Positions 1 to 64,000 of a stretch of DNA of 64,000 bases are shown here, in pieces (within the stretch, counting starts at the first letter, position 1; each line of letters begins with the position of its first letter). A program made the translations under genes and the position numbers. The stretch covers positions 1-64,000 of the IMG/VR virus record IMGVR_UViG_3300040801_005040; one strand, given 5' to 3'. The stretch comes from a virus. The notes under the pieces are model-generated. The model had not been told where the DNA came from. It searched no databases and saw only the letters and a program-made list of their open reading frames with translations.

Positions 1-1752
1 AATACCTGTTTGCATAATGGCAAACAAGTTCAAACGCTGATAGAAATCAGCACTTTTTTTAAGTCCCAGAAAAGCATTTAACGCTTCTCTTTCATTGGGA
101 GATTTAAATACACGATATGCTTCATCAATAATTTCTTTATCTTCTGCAGAATCCCTTTTTGAAATAGGTTTAAGCGCATCTAATCCTCCTTCCTGTTCAT
201 TTATTACAGGTAAAAGAGCATTTAATAGAGGCATTCCATCAAATTCTATAGGAGTAAATAATTCAATTATTTGATTTTCAAGATCAAGTGTATTATTTAA
301 TGGCGCAGTTGCCCATTCTTTTATTAAAGAAAGTGCATCAGAGGGTATATACTTACTTATTGTTTTATCAATTGCTTCTCTTGGAACATAATTTTTTGAT
401 ACATATGTACCTTTATCTGGTTGATATGTATCAAACAAATCAATTCTTCCACCTCTATTAAATACTATTAATATTTGCCCTTGTTTTGAATCAATTTCTA
501 TTTCAAATGATTTTCCTTGCTGTTTAAAATTTGCATCAATTACATTAGGGATGCCTTTTTGCTTTTTTTCAAAAAACTGTTTTAATTTTCGTATTAGTTT
601 AGGTACTGAGTTAGGACCTTTGAAAAGACTATTGACGTAAGTTTGATGGTCAATAGGGCCTTCTTCGTTTAACAGGAACATTATAAAGTCTGCTTCTGTT
701 TTACGAATCATCCTTTCTTGATAGTCAGGATTAAAGCTTAGCTCAGAAAGTGTTTCCTTAAGGGCATCAAGCTCTTCTTTGTAACCAGGAAGTTGAGATA
801 AAAGAAATTCAGATATTCCTGTTGTCCCATTAATTGTATTTTCTCCTTTAAAATCATTTTTAGCGTTCCAGAAAGTTCCAACAAAGCCATCAAACATCCT
901 ATCATAGTTGATGAACATTCCGCTTTTTTCCACTTCTTTACGCAACGCAAGTTGGTTTTCCATCATAGAAAAAGTCTTAAATCCTTGAGTATCAGGAGAT
1001 GTAGACTTAATCATTTTACCAAATATCTGAGCTTCACGTTGGAGCTCCAGAAAAATGTCAAGGGCTTTAAATTGAACTTCTTTATTAGCTCCATTTGTCC
1101 TTATTCCTTCTTCAAGCTCATCTATGGTAAAATCATCGTAGATTTTTTGTTTTCTGTCATCTTCAGTTTTTACCTTATCTTCAATGTCTTTTTCAACAAA
1201 GAAAATCATGTCATCAATTTTCTTGCTATTAAGACCTCTTGGACTAAGAACCTTTGCCACTATTTGAGCTTTTGAGCTCCTTATATCATTTGATACTGAA
1301 TTTGACTGGGAGAATTCATTTATATACTCCTTTATGATAGGTTGATTTACAAAATAGAATATGGTCTTAAAGGGTACTCCCTGACGAACTAGCATTAAAA
1401 TTGTATTAGCTACCTCATTAACTCCGTTAATATCAAGGATATAAGGGTCTTTAGCAACATCTACATAAGCTGTCATAAGCTCTCCAAGCAGTTTACTAAT
1501 GAATACATTTTCTTCATTAGTAATCCTTCCTAAATCATATAGAAATTCAGGTTTAGCAGGGCTCTTTTTTTCTTCTTGTTGTTTTTTAGGAATAACTATA
1601 AGGCTTTGGGTTGAAGGAATACCAAGCTCTTGCTGAATGGCCTGATATTCTTCATTGATAGCTTCAGCTACAGCTTCATTTTCAGAGAATCCTTCGTCCA
1701 GATATTTCTGTGCCCTTTTTTTAAGTTCTCCTTTAAGACAATCTACTGACAT
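1..1752 (-). CDS. C-terminal half of the split crAss-type virion RNA polymerase (partial, at least 584 aa, runs off the window; absent from the ORF track)
   Basis: ATG at 1752 overlaps the stop of ORF 1743..2024. I read the frame codon by codon to position 1 with no stop. It translates MSVDCLKGELKKRAQKYLDEG...YDLGRITNEENVFISKLLGELMTAYVDVAKDPYILDING...LMLVRQGVP...FVNQPIIKEY...QFKALDIFLEL...SPDTQG, motifs that follow the DFDID region in crAss vRNAPs. Confidence 0.85.
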   Translation of the reverse strand, partial: MSVDCLKGELKKRAQKYLDEGFSENEAVAEAINEEYQAIQQELGIPSTQSLIVIPKKQQEEKKSPAKPEFLYDLGRITNEENVFISKLLGELMTAYVDVAKDPYILDINGVNEVANTILMLVRQGVPFKTIFYFVNQPIIKEYINEFSQSNSVSNDIRSSKAQIVAKVLSPRGLNSKKIDDMIFFVEKDIEDKVKTEDDRKQKIYDDFTIDELEEGIRTNGANKEVQFKALDIFLELQREAQIFGKMIKSTSPDTQGFKTFSMMENQLALRKEVEKSGMFINYDRMFDGFVGTFWNAKNDFKGENTINGTTGISEFLLSQLPGYKEELDALKETLSELSFNPDYQERMIRKTEADFIMFLLNEEGPIDHQTYVNSLFKGPNSVPKLIRKLKQFFEKKQKGIPNVIDANFKQQGKSFEIEIDSKQGQILIVFNRGGRIDLFDTYQPDKGTYVSKNYVPREAIDKTISKYIPSDALSLIKEWATAPLNNTLDLENQIIELFTPIEFDGMPLLNALLPVINEQEGGLDALKPISKRDSAEDKEIIDEAYRVFKSPNEREALNAFLGLKKSADFYQRLNLFAIMQTGI

Positions 1753-2024
1753 TTCAAGAATGATTTTATAATTATGAGGATTTCTTCATCCTCCATTTTT
1801 ATTTGTTTGTATATGAGCTCTCTTTTATCCTGCTCTTCACGTATTAATTGACCTATGCTCTTTGCTCCTCCCCCAGAGTAATTAACCCCTCTTTTAGGCT
1901 CCTCTGGTATAACAGGAGGTATTATTACAGTACAATTGTTTAAATAACCATTTGTAGCTATGGGAAGTGTTTTTCCACATCCGCTTAAATATCCATCTGA
2001 CGCTATACCTAAAGTATATCCCAT
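1743..2024 (-). CDS. hypothetical protein (insertion cassette), 93 aa
   Basis: Coupled to both neighbours by overlaps; repeated IA(S/T)xGYL motif, Pro-rich linker, acidic/hydrophobic C-terminus. Confidence 0.7.
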   Translation of the reverse strand: MGYTLGIASDGYLSGCGKTLPIATNGYLNNCTVIIPPVIPEEPKRGVNYSGGGAKSIGQLIREEQDKRELIYKQIKMEDEEILIIIKSFLKCQ

Positions 2025-3412
2025 TACTGTCTGGTTACTATAGATGTAGTTTCACCATCTCCTGATATTGCGAGATCAACAGTACCTGCAACTCTTTGAG
2101 TCTCTGTTATTGTCAAAGGATTAGAACTATCAAGACCTTGTATTTGCCATAGTTCCATTAATTTGGCAATTATTTCATTAAGCGCTGTTCCTGTACTACT
2201 AGGAGTAACGTTATTAGCTGTAAGCTGATTCCATACAGCTTCAGCAATAGCAGTGTTATCTACAACTGCTGTAGCATCAACATTACCATTAAAAATAGTT
2301 AGATTCCTTATACTTAACCCACCATTAATTACACTATCCCCATTAGCTATTAAATTTCCATTTTCATCTGTAAGTCTTCCATTGCCTCTTACTACTAATT
2401 CTCCGGCAGTACAGGTATTTGAATCAATAGATACATCAGCTCCCATCAAATCAAGTGTCATTGAACCACTTGCATTATTAAAATTAGTAACTGCCAATCC
2501 TCCTGCATAACGTCTGAAATTAATACCTGCTGCAGTACTATTACAATTAAGTATAGGTCTAGATGTACCTGCTATACCAGATGAACAGTCAGTGAATATA
2601 ATTGGCATTGTTGCTGAAGCATCTAAAGTAATATTTCCTTTTATTATACAACTTTGAAATATTCCTTGTACTCCTGTAAAAGGTGATGCCTCACCTAAAA
2701 AACATTGATAAAATGCACCGTATCCTGAAATACTACCTCCTATGGAAATTCTTTCAAACCCTGAATCATCAACAAGTAAGTTACTTGCAGTAATGACACC
2801 ATCAGCAGGAGTTTGAGCCGTTATATAATATCTATCTATTCCTACGTTACCTGTTGCAACAAAGGATCCTCCAACATGAAATTTATGTAATCCTTCTCTT
2901 ATGGCAATAGTTATTGCATCAGTTACGTTATTTACTGCATTGGGAGGAGTACCTCTCGGAAACTGAGTTCCTGCTTCACCATCTATGGAATCTACCCAAA
3001 CCATAGCTCCAGTAAAAGATTGGGAGTTAATTGAATCAGAGAAAGTAAGACCTGCTGAGTTGTTAGGTCGAATAGATACTTGGTTTACAACTACTTTATC
3101 TTGTACGTTAGTATTAGCTCCATTGAGTTGTACTGCATATTGTCCATCTTCAAATTCTACAATATAAGGTGATAGAATTACTACCACAGGTGCAAGCTGT
3201 ACTCCTCCTACAGATATTGGAGCAGTATATTGAAATGCTGTAGGTGCCCATGCTCCTTCTGGATCATCTTGTAAATCAGCTAAATCTTGAGCGAAAGTAG
3301 TAAGAGATATTTGTCTGATTTCAAGTCCTGTTTGTGGATCAATAGAAACAAATTGAGTATAAGTCTTTGGGACAAATATAATATTTGTATTATAGTCTAT
3401 TGATATTGCCAT
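2024..3412 (-). CDS. putative virion structural protein with beta-helix-like core (insertion cassette)
   Basis: 462 aa, G/S/T/N-rich, MA- start, TAATG coupling; IAEAVWN motif common in phage tail proteins. Confidence 0.6.
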   Translation of the reverse strand: MAISIDYNTNIIFVPKTYTQFVSIDPQTGLEIRQISLTTFAQDLADLQDDPEGAWAPTAFQYTAPISVGGVQLAPVVVILSPYIVEFEDGQYAVQLNGANTNVQDKVVVNQVSIRPNNSAGLTFSDSINSQSFTGAMVWVDSIDGEAGTQFPRGTPPNAVNNVTDAITIAIREGLHKFHVGGSFVATGNVGIDRYYITAQTPADGVITASNLLVDDSGFERISIGGSISGYGAFYQCFLGEASPFTGVQGIFQSCIIKGNITLDASATMPIIFTDCSSGIAGTSRPILNCNSTAAGINFRRYAGGLAVTNFNNASGSMTLDLMGADVSIDSNTCTAGELVVRGNGRLTDENGNLIANGDSVINGGLSIRNLTIFNGNVDATAVVDNTAIAEAVWNQLTANNVTPSSTGTALNEIIAKLMELWQIQGLDSSNPLTITETQRVAGTVDLAISGDGETTSIVTRQ

Positions 3413-5289
3413 TATTCATCACTTAACATTACTACTGTAATGGTTGTACCTGTATCCTTATTCAAAGTTCCTACAATACCTCCTGGTTTAAGATAAGGTG
3501 AACCTGATGATTTCCTTACAGTACCTGTTACTGGTTGGTTTGCTGTAAAAGTTGCTGTATAACTTGCCTCTCCATTACCATCTGTAGTAGTACTTATAAA
3601 CACAAAGCTACTTACCGGGTTCCCTGTTGCAGGGGTTACTGGAGTACCAGAAACAGTGTAATCATATGTGTTAGTAGTAACATTCGATATGGTTCTGATA
3701 CCATTATATTCATTTTCATTAGCTCCTCGTATCACTACTTTATCTCCATTGGCAAGACCATGGGCATTATGTGTTACTGTAGCAATAGAACCACTGCGAG
3801 TAATACTTACCGAAGCCTGATAAGGTTTTGTAGCACCTGCTGCTGTCTCACATAGCACTCTGGCTGATGATACGTTAGTACCTGATACATCCACCACTTT
3901 TATAGTCAATGTTACAGCTCCTGCAATTACATCTACGTTACCAGTAAAACCAGTTCCTTTTCTTACAGAAGGTACTGTTGCTCCAGAAACTACATTGATT
4001 GTAAATGTAGCACTACTGGTAAAGTTAAGATAAATTGCTTCATTTCCAGTAGAGGTGGTAGTTACATTGCTTCCTGAAGTTCCTGCTACGTATCCTGAGA
4101 GACTATTATCCCAGCTTATTGTGCCAGTACCTACAGAGTTAATTTCTACGGCATGATTAGAACCATCTGAAGTAAATTCATTACCCGTAATATTAGCTAT
4201 ACCAGCGGCTCCTGTAAGTACTGAAGCACTGGAAGTTGAATTCGCTATTGCACAACCTGTAAGTGTAGCTGATCCTGCAGTTATTAATCCACAACCGTTA
4301 AAATTACAACCTATAAGGGTACCATTTGATTGATAAATAGATGTTCCAAAATTATTGAAAGTACATCCATTTAAATTTACAGTAGCATTATCTATCATTT
4401 CAAAATACCCTACACCGTTAGCTGTAGTAGCTGTTGAATTGAATGTAACGTTATTCCAGGTTACTGAAGAACTGGCATTATTTATTTCAATTTTGTTAAA
4501 CGAAGGATAAGTATGAGGACAATCCTCTATAGTTACTGTTACGTTAGAATCTGTAAATGTAACACTGGTTCCTGTAAGACCAAATGACAATAATCCTTTC
4601 CATGAATATCCACCACCTGCTGCAGCAAATAACCCTAGTACATGTCTTCCACTATCAATGGATGTTGATGATGTTCCGGGAGGGGTTCCACCAGCATTAT
4701 AGTCATTGTATTGGGCCATTTCATCGAAAGAGCCACCAGTACCTGTAATACTTAATTCTCCCCTACCATATCGTATTGCATCTACAGCTGCAGGATCACC
4801 TTTGGTTACTTCGTTAAGTGTATTTGGTACACCACCAAAATATCTATATGAACCTCCATTACCCCCTCCAATGGTTCCACTTTCCGTAGCAGTAGGATCA
4901 ATTGCAAAATTTCTCCACCCTCCTAATTTATGGTTACTGTAGTCAGAACCCCCAACCCTAAACCAATCCCAGGCAGAAGTAGATGAGCCTATGCCAATTC
5001 TCCAACCGCTATTGGCGTATGTATTTAAGTTAGTTCCAGAAAAATAAAACAGCCACATAAAAACAACTTCACCCGCAGCAAAGGTTACGTTTGAACCATT
5101 ATCAAATACACAAGAGATTTCTAAGCCAACAGCTTTACCAGTAGTCTGTGAACGGCAGTCAGTACCTTGAATAAAGTTTTCGCCAGAAGCAGCAGGACTA
5201 CCACCTCCGTTATAAGGCGAGGCAAATTCAGTCCAGGTGCCAGATTCAGCAGTAGTTAAAGTTGTTAAATCTGTACTATACGTGGCCAT
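3412..5289 (-). CDS. putative tail fibre/spike-like protein with right-handed beta-helix and FCCH-like beta module (insertion cassette)
   Basis: 625 aa; LNGCTFNNFG/LIGCNFNGCG/LTGCAI beta-helix rungs; ATVTHNAHGLANGDKVVIRGA...YNG..TISNVTTNTY module seen in phage tail proteins. Confidence 0.6.
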   Translation of the reverse strand: MATYSTDLTTLTTAESGTWTEFASPYNGGGSPAASGENFIQGTDCRSQTTGKAVGLEISCVFDNGSNVTFAAGEVVFMWLFYFSGTNLNTYANSGWRIGIGSSTSAWDWFRVGGSDYSNHKLGGWRNFAIDPTATESGTIGGGNGGSYRYFGGVPNTLNEVTKGDPAAVDAIRYGRGELSITGTGGSFDEMAQYNDYNAGGTPPGTSSTSIDSGRHVLGLFAAAGGGYSWKGLLSFGLTGTSVTFTDSNVTVTIEDCPHTYPSFNKIEINNASSSVTWNNVTFNSTATTANGVGYFEMIDNATVNLNGCTFNNFGTSIYQSNGTLIGCNFNGCGLITAGSATLTGCAIANSTSSASVLTGAAGIANITGNEFTSDGSNHAVEINSVGTGTISWDNSLSGYVAGTSGSNVTTTSTGNEAIYLNFTSSATFTINVVSGATVPSVRKGTGFTGNVDVIAGAVTLTIKVVDVSGTNVSSARVLCETAAGATKPYQASVSITRSGSIATVTHNAHGLANGDKVVIRGANENEYNGIRTISNVTTNTYDYTVSGTPVTPATGNPVSSFVFISTTTDGNGEASYTATFTANQPVTGTVRKSSGSPYLKPGGIVGTLNKDTGTTITVVMLSDE

Positions 5290-5713
5290 ATTCTCTTAAT
5301 GAGTTAATATATTCCATCCATATGTCCCTTTTATTATGACCTTTGGCAACTTCTATGTGAGGTTGTCCAAATAGTTTTATCATTACTACTGAGTAGCCTT
5401 GCTTTTTAAAAGCTTCAATTTGATCTCTTGCTATATTTGAGACAGATTTATTTGGAACAACAGTTCCTACAAATATTCTATCAGTCTTTTTAAAGAACAT
5501 GACATCACACTTATCAGGACGCAGTGAAATATTACTAGTTCCGCTTTCAATGTAAGCACATTCAAAATCTTTACATTCCTGTGGGTGATTACCATAAATA
5601 CTACAGCTATTACTAATGCAATATTTACATGCCTCTCCAGCTTTTTTATTAAGCTCTTTGACGACACTTAAAGTACAGCATACAGTACATTCTCCACATT
5701 CTCCCTTTGCCAT
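5276..5713 (-). CDS. YkgJ-like CxxCxxCC cysteine-cluster protein
   Basis: CGECTVCC...CKYC...CSIY..HP..CKDFECAY...RPDKC pattern. Confidence 0.75.
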   Translation of the reverse strand: MAKGECGECTVCCTLSVVKELNKKAGEACKYCISNSCSIYGNHPQECKDFECAYIESGTSNISLRPDKCDVMFFKKTDRIFVGTVVPNKSVSNIARDQIEAFKKQGYSVVMIKLFGQPHIEVAKGHNKRDIWMEYINSLREYGHV

Positions 5714-5725
5714 AATTTAATTAAT

Positions 5726-5749
5726 AAAAAGGGGAGGAATCCTCCCCTT
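5726..5749 (-). terminator. Rho-independent terminator inside the insertion cassette
   Basis: Minus strand AAGGGGAGG-ATT-CCTCCCCTT followed by a T run, immediately after the stop at 5753. Confidence 0.85.
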
Positions 5750-5752
5750 ATA

Positions 5753-7636
5753 TTAAAAGTCATCAATCCTACCTACAGTAGATGAACCTCCACCAGAACC
5801 AACAAGGGCTGTAGTTTCAAAGGTCTTAATTTCTACCCCAGGGTTTGCATTACGTACCCTTAAGAAGAGTGTTCTATCTGTATTGTATACATATGTAACA
5901 GTTTCTGGGTTTCCAGTTGCAACTCTATCTATATAAGTCACAAAAAGGTTATTCCCAGCAGTAGCTGCGTTAACGCCTGAAAAATCAGTAGAAGGAATAG
6001 TAAATGTGCTTCCTGTAAAGGATGTGTAAGGTACTCTTTTATAAGAACCTGAATCCAGCTGTATTCTCAGAGTTCCTGATGGGGAAGGAATATCTGTAGC
6101 AATGGGTGTAGTTACAACAATAGAGGTAATACCTGCACTATTGTAAGTGGCATTGGTTGAATACTGACTAAAGTTAAAATCTCCGCCATTATTGATAGCT
6201 GCAATAACATAATCTCCAGAAACAGTGTTGTTTACTGTGTAAGTTACGTTATTCGGAGGAGTTCTTGTAGTACCAGTAAGGTCAATAGGCCTATCGTTTT
6301 GTCCAAGATCTGCAGACTCAATACCAGAACCAAATGCTCCAAGGATAGCAGCACCAGTAGATGATCCAATAAATGGAAGCTGAATGGTTTGAGAAGTTAC
6401 AGTTATATTAACCAGACAGGTTGCACCAGATGTGATACCTTCAATACTTTGGTTATTAGCTGGAGCTACACCTGCGAGAAGTTGAATCCAACATTCAGTA
6501 CCAGCAGTGGTAGAATCAATAGCTAAGAGCTGACCCCATCCAGTAATGGTTTCTGCAGTACCAGTTCCAGTACCTATACCAGTAGCAGTAAAGATTGTAC
6601 CAGGGCTAGAGTCAGCTGCTCCAATGGTTGTAAAATCTGTGGTTCCTGTTGTTCTGATAACATATGTGTTACCTATTACAAATGAACCCGCAGTAATATC
6701 TACAGCAGTACCCCAAGTAACCCTTTCTGGTTCAATAAATGTTCCTGTAGGGCTATCAATTTCTACAGAGTGGGTAATACCACGGAAGATATCTCCTGGC
6801 AATCCATAAATATTCTGGTCAACATCTCTGGTATCATTACCCCCACCAATATCACCTACACGGGTTTGAATCCATTTGGCTCTTTCATAGAAGTCATTCT
6901 TGCTTTGAGAACCAATGTTCCACTCAGAGTAAAAAGGATAGTTTGTACCGCCAATATTAATCAGGTTGTATCCTTCTGTAACGTTGGTAATGCTATCCCA
7001 ACTAGCAATAGTGGCTCCTGCTGTCTGGTTGTTGTTATCAGGGTTGGCAGTAAGTGCCAATACGTTGTTACCACGGTTAGTACCACCTCCAATGAAGAAT
7101 TCAGTGTAAGTAGTTCCAAGCTCACGCTGTGTACCAAGCAGACGTCTACCATCAATATCTACTCCATTATCCCTTACTTTAATAAGGAAACGGTGAGTTG
7201 TAGAAGAAGCTGCATCAGAAGTAGCTGCTTTGTGATTAGGATAGTTCCAGAAGTCATCATCAATACGTGCTCCATTCTGGATAACTTGAATTATAGATGA
7301 ATTACCAAACACCTGAATACCATCATAAATAGTAGCCCCATTTGCTTGTGTAATAGATCCATCATAGATGTGTTGCGAAGACGCATCATCAATGTTACAT
7401 CCATTCAACAGCGAGATGTTGGTATCCGCACCACCCCTGTCTGAAGGGGTTTTATCAATGATGGACAGTTCATCATCTCCAGTGTCTTGTTCATCATCAG
7501 CAAGGGCCTGGAGTCCCCTGTGAACTTCAATTGTCGTTGCATAGGTAGCTGCCCCAGTGTGGTCTGCACCAATATAACGAAGATCTAAAGCTCCTCCATT
7601 TCTGGTAATGCTCCAATCTGCTAATACAAATGCCAT
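5753..7636 (-). CDS. putative virion structural/tail protein (insertion cassette)
   Basis: 627 aa, G/T-rich; contains the AGSFVIGNTYVI..GTTDFT.IGA....PGT.FTATG.GTGTGTA module recurrent in phage fibre/baseplate proteins; followed by a strong terminator. Confidence 0.6.
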   Translation of the reverse strand: MAFVLADWSITRNGGALDLRYIGADHTGAATYATTIEVHRGLQALADDEQDTGDDELSIIDKTPSDRGGADTNISLLNGCNIDDASSQHIYDGSITQANGATIYDGIQVFGNSSIIQVIQNGARIDDDFWNYPNHKAATSDAASSTTHRFLIKVRDNGVDIDGRRLLGTQRELGTTYTEFFIGGGTNRGNNVLALTANPDNNNQTAGATIASWDSITNVTEGYNLINIGGTNYPFYSEWNIGSQSKNDFYERAKWIQTRVGDIGGGNDTRDVDQNIYGLPGDIFRGITHSVEIDSPTGTFIEPERVTWGTAVDITAGSFVIGNTYVIRTTGTTDFTTIGAADSSPGTIFTATGIGTGTGTAETITGWGQLLAIDSTTAGTECWIQLLAGVAPANNQSIEGITSGATCLVNITVTSQTIQLPFIGSSTGAAILGAFGSGIESADLGQNDRPIDLTGTTRTPPNNVTYTVNNTVSGDYVIAAINNGGDFNFSQYSTNATYNSAGITSIVVTTPIATDIPSPSGTLRIQLDSGSYKRVPYTSFTGSTFTIPSTDFSGVNAATAGNNLFVTYIDRVATGNPETVTYVYNTDRTLFLRVRNANPGVEIKTFETTALVGSGGGSSTVGRIDDF

Positions 7637-7639
7637 AGT

Positions 7640-7975
7640 TTATAGTATTTTAAATTTTCTTCCCGAATCTTTGACTACATAAATTACCTTCAATTTATCT
7701 TTGTCTTCGTTTTCTGAGAATTGTTTGATTAATAAATTTTCTTCTGATACGTTAACTGTAATATACTCTTTTCTGTTTTCTGCTTTGAATAAAAAGGTTG
7801 AATTGATATGATCATATATACCTTGATATTCAAAATCATTTTGCTCTAACTCTTCTATTACCGCTGAAAATCCACTAAATAATTTAAAGGGCAATTTAAT
7901 TAGAGTGAGATCATCCCCTAAAGAATGAGCTTTAGTTTCAGTGTTAGATTGAGGTTCTTTCTTTTTTCTTGCCAT
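7640..7975 (-). CDS. hypothetical protein (insertion cassette)
   Basis: 111 aa, tightly packed between neighbours. Confidence 0.65.
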   Translation of the reverse strand: MARKKKEPQSNTETKAHSLGDDLTLIKLPFKLFSGFSAVIEELEQNDFEYQGIYDHINSTFLFKAENRKEYITVNVSEENLLIKQFSENEDKDKLKVIYVVKDSGRKFKIL

Positions 7976-7976
7976 C

Positions 7977-8336
7977 TTAAATTGCTTTCGCTTTTACCGT
8001 TTTTATTAACTCGTTATTATCCCTTATTATATCAAATGTCCATTCCTTAGGATCTTCTTCTTTCTGGTATTCATTTACTGTTGCTATCAAAGCTTCAATC
8101 TTCCTTACAATAGCATCTCCCATCGCTTCTACTGCTCTTGGAATAGAATCATCCTTTTCCTTTACAGACAAAGTCTGTAGAATAGTTATCATCGTTTCAA
8201 ACTCAGACTTGTTGTCAGGAATCTCACTTGGTATTGATTTAAGAATTTCATCAAGCTTTAATATAACAGCTTTATGATTCTTTTCTTCCATCAAAGCCTG
8301 GAACTCCATAAGACTGGCTAGCTTTTCCATATACAC
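7977..8336 (-). CDS. hypothetical helical protein (first gene of the insertion cassette)
   Basis: 119 aa, overlaps the RNAP-N stop; C-terminal WTFDIIRDNNELIKTVKA beta-hairpin. Confidence 0.7.
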   Translation of the reverse strand: MYMEKLASLMEFQALMEEKNHKAVILKLDEILKSIPSEIPDNKSEFETMITILQTLSVKEKDDSIPRAVEAMGDAIVRKIEALIATVNEYQKEEDPKEWTFDIIRDNNELIKTVKAKAI

Positions 8337-11300
8337 TTAATTTGCTCTTCAAGTTGCTTAGCTCTTTTTTCAAGCTCTTGTTGCTTTAGGAACCTGGAAG
8401 TACCATCTTCAAAGTTAAGTAACTCTTCCTTAGTGAGAAAATTAAAGTTAATGGTTGGCTTGTTAACCAGTTCACTTAATACTGGTTCAACAGTCTCTTC
8501 TATAATGATAGGTTGGTTAAGTTTAGAAACTCCAAAATAATCATGGAGTGCCCTCATCTTAAGCCCTGCTATTTGAGAAAGAATGTGATTGGTTGAATGT
8601 ACAGCAACCTGACCAACTCCTGCCTTACCAGAAAGGAATTCAATCATTTTGTCAATGTTCTTGCTTGGCAGGAATATGTCAGACCAATTTTCTTCTACCT
8701 CATCTCCCCGAAGTTCCCTGATTTCTTCTACAATAGATTTAATGTTTTCAGTGCCAAGCGGAGTAAGAAGCTGTTTCCAGTTTGAAGGATGCAATGTAAG
8801 GGCAATTTCATTTTCAAGGGCTTTGTTCTGAAGCTGTGCATCAGAAAGTTTTGAAATTTCACCTTTAGGGGTTATATAATCCGTTTCAATTGACTTTTTT
8901 AGTGATCCAAGAATTTCTTTGTACTGTCTATTATATATTTCCCTGTTCCTATCATTTATCAGGCTTTCTGGTTCTACTTGCAGAATTCCTTCTACAAACC
9001 ATTTTTTCAATGTTTCAATATCTTGCTCAGCATAATTCTCGCCAATCCCTTCTGCTTTAAGTGCACGTATGATTGGACCAGGATTATCTTTAAAAATAGC
9101 ATTCGTAAACTTAAAAGCTTCTTTACTTGACGGGAGGATTACAGGGGTGTATGTATTTAATTTATCAATATCAAAGTCAGATCCTGTCTTTACTACAAGA
9201 GCTTTAGGTACTATAACCATACTACCCATATAAGGAGGATAGAAAGCTTTTACCTTACCAACGTCAGAAGAAGAAGATTCAGAGTTAGGAATACGAAAAC
9301 CTACAAAAAGGGTCATTTTTGTAAGATTGGTTTCTACTCCAGTCTGCTCATATCTTTTGTTATCTTCAGCAATACGTTCATTGAAAGCATCAAGTGCAGC
9401 TTTAGTAACCCCTTTTCCATTGTTGTACGTTACACTTACATAATCCATAAGTGATTTAGGCAAAGGAGAATAAACCTCCATTGGAAGCATTCTTGACTTA
9501 TCTATTTTTCCATTTTTATCTCTGGCATAACGATAAAATTTAAGGTCATGGCGAGAGACCCCACCAGGCATTTCAAACCCTGTATTAGACATCTGAGCAA
9601 GAGAAACCCCATGTCTTTTTTGACGAATTACACCATTGCGCATTTTCGCCATTATAAATTGCTCTACCCTTGCTTTGTTGGGAAGTGCATCGAGATAAGG
9701 AATATCTTCTTCTATGAGAAGTTTCAAGGCAAGCAATTCATTTGAAGTGAATCCCTGAAGTTTTGCCATGGAACTAATACTCTCAATGAAAGTTTTTACC
9801 CTTTGATCTCTGTTTTTTTCATTAAATCCAAGTTTGTTTTTAAGTTTAGCATAAGCCCTGCGAATTTTTTCTTTCTGAATCTCTTGATATTCATCAATAA
9901 TAGTTTTTGCAGAAGGATCTTTCAGCACTCCATTCTCATAGTAATTGGAGAGATTTAACTTTCTTTTCTGTGTAGATTCAGTTTCTTCATTCTTAAGCTC
10001 TTTACGAATCTTTAGTTGATTTCCAATATCCTTATAGTGTATTTCGTCAACACTTTCAGAGGTTATTTTAAGTTCATTTAAAGAGTGAAGGGGTTTTCCT
10101 TTTGCATCTGCTTTATGTCCAAACTTAGCAGCTGATTCAAAAAATGCCATTCCAACTCCATTAGATAGCATTTCTCGGTTCAAATTATCCAGAACAGAAC
10201 CTTCTTTAAACAACCCAGGAATAAGAGGCATGAATGCAAACTTTCTACCACCTATGACATTAACCAAAGGAAGTTCAAGCTTACCTACATACTGCGATTT
10301 ATCAGGGATGATTCTATTCAGATATTTTTCTTCAATTATAAAGTCTTTCCCAGATGTTACTTTTTGGTAAATCTCTTCATCTATAGGCTCCCATTCTGAG
10401 TATCGAATTTTCATAATTCGATATTCATCGTATGTAATTAATGCAAAACCATCAGCTTCATTTATTTCTGAGTAAAGTTTTGTATCACCTAATTGATCTT
10501 TTATAAGCGACACTTCTTCTTCACTGAAATCATTGATGTCACTGATAATGTCCTGTAACGTAATTGTTTTAATTACAGGGCTTGACATGTCTCTGGAATA
10601 CCCATATTTCTTTTCAAGATTGCTTTCCAAAGTTCCAAGAAACTCATTTATTTCATTATCTGTACGAGTTGCTTCCTTAGTGGAATTCAACATACTCATA
10701 CGCTTAAAGAAATTAGCAGGCTTGCCGTACAAAAGAGGGTCTCCAGTAAAGAGTTTGGTTATTTCAATATTTCCTATGTAAGCATTGATAGCATAGTTGG
10801 CAACTACATTTTCAAAGCTTCCATACAATTTAGTAAGACTTTCAACATCTGACTTTTGAATTTTTTGTTTGGAAATATATTCTTTTTCCGTTTCGATTAT
10901 TTCGTTTATCTTTTTGTCAAGAAACTTATCTACAGTTGGATTATCTTTTAATTGCTCAATTGTCATTTGAGAAAGATCCTTTGTAGAAAGTAGATTAGTG
11001 CCATCTTTAAGTGTAAATACCCTTGTTGCATTTGGAGATAGATATAGATTCTTTATTCCTGATAATGGATAAAGTTCATTAGCATCTAACTCAGCCCTTA
11101 AATGACTAAGTAAATAAAGTTTGGCGTTTGCGAAGTTTTTTTCATCGAAATCTATATTGGCAAACAATCCCCTTTTGTTGGTTCTTCCTTCTATTGAAAA
11201 AACATTTTCAATTTTTCTATCTGCTGCCCTTAAGAAATGATATTTTCCTTCCTGTAACGTATGATATATACGTTGAATAGTAAGGTCTTTTCTGTTTAAG

Positions 11301-12952
11301 TCTGATGTTTCACTTGAATTTCCACTATCGGAATTTTTCATTCCAGATGCTATTTCAATTACAAGTTTTTCTCCTTCAATAATATAACTTACAAGTGTGG
11401 AGCTTGCTGTATAAGGATCACTTTCAAATTCCGGGAATTCTTCAAGTAGCGCTTTTTTATTATCTGAAAGACTATTAATCCTTTTTACTTTATTTGAAAG
11501 ATATGTGTTTAAGCTTATTCCATATACCAGCTTGTTATTTATATTGTAATGCTGAAGTTCTATTGTATTTGGATCATTTAAAACATAATGAGATGCAAGT
11601 TTAAGTAGACGTGCCCTTACATCAAACTTACCTGTTTTTCTGGAATAAATGGATTTTAATTCTTCTAAATTCGGAATTCCCCTTTTTTGTATTTCTTCTA
11701 CAATTTCATCTGGGAAAACAGCATAATTTTTTACATCAATGCCTATTGCTTTTAGGAAAGCTGCTTTAGATAATTTTCTTATCTGTTCTGCAGTATAAGG
11801 CAATCCTTTTAATTTTAACAATCCAAAATTAGCCTCCCATTCTGCCAGCTTTACGTTAGATGCTTTATCAAGATTTTCATTGATTATCTTCCAAACCCCA
11901 TCTTCTTTTACATCAAGGGTATATTCATATTCTGTTTTGTCAAACTGATTTACAAAAAGACTGCGAAGCCTTTGTTCCTTTACTGCAATTTCAGGGTTTG
12001 TATCATAAGCAAATACTTTTTTTCCAAAATTTAACTGGTCAATCAGTTGAGCCATGTGAGGAAATGCCGCTTCTTTTTGTTGAAGCAATAGTGTATACAA
12101 ATCAATATCCCCGGGATATTTTGCCAGTGTTTGATGTATCATATTAAATGTTTTATGATAATCAACAAGCTTTGGAAACCCTAATTGATTTACTTCACCC
12201 GGCACTTTTAATGATGCTATCATCATCTTAATTGCCTTAGGTGCATTGTCAATACTGCTAAATTCATTTGCTGATTTATTAAATGCAGTATCTTTTGTAG
12301 CTTTTTCCTCTACTTCTTCAAGACTTTCATTAAGCATGCTTTCACCATCTTCAATAGAATCAAAAGTGAGATTCATTGTTGATTTCAAGTGAATGTTATA
12401 TGCTTCTATAAAAAACTCTTCGTTGTTTCGTATCTCAGACAGAATATCCATTGCACGACCTGAAAAGCTAGTTTCTCCATATTTATCAATATCTTCCAGA
12501 ATAGTTTTTTCCAGGAAGTTTGTCATCTTTTTAAAGATGTTATTGGTAATATTAGAGAGCTGTGCAGTTCCATCCTGAATATCAACAAAGGACATTCCTT
12601 TTTTCTCAGCAAGTACCTCAGGAAAAAATCCCGTCATACCCTGAGCAATTGAGGTAAACTCATTTGCAGTTAGCTCAATCTTATTTGTTATAAAGGTTTT
12701 TTGAGTTTCAACACGATTTAAAATGTGTTTTCTCCATGCCAGATACTCATCAATTACAGGCTCTCCCTGATGAGTTTTTTCAAAATCCCTACCAGAAAGC
12801 CAATTAGGAAATGAATCTTTACTAAAACCTTCTCCTTTTATAACAGTATCGTATATATAATCAGCCTTTTGCTTATACTTTTTTTGAAGGTCTTTATAAA
12901 GAACACTGTCTTCTTTACTTACACTTGTATCAAATAAATTTGCACAATTCAT
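8318..12952 (-). CDS. virion-packaged RNA polymerase, N-terminal catalytic part (double-psi beta-barrel, phi14:2 gp66-like)
   Basis: GSDFDIDK at 9161-9184; also FTGDP..Y....FFKR, NEADG, FESAAKFG, TQKRKL, GFRIP and GKAGVGQVA...NH; lies downstream of the muzzle and cargo genes. Confidence 0.93.
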   Translation of the reverse strand: MNCANLFDTSVSKEDSVLYKDLQKKYKQKADYIYDTVIKGEGFSKDSFPNWLSGRDFEKTHQGEPVIDEYLAWRKHILNRVETQKTFITNKIELTANEFTSIAQGMTGFFPEVLAEKKGMSFVDIQDGTAQLSNITNNIFKKMTNFLEKTILEDIDKYGETSFSGRAMDILSEIRNNEEFFIEAYNIHLKSTMNLTFDSIEDGESMLNESLEEVEEKATKDTAFNKSANEFSSIDNAPKAIKMMIASLKVPGEVNQLGFPKLVDYHKTFNMIHQTLAKYPGDIDLYTLLLQQKEAAFPHMAQLIDQLNFGKKVFAYDTNPEIAVKEQRLRSLFVNQFDKTEYEYTLDVKEDGVWKIINENLDKASNVKLAEWEANFGLLKLKGLPYTAEQIRKLSKAAFLKAIGIDVKNYAVFPDEIVEEIQKRGIPNLEELKSIYSRKTGKFDVRARLLKLASHYVLNDPNTIELQHYNINNKLVYGISLNTYLSNKVKRINSLSDNKKALLEEFPEFESDPYTASSTLVSYIIEGEKLVIEIASGMKNSDSGNSSETSDLNRKDLTIQRIYHTLQEGKYHFLRAADRKIENVFSIEGRTNKRGLFANIDFDEKNFANAKLYLLSHLRAELDANELYPLSGIKNLYLSPNATRVFTLKDGTNLLSTKDLSQMTIEQLKDNPTVDKFLDKKINEIIETEKEYISKQKIQKSDVESLTKLYGSFENVVANYAINAYIGNIEITKLFTGDPLLYGKPANFFKRMSMLNSTKEATRTDNEINEFLGTLESNLEKKYGYSRDMSSPVIKTITLQDIISDINDFSEEEVSLIKDQLGDTKLYSEINEADGFALITYDEYRIMKIRYSEWEPIDEEIYQKVTSGKDFIIEEKYLNRIIPDKSQYVGKLELPLVNVIGGRKFAFMPLIPGLFKEGSVLDNLNREMLSNGVGMAFFESAAKFGHKADAKGKPLHSLNELKITSESVDEIHYKDIGNQLKIRKELKNEETESTQKRKLNLSNYYENGVLKDPSAKTIIDEYQEIQKEKIRRAYAKLKNKLGFNEKNRDQRVKTFIESISSMAKLQGFTSNELLALKLLIEEDIPYLDALPNKARVEQFIMAKMRNGVIRQKRHGVSLAQMSNTGFEMPGGVSRHDLKFYRYARDKNGKIDKSRMLPMEVYSPLPKSLMDYVSVTYNNGKGVTKAALDAFNERIAEDNKRYEQTGVETNLTKMTLFVGFRIPNSESSSSDVGKVKAFYPPYMGSMVIVPKALVVKTGSDFDIDKLNTYTPVILPSSKEAFKFTNAIFKDNPGPIIRALKAEGIGENYAEQDIETLKKWFVEGILQVEPESLINDRNREIYNRQYKEILGSLKKSIETDYITPKGEISKLSDAQLQNKALENEIALTLHPSNWKQLLTPLGTENIKSIVEEIRELRGDEVEENWSDIFLPSKNIDKMIEFLSGKAGVGQVAVHSTNHILSQIAGLKMRALHDYFGVSKLNQPIIIEETVEPVLSELVNKPTINFNFLTKEELLNFEDGTSRFLKQQELEKRAKQLEEQIKCIWKS

Positions 12953-15900
12953 TATCTTCCTAATTTTCGTTTAGTACTGAACATAGGGCCAGCACACTGT
13001 TGTTGTTCTTCAGTAGGTTGTTGAGCAGGTTGTTCACTAGTGGTTACAGCGCTTTCTGCTAAAGCTGCTTTCATTTCATCAGATATTGCATCAAGATCAT
13101 CTGACTTTTTAGCATAAGCTGCAAGTGAAGGAGCTGCATCCTCTACACTTTTTGGTTTCTCAGCTTGTGTTTTCTTTGCAAAAGTAGCAAGGCTTAATCC
13201 TGCATTTGGCGCAGGACGAGAAGCTGTAGGTTCTTTTTCTGTTTGTACTGGCTTAGGAGGAGTTGGACCATCTAACCTTTTTCCAAATTCTGCATATTGG
13301 TTTACAAACTGAGGGAGCCTTTGGTTTTCTGAGGGAGGTTTAACCTCAGTGTAAAGATATTTATCAATTACATATTCTTGATAATTAGGCACCATTTTAT
13401 ATTCCACTACAGGAGAATTAAGGGTTTTATCAAAATACCATCCCGTAGGAACAGGCATTTTATCTGTCATTCTGCTACCCCTGTCTATAACGTTAAGATA
13501 CTTATAATTTAGGAAATTTACGAGGCTTGCCAAAGTAGGATCATTGGAAGTTTTGACTCCTCCTTTTTCATTAAATAATGCATTTACGGGAAAGTCAGTT
13601 ACAATTGGATCACCTTTAGCATTTAAGCCTTGCGTAAAGCGTATGAACTTTTCTTTTGTCTTACGGCTTGTCCACAGGGATATATTCCATGCTTTGTTTG
13701 CCTCTTTTGTATTCCAGCTAATAAAATGATCTAAGATACCCGGATCTCCTTTATGTCCAAATAGAGGTATAGTATATTTAACTTTACCATCTTTCCCGGG
13801 TTTCATTGGAAAATCAATATTGTAATTGGGCCCAATGTACTTTGCCATCGCCAGGAAGGAAATGATAGTGTTGAGCATCTTAGTCCTTTCCCCTTGAGTT
13901 AAAGAGCCGATTGTTCTATTGAGTACCCTTTGAAGCTGTCCATTTTCAAGTTCAGCATATACCTTACCATCTTCAAGACCAATTATTTTTTTTCCAATCC
14001 TTTTACTGGTATCAGCAATTACAAGATTTTTAACGTTAAACACTGAAGTTATCTTATTTTTACTATCTCCTATGTTTTCAGCAGGAACAAATCCCCTTGA
14101 CACATGGTCTACACCAAAATATATTTGCTCTCCCCTGTTTGCTGCACTTAACAAAGAATCTCTCCAGTCAGTATAATCCCTTTCAATTTTATTTATGACT
14201 GCTTCTCTGGCATCTTCATATGATGTATAAGAAGCATTATCAAGAACATAAGGTTTTTCAGCAGAAATGCTTTTCCTTCTTTTTTCCAGAAGGATCATGT
14301 TCTCATTATCACTTAATCTTAATGTTTGCGTACCATCTGCTCTAAAATAGGTTTCTGGTTTTGCAACACCTGCAAATACAGGTTCCCCATTTTCACCAGT
14401 TACAACCTCTCCATTTTTATATAAGATTGTATAGAGTGCATCTGTGTCTTCTACTGGAGGCACTACATTGAATGCACTTAATTGCTGGTTATTAACTACA
14501 CGAAGGGAATAATTAGACAGCTCGCTAAGATTGATATTCATCATTGCTTTGCTCCACTGTACTGCTTGCGCTAATTTTTTTGGATTAGGTTGGACATCCT
14601 TCATTGTAGCATCAGTATACACATTTGTAATGGTAGACTGAGGGTTTGCTTTAAGTGGCCCAGAACCTATTGGGGAAATGGAACTAGTTCCATCTTGTTC
14701 TATCCTTCTTTTTTCTGCCCTGTTTTGTTTTTTGGGAAAAGACACTAATTCTCCTAAACGCTCTTTTCTTTCAATAAGACGTTGCTTTCCAATTATATAT
14801 TGAAGAGTTTCCTTTTCTATTATATAATCGTTGATTTTCTGACGCTTTTTATTAAGCTCTTTAAGCCTCTTGGAAACAGCTAAGAATTCTTGTCTGTACT
14901 CAATCAAATCAGCTGCAATTGGATTCATTGCATCTGTAAGAGTACGCAGAAAATCTCCACGTATTTCAGGATCAAACATTAAAATACTTAAGTCTGCAAG
15001 ATCCAACAGGTTTTTTACATAACCTCTTGGAAAGCTATCTCTTGTAAAATCTGCAAGTTCAGGATAGTTTTCAAGGATAAATGGCCTGTTGGCTTGTATA
15101 AACTTGAGGATTCTCTCAATATCCCCGTTTCTAATAGCATCCTTAAATTCAAATCTTTGCTCAAGCATTTCGCTTAGCTGATTGATAATATCTTGAAGGT
15201 CTTCCTGCTGTTGCTCAAGCTCGGCTATTTGAAGCACTGTACTTTTTTGTAAAGCATCAAGGTTTTCAAACTTTATGGGGAACTCCCCATCCTTCATTTC
15301 TTGCTCAAGTGCTTTTAAACGAAGGGTAAAGATTTGTTGGTAGCCTTCTTCAATTCCCTGTAAAAGTTCAGCTTGTATGTCAATAAGCAATTGAATGCTC
15401 TGCTCAATCCTTTCAAGCTCAAGATATCTGCTTTCAAGATCATTTGCTATTTTGGCTCTTTCTTCCTCAAGGACTGCAAGATCACGCACTATGCTTGATA
15501 CAGGAATTTCATCCTGTGTTAGCCAATACTGAATCTCTGCCTCAACCTGACGCATTTTTTCAGCCCTTTCAGACATTTCCTCTTCAAGCCTTTCTCTTTT
15601 ACCTTGATAGAGGAGCTGCATTTCCAGGATTCTCTCTTCGTATTGCCTTGCTCTTTCTTCTGCGCGATTTATTTTACGCCAATTCTTATATTCTTTGGCA
15701 GACAGTATTGAGTTTTCATCTAGCCCTCTGGATTTAAGTTCTTCCAGAGTAAGATCTACGGCATTTTCAAAATCATATTGTCCTTGCTCAGTCATTGGGA
15801 TAATCATATACTTTTGATTATCCTCCTGGTCAGCTACTTTTTTGATAGCATACTTGTTACCATCTTTATCTTGCAAGGCAACTCCAACATCCTCCATCCC

Positions 15901-18246
15901 ATTAAGAACTGCACCTTTGGTTTCTCCATAACCATTTTGCATGAGATTTTGAATAAGCCTTTCTTTGAATTCTTTGGTGTTCTTTACTTCCTCTTCAAAT
16001 TTTTGCTGGGTTTCTTTTTTATCCTCAGCTTTTTTGATAAAGAATTCAAGTGCTTTTTGCTGTTCTTTCTTATTGAAAAGAGCTTTGTAATTTTCATCAA
16101 GGGTTTTAAGGTTCTTTTCAATAGTTGCAATCTGCTGCTGGTAGTTTTTCCAGAGTTGTGTTTGACGGGTAGCATCAGGAAGGGCACTAAGCTTCTCTTC
16201 CATTGTAGCATCTTCCTTAGGTTCTTTTACCTTTTCCCTGTATGCATTTTCTGCTGCAGCTTCAATTGCCTGTACCTTTTCTCTGGTGCTGGAAAACTCA
16301 GCTTTGTTTAAGTCAATAAGGGAGGCCCACAAAGCTCCCTGAGCTTCCATTTGGTTATAGAAGTTTTCAAGCCCTTGCTGTTGCTCCTGGCGAGTTAGGT
16401 TCTCACTTACTTTGGCAATATCAAGCCCAAAGTAACGAGGGCCTGTTTCCTTTATGACATCATAGTTCTTTTTGGCAGCTTCAGCTACTTTTTTAATATG
16501 ATCCACATACTCTTCCTTGCTTTTGAAACCCATTAACTTACTGTCAGACTCAAGGACTTCTGAAAGCTGTGCTATATGTTGAGTAAGTATTTGCTCTCCC
16601 CCTTCAATTTGAAAGAAAGGGAGGGATTTCTCAATAAGAAGATGGTTGAGAATAGACTTTGCAGCAAGAGTATCCCCATGTTGTTTTGCATGAGCCAAAA
16701 GATATTCCGTACTGGCATCTTTCATTTGACTGAGAAGCTCATTTTGAATTTTCTCAGTATCTAATACAAAATCTTCCCCTATTTTTTTAAGAGTACCATC
16801 TTCATTTTTAGCATAATAGGATTCTACCTTATTCTTTAAGTCAATAAGGTTTGTCTCCATTAACTCCGTAAGCTTGGAAGCTTGTGCTATTTGAGCACGT
16901 CTGGAGTCAAATCCATTTTTAAGACCTGGACCAAGGCCAAGTAAAGCACCAAGAAATATAGATTTTTGCCCTTCTACTGTTGTAAAAGCATCTATATAAC
17001 CATCAATCATGCCATCAAAAAGATTCTTGTCAGTTTGCATACGGCTTTGGGCTTTACCGTATTCTTGGATGGCAAACTGGGATGCTTCTTGCCAACCTTC
17101 TGCTGCAGAACCTTTGGCTCCTTCTTTTAATACTTGTCCCAAAAGTGCTTTTCTCGTACTGGCTTTTTGTATGCCATCACGCATTGATTGAAAAGCTTCC
17201 TGGTATCCTTTGCCTTTAACAGCAGTATTTACGCCAAGTTCATCAAATATGTTTTTGCTTTTTCCTGATAAACCAAGAATTGCTTTTCCAGTAATAAGGT
17301 TAGGACCAAAAGTAAACAGCATGTTCATGGTCATGGATTGAATACCTAAATTCCTACGCTGTTCTGCTACTTCTTCTGGGGTATAAGGAGTTGTGGTTCC
17401 ATCTTCATTCTGAACAAGATATGTTCCGTCAGGCTGTTGATACTGTTCCCAATACTGGTCAAATTCTCTTATAGCACCATCTGTTTCAGCTGCAGATTCT
17501 ACAAAAGATTGTGCAAAAGCTACAGTACCAAGTCTGTTTGCCCCTTCTAATTTAGCAAGTTTTGCAAATCCTGCTGCTTTAGCAAGCCCTCCCAAACTTT
17601 TTGTTGCTGCTCCTGCAACTCCTCCAGTAAGCATTGAACTTGCTAAAAAGCCAATTCCATCTGCAAGTTCTCCTCCAACAAATTCAGGACTCCAGATTTG
17701 CCTCCAAAAACCTCCGTTTTCTATTTCTCGTCTTACATATACAGGAATTGCCTCTTTAATTCCTTCATCAATGTTATTAAGCTCATTGACAAACATATTG
17801 TCAACCACTGCATTAAGATCTCCTTCTGCAATTGCAAGAGGAACTGCAGATACATATCCAATACCTTTTATGAATTCAAGCCCTGTTTTTGCAATTACTC
17901 TAGGGATAAAAGCTCCTGCTTTTAAATATCCTGGTTGATTTTGAGCTCTTTGTTCACGGAGCTCTGAATCTCTAATTTGTTGCTGAGACTCAAAAGGAAG
18001 ATCATAATAATCTGCTGGTAATTCTAAGACACTTTCATCAAAAATACTTTCTCCTAATCCAGGAGAGCCTCCTTGAGGAACAGTATATTTTTCAGGTACG
18101 ACAGGTCTATTATCCTTTCTTTCAAAAAGAATTTTACTTTTTTTGGGAGGATCAGGAAGTAAACTTTGTTTTTCAATGCTTCCAGACTCTTTGATATCAT
18201 CTAATTTTCCCTGATAATTATCTCTTTCTGTTAATATTTTAGCCAT
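12952..18246 (-). CDS. giant cargo/ejection protein (vRNAP-locus protein)
   Basis: 1764 aa; N-terminal Gly/Ala hydrophobic helices, ESAAE and AEGWQEASQ motifs, long coiled coils; syntenic with crAss giant cargo genes. Confidence 0.8.
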   Translation of the reverse strand: MAKILTERDNYQGKLDDIKESGSIEKQSLLPDPPKKSKILFERKDNRPVVPEKYTVPQGGSPGLGESIFDESVLELPADYYDLPFESQQQIRDSELREQRAQNQPGYLKAGAFIPRVIAKTGLEFIKGIGYVSAVPLAIAEGDLNAVVDNMFVNELNNIDEGIKEAIPVYVRREIENGGFWRQIWSPEFVGGELADGIGFLASSMLTGGVAGAATKSLGGLAKAAGFAKLAKLEGANRLGTVAFAQSFVESAAETDGAIREFDQYWEQYQQPDGTYLVQNEDGTTTPYTPEEVAEQRRNLGIQSMTMNMLFTFGPNLITGKAILGLSGKSKNIFDELGVNTAVKGKGYQEAFQSMRDGIQKASTRKALLGQVLKEGAKGSAAEGWQEASQFAIQEYGKAQSRMQTDKNLFDGMIDGYIDAFTTVEGQKSIFLGALLGLGPGLKNGFDSRRAQIAQASKLTELMETNLIDLKNKVESYYAKNEDGTLKKIGEDFVLDTEKIQNELLSQMKDASTEYLLAHAKQHGDTLAAKSILNHLLIEKSLPFFQIEGGEQILTQHIAQLSEVLESDSKLMGFKSKEEYVDHIKKVAEAAKKNYDVIKETGPRYFGLDIAKVSENLTRQEQQQGLENFYNQMEAQGALWASLIDLNKAEFSSTREKVQAIEAAAENAYREKVKEPKEDATMEEKLSALPDATRQTQLWKNYQQQIATIEKNLKTLDENYKALFNKKEQQKALEFFIKKAEDKKETQQKFEEEVKNTKEFKERLIQNLMQNGYGETKGAVLNGMEDVGVALQDKDGNKYAIKKVADQEDNQKYMIIPMTEQGQYDFENAVDLTLEELKSRGLDENSILSAKEYKNWRKINRAEERARQYEERILEMQLLYQGKRERLEEEMSERAEKMRQVEAEIQYWLTQDEIPVSSIVRDLAVLEEERAKIANDLESRYLELERIEQSIQLLIDIQAELLQGIEEGYQQIFTLRLKALEQEMKDGEFPIKFENLDALQKSTVLQIAELEQQQEDLQDIINQLSEMLEQRFEFKDAIRNGDIERILKFIQANRPFILENYPELADFTRDSFPRGYVKNLLDLADLSILMFDPEIRGDFLRTLTDAMNPIAADLIEYRQEFLAVSKRLKELNKKRQKINDYIIEKETLQYIIGKQRLIERKERLGELVSFPKKQNRAEKRRIEQDGTSSISPIGSGPLKANPQSTITNVYTDATMKDVQPNPKKLAQAVQWSKAMMNINLSELSNYSLRVVNNQQLSAFNVVPPVEDTDALYTILYKNGEVVTGENGEPVFAGVAKPETYFRADGTQTLRLSDNENMILLEKRRKSISAEKPYVLDNASYTSYEDAREAVINKIERDYTDWRDSLLSAANRGEQIYFGVDHVSRGFVPAENIGDSKNKITSVFNVKNLVIADTSKRIGKKIIGLEDGKVYAELENGQLQRVLNRTIGSLTQGERTKMLNTIISFLAMAKYIGPNYNIDFPMKPGKDGKVKYTIPLFGHKGDPGILDHFISWNTKEANKAWNISLWTSRKTKEKFIRFTQGLNAKGDPIVTDFPVNALFNEKGGVKTSNDPTLASLVNFLNYKYLNVIDRGSRMTDKMPVPTGWYFDKTLNSPVVEYKMVPNYQEYVIDKYLYTEVKPPSENQRLPQFVNQYAEFGKRLDGPTPPKPVQTEKEPTASRPAPNAGLSLATFAKKTQAEKPKSVEDAAPSLAAYAKKSDDLDAISDEMKAALAESAVTTSEQPAQQPTEEQQQCAGPMFSTKRKLGR

Positions 18247-18252
18247 CAGGTA

Positions 18253-20022
18253 TTATTTTCTAGGATCAAATCTATTTAATACAGCATTTTCAAGTTGTTC
18301 TTTGCTTATAGATTGCCATTCTTGCCCATCTTCACTTATAGCAAATCCTTCTGGAGTAAGCATAATACCTACTTCTTGCTGACCATCTTCTGTTGCCACT
18401 ATAATTTTTTCAGGTATTAATGGAGTTGTTCTAATAGAAGACACTACTTCATTTAAATATCTATATGCTTTTCTAACATTTGGATTACCTCCCATGTCAG
18501 AGTCTTTTCTTGACATATAAATTTGCACTGGGTTTCCGCTTCCATCAAGTAATGTAGAGGCAATAGGTTGATCAAAATCACCCTTCCATTGTCTTTCACT
18601 CTTATTCAAATTTGTATATAACATATTATCCCAATCTACTATACCGTCTGCATTTTGTACTTCTTTTACTTTTGTGGGATCAAGATTTAATGATTTAAGA
18701 AGTTCTCTTTTGCTATTGTAAAATTTACCGTTAGCCATAAACTTAGTTCCCGGAGCATTAAATCTTTTATTGACAGCATCTTTCCATTTGCCCTCGTCTT
18801 TGCTTACGCCTTCTGCTATACTACCTAAAGGCATTGATGATACATCTATAATATTAACACTTCTCGTACCTGCAAAAGGAGCTACTGCTGAGAGATATTC
18901 ATGTAATTTTTTTCTATCTTCAATATTATTAATATCAAAATCTGAACCTATTACTTTTTTACCTTGCTCTTGCCATATTTCTTTTTGCGCTTCAGTAACT
19001 CCAAATTCTTGCCAATGTTCAAAAGATACTGTATTTCCTCCGGGCTGTCCAGGATGTCCTGCTTTACCCAAAGCTTGTATAAGACTTGGTTTTCTTGCAG
19101 GATGTACTAGTACATCTATATTGGAATAAATATCATTAACACCGCTAATTTTACCTTCTAAGGAATTAAAGGACAAGGCTTCATTTCCTTGACCTCCTCT
19201 AGCCCATTCTGGTTGGTATTTAAAATCCTGAATTCTCTTATATTCGTTTTGCCTGAACAATGGGGTAACACCCTGAATGCTATTCATAAGTTCTTTTGCA
19301 GGATCAAATCCAGGATCAACTTGACTTCTTGAAATAAGATAATCTCGTATCTCAGAATCAGTAGCTGCAGCTTGAGCAAGGGCAGACATAATTACATCAT
19401 CGGGAAGTTGTTTGGTACTTTGACCATTTTTCCACCACATTCCTGAATCTTCGTCAAGTGTCCATCCGAAAGTTTCCTGAACTATGGGTTTTATTTTAGA
19501 CCCATACTCTACAAGCTTTTTGTTTATGTCAACGGTATTATATCCTGTATATGGATTATAGTTATACCCTTCTGCTACACCTCCAGTTTGGTCATACCTT
19601 GCTTTTGCATAAGCTATCTGACGCATTTGATCTTGAGGGTCAGCTTTAGAATTACTCATTATATCCTTGACATTCTGTTGGTAGGCTGCATAATTAGACG
19701 CAGCTTTTCCTCCAATACCAGAAGGGGATAGAAATTCCTGTTTCTTTCTCTTCAATTCAAGCATTTTGCGCACAGCACCTCTTGAGATACCTTTTGAGGC
19801 TAACTCATCTTCTATACCAGTAAGTCCTTCTTTTATCTCAGTTACTCCTTGTTCTACAATTGCACTATCCGTATCAAGATAAGGAGTGTCAAACATCCCT
19901 TCTTGCATGGCTGTCATTTGCAATTGATCATGGCGCTGTTGCTTTGCAAGTGGCACCATCATTATTTCCTCTAATGAAAGAGGGTTGAAACTGGCAGGAG
20001 TGAGATTGGTATACCTGTTCAT
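18253..20022 (-). CDS. cargo/ejection protein
   Basis: 589 aa; MNRY...FNPLSLEE...PL start typical of the crAss gene between cargo 1 and the giant proteins. Confidence 0.7.
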   Translation of the reverse strand: MNRYTNLTPASFNPLSLEEIMMVPLAKQQRHDQLQMTAMQEGMFDTPYLDTDSAIVEQGVTEIKEGLTGIEDELASKGISRGAVRKMLELKRKKQEFLSPSGIGGKAASNYAAYQQNVKDIMSNSKADPQDQMRQIAYAKARYDQTGGVAEGYNYNPYTGYNTVDINKKLVEYGSKIKPIVQETFGWTLDEDSGMWWKNGQSTKQLPDDVIMSALAQAAATDSEIRDYLISRSQVDPGFDPAKELMNSIQGVTPLFRQNEYKRIQDFKYQPEWARGGQGNEALSFNSLEGKISGVNDIYSNIDVLVHPARKPSLIQALGKAGHPGQPGGNTVSFEHWQEFGVTEAQKEIWQEQGKKVIGSDFDINNIEDRKKLHEYLSAVAPFAGTRSVNIIDVSSMPLGSIAEGVSKDEGKWKDAVNKRFNAPGTKFMANGKFYNSKRELLKSLNLDPTKVKEVQNADGIVDWDNMLYTNLNKSERQWKGDFDQPIASTLLDGSGNPVQIYMSRKDSDMGGNPNVRKAYRYLNEVVSSIRTTPLIPEKIIVATEDGQQEVGIMLTPEGFAISEDGQEWQSISKEQLENAVLNRFDPRK

Positions 20023-22736
20023 TTTGCTTTACTTTTTTCTTTGCCTTGATTTTCTTCCATGAATTTCCCTAACCAATCATAATACAGACCCATCATTTCA
20101 GGATATTTTTTCCTCTGGTTTTCCAGTCCAATATTACCAATATCCTGACCTATCTGAGAAAGGAACCTTGATCTGTTCATATCATATGCAGCTTTATTGC
20201 GTTGGTTGATATCCATTTCAAGATTTCCTTGTTGCGCATTAAATTGCTGGTTACGCTGGTCAAACTGTTGTGCCATATTATCCTGACCAATATTAAATTG
20301 TTTGGCACCAAGCAAGCCAGCAGTCCTGCCCTTCATTGAATTGAGGTGTGCAGCAAGCAAGTTACTCCTGAGTGCTCCTACATCCCCTCCCGAAGCCTCT
20401 GTTAAAGCCCTTCTGGTTGCACTTTCCTGTTCTTTGATGGGATTTAATACAGATTCCTGATCAATATAGTTAGGTTTAAACTTGCTGTTAATACGGGAAA
20501 GCCTTTCATAGCTTGGCTTATTCATATTCAAATACTGCAAGAGGTTAGTAGCTGCAGGAGCAAAACGCATTGCTGTATTTGCAGTATTTCCAATTGCACT
20601 TTTGTTTTCATTCCACCAATCTTTCCTTTCAGCTTGTTTAATTTCTTTATCACTAAATTGCCTCATGTTTGAGTTTCCAGTAAACTCTGCAGCTTTTATA
20701 TCTTCAGGTAAATTATACCCTCCAAGTACAGGATCATTAAGCAAGTTCCATTTGGGATCAACTTTTGACAAAGGTTCTCTTTTAGTGCCTGAAGTACCTG
20801 CAGTAGTCCTGGATTGAGCTAAATTGCTTGGTTCAGCAAATGGTGTAGAGCTAGATTGATTATAGCTTAGGGGTGGCCCGATAAAATTTCCAGTCAAATA
20901 AGGAGAAAGTTCTTGGTTTGTCCTTAAATGTTCAGGTACAGTTGGATATTGAGGTCCTTGCATTGGTCCAGTAGGAATAACAGGAGAAGGGGGAGTTCTC
21001 CTTATAGGCTCTTCTTGTTCTCTAGCAAAACCTCCCCATTGCATTTTTTTAGGGCCTTGCATTGGAACTGTATCACCTGTTTTTAAGTGCTCTGGTATAA
21101 GTTCTCTATACCTATTATTTCTTGCAAATTCTAAAGATTCTAACATTTCTCTAAGAGTAGCATCCATTTCACCTACTCTATTCCATGCAGAATTTGCATC
21201 TTTTAATCCAGTAGTTTTAAATAAATCTAATCCTTCCTTTGCAAGCATATCTCTTTTATACTTGAGATGAAAAGCCTGTTCTTTTAAACTTGAAGTGTCT
21301 TTAGGAAATACTATTTTATCAGGTATTCTGTTTCCCCCTTCCTGATATTTTTTCTTGCCTCCGTAAGCCATATTCATTGTATTTTCGTCAAGATATGCAT
21401 TATTCATCTTAAACATATTGACTCTATTAGCTTCTTCTATTTCTTTCTTTTGTTTGTTTGCACCTATCAATCCTGTTACTCCACCTATAACTGCTCCTCC
21501 CAGTGCTCCAATAGGGCCAAGTGCAGTTCCTGCAAGTGCTCCTTTAAGCGCTGAGCTTCCAGCAGCCATTCCTTTATCAACTTGCATTCCCACTGCTTGG
21601 GGTCCCTGAACTTTAGGTTTACCAAATGCCTGCATACCAAGCTCAAGAGCTGTTGTTCCAACACCTAATCCTCTAGCAAGATTCATTCCTCCTAATCCAG
21701 CTCCAGAACGTTTTAAACTATTGCTTAAGTTCAAAATATTAGAAGGATCTCCACTAAGCCATCCTCCTAGTTGCATTTGAGCATTAAGCAAAGTAGAAGG
21801 ATCAGGATTTTGATTATATTCCTGTGTAGAGGGCCCTCCCCTTTCTATACGTTTTTGTTCTGCAGCAGCTTTAGCTCTTTCCTTTTCTTCATTCCATTGC
21901 TGTTGTACAGACATATCAGTTTTAGCACCCTGATCAGTTCTGACTTTTGCAAGCCTGTCCATATAATCAGCCCAAGAGAGATTCTTTTTCCAAACTCCCT
22001 TTATGGGAAGTCCTGCTTTTTTAAGTTCTGTTTCACTGGGACCAAACCTTGCAGACCAGACATAGTTTTTATCCATTGCCTCATTGCCTTCAAGAAGGTC
22101 TTTGCCTACAGGAATACCACCTTGGGGATGTTGTTCATGTGTAGGCCCTTTTAAATATGTAAGTAAGTCATTATCCATGTCTGTATTGTTTTTTGATCCT
22201 CCTTCTTGTTTATAGTGTTCAACTATGGGTTTATATTTAGGTAGCTGGCGTACAGAGTCAAATTCTTTGTTAAATGCTTTATCTAATCCAAGTATCTTTT
22301 TTACATAATCACTGGTTTCTTTGGGTGCAGATTCCAGCCAATCCATAGACTTGTAAATATCCTGCCCCGAATGTTTTGCTTTCATTAGGTGTTTTACAAG
22401 ATTTCCCCTGCCCCAATTATAAGCAGCAAATGCTTTTGCCTGTCTTACTTGTTCTGATTGATTGGGTTTATTGACAAAACTGGCATTATAAAGATTGTTC
22501 ATGTACCATTCTTGAATCTTTCTTGCAGATTCTGGTTCATGAGGATCAAACTCTTTTAGATTATGGGCTTTTTTATAGTCATTTATGACAGCGTCACCTA
22601 CTTGCGCTAAGCCTTTGTAGCCTAAACGATTGGTAACCTTTGGCCTAAAAGAAGATTCTTTCCAGGCTTGCCTAAGAAGCATTTGAGGAGTAATTCCTCT
22701 GGAACCTCCTTCCTGATATTTCTTTTTAATTGCCAT
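20019..22736 (-). CDS. cargo protein 1-like protein with N-terminal lytic transglycosylase (SLT) domain
   Basis: QAWKESSF (catalytic Glu), GLAQV, AAYNWGRGN, ETSDYVKKI; GPTHE..GGIP..LEGNE motif; glycine-zipper helix; Q/N-rich C-terminus. Confidence 0.8.
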   Translation of the reverse strand: MAIKKKYQEGGSRGITPQMLLRQAWKESSFRPKVTNRLGYKGLAQVGDAVINDYKKAHNLKEFDPHEPESARKIQEWYMNNLYNASFVNKPNQSEQVRQAKAFAAYNWGRGNLVKHLMKAKHSGQDIYKSMDWLESAPKETSDYVKKILGLDKAFNKEFDSVRQLPKYKPIVEHYKQEGGSKNNTDMDNDLLTYLKGPTHEQHPQGGIPVGKDLLEGNEAMDKNYVWSARFGPSETELKKAGLPIKGVWKKNLSWADYMDRLAKVRTDQGAKTDMSVQQQWNEEKERAKAAAEQKRIERGGPSTQEYNQNPDPSTLLNAQMQLGGWLSGDPSNILNLSNSLKRSGAGLGGMNLARGLGVGTTALELGMQAFGKPKVQGPQAVGMQVDKGMAAGSSALKGALAGTALGPIGALGGAVIGGVTGLIGANKQKKEIEEANRVNMFKMNNAYLDENTMNMAYGGKKKYQEGGNRIPDKIVFPKDTSSLKEQAFHLKYKRDMLAKEGLDLFKTTGLKDANSAWNRVGEMDATLREMLESLEFARNNRYRELIPEHLKTGDTVPMQGPKKMQWGGFAREQEEPIRRTPPSPVIPTGPMQGPQYPTVPEHLRTNQELSPYLTGNFIGPPLSYNQSSSTPFAEPSNLAQSRTTAGTSGTKREPLSKVDPKWNLLNDPVLGGYNLPEDIKAAEFTGNSNMRQFSDKEIKQAERKDWWNENKSAIGNTANTAMRFAPAATNLLQYLNMNKPSYERLSRINSKFKPNYIDQESVLNPIKEQESATRRALTEASGGDVGALRSNLLAAHLNSMKGRTAGLLGAKQFNIGQDNMAQQFDQRNQQFNAQQGNLEMDINQRNKAAYDMNRSRFLSQIGQDIGNIGLENQRKKYPEMMGLYYDWLGKFMEENQGKEKSKAK

Positions 22737-22743
22737 ATACTCA

Positions 22744-22774
22744 CAAATGTAACTATTGTTAAGCTGTATTACAA
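22744..22774 (-). promoter_or_regulatory. Bacteroidota sigma-A-type promoter (-33 TTG, N20, -7 TACATTTG) for the cargo/vRNAP operon
   Basis: Matches TTG-N19/21-TAnnTTTG in the short intergenic gap just upstream of the ATG at 22736. Confidence 0.7.
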
Positions 22775-22790
22775 GGTGATTATAAGCTCA

Positions 22791-25700
22791 TTATGGGTAG
22801 ACAGTATAGTAGAATACGATGTTATGTATAACATGTTCTAAGTTATCTGGCTGCTCTCCTGATAGCTTAACTTTAATCCATTGACCACGCATCCTATCCA
22901 TTATTTGCTGCTGATCCCTTGGTATTTGAATTCTCCACATCCTGAATTTACGTCTTGCGCTGTCATTAGTGAGAATTACTTTACCAGTATCCTGATACTC
23001 ATTATATGCATGTATGTGAGAGAATGTAGTATTGGGCTGGTCTGTTCCATTTAAATAACATTCTCCTTTGTATTCTATATTATTAAATACACAGTCCCTT
23101 TCCTGAGGATTAACCTCAAAGACTACGTACCAGGGATATTTAACATCATAAAAAGTATTCCATGTAGCAAGGGAACTATCAGAGTTTTGAAGCCATATTT
23201 CTTTTGAATTTGTCTGTGCTGTGAATAGATGCTTTCCTTTATTGATATAAAATGCAGGAGTATAAGAATGGAAGGAAACAAAACTGTTTGTCTTTTCATT
23301 AAAGCTTATAGTCCAATCTTTACCTGTTTGCAAAAGGGTTAAATATACTGTATTAGTTGAGATATCATATCCACCTGTTGCCCCTTTGCCTATAATTGGA
23401 TTATCCATTGCAATGAAGTTAAACAGTATGTTTTGGTTAGATCTGATAAAGCTATTCATACCATAGGTATCAAATAAGTCTATCAGGGAATTACCACTGA
23501 ATCTCATCCATGTCCTGTTGTAGAGATCAAAGTAATAGAATCCTGTTTGAGAGTCAATGAGAGACCACTTATTAATAGTACCACTTTTGGTAGTCAGATA
23601 ATTGTAATCACTTAATACAGCTCCAGTGCCAAGCTCTGTTGGGATACCATCCTCTGCAGATACAGTAACCCTCGGATTGATGCTGATAAGGGCTACAGCT
23701 TCTTCCTGGAGGGTGTAAATGTTATCCCGATGGTTTATGGTTGCCCTGATGGGCCCATATTTTCCATCAAGATCCATTGTTTCATTTACCTGAGTATCTG
23801 TCCAACTGTCAATTGTTTCATTTGGTATTTTGACTTTACTGGACTGTATCCTTGTGTCAAACTCTTCCACAGGCCTTAAGTTATAGTCAAGGTCTGTAGT
23901 TGTAATTAAGTCTCCTTTTTGAGAATAGACAGTGTTATATTTATGATATTCATTGTATGTAGGCTGAAACTTAGAGTCCCAGGCAGACGTAGAAATGTCA
24001 TTCCTGTTCTTAAGGTCAACTGTAGTTTCTACTGGAAATTCTACAATCTCAGTGTATTGTACATTTCCAACAGCAAGGGCATCATCATTGCCAGGAGAAA
24101 GACGGGCAAACCTGAAATTACCAACATAAGTATCTCCAGCATTATCTATTTGCACTTCGTCAGGACCAGTTGGAGAAAAGGGAGTATAGGGCCCAATAGT
24201 CCTGTAGGAAGTCCTCTTTTTTGCTTCATAACTAAAGCCTCCATAGATACCCCCAACATATTTAAAGCTTGAACCCCTTCTGAATTCTGCCAATAAAGTA
24301 CTTTCACCATCTGATGTTGCAGCGCTAATACCTGTTTCAGTCCATAATGTAAGCCAATTTGGAAATCTACTTGCATCAGTAGAAGTGCTATCAAGAGCAA
24401 ATACAATACTTTTAGCCCCTTCGCAATTTACATTTATAACAGCTCTATTTGCTATTCCATCATTACCAAATTCATTTTCTGAATCACTTAATAATCCGTA
24501 AAGATTATTTTTATACTGGAATCTTGAATCATTATTGTATATAGTGGTTCCTTGTCCTTTTTCAACTATTTCTGGTGCTCCTAAAATAGATTTTATTGAA
24601 TTTGATACTCTTGGAATATAAGTTCCAAATTTTCTGTAAAACTGATTAAATGAAACTCTTTTATCAGGATCAGTGCCATTTGGATCATTTATGAGTCCTC
24701 TATCACAAAGATTTGTTATACTACCTTTTATTGGCCTTCTTGTAACTCCAGTAGCTTCTGGATGTACCCCATTTTCAATTTTACCTTCTGCTTTAACTTG
24801 TTTTGTTTCAATTTCAATTTCTTTGAGCCAAGAATAATTTTCAGTGTTTTTTACTGCTCCTAATACATGTAGTTTAACACCTTCAGATATATTTACATCA
24901 TCAAATATTATGTCAGGCCCCCACATTTGCATAAATGTAGTGACCTGCCAAGTATCAGCTTGTTTGCCAGATCCTTTGTCTCCTTCATCATCAAATTGAA
25001 TTTCTGTAAGAGGGTTATTTGTTTCACCTGCATCTCTAAACTGTAAGGATTGAAAGGAACTTACTGGTTTAATTGGAGCAAGCGAAGGAACCTCTTTTCT
25101 AAGCCTAACAAAAGCATCTGGTAGTTTTGTTTCTGAATTTGTCTTTTCTCTTTTTTCTGTTTCTGATAATTGTACTGTACTGGGTGTATTAATAATAGTT
25201 CCTGTAATTATCCCTTGAGCAACAGCTAACTTATCAGCTGCAGTTCTTTCTGCAAGGAGAATTTCAAATCCTACAGGCCTGTCATCTTCAGATTCCCAGT
25301 TAGCATCATCATTAATGTAGTCTTTAAAATCTTGATTAAGGGTTACTTTGAGAGTGTTATAATTCCCTTCAAGATTTCCCTCTGGTGTTACGAAATCAGC
25401 AATCCACTTAGGAAGGGATCTTTGACCACGATGATTGTAAAACCTGATAGCTATCCTATAAAGCTCATTGTCTTTCAAGAATCTATATTCTGAAGGACTT
25501 TCGCTGAGCTGAGCTGCAGTTCTTTGAAGTATTTGATACTTTATATATTTCCCTTCTCCTCCAAGAGTTAAACCATCTTGCTGGAATTTATAAATATCAT
25601 AATCAAAGTTAATTGCATCTGCCCTTGTACCAACAGCCCATTTTATAGAGTCAGGATTTGTATAACTAATAGTCCTTATAGCATTATTTGAAGAAGAAGG

Positions 25701-26897
25701 TTTACTATCTGAACTATCAGGATTTTCAAGGGTTACAGGTGTATTTACTATTCTATAGCTTCGTATGGAACTCCAGGAATAAGCCCTCATATCCAGTTCA
25801 TCTGGAAGAAGAAAGTTCTTTTGTTTTATATTAAAAAAGAACATTCTTGAATCTTTGATTTCTATGTGTTGTGGTACAATGGGGTCTGAACCAAGAAATG
25901 CAAATTCATCAATACCGATAGTAGAAATAATGGAACCATCATCATATATTGTAAGAGAAGGATCATTACCTATTTCTCTATCAGCAATAAGACTTACTGA
26001 GGGCTGTTCATTAAGGGAAGTATATTTGATAGCATATACTTTAATACTGTCATATCTTGTATCAATGTCATTTATTTGAACTACGGGAGTTGCTCCCACT
26101 ACTTCATTGACATCACCTCCCCCATTAGTTTTTGCAAGGGGTTTTATTTCTGATAAAGGTCCAAATTTAGTTTGAGCACTGTTAAGACGATACAGGTTGT
26201 AAGCATACTGTATCATTCCCGCAGTATGTTTTCCTCCTGTTAGTATCTGGGTTATGACTGGTTGAGAAAAAGATACAGTTCCAACCATGTCCAATGCTTC
26301 AATGGCAATATTAATTGGACTATCCTTTTCTCGTAAATTAAGAGACCTTACTTGTTCTTGTCCATCTACCCAATATACTTTTTCAATGTTTTCATTTTCA
26401 TAATTATAGAGTACCTGGAGAGGCTTTTCAGCAGAGAACCCCAAATTTCTTACGTAAAGAAGGTTTGCAGTGTAGGTTTCATTAAGAATTCCAGTAACTT
26501 CCCAAATACAATCCATTCCTGATGTTGTAGTGGAAAGGTCTTTAGAGGTGGTAAATACAATGAGGGACCTTCTGGCAGCTACCATTGCAACTATTTTATG
26601 GGAGCTTGCAAAAGAAGAAAGGGCTCCAGAGGATAGTTGCTCTGCAATACCAGAAGAGGGTTGATAAGAAATGCGGGTTTTTCCACCGTTATATGTTATC
26701 AAGCTTGAAGTGATAGTAACAGCAGGAAAATTGATAACCTGTTGATTACCTTTTTCATTTGTAAGTACTGCAGAGGATTGTTTTTCATCAGCAGTAACCC
26801 TAACATTTAATGCATCCCAATAAAATTCCTGAGGATGTTTGCTTTTAGCAACATCCCTCATCATCCCATTGTATGCAAACTGCATTGATTTAACCAT
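22791..26897 (-). CDS. tail muzzle/stabilisation protein (P22 gp10-like)
   Basis: 1368 aa; GMMRD..KSK, NEKGN, YWVDG..Q.RSLN, DLDGKYGPI, F.SFHSY.P, RKFRMWR.QIPRD..DRMRG.W motifs typical of crAss muzzle proteins. Confidence 0.88.
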   Translation of the reverse strand: MVKSMQFAYNGMMRDVAKSKHPQEFYWDALNVRVTADEKQSSAVLTNEKGNQQVINFPAVTITSSLITYNGGKTRISYQPSSGIAEQLSSGALSSFASSHKIVAMVAARRSLIVFTTSKDLSTTTSGMDCIWEVTGILNETYTANLLYVRNLGFSAEKPLQVLYNYENENIEKVYWVDGQEQVRSLNLREKDSPINIAIEALDMVGTVSFSQPVITQILTGGKHTAGMIQYAYNLYRLNSAQTKFGPLSEIKPLAKTNGGGDVNEVVGATPVVQINDIDTRYDSIKVYAIKYTSLNEQPSVSLIADREIGNDPSLTIYDDGSIISTIGIDEFAFLGSDPIVPQHIEIKDSRMFFFNIKQKNFLLPDELDMRAYSWSSIRSYRIVNTPVTLENPDSSDSKPSSSNNAIRTISYTNPDSIKWAVGTRADAINFDYDIYKFQQDGLTLGGEGKYIKYQILQRTAAQLSESPSEYRFLKDNELYRIAIRFYNHRGQRSLPKWIADFVTPEGNLEGNYNTLKVTLNQDFKDYINDDANWESEDDRPVGFEILLAERTAADKLAVAQGIITGTIINTPSTVQLSETEKREKTNSETKLPDAFVRLRKEVPSLAPIKPVSSFQSLQFRDAGETNNPLTEIQFDDEGDKGSGKQADTWQVTTFMQMWGPDIIFDDVNISEGVKLHVLGAVKNTENYSWLKEIEIETKQVKAEGKIENGVHPEATGVTRRPIKGSITNLCDRGLINDPNGTDPDKRVSFNQFYRKFGTYIPRVSNSIKSILGAPEIVEKGQGTTIYNNDSRFQYKNNLYGLLSDSENEFGNDGIANRAVINVNCEGAKSIVFALDSTSTDASRFPNWLTLWTETGISAATSDGESTLLAEFRRGSSFKYVGGIYGGFSYEAKKRTSYRTIGPYTPFSPTGPDEVQIDNAGDTYVGNFRFARLSPGNDDALAVGNVQYTEIVEFPVETTVDLKNRNDISTSAWDSKFQPTYNEYHKYNTVYSQKGDLITTTDLDYNLRPVEEFDTRIQSSKVKIPNETIDSWTDTQVNETMDLDGKYGPIRATINHRDNIYTLQEEAVALISINPRVTVSAEDGIPTELGTGAVLSDYNYLTTKSGTINKWSLIDSQTGFYYFDLYNRTWMRFSGNSLIDLFDTYGMNSFIRSNQNILFNFIAMDNPIIGKGATGGYDISTNTVYLTLLQTGKDWTISFNEKTNSFVSFHSYTPAFYINKGKHLFTAQTNSKEIWLQNSDSSLATWNTFYDVKYPWYVVFEVNPQERDCVFNNIEYKGECYLNGTDQPNTTFSHIHAYNEYQDTGKVILTNDSARRKFRMWRIQIPRDQQQIMDRMRGQWIKVKLSGEQPDNLEHVIHNIVFYYTVYP

Positions 26898-27615
26898 AAC
26901 GCTGATTTACTAAAAATTGTTTAACTCCAAGATCAGCAAATAAATTATCATAATGATCCTCATTGTCAAAAAACTTGTTCATTGAGTTAGCAAGTGCTCT
27001 ATACTGATCATAATTTAAGTCATTCATTGCTGACTGTGCTTTGCCTATATACCAGCAATATTCCTGATCTTCCAGATCCATATGTTTATTTACTACAGGA
27101 TCATCAGAAGCAAGATCTTTAAGATACTGATGCTTAACATAAGCTGTTACAGCTTTAATTGTATTTACTTCATCTGGTATCATAATAACCCCATCTTCAT
27201 TTACCATGAGACCAGTATAAACCATAAAAAGATGTCCCTCTTCAAAACTGGTATTGATATAGTTATTGCTTAAGCTATAGGTATAATCGGAGTTAACGTG
27301 TAAATCAGGACTGCCTGTGCAATGTCTTACTGAGGTAAGGGATGAGGTTGCATACCTCATATTTATAATATAAGAAAGAGTACTGTCTGTTTTTCCCGTT
27401 GCTATCACTCTTTCAAAATTATCAGGGAGCTTTGCTCTGTAATTTTCAATTTTAGTAAAGAAAGGACAAGGGACTTCAGCTTTTTCATTATTGAGAAGCC
27501 TGTATACATCTACTGCATAATCAATTGCAGTTTCATAAGACATTTCTTTATAAAGGTTCCCTCTTTTGATCCTGTCAATTATTTGATTCAGATCAATGAA
27601 TTTTGTATTGAACAT
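26890..27615 (-). CDS. tail ring/tubular protein (P22 gp4-like)
   Basis: IENYRAKLP, YI.TSFEEG, DG..MIPD, QEYCWY.GKA motifs; directly upstream of the muzzle gene. Confidence 0.8.
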   Translation of the reverse strand: MFNTKFIDLNQIIDRIKRGNLYKEMSYETAIDYAVDVYRLLNNEKAEVPCPFFTKIENYRAKLPDNFERVIATGKTDSTLSYIINMRYATSSLTSVRHCTGSPDLHVNSDYTYSLSNNYINTSFEEGHLFMVYTGLMVNEDGVIMIPDEVNTIKAVTAYVKHQYLKDLASDDPVVNKHMDLEDQEYCWYIGKAQSAMNDLNYDQYRALANSMNKFFDNEDHYDNLFADLGVKQFLVNQRYG

Positions 27616-27618
27616 CTT

Positions 27619-28143
27619 TTATTTATTATCAAACAGGAGAAACGCATCCAGTTTTCCTGACATTATACTGTTATACATGTTTCTGGCCATTTCCCTATTA
27701 ACCTGCATCTTGTAATATTGCTTGTTTTTATAGTTTGCGTGGCGCTTGATGTAGTATGGATGAAATACGTATCCATCTGTGTGCTCATTCGTATACCTTA
27801 TCTTGATCTTTTTATCCTTTGCTTTGGGGTTTTCAGCCCAAAGTTTTTTAGTTGCCTGCCAGTTAATGGGAAGTTTATTAATAATCTTTCCATTTTCATC
27901 AACTTCAAGCTCTCTTTTTATTTTACGTATTTCAATTTTTCCGCATTGTTCTGGTAATTTAAAAGAATGTCCTGTAGCTGACGTTATCTCTTGGTTCATC
28001 TTAAGGAAATCCTTTAATACCTGTCTGAATATCTTATCACTTACAGGCGCTTCTGTGTTTTTGGAATACCATCTTGCATAGTCTCCCATTCCATACTGGC
28101 ATTTAATCTTGTGATCCCTCTTATCTATTTGACTCGTCTGCAT
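27619..28143 (-). CDS. IHF/HU-like DNA-binding protein conserved in crAss-like phages
   Basis: FKLP..CGKIEIRK, PINWQATKKLW, YTNEHTDGY motifs; synteny. Confidence 0.75.
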   Translation of the reverse strand: MQTSQIDKRDHKIKCQYGMGDYARWYSKNTEAPVSDKIFRQVLKDFLKMNQEITSATGHSFKLPEQCGKIEIRKIKRELEVDENGKIINKLPINWQATKKLWAENPKAKDKKIKIRYTNEHTDGYVFHPYYIKRHANYKNKQYYKMQVNREMARNMYNSIMSGKLDAFLLFDNK

Positions 28144-28798
28144 TGTTTATCTTGTCTTCAGGTATTTTAAGAGTGGCTCCCAGCTCTTGTACTATTAGAT
28201 TGACAGTATCACTCACAATATAAGGTTCTATAGGATACTCTGCATCCATGTAATCACATAAGGCTTCATCTTCTTTTATGCAAGATTGCATGTGGGCTTT
28301 CTCTGGATTAGAAAACACTCCTATTAGTTTAACTGACTCTAAAAGAGTAGGAGAATCTGCAGTTTTAAGATAAAGATAATTATCAGCATCCAATGCTGCG
28401 TATATAATGCCTTTCAGATACTTATTATATCCTATGTTTGGCATCCTTTCCATTGAGATAATGGAAACATGTTGTTCTAAAATGCTGGGTACACGTATTG
28501 AAATTATGGAACTTCTACCCCCTATTTCCATCATTCCTGGAATAGGTAATGTTGATTTTACTACTTTATGATACTCATCACAAAGTCCTTCTACATCACT
28601 TATTTTTTCAAGAGAAACACATATGATTTGTTTTACTTCTTCAGGTATGTTCCTTGAAGTTTTAGCAAACCTTTGTTTAAGAAGAAGTGCTCTTTTTACA
28701 TTTATCAAATGATAAAGATATTCATCTGTAATGTCAATGTCATCAGTGCTAAACTTTAGCTTTTCTCTGACATCATATATTATTTCTCTTGCTGTCAT
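28121..28798 (-). CDS. tail ring protein
   Basis: MT..EIIY.V.E.LK...DD, RA.LLKQ, QIICVSLE, PEDK.NNA.E motifs; synteny. Confidence 0.75.
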   Translation of the reverse strand: MTAREIIYDVREKLKFSTDDIDITDEYLYHLINVKRALLLKQRFAKTSRNIPEEVKQIICVSLEKISDVEGLCDEYHKVVKSTLPIPGMMEIGGRSSIISIRVPSILEQHVSIISMERMPNIGYNKYLKGIIYAALDADNYLYLKTADSPTLLESVKLIGVFSNPEKAHMQSCIKEDEALCDYMDAEYPIEPYIVSDTVNLIVQELGATLKIPEDKINNADESNR

Positions 28799-28804
28799 AA
28801 CCTC

Positions 28805-29824
28805 TTAATATATTTTCCCTCTGTAATAAAACTTTTTGTTTTCAAATGGTAAAGGAACAGGGAATATCCCTTCATCTGTTACATTAACTATACAAAACCC
28901 ATTTTTCCATTTTACTTTTTGAGATTCAGACATATAATTAAAAACCTTTTTTGTCTGGTCTCCTCCCCATCCACAATTAAGCCCATAAAGCTTTGACTCG
29001 TGAAAAGTATTAAACCTATGTGTATGAAAGAAAATAACTCTTTCATGTAGCATTTGCATATGCTTATATGCAGAGTGAATATTAACCCATTCGCCATGAA
29101 TGACTTTAATATCCCCTATCATTACTTTAGCAGTTTTCCAGTTAAACTGACAGTTATAACCTCTTTTTTTAAAGCAATAGTTATATGGGCTTATTGCTCC
29201 AGCTTCTCCAAGCTTCCAATTGTCAGTATCAACTCCCCATTGATTAAACCAGTCTTCATGATTACCGTAAAAATACTCTTTTACAATTTCTTTATTTCCA
29301 ATTGCCTGATCTAATTTATCTAACTCTATATTGGTTTCTTCATATTCTTGCGTCAAATCATAATCAGGAAGTGTTATCTTTCCTTTAGAGTGACGACTTA
29401 TGGAATGCATGTCCAATATGTCACCTGCTAATACAATACCTTTAAGATCTTTTAAATCACTTATTATTTTTAAGACAGCTTCCCACATCCATTTATTATG
29501 GAAAGGGAAGTGCATACATCCCAAAATTACATAAGAGCCTTTTTCTATTTCAGGTGGCACATAAGATTCTTTATATCCCTGTTCCAACTGTACTATAAGC
29601 TTTCTTGCTTTTTTAAATTCTCCCTCAGCCAAGTAATATTTTATTGCAGCTGCGGTTGTATCATCATTAAACTTTGATAGTTTTGTTTCTATTCTTAAAT
29701 TCTTTAAGGCCTCAACACATTCATTGACAGTTAAACCAGTGAACTCTGCAAGCCAGGCAGCGCCTTTTTTCTGATAAGAAGGTTTCTCTTTTAAGAAATC
29801 CTCCAGTTCTCTCTTGTTTTTCAT
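28805..29824 (-). CDS. calcineurin-like metallophosphoesterase with N-terminal extension
   Basis: GCMH, GDILD, GNHE, HG and FHTHR motifs in canonical order. Confidence 0.8.
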   Translation of the reverse strand: MKNKRELEDFLKEKPSYQKKGAAWLAEFTGLTVNECVEALKNLRIETKLSKFNDDTTAAAIKYYLAEGEFKKARKLIVQLEQGYKESYVPPEIEKGSYVILGCMHFPFHNKWMWEAVLKIISDLKDLKGIVLAGDILDMHSISRHSKGKITLPDYDLTQEYEETNIELDKLDQAIGNKEIVKEYFYGNHEDWFNQWGVDTDNWKLGEAGAISPYNYCFKKRGYNCQFNWKTAKVMIGDIKVIHGEWVNIHSAYKHMQMLHERVIFFHTHRFNTFHESKLYGLNCGWGGDQTKKVFNYMSESQKVKWKNGFCIVNVTDEGIFPVPLPFENKKFYYRGKIY

Positions 29825-29877
29825 GCATTAAATATAAGATAAAAACAAGGAGCTATTCCTTTATAATCGTTTGATCA

Positions 29878-30306
29878 TTAGAAGGTTACATTATTTATCT
29901 TTACCTCTGATACAGTTTGTCCAGCAAGCTTATCGTGAAATACTCTCATTATAAGAGCAGAAGAGGTAATATCAGGATCACCATCTCCATTAACGTCTAT
30001 ATGTTTGTTTCCCAGTGCAATACAGCCATTTAACTGATGCCAGTAATTCGCTGTATGAAACTTACACTCGCTTCTATTTGGTACATTGTAAAGCTCCCAT
30101 AAATCTTTTTTAAATCTAGGTGAGTATTCAAGCTTAAGAGGATATATTCCTTCAGGTACACAGCTAACTCTTGATTGGTTATCTCTCCAACCTCTTTCAA
30201 GACTACAACCAACATATTCTGTAAAACCAGAAGGGTGTGTGATGTAGCAATGTCCTAAGGAATAATTTGTTGTTATCTTAAACCTGTTTATTATGACCTT
30301 TTTCAT
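29878..30306 (-). CDS. DUF5675-like putative endolysin
   Basis: LERGWRDN..SCVPEG.Y, SPRF, VPNRS...H.AN....LNGCIALG; adjacent to two small transmembrane genes. Confidence 0.75.
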   Translation of the reverse strand: MKKVIINRFKITTNYSLGHCYITHPSGFTEYVGCSLERGWRDNQSRVSCVPEGIYPLKLEYSPRFKKDLWELYNVPNRSECKFHTANYWHQLNGCIALGNKHIDVNGDGDPDITSSALIMRVFHDKLAGQTVSEVKINNVTF

Positions 30307-30515
30307 TGGTTCCCATTTTTTTTCAATTGTTGCATGTTTTGAAAAAATATGGCTGCTACATTACCTACAAAAGGTGTTCCTGTAAAAACAGATAACATTT
30401 CACTCTTAGTTACAAGAAAAGTAGCTATTACTGCTACTAGAGCTGAAACTGCTGACCAGTATTTCCTACTACCAAATACTGGAGAATTTATTTGTTGTAA
30501 ATCAAGGCTCTTCAT
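30303..30515 (-). CDS. putative holin
   Basis: 70 aa; SRK followed by hydrophobic segments and a basic C-terminus; next to the endolysin candidate. Confidence 0.55.
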   Translation of the reverse strand: MKSLDLQQINSPVFGSRKYWSAVSALVAVIATFLVTKSEMLSVFTGTPFVGNVAAIFFQNMQQLKKNGNQ

Positions 30516-30894
30516 CAGGTCTAAATTTTTTGTTAACGGCTTTAAGTTTAATTATTTCTACCTTCAAGTCATTTATCTCACGATGAAGTGATACAATTTC
30601 CTTGTCCCTCTCTTTTATTTCACCTCTATATTTTTCAAGTTCTCCCTTATAATATTTTAATTCTTCCTTATATTCTTTTAATTCCGCTTCATATCGTGGT
30701 ATAATATCATCAATCAACCTTCTATACAAATCCATTGTTTTGGAGAGATTGTCCAAATTACCTGACTCAACAGTAACATTGGATTGTCTTTCCTGTTGTT
30801 TAAATGTAAGAACCGCTTGAAGCTCTTTTCTAAAAGTTCCAATAGCACCTGCAGTTATTGCAGCAACCAATTCCCAGTTCTCAGTTATCCACAT
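30502..30894 (-). CDS. membrane-anchored coiled-coil protein (holin/antiholin-like); likely start MWITENW
   Basis: N-terminal hydrophobic helix and heptad ELK repeats; the ATG at 30894 avoids overlap with the upstream gene. Confidence 0.55.
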   Translation of the reverse strand: MWITENWELVAAITAGAIGTFRKELQAVLTFKQQERQSNVTVESGNLDNLSKTMDLYRRLIDDIIPRYEAELKEYKEELKYYKGELEKYRGEIKERDKEIVSLHREINDLKVEIIKLKAVNKKFRPDEEP

Positions 30895-30913
30895 TTTAAT
30901 AGATAGTATATAA

Positions 30914-31258
30914 TTAACAATAATTGCCACTATGATCTCTTGATAATGAAAGTTGGTACAATACAGCTCCAGATGAATTTGTTTGTCTTACTACAACTAT
31001 GATGCTTCCGGTCACGCTTGTGTTAAAGTTATTTCCGTCTATTCGTAACACATAAGTAGTATCTGCAGTTACTGTAGTATTTACATCTGCAGTTGTAACT
31101 CCAACTCCTGATCCTTTTATGTATACGTGATATGTGGTTCCATTTGTAGCTGCATTAACAGTAATGGATTGTTCAGTATAACAATTCGTAATGATTCGTT
31201 TACCTTGACTAATCTCATCACCTGTTTTGGCAAGTATGCCTAATGTTATTGTTCCCAT
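30914..31258 (-). CDS. small Ig-like beta-sandwich virion protein; likely start MGTITL
   Basis: T/V-rich beta strands; ATG at 31258 directly follows the upstream stop. Confidence 0.55.
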   Translation of the reverse strand: MGTITLGILAKTGDEISQGKRIITNCYTEQSITVNAATNGTTYHVYIKGSGVGVTTADVNTTVTADTTYVLRIDGNNFNTSVTGSIIVVVRQTNSSGAVLYQLSLSRDHSGNYC

Positions 31259-31259
31259 A

Positions 31260-32000
31260 TTATGAACTCCATTGTCCAGAACCTGTATCCTGGATGTCAA
31301 AATCAAAAGTTACGTTTCTTGCATTGTAAACATTCAGTGCTGCCTTATAAGTAAATAATCCTGCAGTAATATCTGTAAATGATATTATTTGTCCTGCTAC
31401 AACAGGAGCTCCATTTAAAAGAAGGTTTCCATTTGCAGGAAGTGTATTTACCCTTAAGAGTAAAGGAGAATCACCTTCTGGATCATTATAAGCAGGTGTA
31501 GTTCCAGTAGTTAAATTAGCAGTAGTGATAGTTGTTTCTGAAGCATGCGCTAATCCAGAAAGAGTATTATTGCCAGTAGTTGGAGGTTGGTTTTGATAGG
31601 ACTGTACATCCATTGTAATTATTCCTGTAGCCAATCCTGAATAAGTATCAGAGCCTGTATCCTTAAGATCAAAGCTCCAGGGATCTGTATGGGCAGGATC
31701 AGTAAGAGTATCTGCTACATAAGTAAAAAGTCCTTGATTAATTCCTATCCAGGATATTTCCTGTTCATCAGTTACAGGTACACCATTATATTGAAGCTCT
31801 CCAGTAGCAGGTAAAGACTTTACTTGCAGTCCTCCTACAGGATCACCATCTGGGTCTGAGTATGGAGGAGAAGTTTGAGTTGTAAAATTTGCTTGTGTAA
31901 ATACATATGTAGCTCCATGTGCTACTGTAATAGTAGTAGCACCTATTGCATTAGGCGGAGAGTTTACAAAAGCATCTATATTGAATGTTATAATTCCCAT
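31260..32000 (-). CDS. protein with two cadherin-like repeats
   Basis: Two copies of P.Y.DP.GD.....V..LPA.G.L..NG.PV...Q.IS...I..GLFTY...FD..DTGS. Confidence 0.7.
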   Translation of the reverse strand: MGIITFNIDAFVNSPPNAIGATTITVAHGATYVFTQANFTTQTSPPYSDPDGDPVGGLQVKSLPATGELQYNGVPVTDEQEISWIGINQGLFTYVADTLTDPAHTDPWSFDLKDTGSDTYSGLATGIITMDVQSYQNQPPTTGNNTLSGLAHASETTITTANLTTGTTPAYNDPEGDSPLLLRVNTLPANGNLLLNGAPVVAGQIISFTDITAGLFTYKAALNVYNARNVTFDFDIQDTGSGQWSS

Positions 32001-34210
32001 TATGAATTTGAAATATATGTTATTGTAAGTTGAATTTTACCTAATCCATCAAAATCAACACTTGTTAGACTTGAAGTATAATTAAACGTCCCATCTTCTA
32101 TAAGTTTAGTTTCAAATCTAATGGTATCAGTACCTCCTGGAACAAAACCAATTACCATTTTTTTATTGTCATCAGCGGCAATTGGATTTTCATATTCTAA
32201 TGTAGATGACCAGTATCCAGGATTTCCAGATAAACTTGCTGCTTGAAATGGTAATTGTAATAGAAGGCTTCCTGTTCTACCAAGTCCATTTATACCATTT
32301 AAAAAGTATGTTGCAAATACTAATCTTCCTGTTTTTACATAATAACAATATCTTGTTCCTATACTATAAGGAACTCCAGTTCCGCTAGCTGATCCATATA
32401 ACAAAGGAAAAAATTGAGTTGGTGCTGTTTGAGTTACTCCAGAAGAACCAAGAGATTCTATTTTATCATAAATTGCATTTTGAGTAGGTACTCTAAGAGA
32501 ACCATTCCAAGTTGAATCATAAGGATCAACTGTTGTAACAATATATCCTCCGTTACCACCTATATAAGTATCTATATTTTTTACTTGAAGTGTTCCTCCA
32601 GAATTTAATCCAACAAAAGGAGTTGTAACACTATTAAATGCTAATGCTTGAGCTGTATTGTTATGGTAAAGATTAAAACTTTGGTTTCCATAAAGTGTGA
32701 TAAAAGTATTTGAAGAACTATTGCTTATTTTAGTCCATACAGTATCTGTAGTTTTTCCAAGATTTAATTCTACATACCCTGCTGCTACATCTCCTTTTTC
32801 AAGAGTAAGAGTTCCTTGAACATTTACATCATTTGTAAATATTTCAGCAATGTCTGTTCTAGCAAAATTTGTTGATTGGATTCCATCAAGAAGATCTGCA
32901 TCAAGACCTGAGCCAGCTCCATCATTATTTCCTGTCCATACTTTACTCCAAGAAAGACTGCCAGTATTATTTGCTGTTCCAAAATATACATTTGGACTAT
33001 CATTTTCTTTAAGGATAGCAAAGTTTCTACCATCAGGATCTCCATAAAAAGTCCATATTGCAGAGTAATTTACTGGCAATGCTCCTCCTGCATTTGAATT
33101 AGAAAAAATAGTAAGTCCTATATCTCCTATATCATCACCATTAATAAATGCACCTGTGCTTATATTTATCCCTCCTGTGTTTTTTACAAGGGCAGGAGAA
33201 TCATAATTATCAATTCTATCAGCATCAAGACCAGAGCCTTCACCATCTATAATTTTATTTGCTTCAATGTTATTAAGAGCAACATAGTTGTTAATGTTAA
33301 CAAGAGCATCATAAATAGCATTATTAGTTACTGGATTTGATGAGCCATCTGTTATAGAAGTATCTATGGTTATTCCACCAGAAAGGAAATCAAAAGCATC
33401 TACTTTTTTTAAAGCCCCTCCGTCTGAAGTATCTGAAATAAGCACAAAGTCTCCTGAAACTGGCGTTACAGTTGCTTTTCCAGTAATTGCAATAGATTCA
33501 AGGGTAAGTATAGTGGCCCCTGTTACATCTCCTGTGTGAGTTGCATTGGTTACTTTTGCATTATTTGCCAATACATCCGTATTTGCAGATACTGCAGTAT
33601 TAAAATCACTGATTGTAGAGGCAAGCTGAGTGCCTGTATGATTGGTTCTTGAAAGATGATAAGCTGAATTTTGTCCTTGAAGTAATTCTGAATTATCTAC
33701 AATGCCATTGTTTGTGCTATCATAAGTAGATTTAAGCATATCTCCAGAACCAGCTGAAGCTACTACTGCATCTACTTCATCTTTAAGTTCTTCTAATGCT
33801 GCTTGTATATTTGCAGATGTAATTGTAAGATAAGATGAAAATGCTATATTAGTTGCTGCATCTCCAGTTACAAGTAATCTTTGCGCATTTATTTCCCATT
33901 CTCCTGTTATATAGTTAAATACCAAATCATCAACACTCCCCCCTCCAAAAGGTGATATTTCAAATTCATCGACGCCATCATATCTGAAAGTAGTACTTTT
34001 AGAAACATTGTCTGTTACTTCAATATTTCTAGCATCTGATATATTATTATAATTCAAATTAATATTACCTGACATTGTACCACCCGACTTTGGAAGATAG
34101 TTGGTATACAAGTCATTAAAATTATTTTGAGCTTTTTGGAATGCTTCATATAGATAATCACCAGTATTAGGATCACCTACAGTTCCTATGTTAAAGTCTT
34201 GCTGTGCCAT
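32000..34210 (-). CDS. tail fibre protein
   Basis: 736 aa; N-terminal INIG...TGD.L..AF.K...NF.DLY-type anchor; two DG.GSGLDAD..D repeats; GDM.KS.YD module; C-terminal YVKTGRLV receptor-binding-type domain. Confidence 0.8.
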   Translation of the reverse strand: MAQQDFNIGTVGDPNTGDYLYEAFQKAQNNFNDLYTNYLPKSGGTMSGNINLNYNNISDARNIEVTDNVSKSTTFRYDGVDEFEISPFGGGSVDDLVFNYITGEWEINAQRLLVTGDAATNIAFSSYLTITSANIQAALEELKDEVDAVVASAGSGDMLKSTYDSTNNGIVDNSELLQGQNSAYHLSRTNHTGTQLASTISDFNTAVSANTDVLANNAKVTNATHTGDVTGATILTLESIAITGKATVTPVSGDFVLISDTSDGGALKKVDAFDFLSGGITIDTSITDGSSNPVTNNAIYDALVNINNYVALNNIEANKIIDGEGSGLDADRIDNYDSPALVKNTGGINISTGAFINGDDIGDIGLTIFSNSNAGGALPVNYSAIWTFYGDPDGRNFAILKENDSPNVYFGTANNTGSLSWSKVWTGNNDGAGSGLDADLLDGIQSTNFARTDIAEIFTNDVNVQGTLTLEKGDVAAGYVELNLGKTTDTVWTKISNSSSNTFITLYGNQSFNLYHNNTAQALAFNSVTTPFVGLNSGGTLQVKNIDTYIGGNGGYIVTTVDPYDSTWNGSLRVPTQNAIYDKIESLGSSGVTQTAPTQFFPLLYGSASGTGVPYSIGTRYCYYVKTGRLVFATYFLNGINGLGRTGSLLLQLPFQAASLSGNPGYWSSTLEYENPIAADDNKKMVIGFVPGGTDTIRFETKLIEDGTFNYTSSLTSVDFDGLGKIQLTITYISNS

Positions 34211-34350
34211 TATAAGTCAGTATCTGGATTGTACTTCAATGCTGAAATACGTATTTTGTTGTTGCTGATTGTCACTACATTACTTGATATACGCAATTCT
34301 ACTGGATCAGCAGCTATTTTTTTTCGACTCTGTATTGTTAATAGTCCCAT
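34210..34350 (-). CDS. 46-aa small protein (absent from the ORF track)
   Basis: MGLLTIQSRKKIAADPVELRISSNVVTISNNKIRISALKYNPDTDL*; fills the gap and its TAA overlaps the next ATG (TAATG). Confidence 0.7.
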   Translation of the reverse strand: MGLLTIQSRKKIAADPVELRISSNVVTISNNKIRISALKYNPDTDL

Positions 34351-34356
34351 GGTATA

Positions 34357-35376
34357 TTAATCTACCCAAATTCCACTACCTTCGTCTCTTGCTTGAAACC
34401 TAAAAGAATCTGCCCAGATATCATCATAGTTTGGAGCACTGTATACTAAAGCATTGCTTTCTATTTGCTCTCTTGTAAATACATCACCTTCATTAATGAT
34501 AACTCCAGAGAGTGTTATTATTCCTTTATTGGCAGTAGATATCTCTACTATTCTAATTGCATCAATTAAATCTCCTTCTGGGTCATTATAAGGAGGTGCA
34601 AGACTGGAAGTTACCATTGCAAGAGTAATTGGAACTACAGCCCTATTATTAATAGTTTCAGTAATGTCTCCTATTGTAGCAGGTTGATTTCCTCCAGCTA
34701 TTCTATTTACAGTCATTGTATATTGATTTGACGCATAATCTTTTCCTTGCACCCTATCTATTATCCTAAATAAAATAGCGTGAGAATATATGGAAGTAGA
34801 GTCTGTGTAAAAACTCCATTTTTCAATGTCATTATATTGTATTTCAATAGGCACTGCAGACTCCCCATAAGTTTCCCCTGATATTGCACTGCGATTATAT
34901 TTTAACCCTCCTCCATTAAGACTATCCCTGTATATTATAATAGAATAAAATTTATCATCATTATTATCAGAATAGACTGCTTGAAAATCAGATTTTTTAA
35001 ATCTATAAGTATAATATTCAGTTCCTGACCCAAATAATGGTTCTAATATAATTTCGCTTACTGTAAAATTATCAGCGTTTACTTTAACTATAGAAACGTT
35101 AGCTTGAGAAGCTTCTCCTGTTTGGCTAACGCTTGCTTTTGGCAACACTGTTTTATAATTACAAATTATATCAGGATACATGTTCTTAAGAGTATATGCT
35201 TTACTAATAAGATCTTTTCTTTGAGATACAAATGCACCTTCATTTTCAGCAAAATCTATATATTTTTTAAAGATAGTGAACAATAACACTTTTTTCAAGT
35301 TAAGCTTCCCTGTTATGTTAGCTTTCTTAACTGCTTTATTCGTGCTTTGTACGATTATTTGGGCATTTGTAGCCAT
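34357..35376 (-). CDS. putative tail-hub-associated protein with C-terminal cadherin-like repeat
   Basis: Helical N-terminus; C-terminal PPYNDPEGD...FQARDEGSGIW repeat resembles those of 31260..32000. Confidence 0.55.
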   Translation of the reverse strand: MATNAQIIVQSTNKAVKKANITGKLNLKKVLLFTIFKKYIDFAENEGAFVSQRKDLISKAYTLKNMYPDIICNYKTVLPKASVSQTGEASQANVSIVKVNADNFTVSEIILEPLFGSGTEYYTYRFKKSDFQAVYSDNNDDKFYSIIIYRDSLNGGGLKYNRSAISGETYGESAVPIEIQYNDIEKWSFYTDSTSIYSHAILFRIIDRVQGKDYASNQYTMTVNRIAGGNQPATIGDITETINNRAVVPITLAMVTSSLAPPYNDPEGDLIDAIRIVEISTANKGIITLSGVIINEGDVFTREQIESNALVYSAPNYDDIWADSFRFQARDEGSGIWVD

Positions 35377-35399
35377 TTCATCCTATTTTAGTTATCTTC

Positions 35400-38357
35400 T
35401 TAACCTTTTAATTTATTTGATCCTAAATATGCTATTGGAGTATTTACTTCATTAAATTGTCCTCCTTTAAGCCATATTCCTTTTTTAGGTGTTATTACAT
35501 TTATAACTCTAGTTTTTTGTATTGCTGCTGCACCATTAGAATCTGTTACATTATAATTTAAAGTATAAGTTCCTTCAACATTTGTATTTATTGAACCTGT
35601 GACTATTACATTATTTGTGATATTTCCTTCTTCATTATCTTCAGCAATAAACCCAGGTTCTATATAAGATTGTCCTACATTTAATGTAATTGTGGTGTTA
35701 CCTAATAATGTAATAATAGGGACAGTATTATTAGGAAAGTCTTCTAATAAAACTAAATCTTTTGTTAAAGTAAACAAGTATATTTCTATTGCCGTATACC
35801 CAGCATTATTTATAATTTCAGTATTGTTAATTGTCCAATTAGTAATTACTTGATTGGATGACAATATATTATGTTCTGTTACAAATGTATTTGGTATCCC
35901 TGTTATATTACTATCATTGGGATAAATTCCAGATCCCATAATAGGAAAAAAACCACTTGTAGTTCTATTATTACCAGTTCTATTTCTTACATGTGTTATT
36001 ATTTCTTCATCTAAAGAACTTCTAGATTGAGTGGTAGTATTTGTTCCTGCTCCTACATTATCTAATATATAATCTTCTAATCCTATTGTAGATAAAGGTA
36101 TATATTCACTTCTATATAAGGGTTGTGAAATCTTATATTGTTCGTACCCAGGCTTTACAATATAGGTATATGCACTATTAATATTTCCTGATACATAATA
36201 TCTTGTATTTTCTACTGTATTAGGCTCATTATTATTTGGATCAGGGGGAGTTACACCATATAAGTAATTAAAACCAGCTGTATTTGATGGATTTTTAAAC
36301 ATAATATTATTTTCACCTGTCCATCTTAATCCTTCAGAAGGACCTCCAGGATAACTAACATCATATATTATATTATTAATTTGCTCTAATGTTAAATCTA
36401 AATGGTATATTGTATTAGCCCTTACTGCTCTTTGATAACACAACGCATGAAGATTTTTAATATATGATATGTTTTTAGAATTACTATTTATAAGGTTTGA
36501 TTTATCCGAATAATAAAACATGCAATATTGTATAGTAACATTTAACATGCTTCTAATATCTAAATTTCCATCTAATCCATAGGAAAAAGAACAATGGTCT
36601 AATATAGCTGGCCCAAGCCAAATATTAGGTACATTAGAAGTAGGTTCTCCTAATGTAAATGAATCATCATTGGCTTCTGTAGAAGTAGAAGGATCTTGAT
36701 GAAATCTTATATGTCTTATAATAACATTACTAGCATATGATCTTAATCTACCACCTCTAATTACAATACCTCCTGGAGAAGTTTCACCTGCAATAGTAAC
36801 ATTACCAGCATTGGAGGGTATTATGGGATAATCACTTCCTGTATATCTTATTGTGCCAGATACAGCAAATACTATTATTCTTGGAAAAGCAAGTCTTAAT
36901 GCATCATCTAAACTTCCTGGACCACTTGTATTTAAATTTGTTACTTTTATTACTTGACCTCCTCTACCACCAGTAGTATATTTACCAAACCCATCTGCTG
37001 TTGGAAATGCTTTAAGAGTATTTAATATTATAGAATTATTAATATTTTCAGGTAAAGTTAAATCTCCCGTTAAAGAAAATAGATATATTTCTATTGCTGT
37101 ATAACCAGCATTATTAATAATAATATTATTATCAATAGTCCAATTTGTTTTAATTTGAGATGCTGATGTAATCCCATGTGTATTTACAAAATCATTTGGA
37201 ATACCTGGAATTATTGTAGAAACAGGAGGGGTGATATCATTAATTACAGGATAAGCAGGATTATCAGAAATAACAGTAATAGTATTTTCAAAATAATCAT
37301 TTATTTGTTCTTGGTCAAAAGTATCCCTCCATATAGAAGCCCCTACACCTCTTGGACCAGCTGCAAATAAATCTGCTTCAAGGGCAGCACCATTATCTTG
37401 CCCAATAATCATAGGCACAATACCACTGCCTGTTACTTGTCTTACATTTCTTTCTGCAATTTGATAATTACTACTTTTAAAAGGACCCCCTCCTCTAATA
37501 ATAGTATCTTCTTCATATACATTAGCATCATTTGGGCCAAGCTGTCCATCTAAATGCATGCAATTTCCATTTGGTCTTGCTACATTTGGATCTTGTATAG
37601 TTAATGCAGAATTAGGCCCTGTATTTTGAAATATTTGACCTATTGCATCCCAATTAGAACCAAAACCAGTATTTTGTCCTTCATTAACACCATGAATAAT
37701 ATTGTTTATTGTTTCATGGCTACACTCACAATCTGCGGTAATAGGACTTCTAAAAGCTTCGTTTGAAAAGTAATTTTTATATACACTACCATTTTTTTGA
37801 TTTCCAATTAAAGCATTACCAGAACCATAAGAATGATAAAGCATACAATATTGTAAAGTCCAATTGGTAACAAAATCATTGACTACATCACCTGTTACCG
37901 AAGTATTAAAATTTTCATCTTTTGCATGACTTAAAGAACAATGGTCTATTATAAAATTATTAACTGAAAAACTAGTTCTAATTTTTAAACCATCAGTTCC
38001 TGCAGGTGAATTAGGACCAGGTCTAAATTTTATATATCTTACAATAACGTTACTTTCTCTAATCCAAACATCACTTAATCTAATACATATGCCCCCGGGA
38101 GAGGTTTCGCCTGCAATAGTAGTGTTACCATATACATTAAGTGGAGTTTGAAGATTAATGTATCCAGATGTAGCAAAAACAATTATTCCACCACCTGAAA
38201 GCTGTGAACTTTCTAACTTTTCTCTTAAACTACCAGGACCTGAATCATTAGTATTGGTAACTACATAAATATTTTTCCCTCTACCTCCTGATGTAGATTT
38301 TCCAAAACCTTTAGCAGAAGGAAAAGCTAATTTTATGTCTAAGTTATATACTGCCAT
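35400..38357 (-). CDS. tandem double pectate-lyase (PL1-like) protein with C-terminal DUF5011 Ig-like domain
   Basis: Two AFP.A.GFGK.T.GGRG...VTN.N.SGPGSL...TIAGETSPGGI...DHCS.S...D domains; PIITLLG...Y.EPG..A.D..EG...GTYTL.YNVTDS.G. Confidence 0.85.
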   Translation of the reverse strand: MAVYNLDIKLAFPSAKGFGKSTSGGRGKNIYVVTNTNDSGPGSLREKLESSQLSGGGIIVFATSGYINLQTPLNVYGNTTIAGETSPGGICIRLSDVWIRESNVIVRYIKFRPGPNSPAGTDGLKIRTSFSVNNFIIDHCSLSHAKDENFNTSVTGDVVNDFVTNWTLQYCMLYHSYGSGNALIGNQKNGSVYKNYFSNEAFRSPITADCECSHETINNIIHGVNEGQNTGFGSNWDAIGQIFQNTGPNSALTIQDPNVARPNGNCMHLDGQLGPNDANVYEEDTIIRGGGPFKSSNYQIAERNVRQVTGSGIVPMIIGQDNGAALEADLFAAGPRGVGASIWRDTFDQEQINDYFENTITVISDNPAYPVINDITPPVSTIIPGIPNDFVNTHGITSASQIKTNWTIDNNIIINNAGYTAIEIYLFSLTGDLTLPENINNSIILNTLKAFPTADGFGKYTTGGRGGQVIKVTNLNTSGPGSLDDALRLAFPRIIVFAVSGTIRYTGSDYPIIPSNAGNVTIAGETSPGGIVIRGGRLRSYASNVIIRHIRFHQDPSTSTEANDDSFTLGEPTSNVPNIWLGPAILDHCSFSYGLDGNLDIRSMLNVTIQYCMFYYSDKSNLINSNSKNISYIKNLHALCYQRAVRANTIYHLDLTLEQINNIIYDVSYPGGPSEGLRWTGENNIMFKNPSNTAGFNYLYGVTPPDPNNNEPNTVENTRYYVSGNINSAYTYIVKPGYEQYKISQPLYRSEYIPLSTIGLEDYILDNVGAGTNTTTQSRSSLDEEIITHVRNRTGNNRTTSGFFPIMGSGIYPNDSNITGIPNTFVTEHNILSSNQVITNWTINNTEIINNAGYTAIEIYLFTLTKDLVLLEDFPNNTVPIITLLGNTTITLNVGQSYIEPGFIAEDNEEGNITNNVIVTGSINTNVEGTYTLNYNVTDSNGAAAIQKTRVINVITPKKGIWLKGGQFNEVNTPIAYLGSNKLKG

Positions 38358-39322
38358 TAGTTAGTTTTTATTATAGAAAGTTTACCTATAACTATTTGAT
38401 CTCCTACAGCAGGCGTTGATCCAGCATAAAATCTAAGTATTGCTGTTCCAGTAAGATTAGCAGTTACATTATATTCAAGATAAGTATAAGAAGAAGAAGA
38501 TAAAAATGGAGCTGCACCAGGACTGCCTGTTAATCCAGTCCAAGATCCTGTATAAGGACCACTACCTGTAGAAACATCCCCCTTTCTTCCCCATATTCTA
38601 ATATTAAAAGTATCTCCTGTTGTTACTGAAAAAGAATATTCTGCTCTTTCAGCATTAGTATCTCCTGCAGTCATAACAAGGGCAAAACTACCAGAATATG
38701 TATTGTTTGTAGTAGTGCTTAATGACCCTGCTGATCCACCTACTCCCCATCCTGTTGTACTATCTGTACTATTATTTATTGCTGCAGCTGCTGCATTTAA
38801 TTGAGTATGTATTTCATTAGGATCTACATAACTGGGATCAATAGCAGTAATTATTATATTATCTATTGTTGTTGTATTTCCAGTATCAGCATTATTTGAT
38901 CCTCCAACCCTAATATAATTGACATTGCTATTAGTTTTATTGTATGTAATGAATTCTGTAAAAGATGATGTTGCTAAAAAATATGATAGTGTTGCTAAAA
39001 AGCCTTCTCCTTCAAATATTATTATATCCCCATTAGTACCAATAGTTTCAGCAACATGAAATTTTATTTCTACTTCAGTATTTGTTGGCAACCCCAATTC
39101 TATTCTACCATAAAAAGGAGTATTTGTACCAGCAGAACTTGTGATTGATAAAGCATATAAACCATCTATAGGTGTAGGAGAAGAAGTTATTGATGCCCAC
39201 GTACCACTATTTACAATTATATCTGTTCCTGTAACACTATTAGTTTCTTTATATGGAGAAGCTGCGTTAGAGGTATTATATAAGTTATTTGTTTTTAATA
39301 CTGAACTACTAACTAGAAACAT
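38357..39322 (-). CDS. two-domain carbohydrate-binding-like (jelly-roll) protein
   Basis: Two modules starting N....NAA and ending ..IDNIII / ..LSIIKTN; the second module is paralogous to 39324..39827. Confidence 0.55.
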   Translation of the reverse strand: MFLVSSSVLKTNNLYNTSNAASPYKETNSVTGTDIIVNSGTWASITSSPTPIDGLYALSITSSAGTNTPFYGRIELGLPTNTEVEIKFHVAETIGTNGDIIIFEGEGFLATLSYFLATSSFTEFITYNKTNSNVNYIRVGGSNNADTGNTTTIDNIIITAIDPSYVDPNEIHTQLNAAAAAINNSTDSTTGWGVGGSAGSLSTTTNNTYSGSFALVMTAGDTNAERAEYSFSVTTGDTFNIRIWGRKGDVSTGSGPYTGSWTGLTGSPGAAPFLSSSSYTYLEYNVTANLTGTAILRFYAGSTPAVGDQIVIGKLSIIKTN

Positions 39323-39323
39323 T

Positions 39324-39827
39324 TTAATTTATTTTTATGATTGATACAGAATCAACATGAACTTCATCAGCAACACCTCCAGCAAGGGAGGGATGAGCAT
39401 ATATTCTAATTACACATATTCCAGTACTTGTTGCTATTATATTAGAAAAAGTATACTCTTGCCAATTATTGTTAGTTATTGGTATGCTTGCAGGAGAATT
39501 TGTTAAATTAGACCAATTGCCAAAATATTGTGCTGTATAAACAGGAACTTTTGCCCAAATACTTATCTCGTATGTATCTCCTACATTTGCTGTCCAAGAA
39601 TATTCCATTCTTTCAGATGTATTGGGCGCACCTATCATAGCAAAGTAAAAATCTCCATTTTGAGCTCCTCCTGTTATAACATTTAAAGTTCCAGAAGAAC
39701 CGCCTATCCCCCATCCATCAGTTGAATTAATTTCATTACAATATAAAGAAACAGCATTAGCATTTGTATGAATTTCATTAGCTGCTGGAATACATGCTGG
39801 TTTTGTATATTGATTTATAATAAGCAT
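39324..39827 (-). CDS. carbohydrate-binding-like (CBM4/9-like) protein
   Basis: GDTYEISIWAK, WQEYTF, VDSVSI motifs. Confidence 0.6.
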   Translation of the reverse strand: MLIINQYTKPACIPAANEIHTNANAVSLYCNEINSTDGWGIGGSSGTLNVITGGAQNGDFYFAMIGAPNTSERMEYSWTANVGDTYEISIWAKVPVYTAQYFGNWSNLTNSPASIPITNNNWQEYTFSNIIATSTGICVIRIYAHPSLAGGVADEVHVDSVSIIKIN

Positions 39828-39829
39828 AA

Positions 39830-40723
39830 TTAGTTCTTTATAAATTCAAGATATACAATCAAACCTTTTCCTGGTTCAGTAGAACCTACTTGATCTATAT
39901 CAATATTTACTTTATCATCAAAAATAAAATTAGCATCAGATATAACAGGAGTTGTATTTGAGCCTACAGATGTTTCAGAGCCTGCATCTATTACTAATTT
40001 AGTAGATAAAACATCCCCTGTATTTTTTCTTATTTGTATATCTATATTAGACCCTGTAGGTGCTTGCCATACAGAAGCTCTTACAGAATTTAAAGTAGCA
40101 GAATAAGGCATCCTAAAATAACCAGCACTATTTCCTACAATAATATTATCCTGTACTCCAGAACAAGCTACTCCAATATAATCAAAGTTTGTAGCAGAAT
40201 CTGTAATAAGATAATAGGTGCTAGGATCTTTTACAGCTATAGCATCATAATCTGATTGATTGAGAGCTACTATATTATTAATTTGTACTGCACTAGCTCC
40301 AAGTCCTGTAATATCAGACTCAATCATATTACCTATACGTCCATCAAGATATCCTTTATTAATTATATCATCGTCAGTAACTGTACCTCCTTTACGGATT
40401 ACATATTCAATAGCTCCACCATCAAAAGAAAAAGAAATAGTATTTGAACCAAAAACTACACTTGACTTTGCTATAGGGGATGTTCCTGCCTCAATAGTAA
40501 TGTTTGCAGTACCAGTAGGAATAAGTATTTTATTTTCATTAGCTGTAAGCCCTATATTAAAACTAGCTGGAAGTGTAAGACTACCAGTAGATTGAAGATA
40601 GTTAGCTAAAAGAGCTACTATTTCATCTATTGCTGCTTGCCCATCAGTTGCTGAGAGTCCTGACGTAGTGTTGTCATACTCAAAGTTCTCTACCTGATTA
40701 GCATCAAATTTTGGTTTTGCCAT
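39830..40723 (-). CDS. tail fibre adaptor/minor tail protein
   Basis: YDNTTSGLSAT..QAAIDE anchor; ALNQSDYDAIAVKDPSTYYLI motif; C-terminal domain paralogous to the C-terminus of 45324..47780. Confidence 0.65.
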   Translation of the reverse strand: MAKPKFDANQVENFEYDNTTSGLSATDGQAAIDEIVALLANYLQSTGSLTLPASFNIGLTANENKILIPTGTANITIEAGTSPIAKSSVVFGSNTISFSFDGGAIEYVIRKGGTVTDDDIINKGYLDGRIGNMIESDITGLGASAVQINNIVALNQSDYDAIAVKDPSTYYLITDSATNFDYIGVACSGVQDNIIVGNSAGYFRMPYSATLNSVRASVWQAPTGSNIDIQIRKNTGDVLSTKLVIDAGSETSVGSNTTPVISDANFIFDDKVNIDIDQVGSTEPGKGLIVYLEFIKN

Positions 40724-40724
40724 T

Positions 40725-42374
40725 TTATTTTATTGCTTTAATTGGTCCTATATACCCTCTGTTAAGTTTATTAGCTCCAAAACTTAAAGGTTTTTGTGTG
40801 TTTAATGAAGGAGGTATTATTACAGTTATTTCTTCACTGTATGATATTTTATTATCTACAGTATTTGCCCAAATTCTAAAATAATATGTTGTTCCTGATC
40901 TAAGAGAACTAGGATTACTATTTCCCACTACTTGGGAATGAAATGTAAGATAGTTAAACTCTGTTGCAGATTGTTCTGTATAAACTCCCGTATTTCTGGA
41001 AAACTCTACTCTACCTTGAGCAGGTATATCAAGATTCCAAGAAACTCTAAAAGAGTTGACATCAATTTCATTTACCATTATATTACTTATAACTGCAGAA
41101 GGTCCTTCTACTATAGTATTACAAGTTAAATTTGGGTCAATAACTATATTTGCACTCTCAAGGGCCCCCCATACTGAAGCAAATCCACTTTGATATATAT
41201 TATTTTCAGATAGTAAAACATTTCCCGTGTATATACCTCCATAGTCATAAACAGTACTTCCACTATTAAAAGTAGTACCACATACTGTTACATCAGGCAT
41301 ATATGCACCCCCTGAAAAAAAGGCCATGTCACTACTATCTTTGAAAAGACAATTATTAAATGTTATATGTCCACCCCCAATACTTGTAGAACCTATAACT
41401 CTTCCGTCGTAAGTTCCATCTTTAGCAAAAGTGCAATTATTGTAAGTAACAATTCCTTGATGTGTTACTGTTCCTGAATCGCAAAATTCTCCTTCTCCAT
41501 AACATTGACCCGTACCCGTATAGTATTTTACAAAATCCAAATTAGAATTATTTCCATCGGGAGAAGTGAATATAGAATTATTAAAAGTAACTACTCCACT
41601 TGCTCCTTTTATTATTCTTCTTTCAGAGTTATAGAAATTACCATTGTTTATTGTAACCATAGATCCTGAATCAAATAATTGTATAGCTTTAGTAGCATCT
41701 GTTCCAAAATTTATTTGATAGTAATAATCTGAAGAATCACATCCCCATATATCATGTATTTCAATTCCATCTATATTAACCCTTAAAGGCTGACTTGGTA
41801 GCTCGTACCAATATGTAATTAGTCCTGTAGCAGAACCTGTACCAGAAGTTAAGCTACAAGCGTTTAAAGCTCTTACATCGTGTATGTAGATATTTTTTAA
41901 TTCCCATTCTTCTGTATAAACATTAGGATCATCATAGAGATTTATTCTTAAAGCTATTACTCCTAAAGATACAGTTGGAAACATATCTTTAATTTCCAGA
42001 CCGTCTATGTTTACATGGGAATTAACTGTAAAAGCTTTTCTTATTGAAAGATTCTGAGAAACATCTACAATTAAATTTTTTATATATGTTTTACTTGGAC
42101 CTGGTGTTGGGCTAGTACTTGCATCAGTTGTTCTTTTTGATACTATAATTCCTTCAGAATCACCCCAGCTTCCTGATGAAGCAAATTGAATTGTTGAATT
42201 ATTAAAGTCAGCATTAGTATTTATATTCCCTCTAAAAAACAATGTTGACGATATTTTATAAGTTAGATTAGGCCCAGAAGTAAGAACCTCTTCGTTATCT
42301 AAAGCATTTTGTAATGCTATAGTATCGTCAGTTATACCATTTCCTACTGCACCATAATCTTGAAAACTTGCCAT
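40725..42374 (-). CDS. tailspike-like beta-helix (Pectate_lyase_3-type start) with C-terminal FN3-like domain
   Basis: DYGAVGNGITDDTIALQNALD; FNNSIF/YNNCTF/FNNCLF rungs; SFRVSW...LRSGTTYYFRIWA. Confidence 0.8.
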   Translation of the reverse strand: MASFQDYGAVGNGITDDTIALQNALDNEEVLTSGPNLTYKISSTLFFRGNINTNADFNNSTIQFASSGSWGDSEGIIVSKRTTDASTSPTPGPSKTYIKNLIVDVSQNLSIRKAFTVNSHVNIDGLEIKDMFPTVSLGVIALRINLYDDPNVYTEEWELKNIYIHDVRALNACSLTSGTGSATGLITYWYELPSQPLRVNIDGIEIHDIWGCDSSDYYYQINFGTDATKAIQLFDSGSMVTINNGNFYNSERRIIKGASGVVTFNNSIFTSPDGNNSNLDFVKYYTGTGQCYGEGEFCDSGTVTHQGIVTYNNCTFAKDGTYDGRVIGSTSIGGGHITFNNCLFKDSSDMAFFSGGAYMPDVTVCGTTFNSGSTVYDYGGIYTGNVLLSENNIYQSGFASVWGALESANIVIDPNLTCNTIVEGPSAVISNIMVNEIDVNSFRVSWNLDIPAQGRVEFSRNTGVYTEQSATEFNYLTFHSQVVGNSNPSSLRSGTTYYFRIWANTVDNKISYSEEITVIIPPSLNTQKPLSFGANKLNRGYIGPIKAIK

Positions 42375-42832
42375 TATAATCTAATTATATATTTTATACT
42401 TACATTATCTACTTCAAATTGATCACCTGAAGTAACTCCTCCAAAAACATATCTCCAGAGTGTACTTGATTCGGTTCCATGAGGAATATCAAATTGATAT
42501 TTCTTAAAAGTAGAACTTATAACTTCTTGATGTACTATATTAAAGGACATTCCAGATTGAAAAGTGTTTGTACCTACAGTTTGTCTTGCTTCATAGACTA
42601 TTCTTAAATAATATCGCTGCCCATCAAGAGGTACTATAGCATTTTGATACAATACATGATTATTTCCTGTATTTTGTAATGGACCTAAAGCTATTACATT
42701 ACCAACCCCTCCCGCAATAGTAGATCCATTATTTTTTACCCAAGAAGCATCAACATCAAATGTTCCATTTTCTACTTGCTCTTCTCCTAAAACAGGAGTT
42801 CTTATTCCTTTTCTATGTGTTTGCAATCTCAT
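42374..42832 (-). CDS. carbohydrate-binding-like protein
   Basis: LGEEQVENGTFD...W start, FEVDNVSIK end; paralogue of 42829..43302. Confidence 0.6.
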   Translation of the reverse strand: MRLQTHRKGIRTPVLGEEQVENGTFDVDASWVKNNGSTIAGGVGNVIALGPLQNTGNNHVLYQNAIVPLDGQRYYLRIVYEARQTVGTNTFQSGMSFNIVHQEVISSTFKKYQFDIPHGTESSTLWRYVFGGVTSGDQFEVDNVSIKYIIRL

Positions 42833-43302
42833 AATATTAGTCTTATGCTTACATTATCTACTTCAAAAATTGAGGAGCTAATTGGACCACCAAAAGCTAA
42901 CCTTGTAAAATTACTAGATGTTCCAGGTACAGTTAAAGTTTTGTTATAAGTATATGTTGTGAATGAATTTGTCAATGGAATATTAAAATCTATTGAATAA
43001 TTTGTAAGACCTACTTGAAAAGCTCCACCTCCAAGTACAGTATCTCTGGCATCAAATTGAACTTTTATAGTTATTGTTTGTCCTAAATAAGAACTTAAAA
43101 AATCCCCATATACTGCCCAATTATTTGCTGTAACATTTAATGCTCCCATAGGATATACAGTAGCTATTCCTTCAGATATAAAACTTGATCCTTGAGTAGT
43201 CCAAATACCAGCAGGATTATTAAACCCAGGATCACTAACTAGTTCTGGTCCAAGACCTGATCCAGCTGCATTTAAAGCATGTAAGTTTTTTAATAAACTC
43301 AT
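42829..43302 (-). CDS. carbohydrate-binding-like protein
   Basis: LGPELVSDPGFN...W start, FEVDNVSIR end. Confidence 0.6.
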   Translation of the reverse strand: MSLLKNLHALNAAGSGLGPELVSDPGFNNPAGIWTTQGSSFISEGIATVYPMGALNVTANNWAVYGDFLSSYLGQTITIKVQFDARDTVLGGGAFQVGLTNYSIDFNIPLTNSFTTYTYNKTLTVPGTSSNFTRLAFGGPISSSIFEVDNVSIRLIL

Positions 43303-43303
43303 A

Positions 43304-45313
43304 TTATATATCTAAGAAATAATATTGTACTGCATTTCCATTATAGAACACTATCATATATTGATCAGTAGAAGGTTGAAAAGAAGCTCCTGCTATTTTT
43401 GTAGCTGATACTATTGAAGGTTCTGTAGCAGCATTTATAAGTACTTGAGCCCATCCCCCTAAAGTTTCATTAGCGTAAGTATAAGCACCGGGTCCTGCAA
43501 GACCAGAAGCAGCATTCATATACATATAATTACCTCCCGTTCTCGATAAGTCAATTATTGACCCTGAATTAGTAGCTATAGGTTCAGATGGGTCTATTGC
43601 ATCTGTTATAATATAAAAGGTATTTACATCTGGAGTCCCTATTGCATCATATTCGGCTTGAGTAAGAGACATTATATTAGTTACTTGATCTGCTCCTGTA
43701 ACCCCTGTAACATCTGATTCTACTACAATACCTGGCAAAGGAGTACCTATAAAATAAGTACAATATACTGCTTGACCTACATTAGGTGCTTCAGAAAAAT
43801 CAAATATTCCTGATCCAGGAGTAGTTTCTGTTATACCTTGAGTAGCCACCATTGCCTGTCCATCAAGGAATGCTATAAGACTACCTCCTGCATATTCTCC
43901 TTGTGATACTGTAAATGTAGTATTTACACCATCTATTGTTCCTGAAGGTATTTCTGTAAATATATTATTATAAGCAGTTCCTCCACCACCTCCTCCAGAG
44001 GGAATAGCCCATGTACCATCTCCTCTCCAGAAAGTTGAAGCTGTAGCACCTGTACCACTATTTAAATTAGATACTGGTATATTTCCAGTGATATCATTGG
44101 CAGGTACATTAGTTGCATTAGTGAGGTCTATTGCTGAAGGTGTTCCAAGATTTGGAGTTACAAGTTCTGGAGAATTAGAAAAAACTACATTGCCAGAACC
44201 TGTTTTATCAGGTATGAGAACAGCTAATTCAGCTGAAGTAGTAGTGGCAAACTGTGCCAGGGAATTAGATGTAAAAGCATCTCCTCCTGAGCTAATTGCT
44301 ATGTTAGCTTGTCCTCCAGTTCCATTTGTAACAACTACTCCAGAACCAGTAAAATTGAGTATGGAAGCAGAAGAAACTATTGAAACATCGTCATCTTCTA
44401 TTGCAAGAGAACTATAATTTGCATCAGCATATTCTTTTGTAATAAGAGCTTGATTTCCTTTTGAATCAATATCTGCAATACTTACGTTTGTAACATAAGG
44501 TGCAATATTATCTATAGTAAATTGTACAGTCCCACCAGTAAGAGATGTTGTATTATTAATGGGATCAATAATAAGTCCATCTCCAGATAAAGATGCAAGA
44601 GTTGTCACGAGAGCAACAGTATTAGATGTATCTAATTCTACTACAGATGGAAAATCTGATATATCTGCTGTTGTTAAAGGTCTGCCAGCATACCCTGTAG
44701 TACCATTTGCCACAAGCACATTGCCTGCAGTAACTCCGGCAGAAATTACATCTGTAAGACCTATAAGAGAAGTAGCTGCTGTATCTGCAGTAGGTTCTAG
44801 TCTACCAACAGAAGCATTCCATTTAAGTACATTTCCATCTGATATTCCTGTAAGGTCTACATCTGAATGTGTTCCTATACTACCACTTGCAGAAACTTTA
44901 GCAGTATTAATTGCAATATTTGCAGAGTTGGTAGATATATTAGATGTGTTGGTAGCTATTTGAATATCTTGAGCATTTTGAGAAGATAATGTTGCATACG
45001 TAGTAGAGATATTAGATATATCTGCTACTGTAATAGCTCTTGATTCCCAACTATTACCATCTCCAAGAAGGGCATATCTATTGGTTGGTGTACCATCTCC
45101 TACATCTGAAAGTCCACTAATAGTACCTCCTCCACCTGCTCCTGACACATAAGGAAGAGAATCCCACGCAGTAGTTCCATTACCTATTTTAAGCTTAAAA
45201 GTGTCTATTTCAAAAGCAGGTTCTCCTGCTAAAAGAATTGGATTTACAGATGTAAAATCAGCTGCTGTTGCTCTTTTAAATTGAATAGTTTCAATTATAA
45301 AATCTACTGCCAT
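43304..45313 (-). CDS. tail fibre with Mtd_N-type N-terminal domain (paralogue B)
   Basis: TIQFKRATAA....NPILLAGE..FE.DT.KLKIGNGTTAW.SLPY; LSDV repeats; TFWRGDGTW; GTIDGVNTTFT. Confidence 0.8.
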   Translation of the reverse strand: MAVDFIIETIQFKRATAADFTSVNPILLAGEPAFEIDTFKLKIGNGTTAWDSLPYVSGAGGGGTISGLSDVGDGTPTNRYALLGDGNSWESRAITVADISNISTTYATLSSQNAQDIQIATNTSNISTNSANIAINTAKVSASGSIGTHSDVDLTGISDGNVLKWNASVGRLEPTADTAATSLIGLTDVISAGVTAGNVLVANGTTGYAGRPLTTADISDFPSVVELDTSNTVALVTTLASLSGDGLIIDPINNTTSLTGGTVQFTIDNIAPYVTNVSIADIDSKGNQALITKEYADANYSSLAIEDDDVSIVSSASILNFTGSGVVVTNGTGGQANIAISSGGDAFTSNSLAQFATTTSAELAVLIPDKTGSGNVVFSNSPELVTPNLGTPSAIDLTNATNVPANDITGNIPVSNLNSGTGATASTFWRGDGTWAIPSGGGGGGTAYNNIFTEIPSGTIDGVNTTFTVSQGEYAGGSLIAFLDGQAMVATQGITETTPGSGIFDFSEAPNVGQAVYCTYFIGTPLPGIVVESDVTGVTGADQVTNIMSLTQAEYDAIGTPDVNTFYIITDAIDPSEPIATNSGSIIDLSRTGGNYMYMNAASGLAGPGAYTYANETLGGWAQVLINAATEPSIVSATKIAGASFQPSTDQYMIVFYNGNAVQYYFLDI

Positions 45314-45323
45314 ATTGTTTGTT

Positions 45324-47780
45324 TTATACTCTATATCCTATGAATGTTACTTTAAGTCCTCTACCTGCTATTGTTGATCCTACAGCATCTATATCAATTG
45401 TTATTTCTGCATCATCTGCGAGATCACCATCTGATATCACAGCTGCAGTTGCTGCTGTAGTAGATGTTTTTTCTGTAGCATCAATGGTAAGTTTAGTTGA
45501 AAGAATACTAACTCCTGATTCATTTATATCTACTGTAATAGCAGATCCAGTAGGAGCTGTATTTACACTTGCTCTTACGTCTAAAAGAGTCATTGCATAA
45601 GGCATTCTGAATGTTACTTTAGCTGTACCAGTAGTAATAAGAGTAGTTTCATCAGATACAGCTACCATGAATTCTGCTGGAAGTGAACTTGTAGTTGCTA
45701 ATGATACAAAGTAATATTCTGTGGCAGTACCATTATTATAAACTACCAAATACATATCTGTATTTGCTTCAAATGTAGCACCTCCTACTTTAGTTGCTGA
45801 GGTTACAGTAGGTTCAGAAGCAGCATTAACTAACCCTTGTGCCCAACCTCCTGCAACAGCTCCAGTAAAAGTATAGGTAGTAGCACTAGAAGCAGAAGCC
45901 ATATTATAATATGTTCCTGTTACTTTACTTAAATCAAAAGCTGTACCAGTAGATGTAGCAGAATCTACATAATCTCTTACTGCAGCTGAAGTTGGGATAG
46001 TTGTATCATTATCGTTTGATCCAATCCCTTCTCCTTCTGTTACTACTGCAGAAGCTGCAAAATCAGCTACTTCTATGTTAGATAAACTGTTCCCAGTTCC
46101 ATTTGCATCAAATGTCTTATTTGTTAAAGTGTCTGAAGAAGAAGCTGTGATAAAATTTGTAAGAGATGATGTAAAAGCTAAAGATTCTGATACACCGTTT
46201 GCTCTTATATAAAGATTATCTAAATCTGATCTATACCACATATCACCATCAGCTGGTACTGAAGGATCTGCTGTTACACCTGAATGTTGAAATCCTGCAG
46301 TAGTAGCATTTGGAACAAAAATTTGTTTTGATCCTGCAGCAAAACTGTTTCCTCCTGTGATAGCCGCTACAGTATTGTCTGAAACAGCTGCATTAAGTTC
46401 AGCAAGAGTCATTGACACTGTATTGTCAGTAAAGTCAATGGTTTTATTAGTAAGGGTTTGAGTTGCAGCTGTACCAGCTATTGTAAGATCTGTATCAGGT
46501 ACTGTAAGAACTCTTGTTGTACCTGTGGTAAGACCATCTACTTCAAATCTTATTTGCTTAGTATTATCTACAGAACCTTGTACAATACTGGTAGTATCTG
46601 CTACTGGTAAAGAAGCTCCTCCTCCTCCTACGACAGACCATCCAGCAGATGTACGTTGTTTAAGGGTATCTTCTGAGATATCAAAGTATACCATTCCAGT
46701 AGTAGTGCCTGGTTCAGTATCTGTGGGCACAAGAAGAAGATGATTTGCTTCTATTTCAGAAGATACATCTATACTTCCTGTAATATTGAGAAGGGTGCCA
46801 GACCAAGTAAAGTTTGCATCTCCTTCAATAGTTCCATCCCCTGTCCATACACCTACTTGATTATTTACAGGTGTTCCAACTTTAGAAACATCACCTGAGC
46901 CTGCAGGTGTTGCCCAAGTTCCATCACCACGCCAGAATGTAGCTGCAGAAGCTCCTGTTCCTGAATTAAGATTTGTAGTCGGTAAATTACCTGTTACATC
47001 AGCTGCAAGATCTACTTGATTAACTGTGATCTGTTGTCCTGTAAGAGTAATATAGTCTGGAGTTCCAGTAAATGTTACTGCAGCATGAGAAGCCCCTTGA
47101 AGGGATACTATGTCAGAGCCTACTTCCTGGAGAGCTGCTTCTACGTCTGTACCTGTATAATAAGTTCCAATATCTGTAATTGGTATTTCAGAAGCTGTTT
47201 GATCATCTGTATCAGATATTGCAGCTAATGCTGTACCTACTTCTTGAAGAGCTCCTTCTACCTCGCTGGATGTAAAAAATGCTCCAGTATCAGCAATAGT
47301 GATATTATCTGCTGAGGTTGTAGTAGTTTCATTAGACCATACTACATCGTAATTAGTACCCGAGTTTTTCTTTAGTACTTGTCCTGTGGTTCCTCCAGAA
47401 GGTACTTCTATTGATTGCCAGCGTGAATGCCCAATGCTTGTATTAAAAGCAGATATTACACCAGTGGTAGAATAATCTGATATGTCTGCAAGTACAATCG
47501 CACGAGAGTTGAAAACTGTACCAGTACCCATAAGGGCATGGCGATTGGCTGGAGTAGCTGTTCCTACATCTGTTAAGTCTGAAAGTTTCCCAATTGTTTC
47601 AATAGGAATTTGAATATATCCAAGACTATTCCAGGCAGTAGAGCCGTTTCCTATTTTTAACTGATTGGTATCAGTTTCAAACCCAGCTTCACCAGCCAGA
47701 AGGACTGGATTTTGAGCAGCCCATGTAGCTGCATCAGCTCTTTTGAGCTGAATGGTTTCTATAATAAAATCTACAGCCAT
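45324..47780 (-). CDS. tail fibre with Mtd_N-type N-terminal domain (paralogue A)
   Basis: Same N-terminal domain; [19 protein letters not shown]; VE.ALQEVG twice; TLTNKT twice; TFWRGDGTW. Confidence 0.8.
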
Positions 47781-47785
47781 TTTAT

Positions 47786-48355
47786 TTAATTTGTCAGTTC
47801 TCCACCGTCAATCTTAACGGTAATTGGATCATAGTTTGCATTATCAGTAACAATGTCTTGAATATTACCGTATTGACCACAAGTTTTACAGTCATCAGAA
47901 CAAAGCTTATCAAGCATTTTAGTGAAATTAAGCATTTCATCTATAAATCTTTCTTCCATTGCATGTTCCAATGCACGTAAAAGAGCATCTGTATTAATAA
48001 CAGTATTTTCTATGGTATCATTACAACTATCGCAAATGTTAAGATGACTTAGTTTGTTCATCATGCATTCTCTATAGCGTCTAAACTCTCCTACAAAACT
48101 TACTGCTGTTTCATCAGAGTCTTCTGCTTCTATAAAGTAAATGCCATCAAAATAAGGCTCTTCTATGTCTGTAAGAGTGATTTCAATATTTTGAGTTGAT
48201 GCTCCAGTGAGTTTAGAAGAAAGATCAATTAGCTCTCCAAAATTTTTATAAGTGTTTTGAGTCCAAAACCTTAAAATTGAAACATCAGTAGCGTCAAGTA
48301 TCTTGAGTTCCAGCTTAGTCTTATCAGCTGAAATAGTAAAAGAGGAGATTTCCAT
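47786..48355 (-). CDS. putative tail hub protein (Cys-rich C-terminus); likely start MEISS
   Basis: Follows the auxiliary capsid gene as in the crAss gene order; CDSC and C...CKTC; the upstream TTG lies inside a terminator hairpin, so the ATG at 48355 is preferred. Confidence 0.55.
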
Positions 48356-48371
48356 AGAATCAAATTTAATT

Positions 48372-48411
48372 AAAAAAGGGAGTAGAGCCAAGCATGACCC
48401 AACTCCCTTTT
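48372..48411 (-). terminator. Rho-independent terminator
   Basis: AAAAGGGAGT...ACTCCCTTTTTT hairpin after the stop at 48438. Confidence 0.8.
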
Positions 48412-48437
48412 GTATTAATTAGCTAACTCTAAATCAA

Positions 48438-49757
48438 TTAGGAAAGTGTCGGAATAACTACACCATTGGCGCCATTGATAGCTGTGTTGAGATCAGCAAT
48501 CAAAGCGTTTGTTTTAGTGAATGTACCGATATCTTCCTTAACAAAGATAGTAATCTGCTTTTTGGATGCAACTTGCTCATCATCCCTTCCATAATCCCTG
48601 TACTCAAGGCTAACTGCATGGTAGGTAGCATCAAGCTCAGAGTCATAGTGCTCTGGAAAGTTATGAGGATAACCAGCACCACGGAAAGTGTCTTGCCTGT
48701 TACCAAGCAGGTATTCTTCCATGTTGCGTACACTGTATCCATCTCCTTTTGCAGGAGTTCCTCCTGATACGCTGATAACAGGGGAATCCGCAGGAGTTTC
48801 AGCAGTTACAGTAAACAAAAGATTAGTACGGGTTTTCTTGCCAGTTACATAGTAATCAGCCAGCCATCCAGTTTTTTCAGTAATGACTACTTGCCATACT
48901 GAACCATCAACGCCAGGAGTGGTTTGAGCAACAGTTGCAGTTACACCAGATACTCCGTTTGCACTGAAGGCAAGAGCAGCTTCAACCCTTTCAAAGGCAG
49001 AAGTAATTGCTATAGCGTTAGTGGTAGGAACAGCAGTGTAATCAGTGTTTGCGTTAATCCAATCTGAAATTTCAGCTGCGAGGGTAGTAGTAGTACCACC
49101 AGCAGTAACAGGAACAAAATAATCAGTTCCGTTAAGAGTAACTTTTACATTGCCATCTTCAGTTGCAACAGCAGTCATTGTAAGGGTTACAACAGCAGCA
49201 GTACCATCGGTGGTGTTTTTATCAAACTTAAACCAACGATTCTGAGGAAGCCTTACAGTAGTTGCATCTTGTTGAGTAAGCAAGAAGGTACCAGTATCTT
49301 GAGGTTGTTCACGAGACCAGTTACGAGCAAGAGACTTGATAAGACCATCAACTATCTTTTCACTATCGGTGTCAAGAGCCTTGTAAAATGCTTCTTTAAT
49401 GTAAAAGTCTTCCGCTGAAAGACTGCCAACTCCCTGTACTTCAATTGCAATGCGATAAAGTTCACCTGCAACAGGGGTTCCAATAGGAACAGTTACTACT
49501 TTAGGAACTGCAGCTACTGCCTTCTGTGAGCTACCATAGGTAACTTTGGAAGGATCCAATTTATACTGTGTAATTCCACCTTTGAAGTTTTTTACCCCAA
49601 CCATGAATTCCACTCCGTTTGCAGGAGCAGTACCATCTGCACTAAGCACAAAAGCATCACCATTGGTGGCATTTCGCGCTTCACCCATAGTACCATGGTT
49701 TGGATAATCCTTTCCAATTAGGACGTTTCTTACGTAATTTTCACCTATTAAGGCCAT
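48438..49757 (-). CDS. auxiliary capsid/decoration protein with an inserted beta domain
   Basis: 439 aa; LI.SLARN.SRE, G.GY.V..ME.Y..G.R.D.FRG.GYP, SKKQITI motifs; third gene after the major capsid gene. Confidence 0.75.
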   Translation of the reverse strand: MALIGENYVRNVLIGKDYPNHGTMGEARNATNGDAFVLSADGTAPANGVEFMVGVKNFKGGITQYKLDPSKVTYGSSQKAVAAVPKVVTVPIGTPVAGELYRIAIEVQGVGSLSAEDFYIKEAFYKALDTDSEKIVDGLIKSLARNWSREQPQDTGTFLLTQQDATTVRLPQNRWFKFDKNTTDGTAAVVTLTMTAVATEDGNVKVTLNGTDYFVPVTAGGTTTTLAAEISDWINANTDYTAVPTTNAIAITSAFERVEAALAFSANGVSGVTATVAQTTPGVDGSVWQVVITEKTGWLADYYVTGKKTRTNLLFTVTAETPADSPVISVSGGTPAKGDGYSVRNMEEYLLGNRQDTFRGAGYPHNFPEHYDSELDATYHAVSLEYRDYGRDDEQVASKKQITIFVKEDIGTFTKTNALIADLNTAINGANGVVIPTLS

Positions 49758-49773
49758 AATAATAAATATTTAA

Positions 49774-50484
49774 TTAAACGCTTCTTTTATTTAATTCTAC
49801 TTTAGCTTGAAGGGAATTTTCCCTGTAACTTCCAATTGCATGTTCAACTGCCCTATTAAGAATATTCCTGTGCAACTCTGTTGTAAGCTGACATTCTGTT
49901 TGAGAAGTTAAACCCTCTATTGTATAACCAGGATAGTCTACAGATAGGTCAGTTAATATGATAGGCAAAGGTTTTTTAATGTATCTCATTTGATACGAAG
50001 TAGGAGTATATTTAGAAATAATCTCCACTGTTTTAGAACCTCCACCAAGACTTACATCCAACCTCCATGCTTTATTCCTATCAGGTTTTCTAAAAGGGTT
50101 AAGTATGCTCACATTATACTCATCGTGCGTTATGGGCTTAACTGTAATTGTTTCACCATCAAAACATTCACCAGGAGCTGATATGGTAACCCTTTCGTTT
50201 ATAATGTACCAGGTATCTGTTGGTATTACAAAGAACTTTGAATAAGGACTGATTCCAGCAGCATTGGTAGTTGAAACGCTTGTACTATGTGACAAAACTA
50301 TCTGAGCAAGATCCTTTCTTTGGTTCTCACCAAATTCAAACTGTTGATACAACTCCTTTACAATCTCTTCCTGTGCTTTGGTAAGAAAGACTGATTTCTC
50401 AAACTTATTTACTCCTGGCGCACTTTTACTGGCGAGATTATCGTAAAGAATATCGAATTCACTATTGAATTCAGGGTTTGTCAT
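49774..50484 (-). CDS. head-tail ring protein
   Basis: MTN.EF..EFDILYDN..S..APG...EKSVFLTKAQEE, NPFRKP, Y.KKP.PIIL, LH..IL.RAV motifs. Confidence 0.8.
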   Translation of the reverse strand: MTNPEFNSEFDILYDNLASKSAPGVNKFEKSVFLTKAQEEIVKELYQQFEFGENQRKDLAQIVLSHSTSVSTTNAAGISPYSKFFVIPTDTWYIINERVTISAPGECFDGETITVKPITHDEYNVSILNPFRKPDRNKAWRLDVSLGGGSKTVEIISKYTPTSYQMRYIKKPLPIILTDLSVDYPGYTIEGLTSQTECQLTTELHRNILNRAVEHAIGSYRENSLQAKVELNKRSV

Positions 50485-51386
50485 TTTTCAGTAGCGTTTT
50501 CAACTCTTTTTTCAATTGCAAGTCTCATTTCCTGTCCAAAAGGAGAAGAAAGGAACCTACCTGCAGCATGAATATCAGGCTTGTCTGCTTCTTCTTCGCT
50601 TGCTATAGGCTCACCTTCTTTGGTAAAGTAATTACCATTAATCTTATCAACTACTCCAAGACCCCACGCTTCTTCAAGAAGCGCCATAATCTCAAAGTTT
50701 TTGTTTTTAGAAAGATTAAGAACTATTTCCCTTTCTTTTGGTACATTGATTGATTTACCAACTTCAGTCTGTAAGAATGATAGCTTAGCATTCAGGTTAC
50801 TCCTTTTTCCAAGCTGAGACAAAATGAAACGCAAAGCCCTCCTGTCATTGGAGTATTTACTGTAAAAAGTAAATGCTTCTGCCTGTTCAGAGATTTTCTC
50901 TGCATCAGCTTTTTCATCTTCACCTTCTTCTATCAGAACATACCTGTAGCTTTCCCTGGGTTTTACCCGCATATCTTCTAAAGACTTGGCTACAATTTCA
51001 CTATTTAAAAGAACTTTGTAAATGATGTAATCTTCGGGAACATCAAGTTTAAGTATCTTATCTTCTTTTCCGAGGGCTATAGGAAACATTCCTCCCATTT
51101 TATAACCCCTCCAGAAATCTCCATAAATGGAAAGATCCCTTCGTAGTAAGAACTCAAGTCCTTGTTTTTCCTCATCCGTAAGGATGTTTTTCATTTTGTC
51201 ACTTCTGAGCCTTGGAGGACTTATGTAATCATAAGTACCATCCAATTTTCTTCCGTAAGCCACGTGATTAGGGTTAGTAATTTCCTTTGTTGGTTTAGGA
51301 ATGAATTTAACCTTTACCACGCGAGCTTTTAAAAAAGCAGTACTGGGTATCTTCCCGCTTTTTGTAATTGTTTTTGTTTCTTCCAT
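50481..51386 (-). CDS. conserved crAss-like protein downstream of the major capsid gene
   Basis: HVAYG, NILT.EEK..LE, L.L..PEDYI.YKVLL motifs; synteny. Confidence 0.7.
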   Translation of the reverse strand: MEETKTITKSGKIPSTAFLKARVVKVKFIPKPTKEITNPNHVAYGRKLDGTYDYISPPRLRSDKMKNILTDEEKQGLEFLLRRDLSIYGDFWRGYKMGGMFPIALGKEDKILKLDVPEDYIIYKVLLNSEIVAKSLEDMRVKPRESYRYVLIEEGEDEKADAEKISEQAEAFTFYSKYSNDRRALRFILSQLGKRSNLNAKLSFLQTEVGKSINVPKEREIVLNLSKNKNFEIMALLEEAWGLGVVDKINGNYFTKEGEPIASEEEADKPDIHAAGRFLSSPFGQEMRLAIEKRVENATEK

Positions 51387-51407
51387 TTTCTCCTGTTATT
51401 TAGATGA

Positions 51408-51431
51408 TATAGGGCAACTTAATGCCCTATA
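51408..51431 (-). terminator. hairpin after the major capsid gene (weak terminator or mRNA-stabilising stem)
   Basis: TATAGGGCA-TTAAGT-TGCCCTATA, 9-bp stem with a poor U-tail. Confidence 0.55.
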
Positions 51432-51438
51432 CCAGATA

Positions 51439-52947
51439 TTATGCTGCCAACATCTCAGGGATGATTTGAGCAGTACGAGAAGGATCAAATACAACTGTAG
51501 CAAGTTGACAGAACTTGGTTACAATTGCACTATCCTCGTCGTGGGAAGCATTCATGTTGTTTGCCTGTCCAGTAAATGGATTCCTGAAGCCCCAACGATA
51601 GCTGCGGTATTCTGGGCTTCCATTAACTGTTACCTTTTGGATGTTAGGAGTTTCAGGAGTTCCGATATAGAAAATATCATAACGGTAAGACTCAGCTACT
51701 CCACGTCCACCAGGGAAGCGCACTTTATTCCTTTCCCTATCATCGTAGAAATCATCTACTTCAACTTTAACGGTTACACCGTTAGGAGCAAGATATTCTA
51801 CGAATTGGAATCCAGCCTTAAGTGCATTGCTATGCAGTTCAGAGCTAGATTTAGAAATAGTATCGATTTTGTTTGATCCAGGGTTATTAAGGAAAGACTG
51901 CCATCCACTTATAGAAGTAATAACTGCTTTGTGGAATGCATAAGCTCCCCTTTCACCAGTACGGAGCATGAAGGTCCTTTCAGAGAATCCAAGCTTTCCT
52001 TCAGAAAGGCTAAGTAGGATTTCTTCCAGCATTTCAAGGTCAAATTCACCGTCATAGTAGTAGGTGTTTGCCATTTCCATTTGCTCACGAATACCAGATC
52101 CCATACGAATGGCCCATCCAGATTTGTCAATGTTTTGGTATTCACCTTTGTAATCACGGTTAGTCCTACCAAACATGAGCGCACGGTTCTTGTAAGTAGC
52201 AAATTCTTGCTCAACAAGCCAGTCCTCATAAAGTCCAAGAACAGCAAAAGACTTTTTGTTACCTGCTTTATCAAGTACCGGAAGCCCATAAGCAAATTTC
52301 TTATTTTGTGCGTTACCAGCAATTTTGTGAGAGATACGAAGTGTAGAAACATCACCTCGCATGGAGATGGGAGTTACACGCCTTACCCCACCAACGTCAC
52401 GGGAAAGACCCCTTCCAACTGCAGCATATTCAACAGAGAACCTTTTTCCTGCCACAAGCTCTTCTCCAGGAATGGATTCAGCACCCATCATCTCAACAGT
52501 GTATTTCCACTGTCCTGAGCCTACAGGTTTTGGTTCTTTTACAATACGCATTGGATAGAGCTCATTCTTCTCACCAACGATGGTTTCTCCATCAAAGAAC
52601 CACATTTCATTGAAATACAGGTCAAAGGTGGTTCCACCTTCACCAATTCCAAAGTCATTAGCAGTTACTGTAGAACCCTGGTACACAGCCTCCTGCAACT
52701 CAATGTTGCGACGAGAGCTACCAATAAGTTCCCAGTAAAAATCCCTATCATCATCAATGTTGTAAGAGGGAAACTTACTCAACATCGCTTCAAGACTCCT
52801 ACCACGGTGAATTGCCAAAAGCTTAACCATTACGTTATTAATCTTTTGGGGCATCCTTTGGTACATCGCATCCAAAGTATTCTCTGGATTTATCATACCA
52901 GCGATAGCTTCGGAGTCTGTAACTTGGTATCTACCTAATTGTAACAT
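51439..52947 (-). CDS. major capsid protein (HK97 fold, crAss type)
   Basis: 502 aa; W.LIGSSRRNI.L, IVGEKNE.YP.R, G.GIREQ, TGERG...F, AG.QF.EY.APNG, YDD..RNK, AESYR.DI. Confidence 0.92.
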   Translation of the reverse strand: MLQLGRYQVTDSEAIAGMINPENTLDAMYQRMPQKINNVMVKLLAIHRGRSLEAMLSKFPSYNIDDDRDFYWELIGSSRRNIELQEAVYQGSTVTANDFGIGEGGTTFDLYFNEMWFFDGETIVGEKNELYPMRIVKEPKPVGSGQWKYTVEMMGAESIPGEELVAGKRFSVEYAAVGRGLSRDVGGVRRVTPISMRGDVSTLRISHKIAGNAQNKKFAYGLPVLDKAGNKKSFAVLGLYEDWLVEQEFATYKNRALMFGRTNRDYKGEYQNIDKSGWAIRMGSGIREQMEMANTYYYDGEFDLEMLEEILLSLSEGKLGFSERTFMLRTGERGAYAFHKAVITSISGWQSFLNNPGSNKIDTISKSSSELHSNALKAGFQFVEYLAPNGVTVKVEVDDFYDDRERNKVRFPGGRGVAESYRYDIFYIGTPETPNIQKVTVNGSPEYRSYRWGFRNPFTGQANNMNASHDEDSAIVTKFCQLATVVFDPSRTAQIIPEMLAA

Positions 52948-52969
52948 TATCTATTTAAATTTAAACGGT

Positions 52970-54082
52970 TTACACATCTATTTCAAAATCCCCTGTAAGG
53001 AACTTTGATTCATTATCTATTTGCGAGGTGTATGATCCATCCTGGGAGAAAGTAGAAACACTGCTTTTAAGTATTTCGTCAAGTTCTTTCGTTTTTCCAG
53101 TTTCAATGGTGGTATTCAATTTTGAAAAATCAGAAAAACCATCTGTAATCATAAAGAGGTATTCAGTAATCACTTTCATTTTTACAGGATCATCTGTCAA
53201 AGCCTTACCATATTTAGATAACACTTTTCCATCTTTATCCCTTGCAATGGGAGTGGTAATCTGTTTAAACAACTTCTCTTTTTGATTATCGTCAAGTTTA
53301 ATACCGTCAATAACCTCTGTTGTTTTGTCAATGAACTGTTTTAAATCAGTGTTGACTTTTTCCTCCCTTTCCTTGATTTCCTTTTCTTTTTGCTCAAATT
53401 GAACTTTAGTAAAGGATTTGATGTTTTCAATTGCTTTTTTTGCATCTTCAACATCTTCACCAAGATCTACGCTTCTTTTTGCATATCTCTCAGCTTCTTC
53501 TCTTGTGAAATTCCTGTTCAGAAAATCCTGTGCAAGAACTTTAAACCTTAATTCTGAATTATTATCATCAGCCAGAACTTCAGGTGTAATGGAATTGAGT
53601 TGCTGCATAGTCCTTTCGTACTGTACAAACTCATCCTGGGGCACCCCCCTTTCCATTGCTTCTTTATAAGATTTTGTAATCTCATCAAGCCCGTTTGTGA
53701 TTTCAGACTTAATGGCTTCTTGTAAATCAGCAAAGCTTTTAACAGGTTTCTCTGTATTAAGAGAAGACAAAACCCCGGATTTATGCAAATGCGTAGCCAA
53801 GGAAGAATATACTTCTGACAACTTATCATTATCAGAATCAGGAGAAGAAATGCTAGTATCTGCTTTCTTTTCCGGGGACTTTGCCTTTTCTTCTTCTCCA
53901 GCTACGCTCTCTGAAACGTTAGGTTTCTCACTAGAGGTTTTAGGTTGAGGCTGTGAAACCTCAGTTTTTTTAATTTCAGGTTGACTGTTATCATCTGGGA
54001 TAACTATGTCTTCAAATAACGTTTGGTCAGTTCCCTCATCCAGTAGGTTAAGGTCAAGTGACAAATCATCTCCTAATGTCAT
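52970..54082 (-). CDS. putative capsid scaffolding protein
   Basis: Acidic disordered N-terminus, helical remainder, TDGF.DF..L motif; located between portal and major capsid genes. Confidence 0.7.
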   Translation of the reverse strand: MTLGDDLSLDLNLLDEGTDQTLFEDIVIPDDNSQPEIKKTEVSQPQPKTSSEKPNVSESVAGEEEKAKSPEKKADTSISSPDSDNDKLSEVYSSLATHLHKSGVLSSLNTEKPVKSFADLQEAIKSEITNGLDEITKSYKEAMERGVPQDEFVQYERTMQQLNSITPEVLADDNNSELRFKVLAQDFLNRNFTREEAERYAKRSVDLGEDVEDAKKAIENIKSFTKVQFEQKEKEIKEREEKVNTDLKQFIDKTTEVIDGIKLDDNQKEKLFKQITTPIARDKDGKVLSKYGKALTDDPVKMKVITEYLFMITDGFSDFSKLNTTIETGKTKELDEILKSSVSTFSQDGSYTSQIDNESKFLTGDFEIDV

Positions 54083-54114
54083 AATTCAATTTCTTTATAT
54101 TACTTCCTTACTAA

Positions 54115-54145
54115 CAAATCTAACTGGTTTTTAGTTATACGTCAA
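54115..54145 (-). promoter_or_regulatory. Bacteroidota sigma-A-type promoter (-33 TTG, N20, -7 TAGATTTG) for the scaffold/capsid operon
   Basis: Same spacing and AGTTAnATTTGT context as the 22744-22774 site. Confidence 0.7.
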
Positions 54146-54160
54146 TGCTCCACAATATAG

Positions 54161-54769
54161 CTAAAACAGTATAATGTTTCCTCCAAGCCATAATGTACTA
54201 TTGGTGTCATATCCTACTGTACCCCTAAATTTATTTATCCGTATTCCAAGTTCAGGCATAACTATTGGTGTATTATCAAGACCATTATCAGGAATCCCCA
54301 CTTTCATTCCAAAATCAATTGAGAATATGTCTTTAGGTACTTCCATCTCTACTTTCACCTTATCTTTTATCAGAAAGGGCTTAAGCTTATAGCTTGATCT
54401 TAATTCAAGAAGATCACCTCTGGTTTTTGCGTAAACATCAATTGTCTGTACCGTATCTTCAAATGTTTCTTTATACTCTTTAATGGTAGCTAATTCCTTT
54501 ACCATACTATCTTTAGCTATTGAGTCTTTTAAAGAGAGGTATTCCTTGTACCATTTATCTGTAAAATTCTTTTTTGGTTTTGGCAAAGGAGCTGGATTAA
54601 AAACAGGTGTAAAATCATTTTGTAACTGAGGCGCTGTTATTAATACAGGTACTCTTTTTGTAATTACCTCTGGTTTTTCATTACACGCATCAATATATAG
54701 CAGAATGAATATTAATGCTATTAAGTGAGGTAGATAAGTATGGAAAAGATGTTTTGCTATATCCTTCAT
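54161..54769 (-). CDS. membrane-anchored protein with C-terminal amphipathic beta strands (spanin candidate)
   Basis: N-terminal hydrophobic helix ending IDAC; Pro-rich linker; C-terminal strands ending in Phe. Confidence 0.5.
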   Translation of the reverse strand: MKDIAKHLFHTYLPHLIALIFILLYIDACNEKPEVITKRVPVLITAPQLQNDFTPVFNPAPLPKPKKNFTDKWYKEYLSLKDSIAKDSMVKELATIKEYKETFEDTVQTIDVYAKTRGDLLELRSSYKLKPFLIKDKVKVEMEVPKDIFSIDFGMKVGIPDNGLDNTPIVMPELGIRINKFRGTVGYDTNSTLWLGGNIILF

Positions 54770-57189
54770 TTGGAACTACTGGTTGCTGGTTTTCTCGTTT
54801 GAAGAGTTAGTTTTTTATCTTCTCTTTCCATCTTATCATCGTGCATTGCTTTCTGCAGCTTCCTGTCATCATCCTTATCTTTAAGTTGTTCCTTTTTAAA
54901 TTCTAATTCAGCAAGATGTTTTTGATAATCAAGATTGGCTTTTTGAAGCTCTCCCTCTCCAACTGACATATCACTATTCATTAACAGTTCAAGTTCAGCT
55001 ATCCTGCTTCTTTCATCAATGTCATATATATCAACATTGAGTTTCTCTTGTTCGAGGGCAGTTTTCTGTGCGGCAATTTCTTGTTGCACCTTAAGTTGCT
55101 GTTGTTCTGCTTCAGCATTACGTTGCTGAGTTTGCTTTTCGTCTTTTTCAATTAACCTTTGTATTTCAGTTAAACTTGGACTAGTGTAAATTTTCATGAT
55201 TGTGGAAAATGACAGAAGCTGGTTTTGCAATGCTGCCTGAGCAAGCATATCAAGATTTTGCTCAAGGGCTTCTGATTCTACATCATTTGTAATTTCTAAT
55301 CCATATTCATTTTCCTGAAACTCATCGCCATCTATCTCCATGATCTGAGCCGAGTAGTCAGATGCGATGTAAGACAATTTAAGTTTATTGCCCCTCATTG
55401 CAATTTTAGCAGTTTCAAGGAGTAATTCAAGAGCCCTTTTCTTGACATCCTGGTGGGTCTTGAATATCATTTCAGTAACATAGTTGCTTTGACGTATTGC
55501 AGTATCTACGCCACCTACAGTTTCCCTTTTCTCTACGTTTCCAAGACGCTGTTTTGGTACACCCGTAATCTCATCCATCATCTGTTTGGCATACTCCATT
55601 ACCTCTATGTTACGGGCAATATAGTTTCCAATATCAGCGTTGTATATTTTACCAGAGGTATTCCCAACTGCTCCAGCAAGTTTTCCTGTTGATTGTCCTT
55701 TTGTTCCTTCGCGGAATGAATCAATTACAAGAATACCAGCTTTTTTTGCAAAATAGAGTGTCTTGGTAATATCCCATCCTTCCGGGAATTTAGCTTTGTC
55801 AATTTCAAGTACAGGACCAAAGAATTTACTGTATGCTTCCATTAAACGATAGAAAGCACCGTTAAATATGTAATTGAAAGGTTTGGCCCTGTCTAAAAGA
55901 GAAACTGCTTTTTGATCATTTGTATTATAAATTTGTCCTACTACTCCAGGAGTATTATATCCAGGATCCCCTATTTTATTGTATTGAATAGGTCTTGGGC
56001 GCATATCTACGTAAATCTTATCAGCAATTTTAGTTCCTTGCCACCATTGACTTACCCACCTGTGGCCTTCGAGACTTTCACCAAGATTTTCATCAAGTAT
56101 ATAATCTTCATTGCGATATTTAATTTGAGTGTCTCCATCCCTGTCAATCCATTGAATTTTCAGAAGTTTTTTATAACTCCTCCAGAATACCCTTAATACC
56201 CTTACGTTTCCAGAAGTATCAAAATAGTTTGCCTTTGAGCTAAAGTCAGCATAACTATTTTCCATGACAGTAAGATTATCATCAAGGATATTAGTAAGTG
56301 CATTTCTGTATCTCCATCCTTCCCTGTCATCAATGTCTTCCCTGAACATATCACCATCCAGTTCCCTGCCCCCATGTTGCGTAGAAGTCTTTTCAAGAAT
56401 GTAATCTATGTCCTTATCTTCAAGATCTTCATTAAATGTATCAATTATCTTTCCGGGAGACCAATAATCATCTATTACAATAATAGAAGCATCTTCATAC
56501 CTATTGGAAAATCCATGTTGTATAACATAAGTCTTTAATTCATTCAATCTTTCAAATACAGGGTTTCCATGAATTATATCGCAATAATATCCTTCTTCCC
56601 CATTTATTAAAGCGCTTTTAAGACCTTCAGAGAATTTATGTTTTACATTAAGCTCTTTAACAAAATGCTTGAGTAATTCATTTGCCCTTTTTTCCCTGAA
56701 ATCCTGCCATTCAAAAGACACATAATCAGCAAGAGCTTCCATTTCAGCTTTGACTTCATCTTCACTCATGGTATCATCCATAAAGATTTCATCAAGCTTT
56801 TGGCGTATCATATCTCTTTTTTCCCTTTCCATTTTACTAATGGAAGTAGGATTGATAACCCTTACAGTCCAGTCAAATTTCCTGGCTGCTTCTTCTCCTA
56901 CCAGTACGTCAATCCTTGGGGCAATAATAGGGTAATGTTGAATTGCATCAGGGACAAAGAAATTTTCCATGTCATTTGGATTTAACGTAAGCTTCATGTC
57001 ATCCTTATGCAGAATGCCATTGTAAAAATCTACGTTTATTTTCTTTTCCCTTACTCTTTTGCGTATGGTTTCATTGAACATTCTACTGTTGTCATCTGCC
57101 CAGTCAAGATGTTCTTTTCTCCATTTCTTATTTTTAGACCTAAATGATTTTTTCTGATTAGGCCACCTGCGCATTGTTTCTCTGCTCAT
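54766..57189 (-). CDS. portal protein
   Basis: 807 aa; QHYPII.P.IDVLVGEE, W..QWWQGTKI, G....R.G....RETVGGV, C-terminal coiled coil; follows terminase. Confidence 0.92.
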   Translation of the reverse strand: MSRETMRRWPNQKKSFRSKNKKWRKEHLDWADDNSRMFNETIRKRVREKKINVDFYNGILHKDDMKLTLNPNDMENFFVPDAIQHYPIIAPRIDVLVGEEAARKFDWTVRVINPTSISKMEREKRDMIRQKLDEIFMDDTMSEDEVKAEMEALADYVSFEWQDFREKRANELLKHFVKELNVKHKFSEGLKSALINGEEGYYCDIIHGNPVFERLNELKTYVIQHGFSNRYEDASIIVIDDYWSPGKIIDTFNEDLEDKDIDYILEKTSTQHGGRELDGDMFREDIDDREGWRYRNALTNILDDNLTVMENSYADFSSKANYFDTSGNVRVLRVFWRSYKKLLKIQWIDRDGDTQIKYRNEDYILDENLGESLEGHRWVSQWWQGTKIADKIYVDMRPRPIQYNKIGDPGYNTPGVVGQIYNTNDQKAVSLLDRAKPFNYIFNGAFYRLMEAYSKFFGPVLEIDKAKFPEGWDITKTLYFAKKAGILVIDSFREGTKGQSTGKLAGAVGNTSGKIYNADIGNYIARNIEVMEYAKQMMDEITGVPKQRLGNVEKRETVGGVDTAIRQSNYVTEMIFKTHQDVKKRALELLLETAKIAMRGNKLKLSYIASDYSAQIMEIDGDEFQENEYGLEITNDVESEALEQNLDMLAQAALQNQLLSFSTIMKIYTSPSLTEIQRLIEKDEKQTQQRNAEAEQQQLKVQQEIAAQKTALEQEKLNVDIYDIDERSRIAELELLMNSDMSVGEGELQKANLDYQKHLAELEFKKEQLKDKDDDRKLQKAMHDDKMEREDKKLTLQTRKPATSSSK

Positions 57190-57190
57190 C

Positions 57191-59557
57191 TTAATTCATT
57201 ATTCTCATGTCATCCAGCTTAAATTTAGGAGCTATCTGACCTGCGATTCTATTCCAGTTTTTATCTACAAACTCATCATTTTCAAAATGAGCTCTTTCTT
57301 TTTCTTGTTCGTAACTAAATTTTATTTTATCCATATCCTCCCTCATAATCATTACCATGTCCATTGCTGATACCCTGTCAAAGTTACCATCTGGATTCCA
57401 GGTAATACATTCTTGGAGATATGGTATAGATCTTATTTTTTCATAATTCTGATATGTTTGTTCTTCACCCTTTTCGTCTACATATTTGCTAGTACCCAAC
57501 ATCCAGCTTCTTTGAAGGGTTTTACCAAGAGCAATGGTCTGTTTGTTTGTCCTGGTTCCTTTTGCCCTGTTTCCATGAAGCGTATCTTTTACAATCTCCA
57601 TATCCCTGAGAAGCTGGGGAGTATCATATAAGAGATGTGTTTTGTTAAGATTGCTAAAATGAATATATAATCCCTTTAAGTTATTTTCATAGTTAAGCTG
57701 TGCATTATAAAACTCACAAAGCATTATACAAACATCATAAAATTCACTTGCCAGTACGGGACGCCCACTATATTCTGCTACAATCCTATCTGTAAGCAAG
57801 TCAAAAACAAATACTGATGCAAGTGACCCTTGTAATGTATAATCATTGTCAATGGGGTCAGCTCCAATAATATATCTATTTCTGTATACTTTTCCACTCC
57901 TGTCTTTCTTGGGCATTTCAAAGATTTCAAGAGCTCCCTGGTTGTTTTTATTGTCTTTAAGTGGAAATTTGTGTATTGGACTGATAGTAGTATCTGGTTT
58001 CCATTCTACATTTCCATTATTATCGTATACCAGTTTTCCTATGTAATGTTCATTACAATGCTGTTGATAATTTACCATTATCTTCTCAAGGGTTTCTTTG
58101 AGAGCTCCAATTGGAAATGCAGTACCTTCAGTACGCATAACCGCTTCCTGAGGAGTAATTGGCCTTTCAGCTTTTTCCTGTACAATTGCATTAGGGTCAG
58201 ACGTATTATACTTTACGTTGATACGTCTTACAAAAGTTTTAATTAGCGCTTTGACTACATCTGAGTTTCCATTCTTATCATAGCATCCTGCAGCATTGAG
58301 ATATTGACCAAAAAAGAATGCAGATTCAGTGCTGCCATTTGTATTTTTATCAAACACATTTGGCATGTGCTGTATGTTATAACCACGAGGATTATAAAAT
58401 ATTTGTTGTAATCCTTCAAAATCCACTCCTTCTTCACCACCTGTACCATAGGCATTCATAAGACCAAAGACCTGATCATCTTCCTCAACTGAAGGCCTTG
58501 CAACTGCCCATGCAGTAAGGAAATCCTGAAAAGAACCTACTTCTTCCCATTCAATAAGAATTCCCCTTTTACCCCTGGCCCGGTGAGGGTCATTCTTAAG
58601 CGTAACTCCATTGACTGTATTTCTTACTCCGGCAACCCTTCCTGTATTGGAATCCTTGTATCCCATCATCCAGCCCATTTCATTCATAGAATCTTTGGCT
58701 TCCCTTATTCTTGGCCATGGGGTATTATCAGCGCAAAAGTCAGTAATGTCAAGGAACTTGTTAAGAACACCATCTTTAACGAGATATTCTTTCTCATTTG
58801 CAATAGCAAAGGATTTTGTTTTTTCCTTGCTTATTTCAGTTTCCCCAAGTATAAAATTCCTTGAGAGTTTTGATCCTCCTTTAAAAGAGAATCCAGATCC
58901 CCTTTTCTTTAGGGTTGCTGTATGTTTTCCATTTCGTCTCGCTTTTTCGAGATAGTGGAAAAAAAGATAATCTCCATCATATATATCAGGAAACCCTTCA
59001 GTCCTTACTGTCTTACCCCCTTTACGTATGTTACGTTTTATGTAGCTGTAATTCAAGTAAAAGTAAAAGTATCCAGGAATCCACTCTCCATCATATTCCC
59101 TTACCATTCCCTCTCTGCACCTTCTGGCTTCTTCCTGCCAAAATTGCGCATACTCAGAATTGGGATTACTGTTTGGGTATAAATGAGTATACCTTCCAGT
59201 AGCTTGAAATCTGATAGCAGCCTGTCTGAAATAATCCATGTCCTCAAGAATATGAGGATTATGGATATTTACTGCTATCCTTCCATCAGGAATTTCTCTT
59301 CTTGTTTTATTATAAGGATCATCCCAGCGTTTAAGATCACAAGCTCTTTTCCTTTCATTGCTAACTAAATTTTGTATGAAAAGAATAGAATCATATGCTT
59401 CTAAAAAATCAAAATACACCTCTTTGGTGTATTGCTCTGAAAGATCTTTTTCTCTTAAAGACTCGCCTATGATAATCTTTAACTCTTCGGGAGTCCTAAA
59501 GGTTGTCTGTGCACTATTAAATAAAAACCTTCTGTCCTGATCAAATTCCATCTTCAA
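57191..59557 (-). CDS. terL: terminase large subunit
   Basis: KKRGSGFSF Walker A-like, WEEVG Walker B, YGTGG coupling motif, YIIGADP RNase H Asp, YENN, NFDRVSA; no intein. Confidence 0.93.
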   Translation of the reverse strand: MKMEFDQDRRFLFNSAQTTFRTPEELKIIIGESLREKDLSEQYTKEVYFDFLEAYDSILFIQNLVSNERKRACDLKRWDDPYNKTRREIPDGRIAVNIHNPHILEDMDYFRQAAIRFQATGRYTHLYPNSNPNSEYAQFWQEEARRCREGMVREYDGEWIPGYFYFYLNYSYIKRNIRKGGKTVRTEGFPDIYDGDYLFFHYLEKARRNGKHTATLKKRGSGFSFKGGSKLSRNFILGETEISKEKTKSFAIANEKEYLVKDGVLNKFLDITDFCADNTPWPRIREAKDSMNEMGWMMGYKDSNTGRVAGVRNTVNGVTLKNDPHRARGKRGILIEWEEVGSFQDFLTAWAVARPSVEEDDQVFGLMNAYGTGGEEGVDFEGLQQIFYNPRGYNIQHMPNVFDKNTNGSTESAFFFGQYLNAAGCYDKNGNSDVVKALIKTFVRRINVKYNTSDPNAIVQEKAERPITPQEAVMRTEGTAFPIGALKETLEKIMVNYQQHCNEHYIGKLVYDNNGNVEWKPDTTISPIHKFPLKDNKNNQGALEIFEMPKKDRSGKVYRNRYIIGADPIDNDYTLQGSLASVFVFDLLTDRIVAEYSGRPVLASEFYDVCIMLCEFYNAQLNYENNLKGLYIHFSNLNKTHLLYDTPQLLRDMEIVKDTLHGNRAKGTRTNKQTIALGKTLQRSWMLGTSKYVDEKGEEQTYQNYEKIRSIPYLQECITWNPDGNFDRVSAMDMVMIMREDMDKIKFSYEQEKERAHFENDEFVDKNWNRIAGQIAPKFKLDDMRIMN

Positions 59558-60089
59558 ACATGGACTTTACTTTTTGTCCTTTTAACTGAGATTGTTCTTC
59601 CATTTCACGTATCACCTGATCCTTTGCTTTTTTTAGCTTTTCCATTGCATCTGGAATTTTATTAAGCATTGTAAGCAAAGAATCAAGTTTATAAATTGGA
59701 TTACCCCTACTGTCTGTTTTTTCTAATAACGCTTCTGGATTCTTTAACTCCTTTTCAATAAATTCTACAGTTTTTACTGAAGCATCATATAAACTTGAAG
59801 AAGGGGTTTTTGAATATTCTTTATAAAATTTAATTCCTTTAATTACAGTTTCATCTGGCTCCCATTCTTTAGGAAGACTGATTGCTTTTATTATTTCTTC
59901 TTTTCTAATATCTTCATCAATGATACTTTGAAAATCAGATCTAACATCTGTAAAAAACCATATGAAGGATAACTCTTTTAATGTTAAGTCTTCATCTTCA
60001 TTTTTATCCCTTATATCGGCAAATGGCTTAAGCATCATTGTTTGAGGCTCAAATATTACCTGATATTTCCTTAGCTGAAATAGTTGCAT
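59541..60089 (-). CDS. conserved crAss protein upstream of terL (possible terminase small subunit); likely start MQLFQL
   Basis: F..D.RSD, LP..W.PD, D..G.P.Y, FEDG terminus; synteny. Confidence 0.6.
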   Translation of the reverse strand: MQLFQLRKYQVIFEPQTMMLKPFADIRDKNEDEDLTLKELSFIWFFTDVRSDFQSIIDEDIRKEEIIKAISLPKEWEPDETVIKGIKFYKEYSKTPSSSLYDASVKTVEFIEKELKNPEALLEKTDSRGNPIYKLDSLLTMLNKIPDAMEKLKKAKDQVIREMEEQSQLKGQKVKSMFEDGI

Positions 60090-60104
60090 ATCTTCTCCTT
60101 TACA

Positions 60105-60112
60105 CAAATATA
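60105..60112 (-). promoter_or_regulatory. candidate -7 box TATATTTG upstream of the packaging operon
   Basis: TAnnTTTG directly after a terminator, 15 nt before the ATG at 60089; no clear -33 TTG. Confidence 0.45.
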
Positions 60113-60116
60113 AAAT

Positions 60117-60143
60117 AAAAAAGCTCAGCGTAACACTGAGCTT
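60117..60143 (-). terminator. Rho-independent terminator
   Basis: AAGCTCAGTG-TTA-CGCTGAGCTT followed by TTTT. Confidence 0.8.
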
Positions 60144-60170
60144 CTTATTAGACTCCTAATAGATATTTGA

Positions 60171-60719
60171 TTAACGCTTCACATACAAGAGTGATCTTTC
60201 ATGTACAAGAAGATAATTTCTACCATTCAATATCTGTATATATTTTACAATATCATTGACTTCTTCTGCTTTAACGCTATTTGGATTTTTAACCCTTACG
60301 AAGCTGTCAATGTCTACACATACAGTATCCCCTTTCTTTACTTGATTGCATTGAGGCCCTACAGCTATTACCTGTTGAATATGATTTAAAGACTCTGTAA
60401 TTTCCTTAAAAGCATTTAAACTAAAATCCTTTTGTACTAAAAATCTACCTGCATCTTCAAGACTATAAAGACTACAGGTCAAAAGTACATTCTGACCAAT
60501 AGGTTCTATTCCAGGGTCTACTATTTTTATAGAATCTTCATATTTTTCCTTGTAAACCCTAAATGCTTCGTCAGCAGTTTCAATTAGCGATGCTTTAGTA
60601 GTATCAGACAGCTTATGCTTTTCCTGAATTTTCTTTAATTCTTCAGAAAGTATTTCACCTGTCTTCTTTTCTTCCTTGTACTTCTTCGCTGCTTTCGCTA
60701 CGTCTCCTCTTCTTTGCAT
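60171..60719 (-). CDS. GroES-like co-chaperonin domain protein
   Basis: IEPIGQNVLL...VIAVGP...VKKGDTV...NGRNYLLVHERSLL resembles GroES strands; charged N-terminal extension. Confidence 0.6.
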   Translation of the reverse strand: MQRRGDVAKAAKKYKEEKKTGEILSEELKKIQEKHKLSDTTKASLIETADEAFRVYKEKYEDSIKIVDPGIEPIGQNVLLTCSLYSLEDAGRFLVQKDFSLNAFKEITESLNHIQQVIAVGPQCNQVKKGDTVCVDIDSFVRVKNPNSVKAEEVNDIVKYIQILNGRNYLLVHERSLLYVKR

Positions 60720-60972
60720 TTTGTTTTGCTTTTTTTATTCTTTTAAAATTACCATATGATGAATATAACTTTCCAGTTGAAGGTAAATTAAAATTGGGCA
60801 TATTCTTTTCAAATTCTTCTTCTGTCCAATTTAAATCTATTTCAAGATTTGCTGTTTTCTCCCGAATAAATTTAAAAGGCGCTTTTACAATTTCAAATAC
60901 CTGATCCTGAGTTAAGTTATACTTATCGCATAGCTTTCGTATTATTTTATATTCTTCCTTGTCAAGCCTCAT
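60655..60972 (-). CDS. HU/IHF-like small DNA-binding protein
   Basis: I..L..KYNL....V..IV.A.F.FI...NFNLP..GKLY. Confidence 0.55.
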   Translation of the reverse strand: MRLDKEEYKIIRKLCDKYNLTQDQVFEIVKAPFKFIREKTANLEIDLNWTEEEFEKNMPNFNLPSTGKLYSSYGNFKRIKKAKQNAKKRRRSESSEEVQGRKEDR

Positions 60973-61354
60973 TTTTAATGTTCAGGTTGAATACCAGTTG
61001 AAATACATCTGCCCCATCCTCAACATTTGGAATAAGCACTCTGGTCACAGAATCGCCAATTAAGATTTTTCTATTTCTGAGTTCACTTAACATATTACTT
61101 AAAACCTGATTATTACTGTAGCCCATTTTTTTCTTTATTTCTTCCCTGACTTCAGTATCAATTAATAATTGATTAACCAGTTTCTCATCCTTAACTTTTA
61201 ACATAAGGTTATGGCGTCTATATAACAAGTATGCTACAATGTCCATCTCTTTGTTTGTCATTTTATGGAAAGGCTTTAAAAGCAATAACCATACCCTGAA
61301 AAATTGTTCAAGAGTGACATCAAACGTTTTTACGTTAGTGTTTTTCTTTTGCAT
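60962..61354 (-). CDS. helix-turn-helix protein (RepL-like, conserved in crAss-like phages)
   Basis: L.PFH.MT.KE.D...REEI...MG.S......LS.LR..KI. Confidence 0.55.
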   Translation of the reverse strand: MQKKNTNVKTFDVTLEQFFRVWLLLLKPFHKMTNKEMDIVAYLLYRRHNLMLKVKDEKLVNQLLIDTEVREEIKKKMGYSNNQVLSNMLSELRNRKILIGDSVTRVLIPNVEDGADVFQLVFNLNIKNEA

Positions 61355-61628
61355 TTTCCGTATCTATTTCCTGTGCTCTTTTCAAGTAGGACTTAAGACG
61401 GAGGGATGCTTTTTCAAAATCTTTTTGCAACTTTCTTCCTTTTGTCCTTTTGCTATTGTTAAAAGGTCTTAGTGGCAATACTTCCCCGTTTCTTCCAACT
61501 AAACCTTTACGCATAGCCCTCCATACACTTTTATACTTTGTAGCTCCTGTAAAAGTGCGAAGCTCAAAAGTATGTGCTGGTACTGAAAGCCTTTCGTCTA
61601 TTTGACGCATCTTAACTGTTTTTTGCAT
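61335..61628 (-). CDS. basic hypothetical protein
   Basis: 97 aa; KYKSVWRA.RKG.V...G...P.RPFNN. Confidence 0.6.
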   Translation of the reverse strand: MQKTVKMRQIDERLSVPAHTFELRTFTGATKYKSVWRAMRKGLVGRNGEVLPLRPFNNSKRTKGRKLQKDFEKASLRLKSYLKRAQEIDTENAKEKH

Positions 61629-61792
61629 AATCTAATTGTTTTTTTATTAGTGTCATCATCACAAATATAGTAATTAGGATGACTTGAAACAAATAGATTT
61701 ACAATACGTCTAATAGAATCTGTAACATTTTCAATAAACAGGCTTCTTCCCAGATCCCTGGTCTCCTCCCAACCGTTTATTTCTTTTAACAT
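61598..61792 (-). CDS. hypothetical protein
   Basis: 64 aa; fills the gap but overlaps both neighbours. Confidence 0.4.
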   Translation of the reverse strand: MLKEINGWEETRDLGRSLFIENVTDSIRRIVNLFVSSHPNYYICDDDTNKKTIRLCKKQLRCVK

Positions 61793-61976
61793 AATAGTTT
61801 CCGTATAAATTTACATGTAGTGCTTCCCAAGTATCTATATCAGTTTGCTCTATATCTGTTCCTCCGCATATTCCACAAAAATCTATAATCCTCCCTTGTA
61901 ATGTTGTAGGTCTTATATTAAGCGAAAGACAATTTGTGCAATAATGTACAGGCTCTTCGTTATAGTCCATCACCAA
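61731..61976 (-). CDS. zinc-ribbon protein
   Basis: DYNEEPVHYCTNCLSL...FCGICG.TDI. Confidence 0.7.
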   Translation of the reverse strand: MVMDYNEEPVHYCTNCLSLNIRPTTLQGRIIDFCGICGGTDIEQTDIDTWEALHVNLYGNYYVKRNKRLGGDQGSGKKPVY

Positions 61977-62188
61977 AAGTCTTTAGGGCAAGTACATCGC
62001 ATGCATTTTGTTTTACTTGGTAAGTAACAACCACATTTACTACAAGTATTGGTTGCTTTCATCCTATACTGACAGTTCATACAGATCTCCATTCTTGCTT
62101 CTGCAAGTTTTTGTTCTCTGTCGGGCATATCCTGTATCTTCCAAAGTTTGGAATACCCTTCTACAAGTTGTTTTAATTTATTACCCAT
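61970..62188 (-). CDS. Cys-rich small protein (DUF6171-like)
   Basis: R..IC..C......TC..CGC....K......CP...W. Confidence 0.65.
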   Translation of the reverse strand: MGNKLKQLVEGYSKLWKIQDMPDREQKLAEARMEICMNCQYRMKATNTCSKCGCYLPSKTKCMRCTCPKDFW

Positions 62189-62191
62189 AAT

Positions 62192-62221
62192 AAGAAAGCC
62201 CCACCTAGGGGCGTGGGGCTT
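62192..62221 (-). terminator. Rho-independent terminator
   Basis: AAGCCCCAC-8 nt-GTGGGGCTT followed by TCTTATT. Confidence 0.7.
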
Positions 62222-62256
62222 AGATAAACACTTAATTATGAAAAACAGCTCCTATC

Positions 62257-62346
62257 TCAGGAGTATACATATGTGCAATTCTGACATTCTCCTTCACAAT
62301 TTGTACAGTTTGTTTGCCAGAATCCATTTAGATTTAACTCTTGCAT
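62257..62346 (-). CDS. 29-aa Cys-rich peptide (absent from the ORF track)
   Basis: MQELNLNGFWQTNCTNCEGECQNCTYVYS*; TATATTTG box just upstream and terminator downstream. Confidence 0.4.
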   Translation of the reverse strand: MQELNLNGFWQTNCTNCEGECQNCTYVYS

Positions 62347-62389
62347 TTTCAAATATATAAAATATTTTATTATGAAAGTAAAAAATAAG

Positions 62390-62463
62390 TGGTCTCACCA
62401 GGATTTGAACCTGGGACCCTCTGATTATGAGTCAGACGCTCTAACCAGCTGAGCTATGAGACC
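62390..62463 (-). tRNA. tRNA with CAT anticodon (Ile2 favoured over Met); CCA not encoded
   Basis: GGTCTCA/TGAGACC acceptor stem, TAGCTCAGCTGGTTAGAGC D-arm, TCTGA-CTCATAA-TCAGA anticodon arm, CCAGG-TTCAAAT-CCTGG T-arm; lacks initiator features. Confidence 0.93.
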
Positions 62464-62464
62464 T

Positions 62465-62611
62465 TTAAATTGCATTATCCAATTCACCAATAAGTTGCCT
62501 TATTTCATACCTCTCTAAAACTTGCTCAAAGGTTTTACCATCTTTGGTCTTAAGGCTTAATTTAAAATGGTTTTTTACTTCTACGGGAGTACATTGAATA
62601 TCACTTAACAT
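62465..62611 (-). CDS. 48-aa hypothetical protein (absent from the ORF track)
   Basis: MLSDIQCTPVEVKNHFKLSLKTKDGKPFEQVLERYEIRQLIGELDNAI*; stops 1 nt before the tRNA. Confidence 0.6.
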   Translation of the reverse strand: MLSDIQCTPVEVKNHFKLSLKTKDGKTFEQVLERYEIRQLIGELDNAI

Positions 62612-62683
62612 GGTATTAAAATTAAAAGTTAGACTATAAAGATACCAAAGAAAAGCGACTTTAAACTACCTAAAAAAATGTGT

Positions 62684-63040
62684 TTAATTAATCAAAACTT
62701 CATGAACACCTGACATGTGTGTTACATTAAAATGACACGTATTTGTCTCATTATCAATATATAAAGAATCATTAGGTGTGCTTGGGGAAGAACTATAAAT
62801 CTCGTCTTTACCTACAGAATAATTAATTGAAGGAGTAATTCCAGTATAATATCTAAAATCAGTATACCATGGATTAATATACCATACTGGCCAATTATGA
62901 TTGTGCATTACAACTTTTGTAGTAAGTTTCCAATCTTTCCAATTTGGAATAAGTTTTTTAATTGCATTTACAAACTTTCCCATATCTACCTCAGCTTCAA
63001 TAGTAACAGTCTGACTATCAAAATCTAGTTGAAATCTCAT
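62684..63040 (-). CDS. hypothetical protein
   Basis: 118 aa, TAATG-coupled to the upstream gene. Confidence 0.65.
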   Translation of the reverse strand: MRFQLDFDSQTVTIEAEVDMGKFVNAIKKLIPNWKDWKLTTKVVMHNHNWPVWYINPWYTDFRYYTGITPSINYSVGKDEIYSSSPSTPNDSLYIDNETNTCHFNVTHMSGVHEVLIN

Positions 63041-63582
63041 TATTTTTTTACATTATTAGTTATCGTAACATGAATTGCTATTGGAATAGCAGCCATAAAC
63101 TCTCCAGCTCCTAACGTCCACAAACCTAAAAACTTACCACCTACCATACCCAATACGGCTATCCCAAATCCGATCCAACCAAGAATCTTAGGCGTTGAAG
63201 TTCTGTAAAAGTTCAAGATATCCAAATATGCAAACACTATCCCTGCAACAGTAAATACATAATGGGCTATTTCAACCCAGGAGACGCCAATAGTAACTGG
63301 AGTGCAAATTACACCCATAAACATAAAAGCAGTCCACTTATTTACCTGCCTGACATTTGCCCTAACTGGCCATCGAAAAAGAACTTTAAGCTTTTTTGAA
63401 AAATTATCAGCTCGTATAAAAAATATACTCATTATCGAAGTAAGCGTAATAAAAAGCAATTGCTCCTGATAACTCCTTGCATACTCACTCCAGGAAGGAT
63501 ATAAATTCCAGCCCACCATGATGGTGATAGCTATCAATGCTATAGCAAGAAGAATATTAATTGTAAGTCTCGCTCCTTTCAT
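63040..63582 (-). CDS. multi-pass membrane protein
   Basis: 180 aa with about 6 hydrophobic segments. Confidence 0.7.
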   Translation of the reverse strand: MKGARLTINILLAIALIAITIMVGWNLYPSWSEYARSYQEQLLFITLTSIMSIFFIRADNFSKKLKVLFRWPVRANVRQVNKWTAFMFMGVICTPVTIGVSWVEIAHYVFTVAGIVFAYLDILNFYRTSTPKILGWIGFGIAVLGMVGGKFLGLWTLGAGEFMAAIPIAIHVTITNNVKK

Positions 63583-63754
63583 CAGGATACCTTTTAGTGT
63601 AAACCTTAATCCATAAAAAATAATACTCTGCTTTTAATACTTTACACCAATAGCCGAGATTAGACTCATCTAAGTTAGGTTCATACAGAAGGTCTACTGT
63701 CAAAGTAGTGTAGCAACCAAAAAATTTCCTTATACTACCAAATCCCCTAACCAT
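63557..63754 (-). CDS. hypothetical protein
   Basis: 65 aa, overlaps neighbours. Confidence 0.4.
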   Translation of the reverse strand: MVRGFGSIRKFFGCYTTLTVDLLYEPNLDESNLGYWCKVLKAEYYFLWIKVYTKRYPDERSETYN

Positions 63755-63945
63755 GCCCTATAAAATAAGTAAATGCAGATCCATAAAACACAGAAGAGAG
63801 AAAAAAGGTAGAGATAATCTATGGGCTCAAAATCATTATCCATAGCATTAGGTATAAGTATCCCACTCCTACTGAGTGACAAACTAAATGTAAGAAGAAG
63901 AATTGTATTTTCAAAGAAAAGTGGATAAAAATCCACTTCTCTCAT
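63730..63945 (-). CDS. small membrane protein (start uncertain)
   Basis: Hydrophobic C-terminal helix; AGGAGG upstream of the ATG at 63945; alternative start MDNDF. Confidence 0.45.
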   Translation of the reverse strand: MREVDFYPLFFENTILLLTFSLSLSRSGILIPNAMDNDFEPIDYLYLFSLFCVLWICIYLFYRAWLGDLVV

Positions 63946-64000
63946 TAAACACCTCCTTTCTTTAGATTCTTACTTCATAATTAGATACACTTATCCCCTC

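Follow-up and report, generated by a model that had tools for sequence, protein, structure and literature searches.

A crAss-like phage virion RNA polymerase probably divided between bridge helix and trigger loop by a mobile tail-fibre-type module

Does the start of this DNA from an uncultured crAss-like phage encode a single virion RNA polymerase (vRNAP) in two pieces, and if so, how did the pieces come apart? The window, the whole stretch that was analysed, comprises 64,000 nucleotides of IMG/VR record IMGVR_UViG_3300040801_005040. Within its first 12,952 positions, two minus-strand reading frames with polymerase motifs are separated by a run of other genes (Table 1). The original prediction held that these frames are the halves of a phi14:2 gp66-type enzyme, cut next to its active-site helices by an insertion.

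The upstream frame is, by homology, the N-terminal part of a phi14:2 gp66-type virion RNA polymerase. A phmmer search matched it to PDB 6VR4 (phi14:2 gp66) with an E-value of 1.9e-17 over gp66 residues 869-1578, which bears out the proposed identity, and its match to gp66 begins close to the N-terminus and continues through the end of the bridge helix. GSDFDIDK aligns to gp66 1359-1366, so that the catalytic DFDxD motif is present in gp66-homologous sequence (DFDID, gp66 residues 1361-1365). The protein ends 88 aa beyond the bridge-helix motif GKAGVGQVAVHSTNH, where about 90 had been estimated, and both of these motifs, as well as ISK...KDP, lie at the positions originally given for them. In phi14:2 gp66 the bridge helix (1529-1559) and the trigger loop (1598-1636) are on one chain, consecutively, as had been stated. 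Both elements are also found after the catalytic barrel here, on two separate ORFs, and the catalytic elements are not all on one polypeptide. The gene directly upstream encodes a gp67-like cargo protein. At the late-arm end, the polymerase is flanked by gp67-like and gp65-like genes.

The second frame was predicted to begin at 1752 and to stay open for at least 584 codons, and it is open to base 1; it does not end there. The window start is the start of the contig, and the C-half resumes at the other contig end (101883..96913) for 1656 further codons, giving a total of about 2244 aa. The joint holds either a 1-nt frame slip or a gap of about 11 missing nucleotides. Residues 85-123 form the trigger loop, the C-terminal gp66 domains lie after it, and the protein is fused to a homologue of gp65. 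In a structure model, the new head forms two helices and then a disordered Lys/Glu/Pro linker. The gp65 fusion and the cut by the contig ends were both missed in the first reading, as was the occurrence of the insert at other sites as a mobile module.

The two halves cover single-chain relatives collinearly and without overlap, with the junction at N-half K1477 and C-half K67, as the original prediction had expected. In tblastn, residues 1-1496 of the relative P0009 match 12952-8531 and residues 1502-1900 match 1536-1; the chain of cr125_1 matches the same two ORFs through residues 2547-3690 and 3698-4081. The interval, of about 6.97 kb, lies in the linker between bridge helix and trigger loop and is filled by seven ORFs at 1743-8336. 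The N-half runs 67 new codons into it before a TAG stop (8318-8320) that overlaps the start of c1, and the C-half begins 66 new codons upstream of its conserved body, with an ATG overlapped by the TAG stop of c7 (1743-1745); the N-half stop and the new start are 6.6 kb apart. The new stop and the new coupled start are both in frame, as proposed. The N-half tail is without a homologue, ends in ...ELEKRAKQLEEQIKCIWKS, and shares no significant similarity with the C-half head. A 6-bp in-phase direct repeat, CTAAAC, lies at the two junctions; this match is not above chance, and removing one copy with the interval would join ...HDYFGVSK to PEFLYDLGRI...

Table 1. Features of the polymerase locus, in window coordinates.
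Feature	Position	Strand	Evidence or remark
gp67-like cargo protein, 1764 aa	12952..18246	minus	BLASTP to phi14:2 gp67, E 7e-30
vRNAP N-half, 1544 aa	8318..12952	minus	phmmer to 6VR4, P0009 tblastn, invariant columns, Cys count
GSDFDIDK, catalytic Mg-binding DFDID motif	9161..9184	minus	N-half residues 1257-1264
GKAGVGQVAVHSTNH, C-terminal half of bridge helix	8585..8629	minus	N-half residues 1442-1456; hhalign of relatives' profile to gp66
CTAAAC, left copy of direct repeat	8521..8526	minus	
New C-terminal tail of N-half, 67 aa	8321..8521	minus	residues 1478-1544
c1, small ORFan, about 117 aa	7977..8330	minus	from ATG 8330
c2, small ORFan, 111 aa	7640..7975	minus	
c3, 627 aa	5753..7636	minus	first gene of conserved module
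Intrinsic-terminator hairpin and T-run	5729..5749	minus	between c3 and c4
c4, 145 aa	5276..5713	minus	10 Cys, CxxCxxCC-type N-terminus
c5, 625 aa	3412..5289	minus	
c6, 462 aa	2024..3412	minus	weak Pfam Pectate_lyase_5 match; homologues
c7, ORFan, 93 aa	1743..2024	minus	
vRNAP C-half, first 584 codons	1..1752	minus	open to base 1
New N-terminal head of C-half, 66 aa, MSVDCLKGELKKRAQKYLDE...	1555..1752	minus	has Cys5
CTAAAC, right copy of direct repeat	1551..1556	minus	
ISKLLGELMTAYVDVAKDP, trigger-loop motif (ISK...KDP)	1444..1500	minus	relatives' profile vs gp66

Relatives that lack the cassette are contiguous, in line with expectation. All 12 database protein relatives (37-62% identity) are uninterrupted at the break or cut solely by a contig end, and the contig L092 has a single ORF of at least 3261 aa covering the N-half, the C-half and the gp65-like part. 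DFDID and the trigger loop stand in one frame, 492-1437 nt apart, at 70 of 81 viral and 73 of 80 metagenome loci. Among 115 distinct segments from DFDID to trigger loop, the only in-frame stops are TAG, in nine segments that appear to come from phages reading TAG as a residue. Since close relatives are contiguous, the split is the derived state. A 200-aa in-frame insert in the same linker of P0017 shows that this site tolerates insertions.

Judged by its homologues, the insert is not new to the crAss-like group, as it is already present as a module in other contigs. The c3-c6 core is 57-83% identical to tail-fibre-type modules there, a range that also holds for c3 itself; c4 accompanies the module in L085, L086 and L087. 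Elsewhere the homologues follow either the portal gene or the polymerase block. The module is better conserved than the terminase (TerL) or portal, and is therefore mobile between phages. Residues 495-557 of c5 match a domain of podovirus tail-spike and tail-assembly proteins, and c6 is probably a beta-helix fibre or spike protein, its structure neighbours in the Atlas being DUF1565/Beta_helix at TM 0.45-0.54 (a lead only). The count of seven genes in the original description stands, while their tail-like character is evident for only three or four. No endonuclease match was found among the seven ORFs in Pfam or PHROGs. The terminator between c3 and c4 is kept in four relatives, with both arms changed and the stem preserved; it lies between the polymerase halves, and expression of the C-half would therefore need read-through or an unseen promoter.

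The cysteines of these proteins follow a pattern that bears on the new ends. Across phi14:2, L087, L092, ten complete relatives and the three proteins of the window, cysteines are found only at the facing ends of consecutive cargo proteins and are lost on fusion. In phi14:2, the one cysteine of gp67 is its last residue, C1797, while gp66 has C3 and C2179 and no others, and gp65 just C3; L087 shares this terminal pattern, the fused L092 has none, and the ten complete relatives have exactly two each, both terminal. In the window, the sole cysteine of the gp67-like protein is at 1751, 14 residues from the C-terminus, the N-half has only Cys3 and Cys1540, the latter 5 residues before its end, and the C-half has only Cys5. 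Each new end therefore bears a single cysteine, matching the rule for cargo boundaries. By chance, both new ends would have a cysteine within 7 residues with a probability of about 0.002; this argument was framed after the data were seen.

We consider it probable that the locus records a real insertional fission of a crAss-type virion RNA polymerase by a mobile tail-fibre-type module. The module (c3-c6 with its own terminator and three small ORFans; 6.97 kb) would have recombined into the bridge-helix/trigger-loop linker of an ancestral single gp66::gp65 gene. The N-terminal domains, the DFDID-bearing core homologous to gp66 and the bridge helix are all on the N-fragment (1544 aa), which reads 67 new codons to its stop; on the C-fragment (about 2244 aa), the new ATG leads into the trigger loop, then the C-terminal domains of gp66 and a fused gp65-like protein. 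Both chains would be made late and packaged as cargo. A Cys1540-Cys5 disulfide, similar to those proposed to connect adjacent cargo proteins of these phages, would tie them, together with the new helical tail and head. Once ejected, the chains would refold into one two-chain enzyme, like archaeal A' and A''. More tentatively, with the odds somewhat against it as a whole, we suggest that the module, on landing in the linker, independently recreated the archaeal split, and that a cysteine-ended tail and a cysteine-started head evolved in compensation, tying the halves by a disulfide in the particle according to the rule by which cargo proteins are chained head to tail.

An insertion that is real but left the enzyme dead or impaired is unlikely. 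The contig would then be a recent defective variant, surviving by co-infection alongside an intact relative or no longer needing its virion polymerase. The cut does separate two active-site elements, a terminator does lie between the halves, and our search found no second genome with the same polymerase split, which is known from one contig. Against this, the roughly 3,800 codons of both halves are without stops or frameshifts except at the contig joint, as originally claimed, and 194 of 212 family-invariant residues are retained in the N-half and 53 of 61 in the C-half (87-92%). The new termini, with their terminal cysteines, helical ends and overlapping starts, look shaped by selection. The vRNAP transcribes early genes in phi14:2, and this genome has no second polymerase copy. 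We infer that the two chains act together as one enzyme.

An assembly chimera seems to us improbable; in that case the polymerase gene would really be contiguous, and the assembler would have put into it a module from another part of this phage or from a phage that co-occurs with it. This reading would suit a single metagenomic contig in which neither junction is bridged by any read or contig and whose module occurs at other positions in related phages; the contig also breaks within that same gene, 1.75 kb away from the junction, and lacks about 11 nt there. However, within the 13.5 kb scanned, neither junction is tied to the other or to other sequence by a repeat of more than 6 bp, and the two coincide at a single point of the polymerase, where no sequence is lost or duplicated. 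Both are also in frame through 66-67 open codons in a genome of 35% GC, the cysteine at each new end is placed as the family rule predicts, and the usual site after the portal gene is closed by overlapping genes. GC3 is similar throughout, and one sample yields fragments of the N-half, module and C-half that are all 100% identical and similarly low in depth, which is a weak point. Rejoining of the halves by a giant RNA intron or a split intein is very improbable: intron-like and LAGLIDADG inserts do occur in the same gene of other crAss-like phages (L020, L068; PMC7886860), but positions 1-13500 gave no Rfam family match at E up to 1 and no Hint/intein Pfam match was found, the ends as read lack intein features (no nucleophile at the tail start, no HN before the C-half body), and the 7-kb interval consists of seven co-oriented genes with their own terminator.

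If the two chains of the divided polymerase cooperate, they constitute a natural test of which cut sites leave a single-chain two-barrel RNA polymerase able to fold, and the polymerase would be deliverable through the phage tail as two pieces. Disulfide chaining, as proposed for crassvirus cargo proteins, could also be tested specifically at this locus, where the partners are encoded 7 kb apart; if the cysteine tie is real, the ends of the proteins, not the adjacency of genes, would set chain order, and two ejected chains could refold into a two-barrel polymerase. The finding also shows that a tail-fibre module, likely one for host range, is exchanged among distantly related crAss-like phages and can take up at least three genome positions, one of which is inside an essential gene.

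Among known systems, phi14:2 gp66 (6VR4) shares the DFDID motif, bridge helix, trigger loop, terminal-only cysteines and the gp67-like/polymerase/gp65-like order ending the late arm; here, in contrast, the chain is cut at the linker, seven unrelated genes lie between the parts, and the C-part is fused to a gp65 homologue. Polymerase genes of crAss-like phages may be fused, split or interrupted, with variable ORF boundaries in the transcription block, and the fragmented RNAP ORFs of the Zeta group differ from the present case in having introns, stop codons, frameshifts and adjacent pieces (Yutin et al., 2021, PMC7886860). We found no literature report of a multi-gene structural module between polymerase halves. 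Aeromonas phage Aeh1 nrdA-a/mobE/nrdA-b provides an experimental precedent, in which insertion-derived tails are essential for assembling the active split enzyme (Crona et al., 2011, PMC3045599). As in those 'genes in pieces', an essential phage enzyme is split by inserted DNA and gains new C- and N-terminal tails from the insertion; the gene is contiguous in relatives, and the tails at the break are non-homologous. The Aeh1 insert is one homing-endonuclease gene, whereas ours is a seven-gene structural module without a detectable endonuclease, and the product here is predicted to be a virion-packaged polymerase. The archaeal A'/A'' pair (Rpo1N/Rpo1C) has the same topological break, between bridge helix and trigger loop, in a multisubunit cellular RNAP, while the enzyme here belongs to a single-chain phage lineage. 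The archaeal genes are adjacent and their split is ancient and universal, whereas the present one is recent, has been seen a single time and involves a 7-kb insert. Archaeal RNAP carries the bridge helix on A' and the trigger loop on A'' (PMC2776397, PMC3737540); in M. jannaschii the bridge helix (L814-R830) is near the A' C-terminus and the base helices of the trigger loop are at A'' 72 and 98 (PMC2776397). The likeness between the two splits is one of analogy, not of common descent.

The contig (101,884 bp in total, of which the window is the first 64 kb) has a crAss-like gene layout, in which a minus-strand late arm carries the terminase, portal and major head protein genes (PHROG E-values of 1e-93 to 1e-124) and terminates in three giant genes that meet a plus-strand arm convergently at around 96.9 kb. 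The original prediction read two open reading frames of this arm, the N-half (P0002) and the C-half (P0001), as parts of a split virion RNA polymerase (vRNAP), and all of its coordinates for both frames and their motifs are correct. The N-half matches phi14:2 gp66, the reference single-chain vRNAP (PDB 6VR4; E = 1.9e-17), over a span that takes in the DFDID motif and extends up to gp66 residue 1578; the C-half aligns to the C-terminal region of giant crAss-like proteins. A direct phmmer search of the C-half against the PDB gave no match, and its homology to gp66 was detected only via a profile of its relatives. The predicted collinearity of the halves on a single chain was borne out in cr125_1 (translated with TAG as Q), where they align to residues 2547-3690 and 3698-4081, and in the relative P0009, whose residues 1-1496 and then 1502-1900 match the genome in order. 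Since P0009 matches nothing in the genome beyond the two halves, there is no second vRNAP copy. The upstream giant gene is homologous to phi14:2 gp67 (E = 7e-30) and the distal part of the C-half to gp65 (E = 2e-5, collinear), the neighbour cargo proteins of gp66. These homologies point to a gene order of gp67-like, gp66 N-part, insert, and gp66 C-part fused to gp65-like.

The bridge helix of gp66 comprises residues 1529-1559 and its trigger loop residues 1598-1636, according to the gp66 paper. When a profile of nine contiguous relatives was aligned to gp66, the motif GKAGVGQVAVH.TNH mapped to the bridge helix and ISxLL..AYVDxAKDPY to the trigger loop; as these motifs lie on either side of the break, the cut falls in the linker between two active-site elements. 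The relative P0017 carries a 200-residue in-frame domain in this same linker, at residues of around 1540-1740, which shows that the site tolerates insertions. The protein of another relative, P0005 (705 residues, from a 10.9-kb ENA contig), starts only about 16 residues ahead of the bridge-helix motif; the contig edge may have truncated it there, or the gene may be split naturally at another point, immediately upstream of the bridge helix. Two other crAss-like contigs, L020 and L068, have inserts exactly within the DFDID motif of the polymerase gene, one intron-like and the other with a LAGLIDADG-type ORF.

The DFDID and trigger-loop motifs are 7.7 kb apart in the window, compared with 492-1437 nt, in one frame, at 70 of 81 viral loci and 73 of 80 metagenome loci; the other loci are accounted for by contig-end cuts, motif variants or intron-like inserts. 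In-frame stops occur in only 9 of 115 distinct segments and every one is TAG; cr125_1, whose giant ORF stays open only if TAG is read as a residue, is among these nine. The relatives examined are not split: twelve database proteins (37-62% identity) pass through the break or end at a contig end, and contig SPKZ01018485.1 (L092) encodes the N-half, C-half and gp65-like parts in a single ORF of at least 3261 residues, with the convergent arm directly after it. No second genome with the same split was found among the loci and relatives examined, and no close relative among viral contigs with P0001 or P0003 or metagenome contigs with P0001. On these comparisons the split is derived and so far unique.

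The insert of approximately 6.97 kb between the halves consists of seven tightly packed ORFs (c1-c7) in the same orientation. Its core, c3-c4-c5-c6, has close homologues at differing positions in other crAss-like contigs. Identity between the window and L085 is 83% for c3 and 75% for c5, against 57% for the terminase and 47% for the portal; with L087 it is 81% for c3, against 27-29% for the gp65-like part. This excess of module identity shows that the module moves horizontally. The portal gene shares 4 nt with the gene that follows it, so the post-portal module site of L085 and L089 is empty in the window phage. Several weak lines of evidence hint at a tail-fibre character: c5 contains a domain common to podovirus tail-spike proteins, c6 gives beta-helix leads, and fibre-domain ORFs adjoin the module in relatives. 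The fibre module also includes c4, a protein with 10 cysteines that is probably metal-binding, in three relatives, and lacks it in L089 and L090. An intrinsic-terminator hairpin after c3 is kept in four relatives, its stem preserved despite changes on both arms, and apparently serves the module as a regulatory element. For c3 itself, the AlphaFold2 model (pLDDT 33) is too low in confidence to use and a protein atlas search returned low-score matches only. No homologues were found for c1, c2, c7, or the new 67-residue tail of the N-half and 66-residue head of the C-half, and the GC3 of the insert is not distinct from the rest of the region.

Coordinates and positions of the split polymerase, the inserted module and related features.
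Feature	Sequence	Position	Remarks
N-half (P0002)	Window	8318-12952(-)	1544 aa
C-half (P0001), first part	Window	1752-1(-)	
C-half gene, remainder	Full contig	101883-96913	1656 codons
c4	Window	5276-5713	145 aa, 10 cysteines (CGECTVCC...)
Hairpin after c3	Window	5729-5749	
Hairpin after c3	L087	11908-11930	
Hairpin after c3	L085	10583-10604	
Hairpin after c3	L089	7655-7682	
Cysteine codon, N-half Cys3	Window	12944-12946	
Cysteine codon, N-half Cys1540	Window	8333-8335	
Cysteine codon, C-half Cys5	Window	1738-1740	
Portal/next gene overlap	Window	54766-54769	
Module	L085, L086		After portal gene and fibre-like ORF
Module	L089, L090		Before the gene that in the window follows the portal gene
Module	L087		Directly after polymerase/gp65 block; polymerase contiguous
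Insert in DFDID motif	L020	~6500-7100	
Insert in DFDID motif	L068	~9300-10040	

At each junction a stop and a start overlap: the N-half stop with the start of c1, and the c7 stop with the ATG of the C-half. Outside the tail and head, residues invariant across nine relatives are retained at 194 of 212 positions in the N-half and 53 of 61 in the C-half. Comparisons of the tail and head as decayed copies of the neighbouring polymerase parts, with each other, and with the P0017 insert were not significant (best score z 3.1, at a non-matching position). A 6-bp direct repeat, CTAAAC, lies in phase at the junctions; 28% of shuffles of windows of the same size yield some in-phase 6-mer, and we do not take it as evidence of mechanism. 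No longer direct or inverted repeats flanking the insert were found.

In phi14:2, gp67 has a single cysteine (C1797, the last residue), gp66 has two (C3 and C2179) and gp65 has one (C3). The giant cargo proteins thus follow a cysteine rule, with cysteines confined to termini that face each other. L087 has the same pattern, each of the ten complete relatives has just two cysteines, both terminal, and the facing-terminus cysteines are lost where cargo genes are fused (L092, P0008), the fused L092 chain having none. The N-half has Cys3 and Cys1540, the latter five residues from its new end, and the C-half has only Cys5 in around 2240 residues. At the cysteine frequency of the genome (0.61%), both new ends would have a cysteine no more than seven residues away by chance with a probability of approximately 0.002, an estimate made after the pattern was seen. 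This pattern is the strongest sign that the halves may be in use.

The arrangement is represented by a single contig with assembly breaking nearby, and neither junction was found to be bridged in one microbial-mat sample, whose two runs contain only contigs of 150-350 nt matching at 100% identity, as would fit a module joined to the polymerase by the assembler. We nevertheless consider such a chimera improbable, because the junctions are single-point and in frame, longer repeats are lacking there, and the new ends carry cysteines. No RNA datasets containing the phage sequence are listed among public reads.

Window and contig share their first base, which falls within the C-half gene. The C-half frame is open to base 1, as originally described; the true gene is longer and resumes at the other contig end. 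Across the joint the reading frame shifts by one base, and some four conserved residues, which read NNSP in relatives, are absent there, from which we infer a probable loss of around 11 nt during linearisation of the contig. Were nothing missing from the sequence, the joint would interrupt the gene a second time, leaving ORFs of 585 and 1650 residues. An AlphaFold2 model of C-half residues 1-584 (pLDDT 64) predicts that the head forms two helices (residues 3-19 and 24-43), followed by a disordered linker (44-76) and the trigger-loop helices; a Foldseek search of this model against the PDB gave no match with E at or below 0.001.

Taken together, our data are most likely explained by insertional fission followed by compensation. 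The two polypeptides would be packaged together as cargo, held to each other by the new ends, and would refold after ejection. Published work supports two of these steps: the cargo proteins of crAss001 have to unfold in part for passage through the tail and may fold again inside the cell, and in phage Aeh1 insertion-derived tails are essential to assemble a split ribonucleotide reductase (PMC3045599). As the terminator sits between the halves, the C-half can be expressed only by read-through or from an unseen promoter.

That ORF boundaries vary within crAss polymerase blocks is already known (PMC7886860), and so are split RNA polymerases and genes in pieces. We have not found described a vRNAP whose bridge helix and trigger loop are separated by a structural module of several genes and whose ends obey the cargo cysteine rule. 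Archaeal RNA polymerase is split at the same point as the window polymerase.

Follow-up and report, generated by a model that had tools for sequence, protein, structure and literature searches.

Terminal cysteines at the junctions of giant cargo proteins in a viral genome with a split Crassvirales-type virion RNA polymerase

The giant cargo proteins encoded in the window (the whole analyzed stretch of 64,000 nt, positions 1 to 64,000 of IMG/VR virus record IMGVR_UViG_3300040801_005040) contain four cysteines, each placed close to a protein end that faces another member of the same module. Two of them occupy the new ends created by the division of a virion RNA polymerase (vRNAP) gene into two parts, whose products were designated RNAP-N and RNAP-C. 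Throughout the Crassvirales, a Cys is found at almost every polypeptide break in the gp67-like/vRNAP/gp65-like module, and is absent where a peptide bond replaces the break. The positions of these residues, their conservation and the rule that connects them with gene fusions and splits were read directly from the sequences. The four cysteines of the window are best regarded as conserved junction residues, through which the proteins would pair, probably as a disulfide-tethered chain (a pseudo-polyprotein) with a role in packaging or ejection.

The cargo module and its cysteines

RNAP-N matched PDB entry 6vr4_A (phmmer against PDB, E=1.9e-17), and both parts of the polymerase were similar to gp66 of phage phi14:2 (blastp, 1e-25 for RNAP-N and 5e-8 for RNAP-C). 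This homology, the catalytic DFDxD motif and the flanking genes place the enzyme in the Crassvirales virion RNA polymerase family (phi14:2 gp66): the neighboring 1764-aa protein is related to phi14:2 gp67 (Table 1), and the ORF at the contig end matches the gp65-like protein of cr108_1 (2e-89) as well as gp65. No Pfam families were found on RNAP-N or RNAP-C.

Table 1. Features of the cargo region (coordinates refer to the window)
Feature	Position	Strand	Characteristics and basis
905-aa cargo-like protein with N-terminal SLT lytic transglycosylase domain	20019..22736	-	0 Cys; Pfam SLT PF01464, E=1.8e-11
589-aa cargo-like protein, positional counterpart of phi14:2 gp68	18253..20022	-	0 Cys
1764-aa gp67-like protein, putative first link of the chain	12952..18246	-	sole Cys C1751 (codon 12994-12996); blastp vs phi14:2 gp67, E=1e-28
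RNAP-N, N-terminal 1544 aa of vRNAP	8318..12952	-	only Cys C3 (12944-12946) and C1540 (8333-8335); PDB 6VR4 match; DFDID at residue 1259
RNAP-N tail extension (residues 1480-1544, 65 aa)	8321..8515	-	not in unsplit relatives (alignment); ends KCIWKS
Insertion between polymerase halves, seven ORFs (119, 111, 627, 145, 625, 462, 93 aa)	1743..8336	-	ordinary Cys content
RNAP-C head extension (residues 1-72)	1537..1752	-	not in unsplit relatives (alignment); bears C5
RNAP-C, C-terminal part of vRNAP, 584 aa visible	1..1752	-	only Cys C5 (1738-1740); ORF open at window edge

A first-pass annotation of this DNA had listed the Cys positions in the giant cargo proteins from a manual scan, and translation of the minus-strand ORFs reproduced them exactly. 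All four residues are encoded by TGT codons. Each cargo ORF begins at the earliest possible start codon downstream of a stop, and the N-ends of orthologues are alike (MNC or MANC for RNAP-N, MSRIAC for the C piece). C1751 is located 13 residues before the C-end of its protein, which is farther in than the usual offset of 0-5 residues.

The Cys content of the genome as a whole is 0.61% (191 of 31,297 aa), a rate at which approximately 43 cysteines would be expected in the cargo block (~7,040 aa) instead of the 4 observed, all of them not more than 13 residues from an end facing another chain member. The seven ORFs inserted between the polymerase halves contain 29 Cys in 2,182 aa (1.33%), and in the related vRNAPs internal Cys amount to 0.017%. 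Among the other ORFs of this genome of at least 150 aa, a Cys is present at positions 2-8 in 1 of 56 and within the last 16 residues in 2 of 56; terminal Cys have a background rate of 2-18%. The pattern in the window is thus well beyond chance.

The 905- and 589-aa proteins are both Cys-free and were excluded as links of the putative chain. The gp68 protein of phi14:2 (579 aa), with which the 589-aa protein was equated by position and size, no sequence match between the two being found, likewise contains no Cys.

Terminal cysteines across the Crassvirales

The annotation had also proposed a survey of Cys positions across the order. This was performed with 154 vRNAP representatives, a terminal Cys being defined as one within the first 8 (N) or last 16 (C) residues; fusion classes were assigned by the length of the sequence flanking the polymerase core rather than by domain homology. 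Terminal Cys were conserved and internal ones rare (84 in 502,950 aa). At the N-end, a Cys was found in 58 of 64 free ends vs 1 of 72 where a gp67-like part is fused on, and at the C-end in 133/135 free ends vs 4/15 fused to gp65. Some of the six free N-ends without Cys may be miscalled starts. A complete lack of conserved Cys, of the type described for the Schitoviridae, does not agree with these proportions.

The neighboring proteins follow the same pattern. The gp67-like homologues P0010-P0015 carry a Cys within the last 1-14 residues (6/6), and 11 of 13 gp65-like homologues (excluding the protein of this genome) have their only Cys at position 3-6 and a C-end without Cys; a twelfth, P0029, contains C4 and one internal Cys. 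Phylogenetically independent pairs were taken from a FastTree phylogeny of the polymerase core, whose sequences are very divergent. On the N side, 13 pairs changed in the direction of the rule, none in the opposite one and 5 showed no difference (p=2.4e-4), while on the C side there were 5-6 pairs in the direction of the rule and none opposite (p about 0.03-0.06).

Inspection of 55 distinct IMG/VR loci revealed Cys on both sides of 26/28 upstream and 43/47 downstream junctions (69/75 in total). A triple fusion of 4726 aa (L012) contains no Cys, and in another locus (L056), where the gp65-like gene was split independently, both new ends bear one. The rule is also obeyed in cr112_1, Rudgehvirus and cr108_1, and the gp67-like gene of cr112_1 has kept its Cys even though it lies on the opposite strand. 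Exceptions also occur: the N piece of L067 has its likely partner Cys 287 aa before the end, and gp33 of crAss002 has no Cys ahead of C35. The comparative data strongly support the central claim of the first-pass annotation, that each C-terminal Cys is matched by an N-terminal Cys in the next protein, including the new ends created by the split. Its interpretation as a whole, in which disulfide or metal bridges would chain unfolded proteins for ordered packaging or ejection, is partly supported, the type of bond, the unfolded state of the linked proteins and the role of the links being hypothetical.

The divided polymerase gene

RNAP-N and RNAP-C are parted by an insertion of 6.6 kb. The first inserted ORF begins with an ATG inside the stretch of the RNAP-N tail that encodes Cys-Ile-Trp; the last one overlaps the start of RNAP-C. 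Of the inserted ORFs, that of 625 aa matches a tail spike over a short stretch. Alignment with unsplit relatives located the break in a short linker, where some relatives have in-frame inserts.

Both halves carry additional segments at the break (Table 1). Single-sequence AF2 modeling of the RNAP-N tail gave a low-confidence linker followed by a predicted terminal helix (residues ~1508-1543, pLDDT 62-81), and that of the RNAP-C head gave predicted helices at residues 9-19 and 24-43 (pLDDT 71-86 over residues 1-40), then a low-confidence linker. The tail is homologous to that of P0007 (z=16) and the head, Cys included, to that of P0019 (z=15.7); these split forms have kept the tail Cys and the head Cys, respectively. 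The P0007 polymerase, whose core is 23% identical, is broken at a different site, ~13 residues after DFDID and ~200 residues upstream of the break in the window, and its tail nevertheless ends ...IKCIWG, compared with ...IKCIWKS here. It is conceivable, though doubtful, that the inserted gene cassette brings along the Cys-bearing extensions of both the tail and the head. In that case, a multi-gene insertion could cut the polymerase gene at various sites and the halves would still dock and be re-tethered.

Two other origins of the break were considered. A split intein with protein trans-splicing was rejected, as RNAP-N and RNAP-C match no Pfam family, Hint and intein halves included, partial helicity is predicted for the extensions (65 and 72 aa), and the Cys of each new end is 4 residues away from the terminus instead of occupying a splice position. 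A group I or II intron was sought in window positions 1-13000 and no Rfam match was obtained at E<=0.1; in the positive control, the group I intron of cr108_1 was found with 80 bits.

According to the annotation, the Cys pair could explain why this particular split was tolerated. This is plausible, but it can be only half of the story, because the linker in which the break occurred accepts in-frame insertions in relatives.

The annotation also raised the question of whether RNAP-C ends in a Cys beyond the window. It does not: five homologues continue unbroken from the last visible residues of RNAP-C into an ORF of 1656 aa, devoid of Cys, at the opposite end of the contig. Judged from this continuity, RNAP-C most likely crosses the contig junction as a fusion with the Cys-free gp65-like part (G000:C1 96915-101883, minus strand), and the Cys pair would therefore have been lost at this boundary. 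If, instead, the two ends of the contig really adjoin each other, RNAP-C stops one codon past the window and the gp65-like ORF starts without a Cys, which would be an unpaired break, counter to the rule.

A head-to-tail tether, its alternatives and known systems

In the mechanism that we propose, C1751 of the 1764-aa gp67-like protein would be joined to C3 of RNAP-N, and C1540 of RNAP-N to C5 of RNAP-C, which would tether three polypeptides head to tail, RNAP-C itself being most likely fused to the gp65-like protein. The likeliest chemistry is one inter-chain disulfide at each junction, made after the particle exits the reducing cytoplasm and reduced again upon injection. In the virion, the three proteins would act as a single N-to-C thread, and in the host as separate subunits; with the remaining sequence kept Cys-free, only the intended links could form and the thread would stay linear. 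The polymerase gene would have been cut in a permissive surface linker, and the new ends, formed on the N piece by a C-terminal helix and on the C piece by a helix pair, both predicted, would each present a Cys at the tip, so that this pair restores the covalent connection that the break had removed. Where gp66 and gp65 formerly met, a peptide bond would have taken the place of the pair, with both Cys gone.

The timing of disulfide formation counts against this mechanism: virions assemble in the reducing cytoplasm, and the habitat of gut crassviruses is anoxic. Disulfides in tail and portal-vertex proteins of crAss001 (PMC10172136) are a precedent, but those in the purified phage could stem from purification in air. 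Alternatively, each facing pair might share a metal ion or enter into some other thiol chemistry. A metal bridge would remove the difficulty of timing, as reducing conditions would allow it to form in the cytoplasm during assembly. The fusion and split rule demands pairing and no specific bond, and the Glu/Asp-rich sequence before the C-terminal Cys could supply further ligands. Such a bridge would, however, receive a single Cys from each end, His is not enriched near the terminal Cys (0.4-1.1% vs 1.1% overall), and the sole solved precedent, in phage A4, is a disulfide. We regard this variant as unlikely, although it is the strongest of the competitors.

Slightly less probable is that the terminal Cys act singly, as an anchor to another virion part, in a homodimer or as a site of chemical modification, and are lost upon fusion simply because an end residue then becomes an internal one. 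Loss by fusion would indeed be expected wherever a free end is needed, and crAss002 gp30 and a 757-aa protein of Rudgehvirus end near RCGG, with a lone conserved Cys and no obvious partner. Yet the outer ends of the module (N-ends of gp67-like and C-ends of gp65-like proteins) never carry a Cys, the two sides of a junction mostly carry it together (in 69 of the 75 junctions given above), and new splits acquire it at both new ends. The 1-2-1 valence also suits a linear trimer, while homotypic pairing would polymerize the middle protein with its two Cys.

We assign a similarly low probability to purely non-covalent docking of the termini, in which Cys would be a favored small residue that is never oxidized or metal-bound. 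The extensions at the split, both predicted to be partly helical, could pack without any bond, and in phage A4 most of the interface is formed by a helix inserted in a cleft. Ser or Ala would be sufficient for a steric role, however, and Cys, although excluded ~35-fold relative to the proteome, is kept at 91-99% of free junction ends and conserved amid poorly conserved neighbors; a requirement for the thiol is the simplest reason. Finally, a functionless pattern (chance, relaxed selection at termini, miscalled gene ends or a nucleotide signal at junctions), which could be suspected because the feature was singled out post hoc in one genome and adjacent genes often overlap at ATGA-type junctions, is extremely improbable and already contradicted by the survey: the feature recurs among hundreds of proteins that share below 50% identity with each other and in DNA-verified loci, against a background of 2-18%, in the opposite-strand gene of cr112_1 and at two new ends 6.6 kb apart, with variable offsets that leave no fixed nucleotide motif.

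How the crassvirus cargo of roughly 0.7-1 MDa, including the RNA polymerase, is packed, ordered and injected is an open question according to the authors of the crAss001 structure. The rule of one Cys per facing end makes this question experimentally simple in cultured phages, and suggests a redox switch, by which the proteins would be tied outside the cell and freed in the cytoplasm. In annotation, terminal Cys can mark true ends, fusions and splits of giant genes that are hard to annotate. The window offers a natural experiment within one genome, in which a new break gained a pair on added extensions and a boundary that is probably fused lost one; the split may also exemplify how the parts of a divided giant enzyme can be reunited in nature with no intein involved.

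The closest known systems are the homologous gp67-gp66-gp65 module of phi14:2, with its two-barrel vRNAP containing DFDID (PDB 6VR4), and the crAss001 cargo proteins gp47, gp49 and gp50. The phi14:2 proteins share the 1-2-1 Cys pattern, with C1797 (the last residue) in gp67, C3 and C2179 in gp66 and C3 in gp65 as the only cysteines. Presence in the virion is known for the cargo proteins of these two phages only, and the authors of the crAss001 study proposed that they are partly unfolded for ejection; the cargo cysteines are not mentioned in the phi14:2 vRNAP or crAss001 papers. The window differs from both in that the polymerase is encoded by two genes 6.6 kb apart, has additional extensions and most likely has a C piece fused to the gp65-like protein. 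In many relatives two or three proteins of the module are fused, and in cr108_1 the same module is cut at the gene level by a group I intron within the catalytic motif of the vRNAP. No intron signature marks the break in the window, at which there are separate stop and start codons, an interval of seven ORFs and, at the protein level, the extensions also kept by P0007 and P0019.

The only structural precedent for an end-to-end disulfide is that between gp27 Cys1715 and gp26 Cys5, observed by cryo-EM in the pre-ejectosome of cyanopodophage A4 (A-4L) (PNAS 2025, PMC12002296), where the C-terminal Cys of gp27 is carried on a long C-terminal helix docked into its partner. The same placement, with one Cys at the very C-end of a protein and another at the very N-end of the next, was found for C1751/C3 and C1540/C5, and the geometry at the split may be comparable, the models placing C1540 on a putative terminal helix and C5 near an N-end. 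Searches of PDB sequences, in a copy that may not include the A4 chains, yielded nothing at E<=0.01 for the 1764-aa protein or RNAP-C. A4 is a T7-like podophage, in which the disulfide forms one link in a five-fold ring, whereas here two or more links would form a chain; no relationship between Cys and gene fusion or splitting has been described for it.

In the Schitoviridae, the ejection operon (N4 gp50, DEV gp71-gp73) has a Cys content of 0.00075% vs 0.865% in the proteome, which was attributed to passage via the oxidizing periplasm (PMC11445570). The resemblance lies in giant ejected proteins, including a virion RNAP, that are almost free of Cys, as are those of the window and its relatives. 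The Schitoviridae proteins reportedly lack Cys altogether, whereas those of the Crassvirales retain exactly one at each junction end.

Cysteines of the cargo proteins in the window

The window covers the opening 64 kb of one 101,884-bp contig. Among named phages, cr108_1 and phi14:2, both Steigviridae, are closest to it (~22% identity). All genes located between positions 1 and 22,736 are carried by the minus strand. The cysteine counts given in the first-pass annotation for five cargo proteins were each correct on translation (Table). RNAP-N, the N piece of the split virion RNA polymerase (vRNAP), carries the catalytic DFDID motif at residue 1259, and residues 73-584 of the C piece, RNAP-C, align with the C-terminal third of unsplit polymerases.

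Table. Position, strand and cysteine content of the features discussed (coordinates without a prefix are those of the window)
Feature	Position	Strand	Cysteines (TGT codon)
905-aa protein, SLT lytic transglycosylase domain; first in transcription order		-	0
589-aa protein; second in transcription order		-	0
1764-aa protein, related to phi14:2 gp67; third in transcription order		-	C1751 only (12994-12996)
RNAP-N, 1544 aa; matches phi14:2 gp66 (PDB 6VR4, E=1.9e-17)	8318-12952	-	C3 (12944-12946) and C1540 (8333-8335) only
Seven inserted ORFs (119, 111, 627, 145, 625, 462 and 93 aa), between RNAP-N and RNAP-C		-
145-aa protein	5276-5713	-	10
625-aa ORF	within 2024-5289	-
462-aa ORF	within 2024-5289	-
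93-aa ORF	1743-2024	-
RNAP-C, ORF open at window edge	1-1752	-	C5 (1738-1740) only, in visible part
Contig junction	1 joined to G000:C1 101884 (L006:11885)
Single ORF of 4726 aa joining gp67-, gp66- and gp65-like parts	L012:1169-15349		0
Divided gp65-like protein, 1167 aa + 1308 aa	L056:12352-19778		C4, C1166 + C4
Group I intron in the cr108_1 vRNAP gene (NC_055878.1)	L002:17603-17921
crAss002 gp33	L003:13166-25903		first is C35
crAss002 gp30, 557 aa	L003:2471-4144		1, near C-end
Rudgehvirus 757-aa protein	L004:2064-4337		1, near C-end

The mean cysteine content of the genome is 0.61%, and that of the seven ORFs inserted between the polymerase halves is 1.33%, so the depletion follows the cargo genes rather than the locus. 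Terminal cysteines are rare among the other ORFs of this genome, being present at positions 2-8 in 1 of 56 and within the last 16 residues in 2 of 56.

Comparison of the inserted ORFs with PHROGs and Pfam gave weak matches only, and nothing in the phage collection matched the 627-aa ORF. The 625-aa ORF includes a 60-aa match (55% identity) to the tail spike of Stappia phage SI01, and the 462-aa ORF has a weak pectate-lyase-like match. The insert within the polymerase gene could be a cassette for receptor binding or a tail spike. The 145-aa protein (phrog_9155, unknown function), with several of its cysteines in CxxC-type pairs, looks like a small zinc-binding protein. The 93-aa ORF, which contains repeated G-Y-L...C motifs and belongs to no Pfam family, overlaps the start of RNAP-C and closes what looked like a 270-nt gap in front of it.

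Terminal cysteines across Crassvirales

Inside the three-protein module (gp67-like, vRNAP and gp65-like proteins), cysteines are almost wholly confined to polypeptide breaks, where the two flanking ends both carry one. They never occur at the outer ends of the module, they vanish on fusion and they arise at new splits. The rule is one cysteine at each polypeptide end that faces the next chain member, and none where the genes are fused.

A search with the polymerase core against 1.84 billion cluster representatives yielded 1,490 matches, the best 150 of which were analyzed together with seven earlier matches. With ends assigned to the free or the fused class from flank length around the core, not by domain homology, and with some protein starts possibly miscalled, a terminal cysteine was present in (i) 58 of 64 free N-ends (first 8 residues), (ii) 1 of 72 N-ends fused to a gp67-like part, (iii) 133 of 135 free C-ends (last 16 residues) and (iv) 4 of 15 C-ends fused to gp65. 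Internal cysteines total 84 in 502,950 residues (0.017%); 108 of the 154 proteins lack them altogether. Among phylogenetically independent pairs differing in fusion state, drawn on an approximate FastTree of the polymerase core, the N-terminal cysteine changed the same way in 13, the opposite way in none and was unchanged in 5 (p=2.4e-4). For the C-terminal cysteine, 5-6 pairs changed the same way and none the opposite way (p about 0.03-0.06).

The two sides of a junction were also inspected in 55 distinct IMG/VR loci, using the actual stops and starts in the DNA. Both carried a cysteine at 26 of 28 upstream and 43 of 47 downstream junctions; the exceptions include the triple fusion of locus L012, a single ORF devoid of cysteines, and two fragmented contigs containing Ns. 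Cysteines at the N-end occupy positions 3-6, and those at the C-end lie 0-10 residues from the terminus. Histidine is not enriched near the terminal cysteines, and a Zn-type site is not supported.

In phi14:2, gp68 has no cysteine, gp67 only C1797 (its last residue), gp66 only C3 and C2179, and gp65 only C3. In cr112_1 (of the crAss001 genus), where the gp67-like gene lies on the opposite strand, the 2322-aa protein has only C2321, the 2562-aa protein C5, C1483 and C2554, and the 1349-aa protein only C5. Each of the six gp67-like proteins homologous to the 1764-aa protein has a cysteine in the last 1-14 residues. Of 13 gp65-like homologues (counted without that of this genome), 11 have one cysteine only, located at position 3-6, and a C-end that lacks it; P0029 has C4 and one internal cysteine, and P0020 has none. 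P0020 (2422 aa), which includes a fused gp65-like part, begins close to the position that corresponds to RNAP-N residue 1306; it may represent either a gene call cut short or the C piece of another split.

crAss002 gp33 is an exception: the protein before it ends in Cys, yet its own first cysteine is C35, and its ORF has no possible start further upstream. Upstream of the chain, crAss002 gp30 and the Rudgehvirus 757-aa protein both have their only cysteine within a common motif, [FY]-R-C-G-G.

Two further interruptions were identified. The gp65-like protein of L056 falls into two pieces, with split ends reading ...N-C-K and M-S-S-C..., and the upstream gp67+gp66 fusion ends in Cys. This is an independent new break bearing a new cysteine pair. 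In L067, a 1161-aa gene interrupts the polymerase. The C piece starts with M-G-C and ends in Cys, while the likely partner cysteine of the N piece (E-N-C-K-G-G-G) is followed by 287 residues, which makes this locus a partial exception to the rule.

The split polymerase and its extensions

Alignment with unsplit relatives (36-61% identity) places the break of the window in a 5-8-residue linker flanked by two conserved stretches, H-x-Y-F-G and a block running into Y-V-D-[IV]-A-K-D. The linker tolerates extra sequence, since in-frame insertions of ~70 aa (P0030) and ~155 aa (P0020) are found at the same place. Each new cysteine lies on an extension, the tail (RNAP-N residues 1480-1544) or the head (RNAP-C residues 1-72), that has no counterpart in unsplit proteins. 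In AF2 models (weak evidence, built from one or two sequences), the tail consists of a low-confidence linker and a helix at ~1508-1543 (pLDDT 62-81) with C1540 near its end, and the head of C5, helices 9-19 and 24-43 (pLDDT 71-86) and a low-confidence linker. In our own reading of these models, the tail helix, if joined through an S-S bond to the two head helices, would amount topologically to a three-helix insert in the loop.

Both extensions have homologues elsewhere. P0019 (2316 aa, 36-49% identical), an orthologue of the RNAP-C/gp65 fusion, has an N-terminus homologous to the head, cysteine included (z=15.7), and P0007 (1432 aa) is an N piece with a homologous tail that retains the K-C-I-W motif (z=16). 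The split is therefore not a recent accident. The core of P0007 is 23% identical, and its break is located 13 residues after DFDID, ~200 residues upstream of that in the window (as measured on the unsplit relative P0008). This different break, together with the ATG of the first inserted ORF lying inside the Cys-Ile-Trp codons of the tail, hints that the tail may belong to the inserted cassette, i.e. that it may be portable. The alignment of P0007 with phi14:2 gp66 beyond DFDID is weak and of low identity, and does not settle the source of the tail. A tblastn search with P0007 detected no split relative in the phage collection, scans of IMG/VR with RNAP-N and with P0007 gave no matches, and the head alignment A2 had zero matches in JGI metagenomes and IMG/VR.

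Copying of the extensions from a native junction is not supported by comparison with the C-ends of stand-alone vRNAPs and gp67-like proteins and the N-ends of gp65-like proteins and vRNAPs (all z<=3). Nor is their origin as a duplicated segment (local score 28, shuffle p=0.36, no DNA repeat). A split intein was rejected, as neither RNAP-N nor RNAP-C matches any Pfam domain, inteins included, and an intron was rejected in the absence of any Rfam family in 1-13,000. The positive control for the intron search was the vRNAP of cr108_1, annotated as two CDS with a group I intron between them (RF00028, 80 bits). This intron interrupts the catalytic motif after G-S-D and before Y-D-I-D-K, and the mature product would have ~3,765 aa, as a gp67+gp66 fusion ending in Cys.

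When the contig is closed as a circle, the RNAP-C frame reaches a stop after one further codon. In the +1 frame, a 1656-aa Cys-free ORF runs from the final base of the contig; P0004, the closest polymerase fragment, matches its residues 1-99 with its C-terminal part, and gp65-like proteins match residues 131-1656. Five homologues (P0004, P0019, P0020, P0030 and P0031) run uninterrupted from the equivalent of RNAP-C residue 584 to that of residue 1 of this ORF, with 4-5 residues between the two points in each, where the contig has one base. The contig ends inside a gene and 11 or 14 bases are probably missing, a loss that would explain both length and frame. Beyond the window RNAP-C probably has no terminal Cys, as the five homologues point to fusion with the Cys-free gp65-like part; RNAP-C would continue as a ~2,245-aa fusion with C5 as its only cysteine. 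Were the contig ends truly adjacent, this would be a break without a cysteine pair and would count against the rule, a possibility that forms the chief internal caveat. The contig ends showed no terminal repeat, and the two small contigs of a sequencing run with 7% of the sampled words stop short of the junction and carry no information on it or on the habitat.

A possible cysteine-linked chain

We infer that the two facing cysteines interact, a disulfide being the simplest chemistry for such a pair. A chain linked C-end to N-end would keep one N-to-C polarity throughout, and in this it resembles the polyproteins encoded by some relatives. It could fix a 1:1:1 stoichiometry and set the order of exit, and reduction in the cytoplasm could release it. 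The timing and place of oxidation are a real difficulty for gut phages.

The papers on phi14:2 gp66 and the crAss001 virion make no mention of cargo cysteines, and our full-text literature searches found no report of them for Crassvirales. The window adds (i) a split polymerase with a new cysteine pair on added extensions, (ii) a probably fused boundary with its cysteine pair lost and (iii) the hint of a portable tail.

Phage A4 offers a direct structural precedent for the disulfide: Cys5 of gp26 is bonded to a gp27 cysteine that lies at the end of a long C-terminal helix (PMC12002296). Disulfides are also present in tail and portal-vertex proteins of crAss001 particles (PMC10172136). The ejected proteins of N4-like phages have a Cys-free interior, which has been explained by passage through the oxidising periplasm (PMC11445570). 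The cargo proteins of the window are alike in this respect, which makes the retention of their terminal cysteines all the more pointed.
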